The notes under the pieces: generated by a model | The model's database searches: none | Seen by the model: only the letters and a program-made list of their open reading frames with translations | Told to the model about the DNA's origin: nothing | Position numbers and translations under genes: made by a program | In this document: positions 1 through 32,000 of the stretch, one piece after another | Layout: every line of letters begins with the position of its first letter | Position numbering within the stretch: the first letter of the stretch is position 1 | NCBI RefSeq assembly: GCF_000020385.1 | Contig: NC_010814.1 | Span: 870,001-902,000, forward strand | Direction: 5' to 3' | Length of the DNA stretch: 32,000 bases | Origin: Trichlorobacter lovleyi SZ | GTDB taxonomy: Bacteria; Desulfobacterota; Desulfuromonadia; Geobacterales; Pseudopelobacteraceae

Positions 1-856
1 ACAACATCCCAGGGATTTCATCTTGCCAAATGGCTGCACGGCCTATTTCACCGCCTTCACATACAAGAAGGTCTCCCTTTCTCAGTTCATATTTTGTGAT
101 TTCTCGTTCATCAAATGACATTTGAGGCAATTCGCCAAAGTCAAATTTCCCCCAAAGCACATTATTGTTTTTTATATAGGTTTTTTGATTGGAACCAAAA
201 CGAGCTTTTTCCGAGCTCATTTTCCCAAGCTGAATTTCATAACAATCAGCGATCTTTTTTTTGTTGTTTTCAGGGAGGCTATTGAAGCTTTCCAACAAAG
301 CTGCTTTGAATAATAGCTGAGCAGATGATCTTGCGCTGACAAGGTTATCTATCGTTTCCTCAACAGCCAGAAGTAACTCGACAATCCGCCGCTGCTCCTC
401 CAACGGCGGCAGCGCAAACTCAAAATCAGCAAGACTTGTCCAGTTGGTTCGCGGACTCAGGCTGCCTGCCGATGTCCCGACTGCATGCTGAAAGAATGCT
501 TCAGTCTGGCAGATGAACGGCAGTAGTTCCGGAAGGAGTTTCTTCGGGTCTTTGCTCTCCAGCACATAAATGTCGCCTGAACAGACTCCGGCAAAATCGG
601 CCACCGCTACCTTGCGTTGATATGCCCGACGTTTGCCGAACAGAACCTGTCCCGGCTTGAACACGCTGGTAAAGGTGACACCATCGGCAACATTGCCCCA
701 GCGCCGGACGCGCAAGTCCTCCGGGTCAATGTGCTCCAGACCGATGTACCGCTCATAACCATCGGCAAGCGGATCGCTGCTGCGCTCTTTCGAAAGGCGC
801 ACGACATCCCCGAATTTGACCTTCTGCCAGCCGGGCTTTATAGGGTTACTACTCAT
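1..856 (-). CDS. hsdS: Type I restriction-modification specificity subunit HsdS (5' part; continues beyond window start)
   Basis: Hand translation of the minus strand from ATG 856-854 gives MSSNPIKPGWQKVKFGDVVRLSKERSSDPLADGYERYIGLEHIDPEDL... The central conserved helix LPPLEEQRRIVELLLAVEETIDNL is followed by the start of a second target-recognition domain. The frame stays open to position 1. It is absent from the ORF track because it is truncated by the window edge. Confidence 0.85.
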   Translation of the reverse strand, partial: MSSNPIKPGWQKVKFGDVVRLSKERSSDPLADGYERYIGLEHIDPEDLRVRRWGNVADGVTFTSVFKPGQVLFGKRRAYQRKVAVADFAGVCSGDIYVLESKDPKKLLPELLPFICQTEAFFQHAVGTSAGSLSPRTNWTSLADFEFALPPLEEQRRIVELLLAVEETIDNLVSARSSAQLLFKAALLESFNSLPENNKKKIADCYEIQLGKMSSEKARFGSNQKTYIKNNNVLWGKFDFGELPQMSFDEREITKYELRKGDLLVCEGGEIGRAAIWQDEIPGML

Positions 857-1256
857 CGTCAGATTCTTCCTCGTCAGGTAAAGCCAACTTTCTCATCCAG
901 TCAGCAAAATCACTCAGGCTCTCGGCACCGTCAGGGGCGATAGTCCACCATCCCAACGTCAAATCAGAAAACTCTCCGTGAATGGTCAGTTCAACATATT
1001 CGCCGTCGCAAACCAAAGGGCTGACAGGAAAAGCTGGTAGCGTTGCCCGGCGCAGCAGATCAAGCTGTTGAGTTACTTCATCGGCTGGAACAGTAACTCG
1101 CCAGCGTTTGCGTGATGGTCCCTGCTGTTCAGTCACCTGGATATGATATGCATCACCCCGTTGCACCAGCTTCAGCAAATGGACTGAGAGCGGCATGAAA
1201 CCGCAACTCGGTGTTATGCGCAGGCGGGCTAGTTCAATTTGATCAGACACGGGCAT
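849..1256 (-). CDS. Hypothetical 135-aa protein with acidic C-terminal tail (DEEESDDE), translationally coupled to hsdS
   Basis: ORF-track ORF. GTGAGG Shine-Dalgarno lies about 5 nt upstream of the ATG at 1256. Its stop TAG (851-849) overlaps the hsdS ATG (856-854) by 8 nt. No family recognised. Confidence 0.6.
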   Translation of the reverse strand: MPVSDQIELARLRITPSCGFMPLSVHLLKLVQRGDAYHIQVTEQQGPSRKRWRVTVPADEVTQQLDLLRRATLPAFPVSPLVCDGEYVELTIHGEFSDLTLGWWTIAPDGAESLSDFADWMRKLALPDEEESDDE

Positions 1257-1277
1257 AGCGCCTCACAATACCGAAAC

Positions 1278-1967
1278 TCATGTGTCTGTTCTCCATTCAC
1301 CAGGTAGCGCAAATTCTTCCCAGACTTTCTGAAAAAACGGTCCAAGCAGTTCCTCCGCCGTTATATCGTATGTAGTGATGATTAATTGGCCGGAAAGTAC
1401 CTCGTCTATTGGGCAGCAGCCTTGGGGGTACATTCCAAAGCGCCTTTCCGCAATTTTGAAATCTTCGACACCTGAAAGTCCAACAATGATTTGTATAGGC
1501 GGCTCTATTCGAAGTTGATTTCGCATGAAAGCGAGATATGTACTTAGACCGTCACACAATGAAGTTAAGAGGACGGCAAACGGGATAAATTTATTTTCTT
1601 GCGCATGGAGAGTTGGTTGCTCGATTCCCCAAATCTCACCATTACGGAAAAGCTGAGTTACATAACGAGTTGGGTTGCTGCCAGTTGCAACTTCATAGCA
1701 GACACCGCCATCAGTATTGGCCATTATTAGACCGCCAGAAGACTTGCCAAGTGGAGGTAGTTGCCTAGTGTTGAGGAGATCAAGGATGCCCTTTGTTGTC
1801 ATCTCGGTTGTACCGGTATATGGGATTAAACGCAAAAACCACTGGGGGCCATTGTTCCAGTAGACGTTAGTTGGATCGCCACCGAAGGCAGATCTATCAT
1901 CCTTCCCCAGTAAATCTCCTTTGATAAAACTGGAAGATTTCCATACCGGCTCAACTCCTTTGAATAC
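1278..1967 (-). pseudogene. C-terminal fragment of an IS-split 412-aa gene (unknown C-terminal domain)
   Basis: The minus-strand frame ...VFKGVEPVWKSSSFIKGDLLGKDD... continues exactly from the fragment at 3370-3926 once the IS and one copy of the 8-bp duplication are removed. The N-terminal 50 aa of the 280-aa track ORF are read from IS sequence and are artefactual. Confidence 0.8.
1960..1967. repeat. Target-site duplication TTGAATAC (left copy) of the ISL3 insertion
   Basis: An identical 8-mer directly flanks both IS ends (1960-1967 and 3370-3377). Confidence 0.85.
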
Positions 1968-3369
1968 GGTTCTTCCGCAGAATTTATGGGTAACTGACCT
2001 GCCGAAGATGGTCTGAGCAGCTACCTGGTGAACGAAATAGAGCATCCCGCCTACAAATCTGTCATTGTGTGTTTCGACCAAGAAACCCAATACAGACAAG
2101 GAGAGCGGGATGCAGCTCAAGTCTATACTGAATTTCGTTCAACCGCATCAAGGTTTTGTGTATGGCGCTGTCCACCAGCGAAACAAGGGACAGCGCACGG
2201 TCCTTGACATTGAGATCCGCCCCCGCAAGAACAGGCAGCCTGTCTGTTCCAGATGCGGCAAACCTGGTCCCGGCTATGACACCTTGCCTGTGCGCCGGTT
2301 TGAGTTCGTGCCGCTATGGGGCATTGCCGTGTTCTTCCTCTACGCCATGCGCCGGGTCAGTTGCCCATCCTGCGGTGTGAAGGTGGAACAAGTCCCCTGG
2401 GCCACCGGCAAGAACCACCTGACCACCACCTATGCCTGGTTCCTGGCCCGCTGGGCCAGGCGGTTGTCGTGGAAGGAAGTGGGGCAAGTGTTTCAGACCA
2501 GTTGGGACAACGTCTTCCGCTCGGTCAAAATGGCCGTTGCCTGGGGACTGGCCCACCGCGACCTCGACACCATAACCGCCATCGGCATCGACGAGATTGC
2601 CTGGAAAAAGGGGCACAAGTACCTGACCCTGGTTTACCAGATCGATGCCGGATGCAAACGCCTGCTGTGGGTCGGCAAGGAGCGGACCCAGAAAACGTTG
2701 CGGCAGTTCTTCAAGGAGTTTGGCAAAGAGCGAACAGCACACCTTCGGTTCATCTGCAGCGACATGTGGAAGCCATACCTGCGGATCGTCGCCGAGGTTG
2801 CAGGTCAAGCCATGCATATCCTTGACCGGTTCCATGTCATGACCCACTTCGGCAAAGCTGTCGACAAGGTCCGGGCAACGGAAGCCAGAGAACTGAAAGC
2901 CAAGGGCCAGGAACCGGTGCTGACCGGTAGCCGCTGGTGCCTGCTCAAACGGCCTGAACACCTGACGGAGAAGCAGAGCATCAAGCTGAATGAACTGCTG
3001 GCCATTAACTTGAAAACCGTCCGGGCCTATCTCCTCAAAGAGGAGTTCCAGTTCTTCTGGCGCTATGCCACTGCGGGCTGGGCTGCCAGATTTCTGGATG
3101 CTTGGTGCAAAAGAACCATGAGGTCACGCATCATCCCGATGAAGAAGATTGCCAAGATGCTGCGCTCGCATCGGGAGCTGTTACTCAACTGGTTTCGGAC
3201 CAAAGGGCAGGTTGCCTTGGGGGCCGTAGAAGGATTCAACAACAAGGCTAAAGTGACCTCACGTAAAGCATACGGTTTCAGAAACTTTGAAGTGATGAAA
3301 ATCGCCTTGTATCATACACTTGGCAACCTGCCAGAACCTGAGGCTACCCACAGATTCTGCTGAAGAGCC
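1968..3369 (+). mobile_element. ISL3-family insertion sequence, 1402 bp, complete
   Basis: Terminal inverted repeats are GGTTCTTCCGCAGAATTTATGGGTAAC (1968-1994) and the reverse complement of 3343-3369, GGCTCTTCAGCAGAATCTGTGGGTAGC (22/27 match by hand). There is an 8-bp direct duplication, a single transposase ORF, and the stop codon lies inside the right IR. Confidence 0.9.
2110..3363 (+). CDS. ISL3-family transposase (IS204/IS1001/IS1096/IS1165 type)
   Basis: N-terminal zinc finger CSRCG...CPSCG is followed by a DDE domain. AAGGAG lies 6 nt before the ATG at 2110 (MQLKSILNF...), which I prefer over the track start at 2065. Confidence 0.9.
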   Translation: MQLKSILNFVQPHQGFVYGAVHQRNKGQRTVLDIEIRPRKNRQPVCSRCGKPGPGYDTLPVRRFEFVPLWGIAVFFLYAMRRVSCPSCGVKVEQVPWATGKNHLTTTYAWFLARWARRLSWKEVGQVFQTSWDNVFRSVKMAVAWGLAHRDLDTITAIGIDEIAWKKGHKYLTLVYQIDAGCKRLLWVGKERTQKTLRQFFKEFGKERTAHLRFICSDMWKPYLRIVAEVAGQAMHILDRFHVMTHFGKAVDKVRATEARELKAKGQEPVLTGSRWCLLKRPEHLTEKQSIKLNELLAINLKTVRAYLLKEEFQFFWRYATAGWAARFLDAWCKRTMRSRIIPMKKIAKMLRSHRELLLNWFRTKGQVALGAVEGFNNKAKVTSRKAYGFRNFEVMKIALYHTLGNLPEPEATHRFC

Positions 3370-3377
3370 TTGAATAC
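3370..3377. repeat. Target-site duplication TTGAATAC (right copy)
   Basis: See 1960-1967. Confidence 0.85.
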
Positions 3378-3926
3378 TAACTGTGGACACTCCTTTGGGC
3401 CTACCTCTCGAAGCATCCCACCAATAATCTCCGCCAAATCTTTCGTGACCTTCTTTTGAACCTTTTCCGCCTCTTCTTTACTAGCATCTGGCGCTAATGT
3501 GTAACAATACGGGAAGCGTTTGTGCGCCATATCAAACGGTAGCCCATCTTTTGCCGAGCCGTAATGCTGGTTCAATACCTTAAGTGTTCGAGAAGGGCCT
3601 GCAGCCTGTATCGCATATCCTAGTTCCAGCAGCACGTTGGGGTTTGGGCACTGTTTGGCTGCAGCGGTTTTAGCGACAATCGTTATGTCAGCGACAAAGA
3701 GATCGCATGTTTCGATTTTCTTGAGGATTGTGTTTAATACCTCAACGTCTCCAAATACTCCTTTGGTGTCGTGGTCGAGGTGCAACTCGTCACCGCGGGC
3801 TACCTCTTCCAGAAGGCCATCGCCGGTAATTATCTTCAGAGCATCTTCGAGGCAAATTTTGAGAAAGCGGTGGTTTGTTTTTGGATCGGCATCACTCTGC
3901 CAGCTATAGAATACTTTAAGCGGCAT
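3370..3926 (-). pseudogene. N-terminal fragment of the IS-split gene: TIR-like / nucleoside 2-deoxyribosyltransferase-like domain
   Basis: MPLKVFYSWQSDADPKTNHRF...CDLFVADITIV...NPNVLLELGYA shows the pattern of TIR-like/NDT-like (SLOG-type) domains, with an (E)xGyA acidic motif. AGGGGAA RBS precedes the ATG at 3926. The last 18 aa of the 204-aa track ORF are read from the IS right end. Confidence 0.75.
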
Positions 3927-3972
3927 GAAAATTATTCCCCTTTGTTGCTGATCAATTTAGCCAAATGTTTTT

Positions 3973-5451
3973 TCAACGGGCTGTTCTTTCGATGGTTTCA
4001 ACAAGTAAATCCATCTTCTGCCAAAAGTTACGTCTTTCATCCTGCCACTGCTGCCATACCGATTCCAGGCTTTGTGTTTCACCGATGGAGACGCTACCAC
4101 CATTATTCCGCTTCACATACAACGGAATCGACAGGTTTGAACCGTTGGCGGCGATCTCCTCAAGGGTGGCTACCTTGGCAAAACCGGCATCGTCCTGGAA
4201 ATTTCTGAAAGCCGCCAGAATCCGGTCCTGATGCTCGGGCTTGAGGAAACTCTGCGCCCGCTCACGGGTGACTTCGTTGAGAGCGTCGATAAAGAGCACC
4301 TTGCCCTTGCGCTCCCCTGTCTTGTTGCGACGGCAGACAACAACGCACGATTCCATCGGCGAGTTGTAAAAGAGGTTCGGTCCCAAGCCGATGACCGCCT
4401 CTACCAGGTCCTGGGCGATCATCTTAGCCCGCATCTCTTGCTCTTCATTGCGGAACAGCACCCCATGCGGCCAGAGGATGGCGCAGCGACCCTTCTTGGT
4501 CAGGCTTTTCAGGATATGCTGGAAGAAGGCATAATCAGCACGTCCCTGCGGCGGTGTACCGAGAAAATTCCTTCCCCATTTATCAGACTCGAAGGCTGGG
4601 CGGTCCCACTGCTTGATGGAGTACGGCGGGTTGGCCAGGATCACATCAAACTGCTTGAGCCGGTCCCCTTCGATCAGCTTCGGCTCTGCCAGGGTGTCAC
4701 CTCGCGCGATCTGAAAATCTTCGATCCCATGCAGGAAGAGATTCATCCGGGCAATACCGGAGGTCATCAGGTTGCGTTCCTGCCCATAAAGCTTGAGGGT
4801 GCGGTATTCGCCGCCGGTACGCTTTACCTCGGCCAGGGCCGACAGGAGCATCCCGCCAGTGCCGCAGGTGGGATCGTAGATCGACTCTCCCGGTTGCGGG
4901 TCCAGCAGTTGCGTCATCAGATGGACGACCGTGCGGTTCGTGTAGAACTCGGCCGCCGTATGGCCGGAGTCATCGGCGAACTTCTTGATCAGGAACTCAT
5001 AGGCATTGCCCAATTCATCTTCCGGTACGTTGGCGACCGAGAGTGTCTGGGTCGAAAAGTGCTCGATCAGATCCTTCAGGGTCTCATCCGGCAACCGTTC
5101 CTTATTGGTCCAAGGGGCGTCGCCAAAGATGCCGGTCAACTGGTCGGGGTTGGCCGCCTCGATGGCCCGCATGGCGGTCTGAATGGTCATACCGACATTT
5201 TTCGGGGTCTGGCGGACATCGCTCCAATGGAAACCCGCTGGTATCTGAAAGCGGTGATTCTCGGCAAAGTCGCCGCCGGATTCGTCCATTGCCTGCTGGT
5301 ACTCTTCGTCGTACACGTCGGAAACGCGCTTGAAGAACAGCAATGGAAAGATGAACTGCTTGTAGTCGCCGGCGTCGATCAGTCCGCGCAGGAGCGTTGC
5401 CGCACCCCAGAGGTAGGATTCCAATTCCTGTTGAGAGATGCGCGAGCTCAT
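3973..5451 (-). CDS. hsdM: Type I R-M DNA methyltransferase subunit, paralogue 2 (HsdM')
   Basis: HsdM_N-type N-terminus (LWGAATLLRG), motif I DPTCGTGG, motif IV NPPY. EFYTNRTVV replaces the usual EFYTPR. The ATG overlaps the upstream hsdM stop (ATGA at 5448-5451). Confidence 0.9.
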   Translation of the reverse strand: MSSRISQQELESYLWGAATLLRGLIDAGDYKQFIFPLLFFKRVSDVYDEEYQQAMDESGGDFAENHRFQIPAGFHWSDVRQTPKNVGMTIQTAMRAIEAANPDQLTGIFGDAPWTNKERLPDETLKDLIEHFSTQTLSVANVPEDELGNAYEFLIKKFADDSGHTAAEFYTNRTVVHLMTQLLDPQPGESIYDPTCGTGGMLLSALAEVKRTGGEYRTLKLYGQERNLMTSGIARMNLFLHGIEDFQIARGDTLAEPKLIEGDRLKQFDVILANPPYSIKQWDRPAFESDKWGRNFLGTPPQGRADYAFFQHILKSLTKKGRCAILWPHGVLFRNEEQEMRAKMIAQDLVEAVIGLGPNLFYNSPMESCVVVCRRNKTGERKGKVLFIDALNEVTRERAQSFLKPEHQDRILAAFRNFQDDAGFAKVATLEEIAANGSNLSIPLYVKRNNGGSVSIGETQSLESVWQQWQDERRNFWQKMDLLVETIERTAR

Positions 5452-6938
5452 TGCAACCAGCCTCCATCCGTCATTAACTGTTCCAGACGGGTCTCTGCCT
5501 CGCGACAGCGTTCGAGAGCCGACTTGAACTCTGCTATGGCCTGGGGCAACGGCGGAATGTCGTCATTGAGCGGCGGCAAGACATAACGTGAGATATTCAG
5601 GGTCCAGTCCTCGGCCTTTATCTCATCGGTGCTGACGATCCGCACCCGATCCTGCACATCGATGAACGCCTGATACCAGCCAAGAATCTCGGCACCATGT
5701 TCCGGCTCAAGGTAATTCTGTGCCCGGCCACGCCGGAACAAGCTGGAGGCGTCGGCGATCATCACCTTCCTTTTGCGTTCAGCCGGCTTGCGCTTGCGCA
5801 GCAGGAGGATGCAGGCAGCAAGGCCGGTACCGTAGAACAGGTTAGGCGCCAGGCCGATAACACCTTCTATCAGATCCATCTCCAGCAACTTGCGGCGAAT
5901 CTCACCTTCCACGCCTTTGCGGAACAGTGCTCCCTGTGGCAACACCACCGCCATCCGTCCGGTAACTTCTGCCATGGACTTGACCATGTGCTGTACCCAG
6001 GCAAAATCACCGCTGCTTGAGGGGGGAAGGCCGGCAAAGTTGCGGCCGAATGGGTCGTTGAGCCAGACTTCTTCCCCCCACTTTTCCAGTGAAAAGGGGG
6101 GATTGGCAATGACGCAGTCAAACGTCGCCAGACGATCACCTTCAAAGAAAGCCGGATTGCGCAGGGTGTCGCCCCGGACAATCTGGAAATCTTCAATACC
6201 GTGCAGGAACAAGTTCATCCGGGCGATGGCCGAAGTAGTCAGGTTCTTTTCTTGGCCGAACAGCTTGCCCCAGAGGAGCTTGGTGTCGCCATGCAGCTCA
6301 TGAACGTGCTGGAGGGCTGCCAGCAGCATGCCGCCGGTACCGCAGGCAGGGTCATAAATGGAGTCGCCTTCCTTTGGATCGAGCATATCCACCATGAGCC
6401 GGACAACGCTACGCGGGGTGTAGAACTCGCCGGCTTTCTTGTTGGTGGCGTCGGCAAATTTCTTGATCAGGTATTCGTAAGCATCGCCCAATACATCCGA
6501 GGCGACATTTCGGTTGCCAAGGGGGAGCCGGGAGAAATGCTCGATCAGATCTTTCAGCAGAGCATCGGTCAGGCGATCCTTGTTGGTCCACTGGGCATCA
6601 CCAAAGACCGCATACAGCGTATCCGGATTGGCCTTTTCGATTTCACGGAGCGCCCGCTGCAGGGCATTGCCCACATTGACCGGTGTCTCACGGATATCCC
6701 GCCAGTGACAGCCTTCCGGCACCTGGAATCGGTGAGATTCGGGAAACATCGCCAGTTCCGGATCACCCATCTCTTCTGCGATTTCCTGATACTCCTCATC
6801 CCAGACGTCACAGATCCGCTTGAAAAACAGGAGCGGAAAGATGTAGGTCTTGAAATCAGCAGCATCGACCGGCCCACGGAGGATGTTGGCTGATTCCCAG
6901 AGGTGATTTTCGAGTTGGGAAAGAGGGAGAAGCGTCAT
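5448..6938 (-). CDS. hsdM: Type I R-M DNA methyltransferase subunit, paralogue 1 (HsdM)
   Basis: LWESANILRG N-domain, EFYTPRSVV, DPACGTGG (SAM motif I), NPPF (motif IV). Confidence 0.9.
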   Translation of the reverse strand: MTLLPLSQLENHLWESANILRGPVDAADFKTYIFPLLFFKRICDVWDEEYQEIAEEMGDPELAMFPESHRFQVPEGCHWRDIRETPVNVGNALQRALREIEKANPDTLYAVFGDAQWTNKDRLTDALLKDLIEHFSRLPLGNRNVASDVLGDAYEYLIKKFADATNKKAGEFYTPRSVVRLMVDMLDPKEGDSIYDPACGTGGMLLAALQHVHELHGDTKLLWGKLFGQEKNLTTSAIARMNLFLHGIEDFQIVRGDTLRNPAFFEGDRLATFDCVIANPPFSLEKWGEEVWLNDPFGRNFAGLPPSSSGDFAWVQHMVKSMAEVTGRMAVVLPQGALFRKGVEGEIRRKLLEMDLIEGVIGLAPNLFYGTGLAACILLLRKRKPAERKRKVMIADASSLFRRGRAQNYLEPEHGAEILGWYQAFIDVQDRVRIVSTDEIKAEDWTLNISRYVLPPLNDDIPPLPQAIAEFKSALERCREAETRLEQLMTDGGWLQ

Positions 6939-6978
6939 TAATCAGATACTCCAAGTTTGGCAAGGTACGTTCATGGTC

Positions 6979-8193
6979 CTAACGTGACAGCACCGGGTAC
7001 AGCTCCGGGAAAAACCAGCCGGCGGCATGGATCGGGAAGCCGATCCTGACTTCTCCCTTGGGGGTATCTGATACAAGTAGCCCTTCGGCTACAAGCTGAG
7101 CCAGCAGATTTCTCCCGGTCCGCTCTTTCAGGCCGGATGCCTCGATGACCGCTCCCCGTGGCGCTTCGCCTCGCAGCAGGACCTCCTGCAGCATCCTGGC
7201 CGACTCCGGTCGCAAGTCGTCGCTGCCAGGCGGATTGGGGATTATGGCGGTGCCGCGCAGCTGCACATAGCTTCTGACCCGTTCCACCAGGCCGTCCAGT
7301 TGCAACAGTGTGCCCATGTAGTCCACCTGATCCCGGCAGACCTCCAGGAAGAACCGGCAGAATTTCACCAGCCCCTCGTTGGACAGATTGCCCCTGCCGT
7401 CCAGATCATTCCGCCGTGGCGCATCGGCCCAGGTGAGAGCAGACTTGTAGTCGATATTCCTGCGGGCGAGCCCCCGGCTGACCGACCAGAGGCCGAAACC
7501 GTGCACCGGAATACGGTGGAGATACGCTTCGGTGAACAGGCGGGCCACCCTGCCGTTGCCGTCGAGAAAGGGGTGAATCCACATCAGCCGGTGATGGGCC
7601 GCTGCCGCCGCCACCAGCTTGGCAGCGCCGTGATGCTTTTGGGGAGCATACGATTCGCCGAACCTTACCATGAACGCGTTCAGACTGTCATGCCCCGGTG
7701 GCTCATGTTGTCCGACCTTGACAGGCTGTGTGCGCAGCTCACCTGGTATCACCCGGCTTTCACGGCCAGTATCCGGATTGGTCATGATCTGGAATTCTTC
7801 AGGCAGCAGCTTGAAAAACTCCCGATGCAGCGAACAGAGAAACTCCTGTCCGGCAATGTTGGGCGCCGCTTCCTCCTGTAACCACGCTTCCATCTGCCGC
7901 TGTACGGCAATATGGGCCACGCTTTCCAGTTGCAGGTTGCGTTTGGCCGGCTCGGTGTCGTACTGCTGCTGCATGGCCCGGACAATGTCGTGCGGGTGGG
8001 TATTGTGCCCTTCGATGAGGTTGGAGTAGTAGCTGTTGATGATCCTGAGCAGCTCGCGAAGGGTGTGCAGGGTAATGGGGTGCAGCCGGGTACCGAGCGA
8101 TGCCGAGAGTTGTATTACCTCCAGGGCCAGATCCTGAAGATCATCGGCCCGCTCCGGAAACAGCGGTGTCATCTGACTGATTGCATCGGGCAT
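6979..8193 (-). CDS. Fic-family protein (AMPylase-type) with N-terminal inhibitory motif and C-terminal winged-helix-like region
   Basis: Canonical Fic motif HPFLDGNGRVAR. An (S/T)xxxE(G/N) inhibitory-helix motif, SNLIEG, lies in the N-terminal part. The gene ends 40 nt upstream of hsdM on the same strand. Confidence 0.85.
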   Translation of the reverse strand: MPDAISQMTPLFPERADDLQDLALEVIQLSASLGTRLHPITLHTLRELLRIINSYYSNLIEGHNTHPHDIVRAMQQQYDTEPAKRNLQLESVAHIAVQRQMEAWLQEEAAPNIAGQEFLCSLHREFFKLLPEEFQIMTNPDTGRESRVIPGELRTQPVKVGQHEPPGHDSLNAFMVRFGESYAPQKHHGAAKLVAAAAAHHRLMWIHPFLDGNGRVARLFTEAYLHRIPVHGFGLWSVSRGLARRNIDYKSALTWADAPRRNDLDGRGNLSNEGLVKFCRFFLEVCRDQVDYMGTLLQLDGLVERVRSYVQLRGTAIIPNPPGSDDLRPESARMLQEVLLRGEAPRGAVIEASGLKERTGRNLLAQLVAEGLLVSDTPKGEVRIGFPIHAAGWFFPELYPVLSR

Positions 8194-8234
8194 GGAGTTG
8201 TTCCTTATTGCCGATATTTATGCCGGTTACTTTT

Positions 8235-8272
8235 GCTTGCAACAGTACATCAGCATTGAATAAATTGCAAGC
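8235..8272. promoter_or_regulatory. Inverted repeat GCTTGCAA-N22-TTGCAAGC upstream of fic
   Basis: Perfect 8-bp arms at 8235-8242 and 8265-8272, in the spacer between the membrane-protein gene and the fic/R-M operon. No T-tract follows, so it is more likely an operator than a terminator. Confidence 0.25.
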
Positions 8273-8287
8273 ATACTTGCCACGTAC

Positions 8288-8542
8288 CTAAAGATATTTG
8301 CCGATAATGCCGCCGATGGGAATCAGGAAGGGAATGGTGGCGTTTTGGGTACCAAAAATGGGTACAAAACAGCCACCAATAATCAATGGCGCATTGAAGG
8401 TACCAAATATGTACCCAAATATGCGCCATTGGTCGAAGGTGGCAAATAGTTCCCCATATATGGCACCAAATTGGTAGCCAAAACAGCCACCATGCAGTTC
8501 AGTATCCCAAACAGGTAACCGGGATGGATGCCAAACATTCCC
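8288..8542 (-). other. 84-codon open continuation in the same frame after the TAG at 8545-8543 (G/F/I-rich, no start codon)
   Basis: Codon-by-codon hand translation gives GNVWHPSRLPVWDTELHGGCFGYQFGAIYGELFATFDQWRIFGYIFGTFNAPLIIGGCFVPIFGTQNATIPFLIPIGGIIGKYL*. There is no ATG or GTG in frame; the only in-frame TTG lies about 53 codons in, at 8386-8384. Confidence 0.45.
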
Positions 8543-8884
8543 CTACCACCAGTAGTACCAGCGCCAGTACCACCACGGAGCATAGCAGGGGCGGTAGTCC
8601 GTGCTGGAGAAGGCGTACTTGAGCAGCGTCCAGTATGGTTTACCCTTCACATAGCCATGGTAGAGCCGCACCTGCACCCGATCCATCAGGATGTATGGCA
8701 GCGAGATGCAGGCAATACCGATAGCCCACCACCAGAATGACTTCGGGAAAAAGAGCCCGACCAGCAGGCCTGACATCGAACTGGTCAGCAGCGGCACAGT
8801 TATCGCGACCAGCACCGCCGGCAGCTTCGCCCGTTTCGGCTGCTTCTCTTTTAGCCATTGCTGAGCGTCATAGTATTTGATCAT
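8543..8884 (-). CDS. Small membrane protein with W/Y-rich tail (ends at an in-frame TAG)
   Basis: GGGAGG RBS lies 7 nt before the ATG at 8884. There are two predicted TM segments (LPAVLVAITVPLLTSSMSGLLVGLFF, FWWWAIGIACISLPYIL). The C-terminus is APWWYWRWYYWW. Confidence 0.6.
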   Translation of the reverse strand: MIKYYDAQQWLKEKQPKRAKLPAVLVAITVPLLTSSMSGLLVGLFFPKSFWWWAIGIACISLPYILMDRVQVRLYHGYVKGKPYWTLLKYAFSSTDYRPCYAPWWYWRWYYWW

Positions 8885-8925
8885 CGGAAAACCTCCCTTT
8901 GCGGTTCAGTCGATCAAAACTGTGC

Positions 8926-9570
8926 TTATCCCGGATTAAACAGGCAGGTGAGCTTTGTCCCGCTGTTCAGATAATCAGTGATTTTCCCCTGTAGCTGTTT
9001 GATTTCTTCGACAGTGAAGTTGACAGGATCGGCGACGTGCCATTCCGGGAGCATCTTCAATTCAAAAACAGTCAGATTGAATTTCTTAAGAGTCCTTTTT
9101 TTGAAGAACTTCATCCACCAGAACGGAGGTGTTACCTCGATGCCGAGTCGTCCTGCCAATTCATTGTAAAGCTCTGACTTGGGCGTCAGAAACATATGGC
9201 AATCGACTAAGCAGGTATTGCGAGTCGCGATATCAGTGATGAAGAATTCATCTATTGCCACGCGGTTTTGCAGTAAATACTTTTTTCCGTTCAGTTCCAC
9301 CGGCCATGTCTCAGTATTGCAGATGTAATTGAGCACCAGTTCATGGGCTATCCCCTTGGAGTGTTTGCCATACTCCACCAGACAACCCTCGGGGTAGGCA
9401 AAGGTGGAGGCTGCTCCGCGGTCTATCGGGTGCAGTTCTCTCAGCAGGGTAAGGTCGTAAAAGCACCGCTTTCCCCATTTATCAGGATATTGCCGCTGCA
9501 ACCGCAGTGCTTCATGAACAGTGATGATCGGACTGGAATAATCAGGATACAGGTGCGCCAACAGTCTCAT
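8926..9570 (-). CDS. Hypothetical protein (214 aa), last gene of a four-gene coupled module
   Basis: ORF-track ORF. Its start overlaps the upstream stop (ATGA at 9567-9570). No family recognised. Confidence 0.6.
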   Translation of the reverse strand: MRLLAHLYPDYSSPIITVHEALRLQRQYPDKWGKRCFYDLTLLRELHPIDRGAASTFAYPEGCLVEYGKHSKGIAHELVLNYICNTETWPVELNGKKYLLQNRVAIDEFFITDIATRNTCLVDCHMFLTPKSELYNELAGRLGIEVTPPFWWMKFFKKRTLKKFNLTVFELKMLPEWHVADPVNFTVEEIKQLQGKITDYLNSGTKLTCLFNPG

Positions 9571-10037
9571 AAATCCTTCTTGATAATTGTGTAATCAGGC
9601 GACAGTAGATTGATGGCCTTGCCGACGGCGATATCCAGCATGATCACCTCCTGGGCGCTCAGATAGACCTCGCCGGCAGGCATGCCATTGTCAGCCACAC
9701 TGACTTCCAGGGACTGGATGCCGTTCTTCTGCCGGGCAATCATGTTGAGTGCCTGCGGATTGAAGTCATCATCATGAAAAAGTGCCATCGCCAGTTCGAT
9801 CTTGCTGCCCGCCTTGCTGCTCCGTTTCCAGTAGGCCTGCATGAAGTAGCTCAGGGTGGACTTCACCATGGCCAGTTCAAACAGGTCATTGAAGATGACA
9901 AAATCCCAGAAACTGACCTTGACGTTGGTATTCCTGTCGAACCGATTCACGTGATGACTTCCGGAATCCTTGAGCTCGCGCCATGATATCTCTGCCGTGG
10001 CGTACACGCAGATTCCCTTAAATTCGAAATCAATCAT
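9567..10037 (-). CDS. Hypothetical protein (156 aa)
   Basis: ORF-track ORF with an 8-nt overlap with the upstream gene (10030-10037). No family recognised. Confidence 0.6.
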   Translation of the reverse strand: MIDFEFKGICVYATAEISWRELKDSGSHHVNRFDRNTNVKVSFWDFVIFNDLFELAMVKSTLSYFMQAYWKRSSKAGSKIELAMALFHDDDFNPQALNMIARQKNGIQSLEVSVADNGMPAGEVYLSAQEVIMLDIAVGKAINLLSPDYTIIKKDL

Positions 10038-10518
10038 TTTTCTCCACCTCCTTCCAGAGCTTGCTCAGATACGTTGCCGATACTTTCAGTTTCCGCTTGC
10101 TCTGCAGATAGCCGGCAATAACACGAAAGCCCATGCCATCGGACTTCAGGGCTTTCACTTCACCCCAATAGGCCAGGATCTTCCGGCGCAGGACCGGTTT
10201 CCTCCCCCTGGTGACAAGGGTCGCTGCCGCCGCTCGCCGCAGATGAGTGAAATCTTCGTACTGCTCCTGATCCGCCACCCGGTAGCCTTTACCTTTGATC
10301 GTGTCCCACCCCCCCTTGCGGGCGGCCATGACAAAGGCGCAGTACTTGGTGATCCTGCCGGAAAGATCAGGCCGCTCGCCCTTGAGCTGGAACGAACGCT
10401 TCACCCCGTCCTGGAAGATCTCGATGATCTGCTCTTCCGGCAGCGAAGCCACCCAGGAAAAGAGCTTCTTCCGCTCATGTTCCGTCAGGCCGGTAATCAG
10501 GTTCAGTTGTTCGGTCAT
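10030..10518 (-). CDS. Hypothetical protein (162 aa) with probable C-terminal helix-turn-helix
   Basis: The C-terminus RKILAYWGEVKALKSDGMGFRVIAGYLQSKRKLKVSATYLSKLW resembles resolvase/Hin-type HTH. The ATG lies 1 nt after the upstream stop (TGAcATG). Confidence 0.55.
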   Translation of the reverse strand: MTEQLNLITGLTEHERKKLFSWVASLPEEQIIEIFQDGVKRSFQLKGERPDLSGRITKYCAFVMAARKGGWDTIKGKGYRVADQEQYEDFTHLRRAAAATLVTRGRKPVLRRKILAYWGEVKALKSDGMGFRVIAGYLQSKRKLKVSATYLSKLWKEVEKND

Positions 10519-10519
10519 G

Positions 10520-11485
10520 TCATCCTCTCGTGTAGGTCAGGATCTCCCGCAGCCGGAAATGGGAGGTTTCCAGGGAAGTCTGCTGCAAGGCCTGCTCGTG
10601 TGTCAGGCCATGGGCGATGCATTCCAGGTAGCGTTCTTGGGCGAAGTTATGCTTGAGCCCGTGACTGCCACGGCCCGGGGCATACTGGCCGGTCTGGTGA
10701 GCTGCGGCATTGATTGCCTCTACATAGGCGAAATAATCGCTTTCAAGTTTTCCGTGCCGGGAGATATATTCTTCCAGCCTTTGGTAGGTCGAGACTGAGA
10801 CGAAGTGCTCGGTCTTTTTGCCACCTTTCTCCACCGAGGCGACAACACCTACTGGAGAGGAGGTGACTGGATCGGCACTGATGCCGCGCAGCCCGTTACT
10901 GGTCAGCGGGTTTTTCAGCCGCCGGTTGCTGGGAGCGCCGACACCTTCGGTGCGCAGACCGCCTTCGTACTGCAGTGACGCCTGCAACTGGAAAGTCCCG
11001 TCACTGATGGCGGCGATCAGCCGAACCGGATCGGGATAGGCCCGGTTGTCGAAGAGCTTGCTCGACTTCCGGAGTTGAGTTCTGCTTCTGGCGTAGAAGT
11101 CCATGCGCAGTTTTTCTGCCTCCAGGCGGGGAATCTTCAGAGCATGGATCTCGATATAATGATTGATGGCGTACTCGAACTTTCCCAGGGCCGACAGGAT
11201 GGTCTCCATGGTCTGACGGGAGCGTTTCTTTTCGACATAGTGCGCCAGCCGCTCCTCCAGGTACGCCGCCATGTCGTCGTGAGCGGACGCGGTATCAAGA
11301 ATGGAAGTCCGTCCGTTTCCGATCATGAACTCAACGAAGCGATGGGCCTCGTATTTGTAGACCTTCCAGGAGCCGAAGGAACGGATGCCCAGGGCGCTGT
11401 CCGCCTTTGCCTCACGGATCGAGCGGACCGCGTGGAAAATCGCTTCTGTCTGGGAGTGCAGTGATGTCGGCCACCTGTGTTTCAT
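10520..11485 (-). CDS. Divergent tyrosine-recombinase-like protein (321 aa)
   Basis: Motifs occur in the order expected for the integrase catalytic domain: GGLRTEG (Arg I), VEKGGKKTEHFV (beta-hairpin Lys), HGLKHNFA (HxxR box, but with Lys), C-terminal LTYTRG (candidate Tyr). Confidence 0.55.
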   Translation of the reverse strand: MKHRWPTSLHSQTEAIFHAVRSIREAKADSALGIRSFGSWKVYKYEAHRFVEFMIGNGRTSILDTASAHDDMAAYLEERLAHYVEKKRSRQTMETILSALGKFEYAINHYIEIHALKIPRLEAEKLRMDFYARSRTQLRKSSKLFDNRAYPDPVRLIAAISDGTFQLQASLQYEGGLRTEGVGAPSNRRLKNPLTSNGLRGISADPVTSSPVGVVASVEKGGKKTEHFVSVSTYQRLEEYISRHGKLESDYFAYVEAINAAAHQTGQYAPGRGSHGLKHNFAQERYLECIAHGLTHEQALQQTSLETSHFRLREILTYTRG

Positions 11486-11988
11486 TAATTACCTCTGACC
11501 GTTGCCGGCCCGCGTGGTGAGATGACATGCTCTTTTTCCGGCATCGCCATGCCGACGGTAGCAGCTCCGTCTTCCTGCTTTTCGTAGTGTCCCTTGTATC
11601 CGGACCGGGCAGGGATTCCTGCCGTCTGTCCTGCTGTCTGTCATGAACCGGGACGCTACCGGTGGTTCACATCAAACAGGTCCTCGATTGTGCTGTTCCG
11701 GGAAACGCCTCGCCACTGCGTTCAGGACTCAGGGGCCGATACCTGATCCGCCATCTAATGGTTTCCGGTACAACGTTCGATCATGCGAGGGGGAGGTGCA
11801 TTGACCTCGACATGAAAGGGCTCTGCTTAGGTTGGCCAATCCCTTGGGTGGTGTCCGGCCGGGCCATAAGACTCACCAGCTCTTGGTACACCGTGCAATG
11901 ATGCTGCGAAAAATCTCTCCTATCTGAAAAGTCGTAACTGTTTTGTTTGTTTCCAATATCCAGGCAACATACTGATTAATCATAGCTT

Positions 11989-12990
11989 TCAGTGGGTGTG
12001 CTCACCGGTAATGCCGGTATTTGTGATCATTTGTGAGCGGCTTTCCCAGGCAGTCAGCCTGGCAAGCGCAACTGCTCCCTCTTCCGGAATGCACTGTCCG
12101 AATGGTGATGAAACCTTGATATCATCGATGAATTTCTGACGTGCCTCTTCGGACAGTGAGTGCCAGTAGTCGTCCCGTTCTATTGACTCCTGTGCTTCTG
12201 TCTCGCTCAGTTTTTCCTGCTTGTCTTTCTCGGCACGTTTCCGTTCTGCGGCAGCCTTTGACTTGGCAGCGCGAACATACGGAGGCTCATACAATTCCGG
12301 TAAAACGGGGTTCACGCAGAGGGACTGGAGATAGCCGCCGGGGTTCCGGATCTCCTTGTGCTCCCGTCGCCAGGATACTGCGGCGATATCAGCAGCCAGT
12401 TCGACCTTTTCCTCGCCGTGGCGCTTGATCAGAACGATCAGTTCATTGTCAGAAACGACTGAAAAGGGAGTGTCAGACAACAACGAGTGGATCTGTTCTG
12501 TTGTTGTCTTTTCTATCTTCTTTTCTGTTCTGTTCTCTGGCGTGACGTCACGTGACCGGTCAACGTGACTGTCACGTGACACGTCGCCAGGCTCTGGAAG
12601 AGCAAGAAGATTGTCGCGCTGCTTTTTCCGGTGTCGCTGTTTGCGCTCCCGGTCATTTTCCCGGCGCTTTTCCAGCTTGTCTTCGCTCTGATACTTGCTC
12701 CAATTGGCAATGAAAATTATGCCGTCCTGCTGGTCGATCATTTCCAGACCGGCAAAGATGGTAAGACCGAGCTGAACTGTCGGCAGGGCAATATCCGTCA
12801 CCATGCTGATGGTTTCAGCTGTGTATGGCAGGCTGTCGGAAACCATCAGGTATCCCCCTCGGTTGCATTTACCGGCTTCCGCCAGCATCAGAAGCCAGAG
12901 CAAGACGAGCGTATTGCCTTCCGGTCCTTTGCGGATCATCTTGATTTTCCGATGATCCAGTATGTTGCACATGATCTTGATCCAATCCAT
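11989..12990 (-). CDS. Phage/plasmid replisome-organizer-like replication protein
   Basis: The N-terminus MDWIKIMCNILDHRKIKMIRKGPEGNTLVLLWLLMLAEAGK...IANWSKYQ is typical of the phage replisome-organizer N-terminal domain. A basic/acidic low-complexity linker follows. Confidence 0.7.
   Translation of the reverse strand: MDWIKIMCNILDHRKIKMIRKGPEGNTLVLLWLLMLAEAGKCNRGGYLMVSDSLPYTAETISMVTDIALPTVQLGLTIFAGLEMIDQQDGIIFIANWSKYQSEDKLEKRRENDRERKQRHRKKQRDNLLALPEPGDVSRDSHVDRSRDVTPENRTEKKIEKTTTEQIHSLLSDTPFSVVSDNELIVLIKRHGEEKVELAADIAAVSWRREHKEIRNPGGYLQSLCVNPVLPELYEPPYVRAAKSKAAAERKRAEKDKQEKLSETEAQESIERDDYWHSLSEEARQKFIDDIKVSSPFGQCIPEEGAVALARLTAWESRSQMITNTGITGEHTH
12541..12586. repeat. Iteron-like cluster: four CGTGAC cores (three as ACGTGAC, two as the palindrome GTCACGTGAC)
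   Basis: CGTGAC is seen at 12541, 12551, 12564 and 12575, a spacing of 10-13 nt. A roughly 47-nt pyrimidine-only-rich tract (12494-12540) lies immediately beside it. All of this is inside the replisome-organizer gene linker. Confidence 0.5.
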
Positions 12991-13020
12991 CTTAATACCT
13001 TTTGTCCGGCAGTAAGGCGA

Positions 13021-13269
13021 TCAGGCTGTACTGCATGCTGTAGACCCGGGTGTGACTCCGGCCTTTCTGCACTGCACCGCTGACGAGTGAGGATTTGCCG
13101 GATCGTATAGGGTCAGCATCTCGACTTGTGCCCTGACGCTTTCCTGCTTCATTTTCTCGTTCACCAGGCGGATCACTCCGACACTGAGGATTGAAGTAAT
13201 TCGATTGAGGCGTTGTTCAGGAGTCATGTGGAAATTTCTCGATAGCTGTTTCAGCTGGACACAGAACAT
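13021..13269 (-). CDS. Possible small Cro/excisionase-position ORF (82 aa, or 68 aa from the ATG at 13227)
   Basis: It occupies the position of a first leftward gene opposite the repressor, but neither candidate ATG has a convincing RBS and no family was recognised. Confidence 0.3.
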   Translation of the reverse strand: MFCVQLKQLSRNFHMTPEQRLNRITSILSVGVIRLVNEKMKQESVRAQVEMLTLYDPANPHSSAVQCRKAGVTPGSTACSTA

Positions 13270-13283
13270 TTCATTGTGTTATT

Positions 13284-13352
13284 TGTTACCATAATTAATC
13301 TTCAGTTTACGCTATCGCGTAATAATGTTACTATTAATAGTAAATATGTTAC
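13284..13352. promoter_or_regulatory. Divergent switch region with three (A/T)ATNTGTTAC(C/T) repeats (candidate operators)
   Basis: TGTTAC occurs at 13284-13289, 13326-13331 and 13347-13352, a spacing of 42 and 21 nt. The repeats sit in an AT-rich 104-bp spacer between the divergent leftward ORF and the XRE repressor. Confidence 0.45.
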
Positions 13353-13379
13353 CTTGTCAAGGGGTTTTTAGGGGTGTCT

Positions 13380-14111
13380 ATGCGCATTGCTGAATTGTTT
13401 CGCAGAGCCAGGGAAGCAAAGGGGCTGAAGCAATCGGATATTGCGGATCAGTGCGGTATTTCACGGTCGGCACTCGCCCGTTTTGAGACGGGGTCATTGC
13501 GCCTTGCCGAGGAGACATTGTTACTGATAGCTCCACTCCTCGACATAGATCCCGAGTTTCTGCGCGGTAATGCCAAGATTCCGTTCAAAAGCCCGACCGG
13601 ATCGCTGATCAAGTATGTAGTTGACAAATACCACGTCAACAGTGACGTGCTTCTTTCGAGACTCCTTGCGCTAAGCGATGTTCTTGAAATCTATTACTTG
13701 TCTCCGCCTCTCACGATTGTTGATCGCATTCGTCACCTCAATGTTGCCTCAAATCCGACCTATGCTCTTCTTATGAAAGATGAGGCCGGGAATGTTTATC
13801 TGTTCAGATGTAAGTCTCCCAAGGACTTTCTTGCCTGGGATGACAGTATCTCTTCATGGCAGAATGAACAGCGCAAAATGGCCGGGAAAGGCGGCCACTT
13901 CGAACCGTTGATTATCTCAAAGGAATTGTTTGAGAAGATTCGTGATTGGCAGGACATCGACAAGGAAGACCTTGATGCCGTGTTCAGCCAGAAGACTGAG
14001 AATCTCATCTATAAAGGGATTGCCCTCAGCGAAGCGGAAAAGAAATTGATTCTTTTCATTCGTGACCACCATCTCGATCCTGAAGAAACCATCCAGAAAC
14101 TCCAGCAGTAA
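13380..14111 (+). CDS. XRE-family (cI-like) HTH transcriptional regulator with C-terminal domain of unknown type
   Basis: The N-terminus LFRRAREAKGLKQSDIADQCGISRSALARFETG is a classic HTH_XRE. I prefer the ATG at 13380 (AGGGGT RBS) over the GTG at 13374. Confidence 0.8.
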   Translation: MRIAELFRRAREAKGLKQSDIADQCGISRSALARFETGSLRLAEETLLLIAPLLDIDPEFLRGNAKIPFKSPTGSLIKYVVDKYHVNSDVLLSRLLALSDVLEIYYLSPPLTIVDRIRHLNVASNPTYALLMKDEAGNVYLFRCKSPKDFLAWDDSISSWQNEQRKMAGKGGHFEPLIISKELFEKIRDWQDIDKEDLDAVFSQKTENLIYKGIALSEAEKKLILFIRDHHLDPEETIQKLQQ

Positions 14112-14180
14112 ATCTCCCTACTTTGCCCAGTTGATAGCACCTTGCCGTGGCGATTTCCGGCAGATGGATAATTGTGTCTC

Positions 14181-14209
14181 TTGAATATACAACGGGTATC
14201 TGATACACT
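14181..14209 (+). promoter_or_regulatory. Candidate sigma70 promoter TTGAAT-N17-TACACT for the recombinase gene
   Basis: Hexamers at 14181-14186 and 14204-14209, upstream of the GGAGGT RBS and the ATG at 14232. Confidence 0.3.
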
Positions 14210-14231
14210 TGCAAAACTTTTGGAGGTGTCT

Positions 14232-15866
14232 ATGGCTGAAATTGCTGATAATGATCGCAAGTGTGCACTATACGTCCGGGTGTCGACAATCAACCAGGCC
14301 GAGGACGGCGAGTCCCTCGACGAGCAGGTTCAGACTCTGAAGAGCTATTGCTCCTACCGTAAATGGCAGAATTGTACGGTGTATCGGGAGGAAGGCTTTT
14401 CGGGGAAGGATCTGAAGAGGCCGGCGTTTCAGCAGATGGTTGCCGATATACGCAAGGGGAAGATCAATACGGTCATCGTGAAAAAGATTGACCGTCTCTC
14501 CCGCTCGATCATCGATTTCGAAAACGTTTACAAGTCTTTCCAGGACCAAGGTGTCGATCTTATCTCGACACAGGAGAATTTCGACACATCGACCGCAATC
14601 GGCAGAAGCGTCATCAGGATCGTGCTCATTTTCGCTCAGCTGGAACGGGAGCAAACTTCGGAACGAACTATCGATGTCATGGCGCACCGGGCGAAACAGG
14701 GAATGTTCAACGGCGGCTATCCCCGACTCGGCTACGACATAGACTATGAAAATAAATGCCTTGTCCCGAATGAAGATGAGATCCCCATTGCGAAAGAGGT
14801 TTTCACAACCTATCTGAAGCTGGGCTCATTGAGCGAAACTGCCAAGTCGCTCAATGAGCGAGGGTATCGGGTGAAAACCTGGACAACCCAGGCAGGGCGG
14901 ACACGAGGGGGAGATAAATTCCAGAAAAACAATGTCAGCCGGATGCTGAACGATCCGGTGTATATCGGCAAGGTGCGATACAAGAGCGGAATCTATGATG
15001 GACAGCAGCCGGCGATCATCAGCGAGGAGCTTTTCGAAGCTGTCCAGACGATTCTTCAGGCGAACAATATCTCCAAAACCGGCTACCGCCAGAACGAGAA
15101 TACCTTTTATCTGAAAGGATTGGTCAGATGCGGGTCATGCCGTTCATCCATGTCACCGAGCTTTTCCTATTCCAAGGGGAAGAAATACTACTATTACCGA
15201 TGCATGGTAAATAATGACCACAGCAAGGATCAATGCCGGATCGGCAGCGTCCATGCCCGTAAGCTGGAAGACCTGGTTGTGAATGAGCTGAAATTTCTTG
15301 CCGGTGATCCACGGATTATTGATGGTGTCGTCGAGAATGCTTCAAAGGAGCAGCGGGAAAAGGTGAAGGCGCTTGCCGCCAAGAAGAAGGTATTGACGGA
15401 TCGGCTGACCCAGGTTGACAAGAAGGCGAAAAATCTGCTTGAGGTCCTTGGGGAGGGGGGCACCCAGAATAATCGCTCTGGCTACATCACCAAGGAGCTT
15501 GACGGGCTGGAGATTCAGGCGAAGCAGATGCGGAAAGAAATCGAAGCCATTGAGTTCGAATCGAATGACCTGGAGAATAAGATTCTCAGCGCCGACATGA
15601 TCCGGGAAAATTTCAAAATCTTCAAGGACGTGTATGAGCACCTGACCCATGACGAGAAATATGATCTGCTGCACCTGCTCGTGAAGAAGGTCGTCTATTT
15701 TGAAGAAGAGGGAAAAGACAAGGACGGCAAGAAGGTGGGGAAAATAAAAATGGATCTATGGGAGCTGCCTCCCATAGATCCATCTATACTGAGCTCAGCA
15801 AAGGATTTTGCTGAGCGTCATGTTTGGCTCCCCAGCGCGGACTCGAACCACGGACATGGTGATTAA
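14232..15866 (+). CDS. Large serine recombinase (integrase)
   Basis: Catalytic N-domain ALYVRVSTINQ ... KIDRLSRS, a recombinase domain, a zinc-ribbon (CGSCRSS...YYRCMVNNDHSKDQC) and a coiled-coil. Start taken at MAEIADN (GGAGGTG RBS). The 3' end of the ORF reads through the tRNA terminator and 42 nt of antisense tRNA-Asn. Confidence 0.9.
   Translation: MAEIADNDRKCALYVRVSTINQAEDGESLDEQVQTLKSYCSYRKWQNCTVYREEGFSGKDLKRPAFQQMVADIRKGKINTVIVKKIDRLSRSIIDFENVYKSFQDQGVDLISTQENFDTSTAIGRSVIRIVLIFAQLEREQTSERTIDVMAHRAKQGMFNGGYPRLGYDIDYENKCLVPNEDEIPIAKEVFTTYLKLGSLSETAKSLNERGYRVKTWTTQAGRTRGGDKFQKNNVSRMLNDPVYIGKVRYKSGIYDGQQPAIISEELFEAVQTILQANNISKTGYRQNENTFYLKGLVRCGSCRSSMSPSFSYSKGKKYYYYRCMVNNDHSKDQCRIGSVHARKLEDLVVNELKFLAGDPRIIDGVVENASKEQREKVKALAAKKKVLTDRLTQVDKKAKNLLEVLGEGGTQNNRSGYITKELDGLEIQAKQMRKEIEAIEFESNDLENKILSADMIRENFKIFKDVYEHLTHDEKYDLLHLLVKKVVYFEEEGKDKDGKKVGKIKMDLWELPPIDPSILSSAKDFAERHVWLPSADSNHGHGD
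15741..15782 (-). terminator. Intrinsic terminator downstream of tRNA-Asn (minus strand)
   Basis: Minus-strand reading is TGGATCTATGGGA-GGCAGC-TCCCATAGATCCA, a perfect 13-bp stem, followed by TTTTTATTTT. A second 9-bp hairpin (GCTCAGCAA-N6-TTGCTGAGC, 15793-15816) lies between it and the tRNA. Confidence 0.7.
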
Positions 15867-15900
15867 CAGTCACCCGCTCTACCGACTGAGCTACTGGGGA
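15825..15900 (-). tRNA. tRNA-Asn (anticodon GUU), CCA encoded
   Basis: Hand-folded cloverleaf: acceptor TCCCCAG/CTGGGGA, D-stem GCTC/GAGC, anticodon stem GGTGA/TCACC with loop CTGTTAA, T-stem CGTGG/CCGCG with TTCGAGT loop, discriminator G + CCA. Length 76 nt. Confidence 0.92.
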
Positions 15901-16042
15901 ACAAATGAGACCGTTCTTCTAACATAGGGGTGAAAGCCGAGTCAAGCTAAAAGTGTCGCTGTTGGTATTAAAATGTATTTGACGTTGGTGTAATCTGAAG
16001 AGGTGTTGTTTGAAGTCTGCTGCAGCTGGTAAAGCCTTTTTC

Positions 16043-16070
16043 TTGACTTGCGTCAAAAAGCCGCTATAAC
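16043..16070 (+). promoter_or_regulatory. Candidate sigma70 promoter TTGACT-N16-TATAAC overlapping the palindrome TTGAC-N4-GTCAA
   Basis: Hexamers at 16043-16048 and 16065-16070. The palindrome TTGACttgcGTCAA is at 16043-16056. This lies about 100 nt upstream of the cytochrome start. Confidence 0.4.
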
Positions 16071-16166
16071 TGCCTCGGCAGGATAAAAAAACAATGCAAA
16101 CATATATTTATGCGGATGTTTGTATATTGGTGCCTCGAGCTGAGGTTACTACACAAAGGGGGAGCA

Positions 16167-17597
16167 ATGCATATGAAACTACGGAGTATGTTTGCACATG
16201 CAGTACTGTTGCTGGGGGTGTCTCTGGCAACCGCTGCCGTCGCTGGAAACCATGCCGAGTACGTTGGTAATGGACCTTTCAAGAACGGCCCTGAAGTGAC
16301 TAAAAAATGTATCGAGTGTCACGAAAAGCAGGCCAAGGACTTTATGAAGACGAGCCATTGGACCTGGTCAAGGGAGCAGATCGTTGCCGGCAAAAAGGTC
16401 GCTGTCGGTAAGAAGGACTCCCAAAACAACTTCTGCCTTAACCTGCCGTCGAACTATCCGCGCTGTACCAGTTGTCATGCCGGTTATGGCTGGAAGGATG
16501 GCAAATTTGACTTCAGTAAGGCAGAAAATGTTGACTGTCTGATCTGTCACGACACAACCGGAACCTACAAAAAATTCCCGGCCGGCGCAGGTCATCCGGT
16601 TTATGCCGGTGAAACGAAGGAGTTCCCTAAAGGCAAGCCGTGGCCGGCTGTTGATCTGGTCAAGGTGGCCCAATCGGTTGGTGCTCCTTCCCGTGCTACC
16701 TGTGGTGCCTGCCACTTTTATGGCGGCGGTGGAGACCGGGTAAAGCATGGTGACCTGGATAGTACCTTGACCAAACCAACCCCTGACATAGATGTGCATA
16801 TGGGCAAGCTGAACTTCACCTGTCAGTCCTGCCATAAGGGTAAGGATCATGCCATGAAGGGTGAGGCTCTGTCCGTTTCCGTTGGCACCGGTCCGCGGGC
16901 CATGAACTGTACTGACTGTCACAAGACCGAACCTCACAAGAATGCCATGTATAACAAGCACGCCAGGAAAGTGGCGTGCCAGACCTGTCATATCCAGACC
17001 TTTGCAAAGGCCAAGCCGACCAAGGTCTGGTGGGATTGGTCAACTGCCGGTAAGGATGTGAAAGATGTGCCAAAAGATCAGTATGGTGAGAAGCTGTATG
17101 ACAAGATGAAGGGTGATTTCAAGTGGGAGCAGAATGTGGTGCCTACCTACTTCTGGTTTAATGGCACGGTTGACCGCCTGGTACCCGGTCAGAAGATTGA
17201 CCCCTCCAAGGTAGTGAAGATTTCCGCTTCCCGCGGTGACCGTAAGGATCCGAATGCCAAGATCATGCCGTTCAAGATTATGAGGGGTAAGCAGCCGTAT
17301 GACAGTATCAACAACACGCTTGCCTTTGTGAATGTCTTTGGTCCGCCCACCAGTGAGTCTGCCTACTGGGTCAAGTATGACTGGAACAAGGCAATTGAAG
17401 CGGGTATGAAGGCCGCCGGCCAGCCTTACAGCGGCAAGTATGGTTTTGTCGAGACATCAATGGTCTGGTCGGTAAACCATATGGTGTCTCCAAAAGACAA
17501 GTCGCTCAAGTGTGCTGACTGTCATGGTGACAAGGGGCGTCTGGACTGGAAGGCGCTTGGCTACAAGGGTGATCCTAAAAACCCGGCTAATCGTTAA
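16167..17597 (+). CDS. Periplasmic octahaem c-type cytochrome (tetrathionate-reductase/Otr-like family)
   Basis: Eight CXXCH motifs: CIECH, CTSCH, CLICH, CGACH, CQSCH, CTDCH, CQTCH, CADCH. Signal peptide MKLRSMFAHAVLLLGVSLATAAVAG. The start is ATG 16167 or 16173 (GGGGGAG RBS), not the track start at 16110. Confidence 0.8.
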   Translation: MHMKLRSMFAHAVLLLGVSLATAAVAGNHAEYVGNGPFKNGPEVTKKCIECHEKQAKDFMKTSHWTWSREQIVAGKKVAVGKKDSQNNFCLNLPSNYPRCTSCHAGYGWKDGKFDFSKAENVDCLICHDTTGTYKKFPAGAGHPVYAGETKEFPKGKPWPAVDLVKVAQSVGAPSRATCGACHFYGGGGDRVKHGDLDSTLTKPTPDIDVHMGKLNFTCQSCHKGKDHAMKGEALSVSVGTGPRAMNCTDCHKTEPHKNAMYNKHARKVACQTCHIQTFAKAKPTKVWWDWSTAGKDVKDVPKDQYGEKLYDKMKGDFKWEQNVVPTYFWFNGTVDRLVPGQKIDPSKVVKISASRGDRKDPNAKIMPFKIMRGKQPYDSINNTLAFVNVFGPPTSESAYWVKYDWNKAIEAGMKAAGQPYSGKYGFVETSMVWSVNHMVSPKDKSLKCADCHGDKGRLDWKALGYKGDPKNPANR

Positions 17598-17617
17598 GCC
17601 GGAATAGCTGGTGTTGT

Positions 17618-17665
17618 ACAAACAGGCCCGCAGATGCTTCTGCGGGCCTGTTTGTGTCTGGTTTT
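17618..17665 (+). terminator. Rho-independent terminator after the cytochrome gene
   Basis: ACAAACAGGCCCGCAG-atgctt-CTGCGGGCCTGTTTGT, a 16-bp stem, followed by GTCTGGTTTT. Confidence 0.8.
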
Positions 17666-17823
17666 GCCAGGTGGGGTGAACCATATAAAACTTGATTTTA
17701 TAGCTGTGGATAGTGTAAGTAATTTTAGTGTCAGTGAAGTGACCTGCTCTGGAGGCCCATCTAACTAACCGATTAAAATCTGTGCAGTGAAAGAAATTTT
17801 AGCGCGACTAAAACGGTGGTTTT

Positions 17824-18408
17824 ATGAAGAAGAAAAAAATGCTCCTCTCGCAGGAGACCATGGATATAGCTATGGTGCGTAAGGTTGAGGCGCTCTCGGG
17901 TACCTCGGTACGGCGCTGTTTTCAATGCGGCAAATGTTCTGCCGGTTGTCCCATGGCGACCTTTATGGAGCATCCGCCCAACCGGGTGGTGCGTCTGCTG
18001 CAGCTCGGGCAGTGGCAGCGGATCCTGGCCGGACGTTCAATCTGGTATTGCGCCTCCTGCGAGACCTGCTCGACCCGTTGCCCCAACAAGGTGCATCTGG
18101 CCTCGATCATGGATGCCCTGCGCAAGCTCTCCTGGGATCAGGATGGCCCATCAAAGGAAAGTTATGTCCAGCTTGCCAACAAGCTCTTTCTGCAGAATAT
18201 CCGTACCTATGGCCGCCAGTATGAGATGCGGCTGGCAGCGGTCTTTAACGTCAAATCCGGTCAGTTTCTGAAGGATATGATGCTGGGACCCAAGCTCTTG
18301 ACCAAAGGCAAGTTGAAAGTATTCCATCAAAAGAACAGAAATATGGCCGAGGTGGAAAAAATCTTCAGCAGGATTGAAGAGATGCGGCGTAAAGGAGAGG
18401 CGCTGTGA
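17824..18408 (+). CDS. hdrC: Heterodisulfide reductase subunit C-like (two 4Fe-4S motifs)
   Basis: CFQCGKCSAGCP and CASCETCSTRCP motifs, about 190 aa, directly upstream of and overlapping the HdrB-like gene. Confidence 0.8.
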   Translation: MKKKKMLLSQETMDIAMVRKVEALSGTSVRRCFQCGKCSAGCPMATFMEHPPNRVVRLLQLGQWQRILAGRSIWYCASCETCSTRCPNKVHLASIMDALRKLSWDQDGPSKESYVQLANKLFLQNIRTYGRQYEMRLAAVFNVKSGQFLKDMMLGPKLLTKGKLKVFHQKNRNMAEVEKIFSRIEEMRRKGEAL

Positions 18409-19283
18409 GCGAACTGCGTTATTCGTACTACCCCGGTTGCTCACTGCATGCCTCGGCCTCTGAGTATGATCTGTCCACCCGTGAGGTTTTCAAGGCGCTG
18501 GGGATCGGGCTTGATGAGGTGCCGGACTGGATCTGTTGTGGCGCCACCCCGGCCCATAATGTTGATGAATTGCTGTCACTCTCACTCTGTGCCAAGAACC
18601 TTGAACTGGCAGAGCAGGTGCCGGGTGATATGGCCGTGGCCTGTGCAGCCTGTTTTTCCCGCCTGAAGTTTGCCCAGCATGTGCTGAAGGAAAATGATCA
18701 GAAATTGCGTCAGGTCGAGCAGGCCATTGATGCCAAGGTGCCACTGGACCAGACTGTCAAACACCTGCTGGAGATACTGGTGCAGGATCTTGGTACTGAA
18801 CGGCTGAGTCAGGCGGTCAGGAAGCCGCTTTCCGGCCTCAAGGTGGCCTGCTACTACGGCTGTCTGCTGACCCGTCCGCCGGAGGTACCCCAGCTTGATG
18901 ACTGTGAGGCTCCCACCATTATGGAACGGCTGCTGCAGGCGGTAGGGGCCGAGAGCGTTGACTGGACCCACCGGATGGAGTGTTGCGGTGCAAACTTCAC
19001 CCTGTCCCGTCCCGGAGTGGTGCTGCAGTTGACCAATGCGGTGCTTGATTCAGCCAAGGCCGCCGGTGCCGACTGCATTATGGTTGGCTGCCCCCTCTGC
19101 CACGGTAATCTTGATATCAGACAAAAGGAGATTGAAGGCGTCTACTATCGCAGCTATGATATGCCGATCTTCTACCTGACCCAGCTGGTAGGACTTGCCC
19201 TGGGGGTTCCTGCTGATCGACTCGGCTTGGATGCCCTGATTGTCAGTCCTCAGCGGCTGCTCAGAGAAAAAATGCTGCTCTAA
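18405..19283 (+). CDS. hdrB: Heterodisulfide reductase subunit B-like (two CCG domains)
   Basis: YYPGCSLHA... with CCGATPAH and CCGANFTL cysteine-rich CCG motifs. ATGA-type overlap with hdrC. Confidence 0.8.
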   Translation: MSELRYSYYPGCSLHASASEYDLSTREVFKALGIGLDEVPDWICCGATPAHNVDELLSLSLCAKNLELAEQVPGDMAVACAACFSRLKFAQHVLKENDQKLRQVEQAIDAKVPLDQTVKHLLEILVQDLGTERLSQAVRKPLSGLKVACYYGCLLTRPPEVPQLDDCEAPTIMERLLQAVGAESVDWTHRMECCGANFTLSRPGVVLQLTNAVLDSAKAAGADCIMVGCPLCHGNLDIRQKEIEGVYYRSYDMPIFYLTQLVGLALGVPADRLGLDALIVSPQRLLREKMLL

Positions 19284-19293
19284 GGTGGATTCT

Positions 19294-19707
19294 ATGTTGC
19301 GTTGCCTGATTGTTGAGGATGATGAGTTGAGTCGTGAACTGCTGGCCCTGCAGATGGAGCCCTATGCCCAGTGCGACCTGGCGGAGAACGGGCGTGAAGG
19401 GCTTGACCGGTTTACTGCTGCGCTGAAGGCGGGTGAACCGTATCACCTGATCCTGCTGGATATTGTCATGCCGGAGATGGATGGTTTTGAAGCTGCCAAG
19501 GCGATCCGTAGCCATGAAGAAAAGCAGGGTGTCAGCATTGATAAAGGGGTGCAGATTGTGGTGCTGTCATCACTCAGTACCCCCCAGGATGTAATTCAGG
19601 CCTATGTGGCAGCCCAGTCCGCTGCCCATCTGGTCAAGCCGGTACAGCCGGAAAAACTGGTCAAGACCCTGCGCAAGCTGGAGTTGATTCCTACGGAGAA
19701 TGCCTAG
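19294..19707 (+). CDS. Single-domain CheY-like response regulator (receiver only)
   Basis: LIVEDDE (acidic pocket), LILLDIVMPEMDG (phospho-acceptor Asp), VVLSS (Ser/Thr), LVKP (Lys). AAGGTGGA RBS precedes the ATG at 19294. Its TAG stop abuts the hdrA ATG (TAGATG). Confidence 0.85.
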   Translation: MLRCLIVEDDELSRELLALQMEPYAQCDLAENGREGLDRFTAALKAGEPYHLILLDIVMPEMDGFEAAKAIRSHEEKQGVSIDKGVQIVVLSSLSTPQDVIQAYVAAQSAAHLVKPVQPEKLVKTLRKLELIPTENA

Positions 19708-21705
19708 ATGTCTCGAATCGGTGTCTTTGTCTGCCATTGTGGCGAAAACATCTCCCGTACTGTTGATGTGGAACAGGTGGCGGCCCAGGCGGCCAAGATG
19801 CCGGGGGTGGCCTTTGCCACCGATTACAAGTACATGTGCTCAGACCCTGGTCAGGGGCTGCTCAAAAAGGCGATCAATGAACACCGCCTGACCCACGTGG
19901 TGGTGGCTGCCTGCTCGCCCCGTATGCATGAGCGTACCTTTCGCAAGGCGGTGGAACAGGCCAGCCTGAATCCGTTTCTGTGCGAGATGGCCAATATCCG
20001 TGAGCATTGCTCCTGGGTGCATGAAGACCGGGATGAAGCTACTCAAAAAGCAACTGAGATTGTTGGCATGCTGGTGGAGCGGGTCAAGAAAAACCGGGTG
20101 CTGCCGACCATCACCGTACCGGTCACCAAGCGGGCTCTGGTGATTGGTGGCGGCATTGCCGGTATTCAGGCGGCCCTGGATATTGCCGATGCCGGTCACC
20201 AGGTGGTGCTGGTGGAGCGGGAACCGTCCATCGGCGGTCATATGGCCCAACTCTCCGAGACCTTTCCTACCCTGGACTGTTCCCAGTGTATCATGACCCC
20301 CAAGATGGTGGACGTGGCCAACCATCCCAACATCACCATGCACACCTTCAGCGAGATTGAGCAGGTGGATGGCTATATCGGCAACTTTCAGGTCACGGTC
20401 CGCAAGAAGGCCCGCTCGGTGGATGAACAGAAATGCACCGGTTGCGGGGTCTGTATGACCAAATGCCCCCAAAAGAAGATTCCCAATTCCTTTGATCGTA
20501 ATCTGGGGATGCGGACCGCCATCTATGTGCCGTTCCCCCAGGCCGTCCCCAATGTTCCGGTCATTGACCGGGATAACTGTACCATGTTCAAAAGCGGTAA
20601 GTGCGGGGTCTGTCAGAAGGTCTGCGGCCCTGGAGCGGTTGATTTTGAACAGGAGGACCGGCTGGTGGTTGAGCCGGTCGGCGCCATCGTGGTGGCCACC
20701 GGCTTTGAGCTGTACACCATTGACAAAAAGCCGGATGACTCCGCCATTGTGGGCTACGGTGAGTTTGGCTACGGTACGATTCCGGATGTGATTGACGGTC
20801 TGACCTTTGAGCGTCTGGCCTCAGCCTCCGGCCCCACCGGAGGCAAGATCCTGCGTCCCTCCGACGGCAAGGAACCCAAGCAGGTGGTCTTTATCCAGTG
20901 CGTCGGTTCCCGGGCACGGGAAAAGGGGATCTCCTACTGCTCCAAGATCTGCTGCATGTATACCGCCAAGCACACCATGCTCTACCACCATAAGGTCCAT
21001 GACGGTCAGGCCTATGTCTTTTTCATGGATGCCCGGGTGCCGGGCAAGAACTACGATGAATTCTGGCGCCGGGCCATTGAAGAGGAAGAGGCGGTCTATA
21101 TCCGCGGCATGGTCTCCCGGCTGTACCAGAAGGGGGACAAGATCGTGGTGATGGGCAGTGATATCGCAGTTGGTGTGCAGGTGGAGGTGGAGGCTGATCT
21201 GGTGGTGCTGGCCACAGCGGTTATGCCCCGCAAAGGTGCCGACACCCTGGCCCAGAAGCTGGGCATCTCCTACGACAAATACCACTTCTACTCCGAAGCC
21301 CATGCCAAACTGAAGCCGGTGGAGTGCGCCACTGCCGGTATCTATCTGTCCGGTGCCTGTCAGGGGCCCAAGGATATCCCGGATACGGTTTCACAAGCCT
21401 CAGCTGCGGCTGCCAAGGTGATGACCCTGTTTGCCAAGGATAAGCTGGAGCGGGAGCCGATTGTGGCCCGAGTGAAAGAAAACAGCTGCGTGGGCTGCTT
21501 TGCCTGCAAAAAGGTCTGTGCCTACGGTGCGGTGGAAGAGAAGGAGATCCGCGATCGCCAGGGCAACCTGATCAAGACCGTGGCCTATGTTAATCCCGGT
21601 GTTTGTGCCGGTTGCGGCACCTGCCAAGCCACCTGCCCGTCAAAATCGGTGGAGCTGGACGGCTATACCGATGAACAGATCGTTGCAATGATTGAGGCGT
21701 TGTAA
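19708..21705 (+). CDS. hdrA: Heterodisulfide reductase subunit A-like flavoprotein
   Basis: N-terminal CHCGENI cluster motif, FAD fold VIGGGIAGIQAALDIADAG, and ferredoxin motifs CTGCGVCMTKCP, CGVCQKVC, CVGCFACKKVC, CAGCGTCQATCP. Confidence 0.88.
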   Translation: MSRIGVFVCHCGENISRTVDVEQVAAQAAKMPGVAFATDYKYMCSDPGQGLLKKAINEHRLTHVVVAACSPRMHERTFRKAVEQASLNPFLCEMANIREHCSWVHEDRDEATQKATEIVGMLVERVKKNRVLPTITVPVTKRALVIGGGIAGIQAALDIADAGHQVVLVEREPSIGGHMAQLSETFPTLDCSQCIMTPKMVDVANHPNITMHTFSEIEQVDGYIGNFQVTVRKKARSVDEQKCTGCGVCMTKCPQKKIPNSFDRNLGMRTAIYVPFPQAVPNVPVIDRDNCTMFKSGKCGVCQKVCGPGAVDFEQEDRLVVEPVGAIVVATGFELYTIDKKPDDSAIVGYGEFGYGTIPDVIDGLTFERLASASGPTGGKILRPSDGKEPKQVVFIQCVGSRAREKGISYCSKICCMYTAKHTMLYHHKVHDGQAYVFFMDARVPGKNYDEFWRRAIEEEEAVYIRGMVSRLYQKGDKIVVMGSDIAVGVQVEVEADLVVLATAVMPRKGADTLAQKLGISYDKYHFYSEAHAKLKPVECATAGIYLSGACQGPKDIPDTVSQASAAAAKVMTLFAKDKLEREPIVARVKENSCVGCFACKKVCAYGAVEEKEIRDRQGNLIKTVAYVNPGVCAGCGTCQATCPSKSVELDGYTDEQIVAMIEAL

Positions 21706-21713
21706 AAACATTA

Positions 21714-21818
21714 ATCCACGAAGAGCACGAAGGGACACGAAGAATATCTAAAGAACATTTAGAGGTTGGTTTTTTAGGATTTGTTTTTTCTTCGTGAATC
21801 TTCGTGTGCTTTGTGGAT
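21714..21818. repeat. CACGAAG-type inverted-repeat element, empty copy (about 33-bp arms, about 40-nt centre)
   Basis: The left arm is ATCCACGAAGAGCACGAAGGGACACGAAGAATA. The right arm reverse complement is ATCCACAAAGCACACGAAGATTCACGAAGAAAA. The centre contains a small hairpin, TCTAAA-gaacat-TTTAGA. It fills the hdrA-mvhD spacer. Confidence 0.8.
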
Positions 21819-21835
21819 AAAAAGGTTTTGAATGT

Positions 21836-22336
21836 ATGCACCCAGATAAACCAAAACACACCTTTGAGCCCAAAATCATCGCCTTCGTCTGCACCTGGTG
21901 CACCTATGCCGGGGCTGATCTGGCCGGCACCAGCCGGATGCAGTACCCGGCCAACGTGCGGGTATTGAAATTCCCCTGTACCGGGCGGATCGATCCGGTC
22001 TTCATCCTCAAGGCGTTCCAGCAGGGGGCTGACGGCGTGCTGGTCTCCGGCTGCCATCCCGGCGACTGTCACTATATTGCCGGTAACTTCCACGCCCGGC
22101 GCAGGTTTGCCGCCTTCCGCAAGCTGCTTGAGTTTATCGGCGTTGACCTGAACCGGCTGCAGTTTTCCTGGGTCTCGGCTGCCGAGGGGGGCAAATGGGT
22201 TGAGGTCGTGACTGACCTGACCGAGCGGGTACGGGCCATGGGGCCGATGGTGGAGTTCAAGGATCTGGCCCTGGAGGAACAATGGTCAGGCTCACTCAAT
22301 ACACCGGAACTGCAAGAGGCTTACGATGCAATCTGA
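21836..22336 (+). CDS. mvhD: MvhD-like (methyl-viologen-reducing hydrogenase delta subunit family) protein / FlxD-like
   Basis: KIIAFVCTWCTYAGADLAG...LKFPCTGRIDP...SGCHPGDCHY is typical of MvhD. The gene follows hdrA. Confidence 0.85.
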   Translation: MHPDKPKHTFEPKIIAFVCTWCTYAGADLAGTSRMQYPANVRVLKFPCTGRIDPVFILKAFQQGADGVLVSGCHPGDCHYIAGNFHARRRFAAFRKLLEFIGVDLNRLQFSWVSAAEGGKWVEVVTDLTERVRAMGPMVEFKDLALEEQWSGSLNTPELQEAYDAI

Positions 22337-23252
22337 TACCGTAGATACCTCCTGTCATGCTGCAATTACTGAAGCGGTCCGTACTGAAGCAAGACGTATT
22401 CTGTCTGATGGTACGGTTACGGCGGTCATTGGCTATGCTGCCGGTCGTCGTAAAGGCTCCACCCAGCCGATTGTTATCACTTTTGCTGACGATGCCGACA
22501 AGTTAATCTTCTCTGCTGCCTGTGTGAATAACCTTGCGGTCTACCTGACCAAGGCCAAGAAGGATGTGCCTAAAACCGGCAAACTTGCAGTTGTGGTCAA
22601 AAGCTGTGACCTCAAGGCACTGGTGGGGTTGATGGGTGAAGCACAGCTTAAGCGGGAGGATCTCTACCTGATCGGTATTCCCTGTACCGGCGTGCTGGGA
22701 TCGGTTCTGCAACCTGCCGCGGTACTGACAACGGACAACATTGCATCCAAGTGCTGTGAATGTGCTGAGCGCCTGCCGCCGGGGTGTGATTTTGTACCGT
22801 CGGTGGACCTGCCCCGGCAGCTCCGGTTTGAGCAACGCTACACTGATGAAATAGCCAGGCTTGAGGCCATGTCACCGGCAGAACGCTGGGAATACTGGAA
22901 AGAGCAGTTCAGTAAATGTATCAAGTGCTATGCCTGCCGTCAGGTCTGCCCGTTTTGTTTTTGTGAACAGTGCCTCTGTGATCGCAACCGTCCCCAGATG
23001 GTGGAACAGACCCCTCGGCCTGCCGGCAACACCGCCTGGCATCTGGTACGGGCCATGCATCTGGCAGGTCGTTGCGCCGGCTGTGCCGAATGTGAGCGGG
23101 CCTGTCCGATGGATATCCCGCTTAACCTGCTGAACCGCAAGATGGCCAGGGAACTGAAGGCGCTGTTTGACAGCGAGGCGGGCTTTGAGGTACGGGACAA
23201 GGGGCCGCTGAACAGCTATGACGAGCATGATGACCAGTCGTTCATCCGTTAG
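22326..23252 (+). CDS. Iron-sulfur cluster-binding protein (Flx/Hdr-associated, FlxC-like)
   Basis: Cys clusters CIKCYACRQVCPFCFCEQC and CAGCAECERACP. Overlaps mvhD by 11 nt. Confidence 0.6.
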   Translation: MQSDTVDTSCHAAITEAVRTEARRILSDGTVTAVIGYAAGRRKGSTQPIVITFADDADKLIFSAACVNNLAVYLTKAKKDVPKTGKLAVVVKSCDLKALVGLMGEAQLKREDLYLIGIPCTGVLGSVLQPAAVLTTDNIASKCCECAERLPPGCDFVPSVDLPRQLRFEQRYTDEIARLEAMSPAERWEYWKEQFSKCIKCYACRQVCPFCFCEQCLCDRNRPQMVEQTPRPAGNTAWHLVRAMHLAGRCAGCAECERACPMDIPLNLLNRKMARELKALFDSEAGFEVRDKGPLNSYDEHDDQSFIR

Positions 23253-23267
23253 AGAAAGATACTGACT

Positions 23268-24272
23268 ATGCAGAAACAGATTACCGAAGCTAATTTTCGC
23301 CTGTTGCTGGACAGCCTGCTGTTCAAGGGGCAGCGGGTGGTGGGGCCACGCAGGTCAGGCAGTACGGTGCTGTACGAACCGTTGGCCTCGGCCTCCGACC
23401 TGGTGATTGATGAGCTACCACGCCGTTCAGTCAAAGAGGCTTTTTTTCCGGTCTGTGAAGATCTGCTGGAGTACCGCAAGGAAGGCCAGCAGGTGCAACT
23501 GACCGATGTTACGCCAGAGCGTTTTCCTGAGACGGTACTGATCGGGGTGCGGCCCTGTGATGCCGCAGCCGTACCGGTGCTGGATGCAGTCTTCTCCTGG
23601 GATTACAAGGATCAGTTTTTTCTGGAACGCCGGGCCAGAACCACCATCATCGGTCTGGCCTGCACCACGGCAGATGACGCATGTTTCTGTACTGCGGTCG
23701 GCCTTTCTCCCCATGATCCAAAGGGTGCAGATCTGATGTTAACCCCATTGGTCGGGGGGGGCTTTCTGGTGGAGAGCCAGAGTGACAAAGGTGAGGCGTT
23801 TCTTGAAACCTGGAAGGATCGTTTTGCAGAGCGGGACGGTACGCAGCCCCAGGAACTGGCAACACCGGCAACCCAGCCGTTTGACCTGAAGAAGATCAAG
23901 GCCTGGCTGGATAAGCATTTTGAAGATGCTGCCTGGGACAGTATTGCCACCCGTTGTGTGGGTTGCGGCGCCTGTGCCTTTGTCTGCCCGGCCTGCCACT
24001 GCTTTGATATTGTGGATGAAGGCAGCGAAAAGGCCGGCAAGCGCCGTAAATTCTGGGACGCCTGCGGGTTTTCAAAGTTCACCAATCATGCCTCAGGCCA
24101 CAATCCCCGTGACCTGCAGCCCAAGCGCTACCGTAACCGGATCATGCACAAATTCAAGTATTACGACGACAAATTCGGCCAGACCCTCTGTACCGGTTGC
24201 GGGCGCTGCATCAGGATCTGTCCGGTGGGGATCGATATTGCCGGGGTGCTGGAAGAGATAGAGGGAAAATAA
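23268..24272 (+). CDS. 4Fe-4S dicluster protein, sulfhydrogenase-beta/AsrA-like (FlxB-like)
   Basis: CVGCGACAFVCPACHCFD and CTGCGRCIRICP motifs. The N-terminal part resembles HydB/AsrA-type proteins. Confidence 0.6.
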   Translation: MQKQITEANFRLLLDSLLFKGQRVVGPRRSGSTVLYEPLASASDLVIDELPRRSVKEAFFPVCEDLLEYRKEGQQVQLTDVTPERFPETVLIGVRPCDAAAVPVLDAVFSWDYKDQFFLERRARTTIIGLACTTADDACFCTAVGLSPHDPKGADLMLTPLVGGGFLVESQSDKGEAFLETWKDRFAERDGTQPQELATPATQPFDLKKIKAWLDKHFEDAAWDSIATRCVGCGACAFVCPACHCFDIVDEGSEKAGKRRKFWDACGFSKFTNHASGHNPRDLQPKRYRNRIMHKFKYYDDKFGQTLCTGCGRCIRICPVGIDIAGVLEEIEGK

Positions 24273-24276
24273 TTTG

Positions 24277-24725
24277 TCCACGAAGAACACGAAGGAACAC
24301 GAAGAAAATCTTTATGGATGAGTTGATCTATAGAGAGGAAGTATTCCAAATAATTGGAGCTGCGATTGAAGTTCATAAAGAACTTGGCAGTGGTTTTTTA
24401 GAAGCTGTTTATCAGGAGGCGCTCGCATACGAACTCAGCTTGCGTAAGATTCCTTTTGTTTCGCAGCAGTCTCTCAAAATACAGTACAAAGCACACGTCT
24501 TGAACAAAGAGTATATTGCTGATCTAGTTTGCTTTAACGGCATTATTGTTGAATTGAAGGCGTTACAAAGATTAACAGGCCACGAAGAATCTCAAATCAT
24601 AAACTATCTTAAGGCAACCGGAATGAGAGTTGGTCTACTCATAAATTTTGGCAGTTCAGGAAAGCTCGAATGGAAACGTCTGGTTTCATGATTTTCTCTT
24701 CGTGTATTTTCGTGCCCTTCGTGGA
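24277..24725. mobile_element. CACGAAG-type inverted-repeat element carrying a GxxExxY gene (loaded copy)
   Basis: The left arm is TCCACGAAGAACACGAAGGAACACGAAGAAAATC (24277-24310). The right arm is GATTTTCTCTTCGTGTATTTTCGTGCCCTTCGTGGA (24690-24725), and the two are near-perfect reverse complements. The arm family is the same as at 21714-21818. Confidence 0.75.
24314..24691 (+). CDS. GxxExxY family protein (PD-(D/E)XK nuclease-like fold, about 125 aa)
   Basis: MDELIYREEVFQIIGAAIEVHKELGSGFLEAVYQEAL... contains the eponymous G-F-L-E-A-V-Y motif, followed by ADLVCFNGIIVELK (D...ExK-like). Start taken at ATG 24314 rather than the track start at 24197, which reads out of the upstream gene. Confidence 0.8.
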   Translation: MDELIYREEVFQIIGAAIEVHKELGSGFLEAVYQEALAYELSLRKIPFVSQQSLKIQYKAHVLNKEYIADLVCFNGIIVELKALQRLTGHEESQIINYLKATGMRVGLLINFGSSGKLEWKRLVS

Positions 24726-24742
24726 AAAAAAGGTTTAGCTCT

Positions 24743-25588
24743 ATGTGTGATCATAACAAAAACATCTACCTGCCGTGCCTTGCCACCGTGGAAGAGGTCA
24801 TTGACGAGACCCCGGATGTCCGTACGCTGCGTCTGGTGTTTCAGGATGAACAGGTGCGGGAGGGTTTCAACTTCCGGGCCGGGCAGTTTGCCGAGTACTC
24901 TGCCTTTGGTGCCGGCGAATCAACCTTCTGCATCGCCTCCTCGCCGACCCGTAAAGGGTACATTGAATGCTGTTTCCGGGCTGTGGGGCGGGTAACAGAA
25001 TCGCTGCGCCGTCTTGAGGTCGGCGATACCATGGGAGTGCGTGGCCCCTATGGTAATTCATTTCCGATTGAACAGTTCTTCGGCAAGAGCCTGCTATTCG
25101 TAACCGGTGGTATCGCCCTGCCGCCTTTGCGGACCCTGATCTGGAACTGCCTGGACTGGCGGGACAAGTTTGGTGATATCACCATTGTCTACGGCGCCCG
25201 GACAGAGGCCGACCTGGTCTACAAGCGTGAACTGAAAGAGTGGGAAGAGCGCAGTGATGTACGGCTGGTCAAGACGGTTGATCCCGGTGGTAATGGCCCT
25301 GAGTGGGATGGCAAGGTGGGTTTTGTGCCGACCGTGCTGGATGAACTGGCGCCATCAGCAGACAACTGCATCGCCCTGGTCTGCGGCCCACCGATCATGA
25401 TCAAATTCACCCTGCCGGTGCTGGAAAAGCTGGGTTTTGGCGATGAAGCGATCTACACCACTCTGGAAAACCGGATGAAGTGCGGACTGGGCAAGTGCGG
25501 TCGCTGCAATGTGGGTAATGTCTACGTCTGCAAGGACGGGCCAGTGTTTACGGCCAAGCATGTCAAGGCGATGCCGCTGGAGTATTAG
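24743..25588 (+). CDS. FAD/NAD(P)H-binding oxidoreductase with C-terminal 2Fe-2S (sulfhydrogenase-gamma/AsrB/PyrK-like; FlxA-like)
   Basis: Ferredoxin-reductase-type fold (GQFAEYS, LLFVTGGIALPPL) and the C-terminal cluster motif CGLGKCGRCNVG...VCKDGPVF. Confidence 0.7.
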   Translation: MCDHNKNIYLPCLATVEEVIDETPDVRTLRLVFQDEQVREGFNFRAGQFAEYSAFGAGESTFCIASSPTRKGYIECCFRAVGRVTESLRRLEVGDTMGVRGPYGNSFPIEQFFGKSLLFVTGGIALPPLRTLIWNCLDWRDKFGDITIVYGARTEADLVYKRELKEWEERSDVRLVKTVDPGGNGPEWDGKVGFVPTVLDELAPSADNCIALVCGPPIMIKFTLPVLEKLGFGDEAIYTTLENRMKCGLGKCGRCNVGNVYVCKDGPVFTAKHVKAMPLEY

Positions 25589-25620
25589 GCAAGAGTGTGT
25601 TCAGCCAGCATGTAAAATAT

Positions 25621-25655
25621 AAAAGGCCCGAAATAATCATCGGGCCTTATTCTTA
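25621..25655. terminator. Bidirectional rho-independent terminator between convergent genes
   Basis: AAAAGGCCCG-aaataatcat-CGGGCCTTATTCTT, with an A-run on one side and a T-rich run on the other. Confidence 0.75.
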
Positions 25656-25675
25656 AAACAGGCGACTCAATTATT

Positions 25676-26170
25676 TTACGGTTTCCCCAGCAGTTCCTCT
25701 ATCTTTGCCTGAACAAACCCTTCGATAATTCTTCCCATGATCATGAAGGTCGGTGTTGAGTCGATGCCGGCCTTTTTTGCAATGGCCTGCTGCTCTTCCT
25801 GTGATTTTATACCAGCTGCAGTAACCGGCAGATTTTTGGTGTCCATCCGGTCAACCATACCGGACATCACTTCATGGTACAGTCTGGTCTTGTCATGCCC
25901 CGAAAGGATGTATTGAGCCTTGGAACGGGCATTGGGGTGCATGGCCAGCGGGTTGAAGAAGACATAGCGGGTAATGTCACGACGATTGTGAAAATAGGCC
26001 GCTGCCTTGCGGCAGAAGGGGCAATCCGGGTCGGTGAACTCAATCACCTTTTTAGGACCGGTGCCGATTACCAGTGCCTTGTTTAAATCAATCGTGGCAG
26101 CGGAGGCGGTACCTGAACAAAATACCATGGTTGCCAGCAAAGCGAGGGTGAGCAGAAAACGTTGAGTCAT
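25676..26170 (-). CDS. Periplasmic thioredoxin-fold thiol:disulfide oxidoreductase (DsbA/DsbC-like)
   Basis: Signal peptide MTQRFLLTLALLATMVFCSGTASA and the CPFC active-site motif. Confidence 0.65.
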   Translation of the reverse strand: MTQRFLLTLALLATMVFCSGTASAATIDLNKALVIGTGPKKVIEFTDPDCPFCRKAAAYFHNRRDITRYVFFNPLAMHPNARSKAQYILSGHDKTRLYHEVMSGMVDRMDTKNLPVTAAGIKSQEEQQAIAKKAGIDSTPTFMIMGRIIEGFVQAKIEELLGKP

Positions 26171-26182
26171 AGCCAGTCTCCG

Positions 26183-27259
26183 TTATTGTTCCGGCAGTGG
26201 CAGGGTAATGGTGAATTCGCTGCCGACACCTTCCCGGCTGTCAGTAGTGATGGTGCCGTTATGCGCTTCAGTTACCATTTTGCAGAATGCCAGGCCGAGC
26301 CCGCTGCCTCCACTGCCCCGTCCGGTCTGGTTGCGGGCCTGGACAAAACGGTCAAAGATCATCGGCAGTTCGACCGTGGCAATGCCGTTACCGGTATCTG
26401 TGATGCTGAGCATGACCGCCACATCAGAGTCGGCCGACACGCCGCAGTAACAGCGCACGCTGATTTCTCCGCCGCAGGGGGTGAATTTGACGGCATTGGC
26501 TAGCAGGTTGGCGATCACCCGGGAGAATTTGTTCCTGTCCAGATTCAGCAGGGGCAGATCATCTTCCAGCTGCGTCTGCAGGTGGATCTGGGCATGTTTG
26601 ATCATGCCGCGAAATCCTGCGACTACCTGTTGTGCCAGCTCTGACAGGTTGACCGGTGTTTTGTGAAAGGCGATCTTGCCGGCCTCAAGACGGTGGAGGT
26701 CCAGCAGGTTGTCGATCATGGCCACCACTTCATTACAGCTCTCAATGGCTGAAAGCAGGTAACTGGTCTGTTCACGGTTAAGCGGGCCGAGCCGCTTTTC
26801 TCTGACCAGGTCAATTGAGCCGATCGCCGCAGTAAGCGGGTTTTTCAGATCATGGGAGAGCATGGAGATAAAGTCCCGCTTTTCCCGCTCCAGTGACTTG
26901 ATTGCCAGGCAGCGTTCTATACTCTTTACCAGCCGCTCAACACTGAACGGGGCCATCAGGCAATCCAGCGCACCCTGTTTGTGACAGTCCAGATAGCGCT
27001 CCTGCTCATTGGCATCCAGCAGGGCAATTACCGCCGGATCGTTGCCGGATTCCTGCAGATGCTCCAGGGAGGGAAGGCAGTGCTGGTAGGGGGGAGAACC
27101 GAGCAGGATGGCATCCAGCCGTTGCCGCGTAAGTATGCTGCGGGCCGCTTCGCAGGTTTCGGCCAGGTGCAGCTGGTACGGCCCTGCTTCGAGCAGCTGG
27201 AATGCCAGTTGGGCGGCGCTGGTGTCGTTTGCGACAATCAGAAGTTGTTTGATGCCCAT
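26183..27259 (-). CDS. Histidine kinase with N-terminal pseudo-receiver domain
   Basis: H-box SHDLKNPL, N-box LLANAVKFT, G1 DTGNGI, G2 GSGLGL. The N-terminal REC-like fold lacks the key residues (LIVANDT; DAILLGS with Gly where the Asp is expected; MAPF where KP is expected). Confidence 0.8.
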   Translation of the reverse strand: MGIKQLLIVANDTSAAQLAFQLLEAGPYQLHLAETCEAARSILTRQRLDAILLGSPPYQHCLPSLEHLQESGNDPAVIALLDANEQERYLDCHKQGALDCLMAPFSVERLVKSIERCLAIKSLEREKRDFISMLSHDLKNPLTAAIGSIDLVREKRLGPLNREQTSYLLSAIESCNEVVAMIDNLLDLHRLEAGKIAFHKTPVNLSELAQQVVAGFRGMIKHAQIHLQTQLEDDLPLLNLDRNKFSRVIANLLANAVKFTPCGGEISVRCYCGVSADSDVAVMLSITDTGNGIATVELPMIFDRFVQARNQTGRGSGGSGLGLAFCKMVTEAHNGTITTDSREGVGSEFTITLPLPEQ

Positions 27260-27260
27260 G

Positions 27261-27977
27261 TTATGGCCGGCCTCCAGCTGTCTGGTTTAGAAACGCCTCG
27301 GCAAGCACCAGGTCTTCCGGAGTGGTGATCTTTATGTTTCGATAGCTGCCGTTCACGATTCTAACGGTCCCGTTGAAGCGCTCCAGCAGGGAACAGTCGT
27401 CGGTTCCCAGGAAGCCTTCCTGCAGCGCCTGGTGGTGGGCTGCCAGTATCTGCCCAAACTTGAAGCTTTGGGGGGTCTGGGCCTGCCAGAGGGTAGAACG
27501 ATCCGGTGTTGAGACGACGGTACCATCGTGTACCACCTTGATGGTGTCTTTGGTCTGAACGGCAACCAGGGCACCGACCCCGGTGGTGGCCAGGTCAATG
27601 GACTGCTGCAGGATCAGTTCGTCAATAAACGGGCGGACACCGTCATGGATCAGGATGATATCGTCAGGCGCGGTATGGTCCTGCAGTGCCTGCAGTCCGT
27701 TCAGTACCGAATGCTGGCGCTCGGAACCGCCGGAAACAACATCCAGCACCTTTGAAAACCGGTATTTTTCGACAACTTCACGCCGGCAGTAAGGGATCTC
27801 ATCTTCTGGGATAACCAGTATGATGCCGCTGATGAGCGGGCTGTCCTGGAATACCTGCAGGGTGCGGGCAACAATCGGTATGCCTCCCAGTTGCAGGTAC
27901 TGCTTGTTCATGGAGGCTCCCATCCGTTTTCCCATTCCGGCGGCGGGAATCAAGGCAAAGGCACGCGTTTTGTTCAT
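27261..27977 (-). CDS. ispD: 2-C-methyl-D-erythritol 4-phosphate cytidylyltransferase
   Basis: [13 protein letters not shown]...[10 protein letters not shown]-terminal signature, about 235 aa. Confidence 0.85.
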
Positions 27978-29380
27978 AAGGTCAGCTCAAGGGCCTGGCA
28001 GAAGGCTGAGGCCAGGAAGGGGATGTCGTTGTCGCTCAGGGTGCGCACATCCAGCAGAAAACGGTCCTTCTGAAGCCGGCCCACCACAGGCGGGGTGGTG
28101 GTGCGCAGCAGCTCTTCAAGGCGATTGGGCGGCAGCCCGTCAACGCTGACTTCAATCAGGCGGCTGGGGAGCTGCAAAAGCGGGTATGAACCACCGCCAG
28201 GGCTTGAGAAGCCATCCTGCAGGGTCAGGGTGAACTGCTCGGGCAGGAGAGCGCGCAGGCGCCGCAGCATCCGGCGTGCCTGACTGGCGAGTACATCCAT
28301 CGGCATGGTCAGCATCCGCAGGGTCGGGATCTCGGTCAGTGCCACCCGTTCATCGCGGTAGAGGCGCAGGGTCGCCTCAAGCGCCGCCAGAGTCAGTTTG
28401 TCGATCCTCAAGGCCCGCAAAAGCTGATGCCGCTTCATCTTTTCAACCAGGTCGCGACGGCCGGCAATCAGGCCTGCCTGCGGCCCGCCCAGCAGCTTGT
28501 CGCCGCTGAAGGTAACGATGTCGGCTCCTGCCTGGAGATGCTGCTGGACCGTGGCTTCGCCGCAGATGCCAAAGCGGGCAAGATCAATCAGGCATCCACT
28601 TCCGGCATCCACCATGGTCGGCACACCCGCTTCCTGTCCGATCCGCACCATGGTTTCGGTATTGACCTCTGCCGTAAAGCCGACCACGGCAAAGTTGCTG
28701 GTGTGGACCTTCAAGAGCAGGGCGGTCTGCTCGGTGATCGCCCCGATATAGTCGCGGGGGTGGGTCCGGTTGGTGGTGCCTACCTCAACCAGACCGGCGC
28801 CGCTCTGGCGCATTACATCGGGAATTCTGAAGGAACCACCGATTTCGACCAGTTCTCCGCGGGAGACGATCACCTCCTGTCCTGCTGCCAGGCTTGAGAG
28901 GGCCAGCATGACGGCGGCGGCATTGTTGTTGACCACCAGGGCCGCCTCAGCACCGGTCAGTTCGCAGATCAGGTTTTCAACGTGGGCGTAGCGTTCCCCC
29001 CGCTCTCCCCGCTCCAGATCAAACTCAAGGTTGCTGTAGCCCCAGGCCGTATCGTGCAGCGCAGCCTCTGCTGCCCGGGCCAGTGGTGAACGTCCCAGGT
29101 TGGTATGTACCACCACGCCGCTACCGTTAATCACCCGTCGCAGGCTGGGTGTTTCGGCAATACGGATCTGATTGCGTACCAGATGGCTGATTGAGACGGG
29201 GGTGAGGTCGGTTGCAGGGTTGACGGCAAGTGAGCTGCGCAGTTGGTCAAGCACGTTGCGGACCGCCTGTTTCAGGCCGACATGGCTGGTAAGTGACCGC
29301 AGAGAAGCGATCTCGGGCCAGGACAGTACCTTGTCCATTTTGGGGAGCTTGCGTCTGGTATCCTGTGATGCTCCGCTCAT
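27974..29380 (-). CDS. selA: L-seryl-tRNA(Sec) selenium transferase
   Basis: [17 protein letters not shown] and the PLP-lysine region [13 protein letters not shown], 468 aa. ATGA overlap with ispD. Confidence 0.85.
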
Positions 29381-29389
29381 GGCAGCCCC

Positions 29390-30070
29390 CTAGAGATCCA
29401 TCGCCTCGCCCGGCTGGCAGGCGGTTTCATCCAGCAATACCTTGCCGCCGTATTCGGCGTTTTTGCGCACCAGCAGCTCAGCGGTCTCACAGTCACGTTC
29501 AAGGAAGGCGGCAATGATCTTTTGATGTTCCTGCACTGAAACCTCCATCCGGCCCGGTTGCGAGAGTGACATCAGCCGCAGCCGCTGGAAACGGGTTACC
29601 AGCAGGTTAATCATCTCCCGCAGTTTGTCATTGTCGGCCGCCTTGATGAAAAGATCATGAAAGTCGTTATGGACCTTGAAAAACTGTTTGATGTCAGAAT
29701 GCTTGCACAGTTCTGACAAACGCTCGTTGATGGTCTGGAGCCGCTCGATTTCCTTGCTGGTCAGCTTGGTGCAGGCCAGCCGTGCGGCATACCCCTCCAG
29801 GATGCTTTTGATGGCGTAAAATTCCTCCACATCCTTCTGGGTAAAGGCGCTGACCACCGCCCCTTTGCGCGGTATCACCGTCAGGTAACCTTCCGACTCA
29901 AGCTGACGGAACGCTTCACGGATCGGGGTGCGGCTGATGCCGAACCGCTCGGCAAGGTCCGGTTCTGAAACGCGGCTACCGGAGGTGATGCTGCCGGAGA
30001 TGATGGCATCACGGATCGTCTCCAGTATTTTTTCCCGTAACGTCAGGTGTTTTTCTTTTAATCTTTTCAT
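29390..30070 (-). CDS. GntR-family transcriptional regulator (FadR/FCD subfamily)
   Basis: wHTH EPDLAERFGISRTPIREAFRQLESEGYL followed by an all-helical FCD-like C-terminal domain. Confidence 0.85.
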   Translation of the reverse strand: MKRLKEKHLTLREKILETIRDAIISGSITSGSRVSEPDLAERFGISRTPIREAFRQLESEGYLTVIPRKGAVVSAFTQKDVEEFYAIKSILEGYAARLACTKLTSKEIERLQTINERLSELCKHSDIKQFFKVHNDFHDLFIKAADNDKLREMINLLVTRFQRLRLMSLSQPGRMEVSVQEHQKIIAAFLERDCETAELLVRKNAEYGGKVLLDETACQPGEAMDL

Positions 30071-30106
30071 GATGTCCGAGCCTGCTCCATAAGATGATGG
30101 GATTAT

Positions 30107-30114
30107 TGTATACA
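30107..30114. promoter_or_regulatory. Palindrome TGTATACA (within ATTGTATACAGT), a candidate GntR-type operator
   Basis: It lies in the divergent spacer between gntR and the channel gene and matches the loose GntR-family GT-Nx-AC palindrome pattern. Confidence 0.3.
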
Positions 30115-30265
30115 GTATGCACTATTTGTCAATTGAATCCATTTTACTTTAATGAGTTCCGGGGACGGGGCTGTTTGCTACAGTGGATAATTGCGCCAAA
30201 GGCGCTTGAATTTTGACGGTTCAGGTAGTAGGGTGCAGCATCTGAATCAGCTACGGGGTTTACGC

Positions 30266-31318
30266 ATGGATCCGGTTCGACGTCTAAAAATCTCGGTTGT
30301 CATACTCCTGCTGCTGCTGACCATGGGAACCGGCGGATACATGCTGATTGAGGGTTGGCGGCTCCTTGACGCGTTGTATATGACCGTGATTACGCTGGCC
30401 ACCATCGGATTCAAAGAGGTCCATGACCTGACTGATCAGGGCAAGCTGTTTACCATGGTCCTGATTGTGTTCGGTGTCAGTACCCTCGGTTATCTGGTCA
30501 GCAGTGTGGCCCAGTTGATGTTTGAAGGTCAGATTCAGCGGATCATCGGGAGGAAAAAGGTGGAAAAACGGATAGATGCCCTCAAGGATCATTACATCAT
30601 CTGCGGTTTTGGCCGGATCGGCTCCATGATCTGCCGGGAGCTGGCTGCCAATCAAGTCCCGTTTGTGATTGTAGAACGCAATACCGATGTGGTGGAGCGG
30701 ATTGAAGATAATCGTTACCTCTGGATGAAGGGGGACGCCACCCTGGATGAAACCCTGATCAGGGCCGGTATCCAGCGTGCAACCGGTCTGGTATCGGTGG
30801 TTACCTCGGATTCGGAAAACGTCTATATTACCTTGACGGCCCGGGGGCTGAACCCGGATCTGCATATCCTGGCCAGATCCGGTGAAGAAGGAACTGAGTT
30901 GAAGCTGAAGCGGGCGGGGGCCAACAAGGTGGTTTCCCCCTATGCCATTGGCGGCATGCGGATGGCCCAGTCAATCCTGCGTCCCAACGTGGTTGATTTT
31001 ATCGAGATTGCCACCGCCAGCGAACACCTTGATCTGCAGATGGAAGAAATCAGTATCCCCCATGATTCCGAGTTTGCCGGCCACACCCTGGTCAGTACCG
31101 GTTTCCGTAAAGAGACCGGCGTCATCATTGTCGGCATCAAAAAATCCCATGGCCACATGGTCTTTAATCCCAACCCGCAGGCTGCCATTGATGAGGGGGA
31201 CACCCTGATCGTACTGGGTGATCCTGCGTCGGTGGACAAACTTGAGGAACTGGTAAAACACCGGATAGAGCCGGGGCACAGCGCCCGCCGCAAGCAGAGG
31301 GAGGCTGTCCATGCCTAG
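30266..31318 (+). CDS. Two-TM cation channel with RCK (TrkA-N/TrkA-C) domains, atypical selectivity filter
   Basis: TM1, pore helix, filter (TLATIGFKEV) and TM2 are followed by the Rossmann-type IICGFGRIGS and a TrkA-C-like C-terminus. Start taken at ATG 30266 (MDPVRRLK). Confidence 0.75.
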   Translation: MDPVRRLKISVVILLLLLTMGTGGYMLIEGWRLLDALYMTVITLATIGFKEVHDLTDQGKLFTMVLIVFGVSTLGYLVSSVAQLMFEGQIQRIIGRKKVEKRIDALKDHYIICGFGRIGSMICRELAANQVPFVIVERNTDVVERIEDNRYLWMKGDATLDETLIRAGIQRATGLVSVVTSDSENVYITLTARGLNPDLHILARSGEEGTELKLKRAGANKVVSPYAIGGMRMAQSILRPNVVDFIEIATASEHLDLQMEEISIPHDSEFAGHTLVSTGFRKETGVIIVGIKKSHGHMVFNPNPQAAIDEGDTLIVLGDPASVDKLEELVKHRIEPGHSARRKQREAVHA

Positions 31319-32000
31319 TCTGCTCTGTGCCCATGTGCCCTGGCCCCGCCTGGCAGAACACCGCTCATACCTGCTGGATCAGCGGATCAACCCTGAGCTG
31401 TACTTGCCCGCGGATGCCCTGGATACGCTGGATACGCGGCAGATGCAGGCCTTGTCGGATGACCTGATCAGCCATGGCCTTGCCTGTACCATCCATGCCA
31501 CCTTTATGGATCTGAATCCCGGCTCGGTTGACCGGGCGGTACGTGAAACCACCCGCCAACGGGTTGAGCAGACTCTGGATTGCGCTGAGCTGCTCAAGGC
31601 ACGGGTAGTGGTGTTTCATCCCGGCTACAGCCGGCTCTCCTACGGTTCTGCTGTTGACAGCTGGGTCGCCAATACGGTCTCCTTCTGGCAGCAGCAGGTG
31701 CCACGCATCAGGGAAACCGGCTGCCGGGTTGCTCTTGAGAATATCTTTGAAGAAGAACCTTCAACCCTGGTGCAGGTCTTGAATCAGCTTGATCCTGCTT
31801 TTTTCGGCCACTGTTTTGACAGCGGACATTTCAATATGTTCTGCACCGTGTCGCTGGAAGAGTGGTTTGCTGCCCTGGGCAGCTTCATTATTGAAAGCCA
31901 TCTGCATGACAATCACGGCGTGGCTGATGAACACCTGCCGGTTGGTGAAGGGGAGATTGATTTTCAAAAGATAACTGACTTGTTAAAGCAGTATGCCCCC
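31311..32000 (+). CDS. Xylose-isomerase-like TIM-barrel protein (sugar phosphate isomerase/epimerase family), 3' end outside window
   Basis: Hand translation from ATG 31311 gives MPSLLCAHVPWPRLAEHRSYLLDQ...VVVFHPGY...ALENIFEE...FDSGHFNM...SHLHDN...DEHLPVGEGEIDF. The frame is open to the window end and overlaps the channel stop. Confidence 0.6.
   Translation, partial: MPSLLCAHVPWPRLAEHRSYLLDQRINPELYLPADALDTLDTRQMQALSDDLISHGLACTIHATFMDLNPGSVDRAVRETTRQRVEQTLDCAELLKARVVVFHPGYSRLSYGSAVDSWVANTVSFWQQQVPRIRETGCRVALENIFEEEPSTLVQVLNQLDPAFFGHCFDSGHFNMFCTVSLEEWFAALGSFIIESHLHDNHGVADEHLPVGEGEIDFQKITDLLKQYAP

Follow-up and report, generated by a model that had tools for sequence, protein, structure and literature searches.

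The TIR pocket of SfSTING, a TIR-STING protein, involves R78, N80 and E84 and also uses F6 (PMC9402430), and a hairpin between strand C and helix C has been described for the TIR domains of CAP12/Pycsar proteins (PMC13142454). Prokaryotic Schlafen (pSlfn) proteins likewise place effector and sensor in one polypeptide; a survey of these proteins lists "TBP-like" sensor fusions at 1.5%, reports a faster-evolving sensor for pSlfn5 and includes a phage panel in which the HisKinase class gave no protection and from which the TBP-like class was left out (PMC13056530). AbiJ-type modular abortive-infection (Abi) systems combine a conserved non-catalytic domain with many enzymatic effectors, among them HEPN, REase, TIR and NDT domains (PMC3710099). 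PrrC, finally, is the anticodon nuclease of the prr locus, encoded in a type Ic restriction-modification (R-M) operon.

Here, we analyzed a 32,000-nt stretch of the Trichlorobacter lovleyi SZ genome (hereafter the window), where a gene inside a type I R-M operon is split by an insertion sequence (IS). We consider it probable that this gene, carried on a cassette and inactivated by the IS, encodes a stand-alone abortive-infection module, in which a single two-domain protein joins a TIR effector to a C-terminal sensor.

A recent ISL3 insertion splits a 412-codon gene

The split gene and the inserted element comprise the following features:

1278..1967, minus strand: 3' fragment of the split gene, codons 184-412 plus stop; C-terminal domain, putative sensor
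1960..1967: left copy of the 8-bp target-site duplication, TTGAATAC
1968..3369, plus strand: ISL3-family insertion sequence, 1402 bp, in opposite orientation to the operon
2065-3363, plus strand: ISL3 transposase open reading frame (ORF), likely ATG at 2110 (PF01610, E=2.5e-81)
3370..3377: right copy of the 8-bp target-site duplication, TTGAATAC, equal to codons 184-186 of the split gene
3378..3926, minus strand: 5' fragment of the split gene, codons 1-183; TIR-like N-terminal domain and most of the linker helix

The element shows all hallmarks of an ISL3 insertion, namely a DDE_Tnp_ISL3 transposase, imperfect terminal inverted repeats (1968-1995 and 3342-3369, about 22 of 28 positions in agreement), a flanking direct 8-bp repeat and an empty site in relatives; no further copies were found within the window. 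Excision of the IS together with one of the two repeats restores an open minus-strand frame of 1239 nt (3926..1278) that encodes 412 amino acids and reads ...ECPQLVFKGVEPVWKSS... across the junction, exactly as proposed in the initial annotation. The insertion site falls into the interdomain linker at codons 184-186. This frame is not due to chance, because the uninterrupted gene is present in two public contigs, L093 (SRR21915715) and L109 (GCA_047291845.1), with 0 of 1239 nucleotides differing from the reconstruction and a single TTGAATAC in each. Over 9.5 kb, L109 and the window are 100% identical except for the IS and one copy of the repeat. Moreover, the exact sequence of the reconstructed protein is already on record (P0316), and three SRA contigs stop 30 bp inside the ISL3 element. 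The existence of two contigs with the identical uninterrupted allele shows that the insertion is polymorphic and recent; in T. lovleyi SZ it is very recent, and the gene is inactivated. The earlier suggestion that the IS relieved toxicity of the gene was set aside, since otherwise identical genomes keep the intact allele. T. lovleyi SZ, as IS knock-out, and the other T. lovleyi populations harboring the intact allele thus constitute a natural isogenic pair, in which the question of function is directly testable.

A scan of positions 700-4200 for promoters and terminators yielded nothing exceeding shuffled expectation. The reference annotation of T. lovleyi SZ presents the split gene as two unrelated hypothetical proteins: ACD94572.1 (204 aa) consists of the 5' fragment and an IS-encoded tail, and ACD94570.1 (255 aa) includes part of the 3' fragment.

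The N-terminal domain is predicted to be a divergent TIR domain

The N-terminal domain (N-domain, approximately residues 1-145) was modeled by AlphaFold with a pLDDT of 87. The model displays a flavodoxin-like beta/alpha fold with five strands, which can be superposed on TIR domains of known structure. Its best PDB match in Foldseek is the TIR domain of SfSTING (7un8, E=1.2e-5), followed by nucleoside 2'-deoxyribosyltransferases (NDT), DNPH1, SARM1 and plant TIRs; RPS4/RRS1 and IL-1RAcP are also among the TIR matches. In BFVD, a CAP12/Pycsar TIR protein ranks first (E=2.1e-9, rmsd 2.9). Judged by this model, the N-domain is a divergent TIR fold of the CAP12/Pycsar/TIR-STING type, in line with the TIR- or deoxyribosyltransferase-like assignment of the initial annotation. 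At sequence level, 32 of the 73 family members match PF10137 with E<=0.01 (the best at 3.3e-5), and the reconstructed protein scores 14.9 bits against a Pfam cut-off of 24.7. By the Pfam criterion the N-domain falls outside PF10137, to which it is a divergent sister group. Neither the family profile nor the N-domain alone matched any sequence in the PDB, and scans of NCBIfam and PHROGs gave nothing useful. PADLOC returned only a weak TIR effector match (E=0.007), placing the family outside the 2023 defence models.

Seven residues are invariant in all 73 sequences: F6, W9, Q10, D12, N95, N97 and E101. E101 is located within helix C of the model (residues 96-109), and the spacing N95-x-N97-x3-E101 equals that of R78-x-N80-x3-E84 in SfSTING. 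A beta-hairpin (83-86 / 92-94) is modeled between strand C and helix C.

The same fold matches could be read in terms of an N-glycosidase or transferase acting on nucleotides or nucleosides (NDT, DNPH1 or MilB-like) that would, for instance, degrade (modified) deoxynucleotides bound by the C-terminal domain. Foldseek indeed matches NDTs and DNPH1 (E about 5e-4 to 2e-3; NDT structure 8pqq, E=4.5e-4), viral hmCMP hydrolase and NDT models are matched in BFVD, and PF05014 is found in 3 of 73 members (best 0.0017), although not in the reconstructed protein itself. However, the matches to TIR-STING and CAP12 are stronger, PF10137 is matched ten times as frequently as PF05014, and the other partners of the C-terminal domain are bona fide TIR_2, SEFIR and CAP12 TIRs as well as nucleases, with no NDT among them. 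We therefore regard an enzyme of this kind as quite improbable.

The C-terminal domain is combined with different effectors

The C-terminal domain (C-domain, approximately residues 190-412) comprises about 225 amino acids and has an alpha/beta composition. Comparison with Pfam and with solved structures, as well as profile searches, identified no Pfam family and no confident structural relative, as the initial annotation had anticipated when it left this domain unassigned. The best Foldseek match is the TATA-box binding protein fold (TBP), a weak one (E=3.5e-3, TM 0.24-0.30). An internal duplication, as in a TBP-like pseudo-dimer, was not detected by hhalign of the two halves (probability <1%), and the label TBP-like consequently rests only on weak Foldseek matches and the order of strands and helices.

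A total of 597 relatives of the C-domain were found among representatives at 50% identity. It is positioned C-terminal to TIR_2 (10), CAP12-TIR (6), Schlafen AlbA_2 (5), SEFIR (4), HNH (2-3) and GGDEF (1) domains. Domain exchange proceeds both ways: the C-domain is kept with changing effectors, and the N-domain also occurs with other C-termini (P0043, P0051 and others). Median identity amounts to 29% in the C-domain versus 48% in the N-domain, with the N-domain being the more conserved of the two in 72 of 72 comparisons; the pSlfn survey describes the same for the sensor of pSlfn5. From this pattern of domain combinations, together with its faster evolution, the C-domain looks like a sensor module joined to exchangeable effectors. 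Less in keeping with a simple sensor-plus-killer picture is its fusion to GGDEF, which makes a signal and is no killing enzyme. A core motif of N267, G270, Q288, E294 and W296 is conserved in all architectures, and the C-domain could for that reason be catalytic or ligand-binding rather than recognise a phage protein. That only one acidic residue is conserved in it speaks against a metal-dependent nuclease.

Both the GGDEF fusion, GGDEF being a nucleotide cyclase, and an invariant polar core (N267, Q288, E294, W296) that could bind a ligand would suit a division of labor as in Thoeris, where the TIR domain makes a signalling nucleotide and either the C-domain or a protein encoded elsewhere is the effector activated by it. 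Yet no neighbouring gene is conserved, and the C-domain is also found on direct killers that make no signal, such as Schlafen and HNH nucleases. Signalling of this type is very unlikely in our view, and a sensor role of the C-domain remains the preferred reading. If a sensor domain is common to Schlafen, HNH and other TIR effectors, the identification of one trigger would explain several systems.

The split gene occupies a variable slot in a type I R-M operon

As described initially, the gene lies between hsdM and hsdS inside a type I R-M operon with the order hsdM-A, hsdM-B, split gene, orf135, hsdS, hsdR. The operon and its surroundings comprise:

1..856, minus strand: hsdS, starting at 856, first 285 codons in the window (full gene 386 aa)
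849..1256, minus strand: orf135, 135 aa, C-terminal tail acidic; accessory gene constantly present in the R-M operon
1252..4008, minus strand: cargo cassette, 1347 bp once the IS and one of the repeats are subtracted (delimited by blastn against L089 and by G+C)
3973..5451, minus strand: hsdM-B, 492 aa, NPPY motif
5448..6938, minus strand: hsdM-A, 496 aa, NPPF motif, 53% identity to hsdM-B
6979..8193, minus strand: Fic/DOC-domain gene heading the operon, a position that is variable among relatives too

The remainder of hsdS and hsdR (993 aa) extend past the start of the window. Blastn comparison with the related operon L089 revealed that the cassette takes the place of 45 bp, to which the final ~12 codons of hsdM-B belong. 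The G+C content of the split gene and cassette is 0.46-0.48 compared with 0.567 in the hsdM genes, bearing out the AT-richness noted before. Related two-hsdM operons carry different cargo at this position. The slot is empty in L089 and L099, it holds a Schlafen gene in L087, L088, L095 and L096, and the split gene or its orthologue is found in the window, in L093 and L109, and on the contig of P0001, an orthologue with 91% identity in the same operon position. In Methylomonas, the identical R-M slot is occupied by a pSlfn-HisKinase gene. Most likely, the split gene arrived on a 1.35-kb cassette that entered a variable slot flanked by hsdM-B and the 135-aa gene. The locus represents a precise cassette slot where a type I R-M operon exchanges its defence cargo, and is a concrete model for defence-island assembly.

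The 135-aa ORF was considered as partner or immunity protein and was rejected: it stays with the two-hsdM operon whether the slot is empty or filled with a Schlafen or the split gene. ORFs downstream of stand-alone homologues share no homology with it, and no homologue of it accompanies those copies.

Location inside the operon had suggested an R-M-linked effector in the manner of PrrC, kept latent by the HsdMS/R complex or the 135-aa protein and firing when a phage disables restriction. The closest orthologues (P0001, L093, L109) do share the operon position, and type I genes are found near the relatives at L059 (hsdM and hsdR) and L002 (hsdR). At family level this proposal fails, as only 2 of 84 loci have hsdM or hsdR within 10 kb. 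Clustering of all ORFs within 5 kb at the 84 loci identified no conserved neighbour gene, with only antisense artefacts and integrases recurring, and homologues mostly stand alone beside integrases, including relatives at 45-67% identity. The 135-aa gene, moreover, is present in operons without the split gene and absent beside stand-alone copies, and the slot accepts unrelated cargo. A guard of restriction is hence distinctly unlikely. Likewise unlikely, albeit worth stating as a whole, is a broader scheme with three parts: the C-domain as a new, widespread infection-sensing module for six or more classes of effector (three TIR types, Schlafen, HNH, GGDEF), a dedicated suicide-cassette slot kept by two-hsdM operons, and a coupling of the cargo to restriction as PrrC-like back-up when restriction fails or is inhibited. 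Under such a scheme, the C-domain would use its invariant polar core to recognise a conserved cue, a nucleic-acid intermediate or small molecule, and not a variable phage protein.

At 90% identity the family falls into about 1,500 clusters, at 50% into about 600, and its distribution is patchy across phyla. All members are annotated as hypothetical, we found no experimental study of any of them in the literature, and some copies are located amid ordinary genes, for example P0009 in L001. One might accordingly think of a housekeeping or regulatory gene of nucleotide metabolism, carried on mobile DNA by chance. We give this little credence in view of the patchy phyletic distribution, the low G+C content relative to the host operon, the adjoining integrases, the Schlafen defence gene held by the same slot elsewhere, and an architecture with a domain that also occurs in nuclease and TIR effectors.

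A proposed mechanism for the two-domain protein

Having weighed these alternatives, we return to a stand-alone module of TIR effector and sensor. The TIR-like N-domain is a predicted NAD+ glycohydrolase that would use the invariant Glu101 in helix C, and the C-domain would act as sensor or regulator responding to an infection cue. Upon perception of this cue, we infer, the C-domain would drive oligomerisation of the TIR domain, and the resulting NAD+ depletion would stop phage growth. Should this prediction be true, the split gene belongs to an uncharacterised single-gene TIR defence family present in many phyla.

Comparison with known defence systems

Structurally, the N-domain is matched best by the TIR effectors of CBASS and Pycsar, that is TIR-STING (SfSTING) and the CAP12/Pycsar TIRs. 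The TIR domains of SfSTING and CAP12 share with it the helix-C glutamate with the same local spacing and the beta-hairpin between strand C and helix C. As in TIR-STING, a TIR domain and a C-terminal regulatory domain are encoded in one polypeptide, and oligomerisation is the expected mode of activation. Unlike in TIR-STING and CAP12, the C-domain is neither STING nor SAVED; the protein is too divergent for the PF10137 threshold, and it is distinguished by an invariant F-Y-S-W-Q-S-D motif at the N-terminus. No cyclase is encoded near the split gene, and its trigger is therefore not a CBASS/Pycsar nucleotide.

PrrC resembles the split gene in being an accessory, potentially suicidal gene of a type I operon. 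Searches of Pfam, NCBIfam and PADLOC models found no ABC-ATPase or anticodon-nuclease (ACNase) domain in the split gene, which has no homology to PrrC, and its family, unlike PrrC, is not generally R-M-linked. AbiJ-type Abi systems and the split-gene family both combine one conserved domain with alternative effectors, but the domain shared here is C-terminal and unrelated in sequence, and the effector set differs.

The single-protein design of effector plus sensor is shared with pSlfn, and some Schlafen nucleases carry the very C-domain of the split gene. The "TBP-like" fusions of the pSlfn survey agree, in a comparison by label only, with the weak TBP fold match of the C-domain. The effector is a tRNase in pSlfn and TIR-like in the split gene. 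Collectively, the split gene is a good candidate for a variant of the single-protein sensor-effector defence systems.

Structure of the locus and the insertion event

The gene under study lies between hsdM and hsdS, as the initial annotation had placed it, and the order of features in the window is:

8193..6979, minus strand, Fic
6938..5448, minus strand, hsdM-A
5451..3973, minus strand, hsdM-B
3926..1278, minus strand, split gene
1968-3369, ISL3 element within the split gene (transposase PF01610, E=2.5e-81)
1256..849, minus strand, 135-aa ORF
856 (start), extending past the window edge, minus strand, hsdS

In same-species contigs, the 135-aa ORF is followed by hsdS (386 aa) and hsdR (993 aa). 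GenBank proteins of T. lovleyi SZ match the 135-aa ORF and both split-gene fragments exactly, the two halves being labeled as unrelated hypothetical proteins.

The ISL3 element ends in imperfect terminal inverted repeats and carries the 8-bp direct repeat TTGAATAC on both sides; taking out the element together with one TTGAATAC copy restores a 412-codon frame. This reconstruction is borne out by natural alleles, as the public contigs L093 (SRR21915715) and L109 (GCA_047291845.1) harbor an uninterrupted gene with 0/1239 nt differences and a single TTGAATAC at the corresponding site. Apart from the IS, L109 and the window agree at 100% identity across 9.5 kb, and the IS junction is present in three further sequencing runs. 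In view of these intact alleles and IS junctions, the insertion is recent and polymorphic within T. lovleyi. Short-read assemblies of three T. lovleyi-containing samples (L090, L092, L094) stop precisely 30 bp into the IS (window 1968-1997), suggesting that it is multi-copy in those genomes; no second copy was found within the window.

The IS interrupts codons 184-186, in a low-confidence interdomain linker of the AlphaFold model. The N-terminal fragment remains an intact 204-aa ORF with its own start (window 3312-3926; other fragment 1278-2120), comprising the TIR domain and 18 IS-encoded residues, and therefore a sensor-less TIR could still be expressed in SZ. Relief of toxicity, initially put forward as the benefit of the insertion, is superfluous as an explanation, because isogenic genomes retain the intact gene. 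Polarity of the IS on hsdS and hsdR could be a different benefit; a promoter and terminator scan of positions 700-4200 gave no signal for or against it.

The N-terminal domain is a divergent TIR

The query alone yields weak profile matches to PF10137 (CAP12/Pycsar TIR, E=0.027) and to a PADLOC TIR effector (E=0.007). Its family comprises 1541 clusters at 90% identity; among 73 aligned members, 32 match PF10137 and three the nucleoside deoxyribosyltransferase family. An AlphaFold model built from this 73-sequence alignment (pLDDT 87) retrieves the SfSTING TIR domain as top PDB match via Foldseek (E=1.2e-5), followed by deoxyribosyltransferases, DNPH1, SARM1, and plant TIRs, in keeping with the TIR/deoxyribosyltransferase-like character originally noted; the top match among viral models is a CAP12/Pycsar TIR protein (E=2.1e-9). 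An NDT-like nucleotide glycosidase, to which the deoxyribosyltransferase matches are relevant, carries the most weight of three alternative interpretations.

Ten residues are invariant in the alignment (F6, W9, Q10, D12, D51, D80, N95, N97, E101, and N119), with E101 modeled in a helix equivalent to helix C. The spacing of N95-x-N97-x3-E101 is identical to that of R78-x-N80-x3-E84 in SfSTING, where E84 is catalytic and F6 likewise lines the pocket (PMC9402430). In the model, strand C and helix C are also separated by a short beta-hairpin, a trait described for the CAP12/Pycsar TIR branch (PMC13142454). Based on structure matches, invariant residues, E101 spacing, and the beta-hairpin, we assign the N-terminal domain to the CAP12/Pycsar/STING type of TIR, as a divergent form that probably has NADase activity. 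Elsewhere, this domain is joined to other, unassigned C-termini.

The C-terminal domain resembles a sensor

Modeled alone, the C-terminal domain is predicted very confidently (pLDDT 94). It has no sequence match in Pfam, NCBIfam, or PDB, consistent with its initial placement outside known families, and structure searches return weak matches to TATA-binding proteins (E=3.5e-3, TM 0.24-0.30). As these matches are weak and no internal duplication is detectable, the domain was kept as unassigned, possibly TBP-like. Among 1.84 billion representative proteins, 597 relatives were retrieved, the majority with the query's own 400-440-aa architecture.

Partner domains N-terminal to the C-terminal domain (134 members scanned)
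TIR_2, 10/134
CAP12/Pycsar TIR, 6/134
Schlafen AlbA_2, 5/134
SEFIR, 4/134
HNH endonuclease, 2-3/134
GGDEF, 1/134

The C-terminal domain is less conserved than the N-terminal domain in 72/72 homologs (median identity 29% vs 48%). Because it stays constant across swapped toxic enzymatic domains and evolves faster, its pattern is the one that marks a sensor coupled to effectors. Such a pattern has been demonstrated by experiment for bacterial Schlafen proteins, for which "TBP-like" sensor fusions are also listed, without assay there (PMC13056530). A small polar core (N267, Q288, E294, W296) is common to every C-domain architecture and could allow the binding of a ligand or of nucleic acid. A TIR that makes a signal, with the C-terminal domain acting as effector, ranks second of the three alternatives.

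An exchangeable cassette in a type I R-M operon

Alignment with the empty-slot locus L089 delimits the cassette to window 1252-4008, replacing 45 bp. It is ~10 points lower in G+C than the hsdM genes, confirming the AT-richness noted before.

Content of the slot between hsdM-B and the 135-aa ORF
Empty: L089, L099
Schlafen-HisKinase gene: L087, L088, L095, L096
Split-gene family: window, L093, L109, contig of P0001 (ortholog, 91% identity)

The 135-aa ORF was considered as part of the split-gene system and rejected; it belongs to the R-M operon, its homologs lying immediately upstream of hsdS in related two-hsdM operons. This conserved gene encodes an acidic tail, and the order hsdM-hsdM-(slot)-orf135-hsdS-hsdR is seen again in Methylomonas and metagenomes. 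In single-hsdM type I operon L102 (5260-7799), containing a HEPN/MNT-like pair, the family is located between hsdS and hsdR; in L086 (1378-6704) it lies outside R-M, adjoining a CTD7-MC3-LmuB_C (Lamassu-like) cluster. In this operon (window 849-6938; likewise L087, L089, L109), the two tandem hsdM genes are divergent, 53% identical, and both products have intact NPPF/NPPY and DPxCGTG motifs. A second variable slot is found upstream of hsdM-A.

Content of the slot upstream of hsdM-A
Fic/DOC gene: window 6979-8193, L109
DUF6088 and AbiEii pair: L089 3048-4675
Pol-beta nucleotidyltransferase and 149-aa gene: P0001 contig
Nothing between gyrB and hsdM: L087, Methylomonas

A larger mobile element includes the R-M island (window 8926-15866 side), whose opposite edge lies past hsdR, at a Na+/H+ antiporter gene in L109.

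8926-11485, mobile element, ORFs without assignment
11989-12990, mobile element, phage replisome-organiser N-domain gene
13374-14111, mobile element, HTH repressor-like gene
14172-15866, mobile element, large serine recombinase
16110 onward, multihaem cytochrome c and heterodisulfide-reductase-like genes

Across 84 family loci, no conserved neighbor gene was found, only integrases recurring within 5 kb (7 loci), and type I R-M genes occur within 10 kb in just 2/84. Relatives with 45-67% identity are solitary, beside integrases or amid ordinary genes. On this evidence, the split gene is mobile and self-contained. Among the closest stand-alone homologs (66-67% identity), two, at L003 2659-8665 and L110 1854-4721, have a XerC/D-like tyrosine recombinase directly upstream; the L003 homolog comes after ten successive small ORFs on its own strand, which might be an integron-like cassette array. 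Given the rarity of nearby R-M genes and the lack of a shared neighbor, a PrrC-style R-M guard is unsupported at family level. Functional coupling to R-M in this one operon is possible. A non-immune function, on which the relatives amid ordinary genes bear, is the last in weight of the three alternatives.

The best-supported interpretation is a single-protein abortive-infection system, in which a C-terminal sensor would gate an N-terminal TIR-type NADase; the gene would be exchangeable cargo of the R-M operon, its SZ copy having been knocked out recently by the IS. Since nature offers both an intact and a disrupted allele, the system lends itself unusually well to testing. No description of the family was found in the literature, nor does PADLOC 2.0 include it. 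TIR effectors joined to a sensor, and accessory genes within R-M operons, are already known in kind; the sensor domain, the range of effectors paired with it, and the defined cassette slot are new.

Follow-up and report, generated by a model that had tools for sequence, protein, structure and literature searches.

Classical Type I restriction-modification (R-M) enzymes such as EcoKI and EcoR124I are R2M2S1 complexes whose two identical HsdM subunits are encoded by one M gene and form N6-methyladenine (m6A) on both strands. Type I systems with two methyltransferases, which form N4-methylcytosine (m4C) as well as m6A, were described by Morgan et al. (2016, NAR 44:9413; PMC5100572); their prototype is PacII of Pseudomonas alcaligenes NEB585, and more than 300 putative systems were present in REBASE as of 2016 (PMC5100572). 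The family is defined by an NPPF gene (M1) located 5' of an NPPY gene (M2), as separate genes of one locus, and it has been shown experimentally that M1 generates m6A on one half-site and M2 generates m4C on the other (PMC5100572). The family is further characterised by an M1M2S heterotrimer that requires both M subunits for full activity, and by restriction of unmodified DNA. Partner M1 and M2 proteins share 45–55% identity, and either resembles members of its group from other systems more than it resembles the partner. A loop specific to M2, Asn-Ser-Pro-Met-Glu, adjoins the flipped base and has been suggested to adapt the pocket to cytosine by narrowing it; its counterpart in M1 is Gly-Thr-x-x-x (PMC5100572). 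Besides PacII, nine systems have been characterised, namely DbaKI, PcaI (from Pelobacter carbinolicus), BceNI, Mma5219I, Apa12260I, Asu14238II, Pme5I, Sen483I, and Dac11109IV. Unrelated interspersed ORFs are common in the characterised systems and lie between M2 and S in two of the ten; the m4C half-sites known from them are only CCC, GCC, and TCY (PMC5100572). The two methylated bases are spaced by about 7 bp in all ten. Crystal structures of the PacII M1M2S-DNA-SAH complex are available (7VRU/7VS4; Zhu et al. 2022, PMC9613975). According to the same study, a second motif of the pocket reads AGEF in M1 but AAEF in M2 (PMC9613975). TRD1 of the PacII S subunit reads the cytosine half-site CCC, with H94 contacting a base.

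The window analysed here, a stretch of 32,000 nucleotides from Trichlorobacter lovleyi SZ (NC_010814.1, positions 870,001 to 902,000), contains two intact hsdM genes arranged head to tail on the same strand, with hsdM1 located 5' of hsdM2 (Table 1). Their products are exact matches of the Trichlorobacter (Geobacter) lovleyi proteins ACD94574.1 and ACD94573.1, respectively. Both match the Pfam families HsdM_N and N6_Mtase along their full length (E = 3e-96 for hsdM1 and 2e-92 for hsdM2); therefore, neither is a chance ORF.

Table 1. Features of the two-methyltransferase locus and its surroundings (window coordinates).
Feature	Position	Strand	Basis
hsdS, 5' part, 285 of 386 codons (TRD1, central conserved helix, start of TRD2)	1..856	-	translation; leaves window
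135-aa ORF	849..1256	-	stop overlaps hsdS start by 8 nt
412-aa accessory gene, 3' fragment	1278..1967	-	alignment to intact gene, L001 7019-8257
ISL3-family insertion sequence, 1402 bp	1968..3369	+	Pfam DDE_Tnp_ISL3, E 2.5e-81; transposase ORF 2065-3363
412-aa accessory gene, 5' fragment	3370..3926	-	ORF; alignment to L001; N-terminal region weakly TIR-like
hsdM2, predicted m4C methyltransferase subunit, 492 aa	3973..5451	-	ORF; motifs AAEFYTNR, DPTCGTGG, NPPY, NSPME loop
ATGA overlap of M1 stop and M2 start (translational coupling)	5448..5451	-	sequence; GGAGG 9 nt 5' of M2 ATG
hsdM1, predicted m6A methyltransferase subunit, 496 aa	5448..6938	-	ORF; motifs AGEFYTPR, DPACGTGG, NPPF, GTGLA loop
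Fic-domain gene, 404 aa	6979..8193	-	Pfam Fic, E 3.5e-15; PADLOC SoFic, E 6.9e-27

As a description of the gene pair, the original prediction held throughout: the two full-length ORFs (496 and 492 aa) and the ATGA overlap at 5448–5451 are present, the translations contain the motifs quoted (DPACGTGG, NPPF, and EFYTPRSVV in the upstream protein; DPTCGTGG, NPPY, and EFYTNRTVV in the downstream one), and a single hsdS is visible, starting at 856 and continuing past the left window end after 285 codons. The estimate that about half of the residues are identical, without a recent duplication, agrees with the BLASTP alignment of M1 and M2, in which 53% of 446 residues are identical and 69% are positives (E = 4e-172), and with the saturated dS between the paralogues. 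Together with a dN/dS well below 1 among orthologues, these values rule out that M2 is a recent duplicate or a pseudogene.

Comparison with protein structures in the PDB assigned each subunit to one chain of PacII. The best match of the window M1 was PacII M1 (7vru_A, 588 bits, as compared to 462 bits for PacII M2), that of the window M2 was PacII M2 (7vru_B, 605 bits, as compared to 451 bits for PacII M1), and the matches are reciprocal. M1 shares 56.6% identity with its PacII counterpart and retains the pocket residues F171 and N276–F279; M2 shares 60.3% identity and retains R29, F180, N285–Y288, F373, and N375–E379. The M proteins of classical enzymes matched far more weakly (EcoR124II M, 183–205 bits; EcoKI M, 92 bits) than the PacII chains (588–605 bits). 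The second pocket motif reads KKAGEFYTPR in M1 and HTAAEFYTNR in M2, and the loop is NSPME in M2 (residues 363–367) and GTGLA in M1 (residues 370–374). The M1–M2 identity of 53% falls within the published range of 45–55%, and each protein scores higher against the PacII chain of its own type. One S gene lies 3' of M2. The complete hsdS (386 aa), followed by an hsdR of 993 aa which belongs to the TIGR00348 family (539 bits), is contained in a metagenome contig, L001, which is 100% identical to the window except for an insertion sequence; hsdR is not part of the window, and this contig is the only source for it. The best PDB match of hsdS is S.PacII (7vru_C, 183 bits), nearly all of the similarity being confined to residues 3–190, i.e., to TRD1, which belongs to the conserved group of cytosine-recognising TRDs.

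The locus thus resembles PacII in its paralogous M1 (AGEF/NPPF) and M2 (AAEF-YTNR/NPPY/NSPME), in the homologous TRD1, and in the order M1, M2, S, R, an architecture which it also shares with the other nine characterised systems. It differs from PacII in an aspartate at the position of H94 of TRD1, an unrelated TRD2, the direct overlap of M1 and M2, a Fic gene directly upstream, and two additional ORFs between M2 and S, one of which is split by an ISL3 element. With classical Type I systems it shares the HsdM_N and N6_Mtase fold, the presence of two TRDs in the S subunit, a TIGR00348 HsdR and, presumably, the mechanism of translocation and cleavage; in contrast to EcoKI and EcoR124I, it contains two distinct M genes, both under selection, instead of a single hsdM.

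To define the distribution of the pair, species-representative genomes were scanned for synteny, and 80 M2 loci were included. An NPPF-type M1 gene was located upstream on the same strand at 77 of these, which belong to many phyla and include archaea; in two of the three loci without M1, a contig end is about 300 bp away or less. M1 and M2 overlap or are separated by at most 10 bp in 39 of the 77 pairs. Downstream of M2, an S gene was found at 70 and an R gene at 61 of the 80 loci, and eight carry M2-S fusions like the published Dac11109IV. NPPY is present in all 80 related M2 proteins, EFY(T/S)NR in 79, and NSPME in 66, and the GTGLA loop occurs in 66 of the 77 M1 proteins; all 77 M1 and all 80 M2 proteins score higher to the window protein of their own type. 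The same pair of M genes is carried by Tn7-like loci of P. aeruginosa. A strain-specific oddity is ruled out by the genome-wide scan and by these Tn7-like loci. No complete E. coli genome matched the region in a megablast search.

The sequence EFYTNR, regarded in the original prediction as a departure from the canonical EFYTPR, turned out to be the signature of the M2 family: together with NPPY and DPTCGTGG it is common to 119 of the 120 closest M2 homologues, and it also occurs in PacII M2, which rules out that it is an inactivating lesion. With respect to close relatives, dN of M1 and M2 was 0.06–0.10 at saturated synonymous sites (pS of at least 0.64). The resulting dN/dS of approximately 0.1 or less indicates that both genes are under strong purifying selection, and that neither copy is relaxed. 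The breadth of its distribution and the selection on both copies, on which the original prediction had made its reading depend, speak for a functional pair.

These data bear on the explanation that M2, as a duplicate that is redundant or in decay or as a remnant from a second Type I system, plays no part itself, and that the enzyme is an ordinary (M1)2S methylase. The presence of a single hsdS, and the partial m6A methylation conferred by M1 and S alone in published systems (PMC5100572), would fit such an enzyme. However, the M2 ORF is of full length with all catalytic and SAM motifs intact, it is translationally coupled to M1, EFYTNR is the norm of its family, and the selection and synteny results (dN/dS well below 1; pairing with M1 at 77 of the 80 loci, which span phyla and archaea) already contradict the idea, which we therefore consider to have next to no chance of being correct.

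Gene content and order, the sequence signatures, the reciprocal matches to PacII, the conserved pocket residues, synteny, and purifying selection lead us to conclude that the locus very probably codes for a Type I R-M system of the two-methyltransferase (m4C/m6A) kind with a heteromeric M1M2S enzyme; heterotrimer formation, m4C/m6A chemistry, and restriction are inferred from the characterised relatives. It is an ordinary member of a family already described. The original prediction took the arrangement to be undescribed, which has not been the case since 2016 (PMC5100572); the heteromeric M-M'-S enzyme, the division of labour, and the second activity it considered have all been shown experimentally for the family (PMC5100572; structure, PMC9613975).

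By analogy, the genes, in the order M1, M2, two accessory ORFs, S, and R, would provide one M1, one M2, and one S subunit for an asymmetric M1M2S methylase with a bipartite target. Through TRD1, S would offer a cytosine to M2, with its NPPY and AAEF motifs and NSPME loop, for N4-methylation, and through TRD2 it would offer an adenine on the opposite strand to M1, with NPPF and AGEF, for N6-methylation. With HsdR bound, unmodified sites would be subject to translocation and cleavage, as is general for Type I enzymes. The ATGA overlap would help to match the amounts of the M1 and M2 subunits.

Since PacII M2 is also able to methylate adenine in vitro when it is offered (Zhu et al., PMC9613975), the assignment of m4C activity at this locus rests on the similarity of TRD1 and on the M2 signature. 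Of the PacII residues, TRD1 retains R75 and R76, which contact bases, and Y78, Q79, and K81, which contact the backbone, while H94 is replaced by aspartate; TRD1 sequences split into two classes, CSAH as in PacII and CS[GS]D as in the window. A protein search with TRD1 yielded mostly metagenome fragments. From the replacement of H94 and the unrelated TRD2 it follows that the recognition sequence must differ from that of PacII. The retained R75/R76, combined with aspartate in place of the base-contacting H94, allow the guess that the m4C half-site has the form NCC other than CCC, GCC being the obvious candidate. An M1M2S enzyme in which both subunits form m6A, one on each strand, and M2 is only a structurally specialised partner might be envisaged from the in vitro activity of PacII M2 and from the H94 replacement, by which the half-site differs from CCC. 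However, all ten characterised systems with an NPPY-type M2 make m4C (PMC5100572), TRD1 with its conserved R75/R76 clearly belongs to a cytosine-reading family, and the NSPME loop is intact, which renders this explanation very improbable. By every sequence criterion, the M2 protein of T. lovleyi, annotated as "adenine-specific", is an N4-cytosine methylase.

The insertion element that splits the 412-aa accessory gene between M2 and hsdS belongs to the ISL3 family, as indicated by its transposase, the imperfect inverted repeats at its termini (about 25 bp), the duplication of an 8-bp target (TTGAATAC; 1960–1967 and 3370–3377), and the precise empty site in contig L001. The insertion is the sole difference between the window and L001; since the flanks are identical to this IS-free allele, it must be recent. 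Being oriented against the operon, it could exert a polar effect on S, R, and the 135-aa ORF, and in this strain it may influence how S and R are expressed. Scanning the surroundings of the element for promoters and terminators revealed nothing above chance; the sole promoter-like match downstream of it in the direction of the operon (1750–1723, minus strand) is no better than chance expects.

A system of the M1M2 family that is silenced or impaired in T. lovleyi SZ has to be considered. The ISL3 element would uncouple S and R from the operon promoter, leaving M1 and M2 without S, so that neither methylation nor restriction would occur. Its position between M2 and S, its opposite orientation, the disruption of the 412-aa gene, the existence elsewhere of an IS-free but otherwise 100% identical allele, and the lack of a convincing promoter between the element and hsdS are in line with such silencing. 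On the other hand, M1, M2, and the 135-aa ORF are intact, as are those 285 codons of S that the window contains, no decay being apparent, and the consensus scan is compatible with a promoter that lies internally or reads out of the ISL3 element. As the joint loss of S and R would be harmless, viability of the strain does not argue either way. Silencing is a possibility to be taken seriously, albeit less likely than not.

The Fic gene shares the strand of M1 and ends 40 bp upstream of it. Neither the 412-aa nor the 135-aa ORF had a significant match in Pfam, NCBIfam, or PADLOC; TIR-like matches of the 412-aa protein were below threshold (PADLOC TIR effector, E = 0.007; Pfam CAP12-PCTIR_TIR, E = 0.027), and the 135-aa ORF is absent from the 80 related M2 loci. 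It is conceivable, though rather unlikely, that the Fic, the weakly TIR-like 412-aa, and the 135-aa genes are partners of M1M2SR in a composite defence unit with an abortive-infection effector and, as a separate matter, that the D-class TRD1 (CS[GS]D) corresponds to an m4C half-site not yet linked to a TRD sequence.

As a discovery, the locus is of little weight, because publications cover the arrangement, the chemistry, and the structure, and catalogued loci of this kind numbered in the hundreds by 2016. Literature searches found neither a published methylome of T. lovleyi nor biochemical or restriction data for it; in the methylome of the strain, a bipartite m4C/m6A motif is to be expected, unless S and R have been silenced by the ISL3 element. 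For transformation of the organohalide-respiring T. lovleyi, a Type I barrier is to be expected, and pre-methylation with m6A only would be insufficient to bypass it.

Both hsdM genes of the Type I operon, M1 upstream and M2 downstream, are spanned end to end by the Pfam families HsdM_N and N6_Mtase (E 3e-96 and 2e-92, respectively), and their products match ACD94574.1 and ACD94573.1 of T. lovleyi (formerly Geobacter lovleyi) exactly. The M1 stop overlaps the M2 start in the ATGA at 5448-5451, with GGAGG located 9 nt 5' of the M2 start. The original prediction had described the pair accurately in every detail, i.e., reading frames, overlap, motifs and single hsdS start, and its estimate by eye that about half of the residues are identical agrees with the 53% identity found across 446 residues.

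Features of the R-M locus and the adjoining region
Feature	Position	Strand	Remarks
hsdS, first 285 codons	start 856, leaves window	-	translation
135-aa ORF	849-1256		stop overlaps hsdS start by 8 nt
412-aa gene fragments	3370-3926 and 1278-1967		split by IS; intact copy at 7019-8257 of IS-free contig L001
ISL3-family insertion sequence	1968-3369	+	DDE_Tnp_ISL3 transposase (Pfam) at 2065-3363
M2 (hsdM)	3973-5451	-	complete ORF, 492 aa
M1 (hsdM)	5448-6938	-	complete ORF, 496 aa
SoFic-like Fic-domain gene	6979-8193	-	Pfam Fic; PADLOC SoFic, E 6.9e-27
Apparent mobile-element part	8543-15866		several ORFs without family match
Phage replisome-organiser gene	11989-12990	-	
HTH regulator	13374-14111		
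Large serine recombinase	14172-15866		

The arrangement had, however, been thought undescribed, whereas it has been known since 2016 (PMC5100572) and has been characterized structurally (PMC9613975). In this Type I subgroup, an upstream NPPF subunit, M1, forms m6A, and a downstream NPPY subunit, M2, which adjoins S, forms m4C; M1 and M2 share 45-55% identity, and an Asn-Ser-Pro-Met-Glu loop beside the flipped base is specific to M2 (Morgan et al. 2016, PMC5100572). Ten systems were characterized by SMRT sequencing, cloning, catalytic mutants and phage restriction, REBASE listed >300 putative m4C/m6A systems in 2016, and the genes of such systems are frequently separated by unrelated ORFs (PMC5100572). 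The structure of M1M2S of PacII, the prototype from Pseudomonas alcaligenes, with DNA and SAH was solved by Zhu et al. (2022, PMC9613975), who defined M1 by AGEF/NPPF versus AAEF/NPPY for M2. The cytosine pocket of PacII M2 consists of F180, N285, P286, P287, Y288 and F373, while R29 of M2 blocks adenine at M1 (PMC9613975).

The nearest relatives of M2 make up a large and highly conserved family (~80% identical) with members in Pseudomonas, Stenotrophomonas, Acidithiobacillus, Geomonas and others; those of M1 belong to a second, separate family, and many contigs are common to both match lists. EFYTNR, NPPY and DPTCGTGG occur in 119 of the 120 best M2 matches. EFYTNR is therefore a family signature of M2 rather than the departure from a canonical motif that had been proposed, which rules it out as a lesion. 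Among PDB entries, M1 matches PacII M1 best (7vru_A, 588 bits versus 462 for chain B; 56.6% identity) and M2 matches PacII M2 best (7vru_B, 605 bits versus 451 for chain A; 60.3% identity). F171 and NPPF of PacII M1 are kept in M1, as are all published pocket and loop residues of PacII M2 (R29, F180, NPPY, F373, NSPME) in M2. M1, M2, S and R also follow one another as in the published systems. At the sequence level, all defining features of the two-methyltransferase family are thus present, and the locus is, judged by them, a typical, so far uncharacterized member. Public records name M2 (ACD94573.1, UniRef100_B3E508) 'site-specific DNA-methyltransferase (adenine-specific)'. Since all family signatures mark M2 as the N4-cytosine subunit, this annotation is probably wrong.

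When M2 was used to search one genome per species, at least 571 stretches encoding relatives were matched, the best 80 of which were analysed as loci. Among these 80, an NPPF-type M1 lies upstream on the same strand in 77, the M2 motif NPPY is present in all, and S and R follow downstream in 70 and 61, respectively, as far as the contig allows. M1 and M2 overlap or are ≤10 bp apart in 39 of the 77 pairs; eight of the 80 loci show an M2-S fusion like that of the published Dac11109IV. The hosts comprise Desulfuromonadales, Chloroflexota, Cyanobacteria, Planctomycetota, Myxococcota, Verrucomicrobiota, Bacillota and methanogenic archaea. Compared with orthologues at 79-91% amino acid identity, both genes show dN of 0.06-0.16 at saturated synonymous sites (pS 0.64-0.82), hence a dN/dS of about 0.1 or lower, indicating purifying selection on both copies. 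The pair is therefore neither restricted to this strain nor under relaxed selection.

Two of the three loci without upstream M1 stop within ~300 bp of a contig end, leaving a single informative case among the best 80 of at least 571, locus L041 of Scytonema sp. PCC 10023 (NZ_CAWUDP010000003.1). The only M gene there (9950-11473 of L041) is naturally chimeric: an N-terminal stretch of ~80 residues is M1-type, sharing 82-85% identity with cyanobacterial M1s, and the remainder is M2-type (AQEFYTNR, NPPY, NSPME); S (TRD1 class CSAH) and then R follow downstream. No natural system in which the sole methylase is M2-like was reported by Morgan et al. (PMC5100572), and this locus is a candidate for one; alternatively, the chimera may be a deletion product which no longer works. 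A Cas12k gene (7674-9599 of L041, minus strand; 833 bits to the ShCas12k structures 7N3O/7PLA) is located directly upstream, so a type V-K CRISPR-associated transposon may carry the Type I system as cargo. In four Pseudomonas aeruginosa loci (L004-L007), members of the family are carried as cargo by Tn7-like transposons at the glmS site, immediately following tnsABCDE. Tn7-like elements of P. aeruginosa show the order M1, 342-aa ORF, M2, three ORFs, S, R. In L007 (CP008861.1), an IS and other insertions truncate M2 after 187 aa, and neither S nor R is present.

The best PDB match of S is S.PacII (183 bits), the likeness being concentrated in TRD1, the N-terminal target-recognition domain predicted to read the cytosine half-site. 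R75, R76, Y78, Q79 and K81 of S.PacII are kept, but H94 is replaced by Asp. PacII TRD1 reads CCC by R75, R76 and H94 (PMC9613975). Around the H94 position, 12 related loci show CSAH, as in PacII, whereas 24, including the window and P. aeruginosa L004, show CS[GS]D; P. aeruginosa L005 has a third type. The classes may correspond to the known half-sites CCC, GCC and TCY, and our guess for the Asp class is GCC.

Contigs identical to the window have the order Fic, M1, M2, 412 aa, 135 aa, S (386 aa), R (993 aa). The metagenome-assembled contig L001 represents an IS-free allele, otherwise 100% identical; the sole difference is the 1402-bp insertion at 1968-3369, an ISL3 element bounded by inverted repeats of ~25 bp and flanked by the 8-bp target duplication TTGAATAC (1960-3377 including duplications), which splits the 412-aa gene between M2 and hsdS within the operon. 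Since the IS orientation opposes the operon, this strain may express S and R poorly; a promoter scan around the IS showed nothing above chance. The N-terminus of the 412-aa protein is weakly TIR-like at sub-threshold scores (PADLOC E 0.007; Pfam CAP12-PCTIR_TIR E 0.027), and no family match was found for the 135-aa ORF. Neither gene was found in the 80 related loci (best 80 of at least 571); the two could represent an embedded accessory module for defence or no more than passengers. The Fic gene shares the strand of M1, ends 40 bp upstream of it and may be transcribed together with the R-M genes. The whole R-M block apparently sits in an integrated mobile element, and ordinary chromosomal genes (multihaem cytochrome, Fe-S/Hdr-like oxidoreductases, SelA, IspD) follow from ~16.1 kb.

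The idea of a heteromeric M-M'-S enzyme with a second activity was right, having been published for the family (PMC5100572, PMC9613975) and applying here by homology. The main caveat on the predicted m4C chemistry is that PacII M2 also methylates adenine in vitro (PMC9613975), so that the target base would be set by what TRD1 presents. Based on characterized relatives that are 57-60% identical and on the conservation of every signature residue, it is very probable that M1, M2 and S, in one copy each, would assemble into an asymmetric clamp around a bipartite site, in which TRD1 would present a cytosine to M2 for m4C formation and TRD2, the second recognition domain, an adenine of the other strand to M1 for m6A formation, with HsdR conferring classical Type I restriction.
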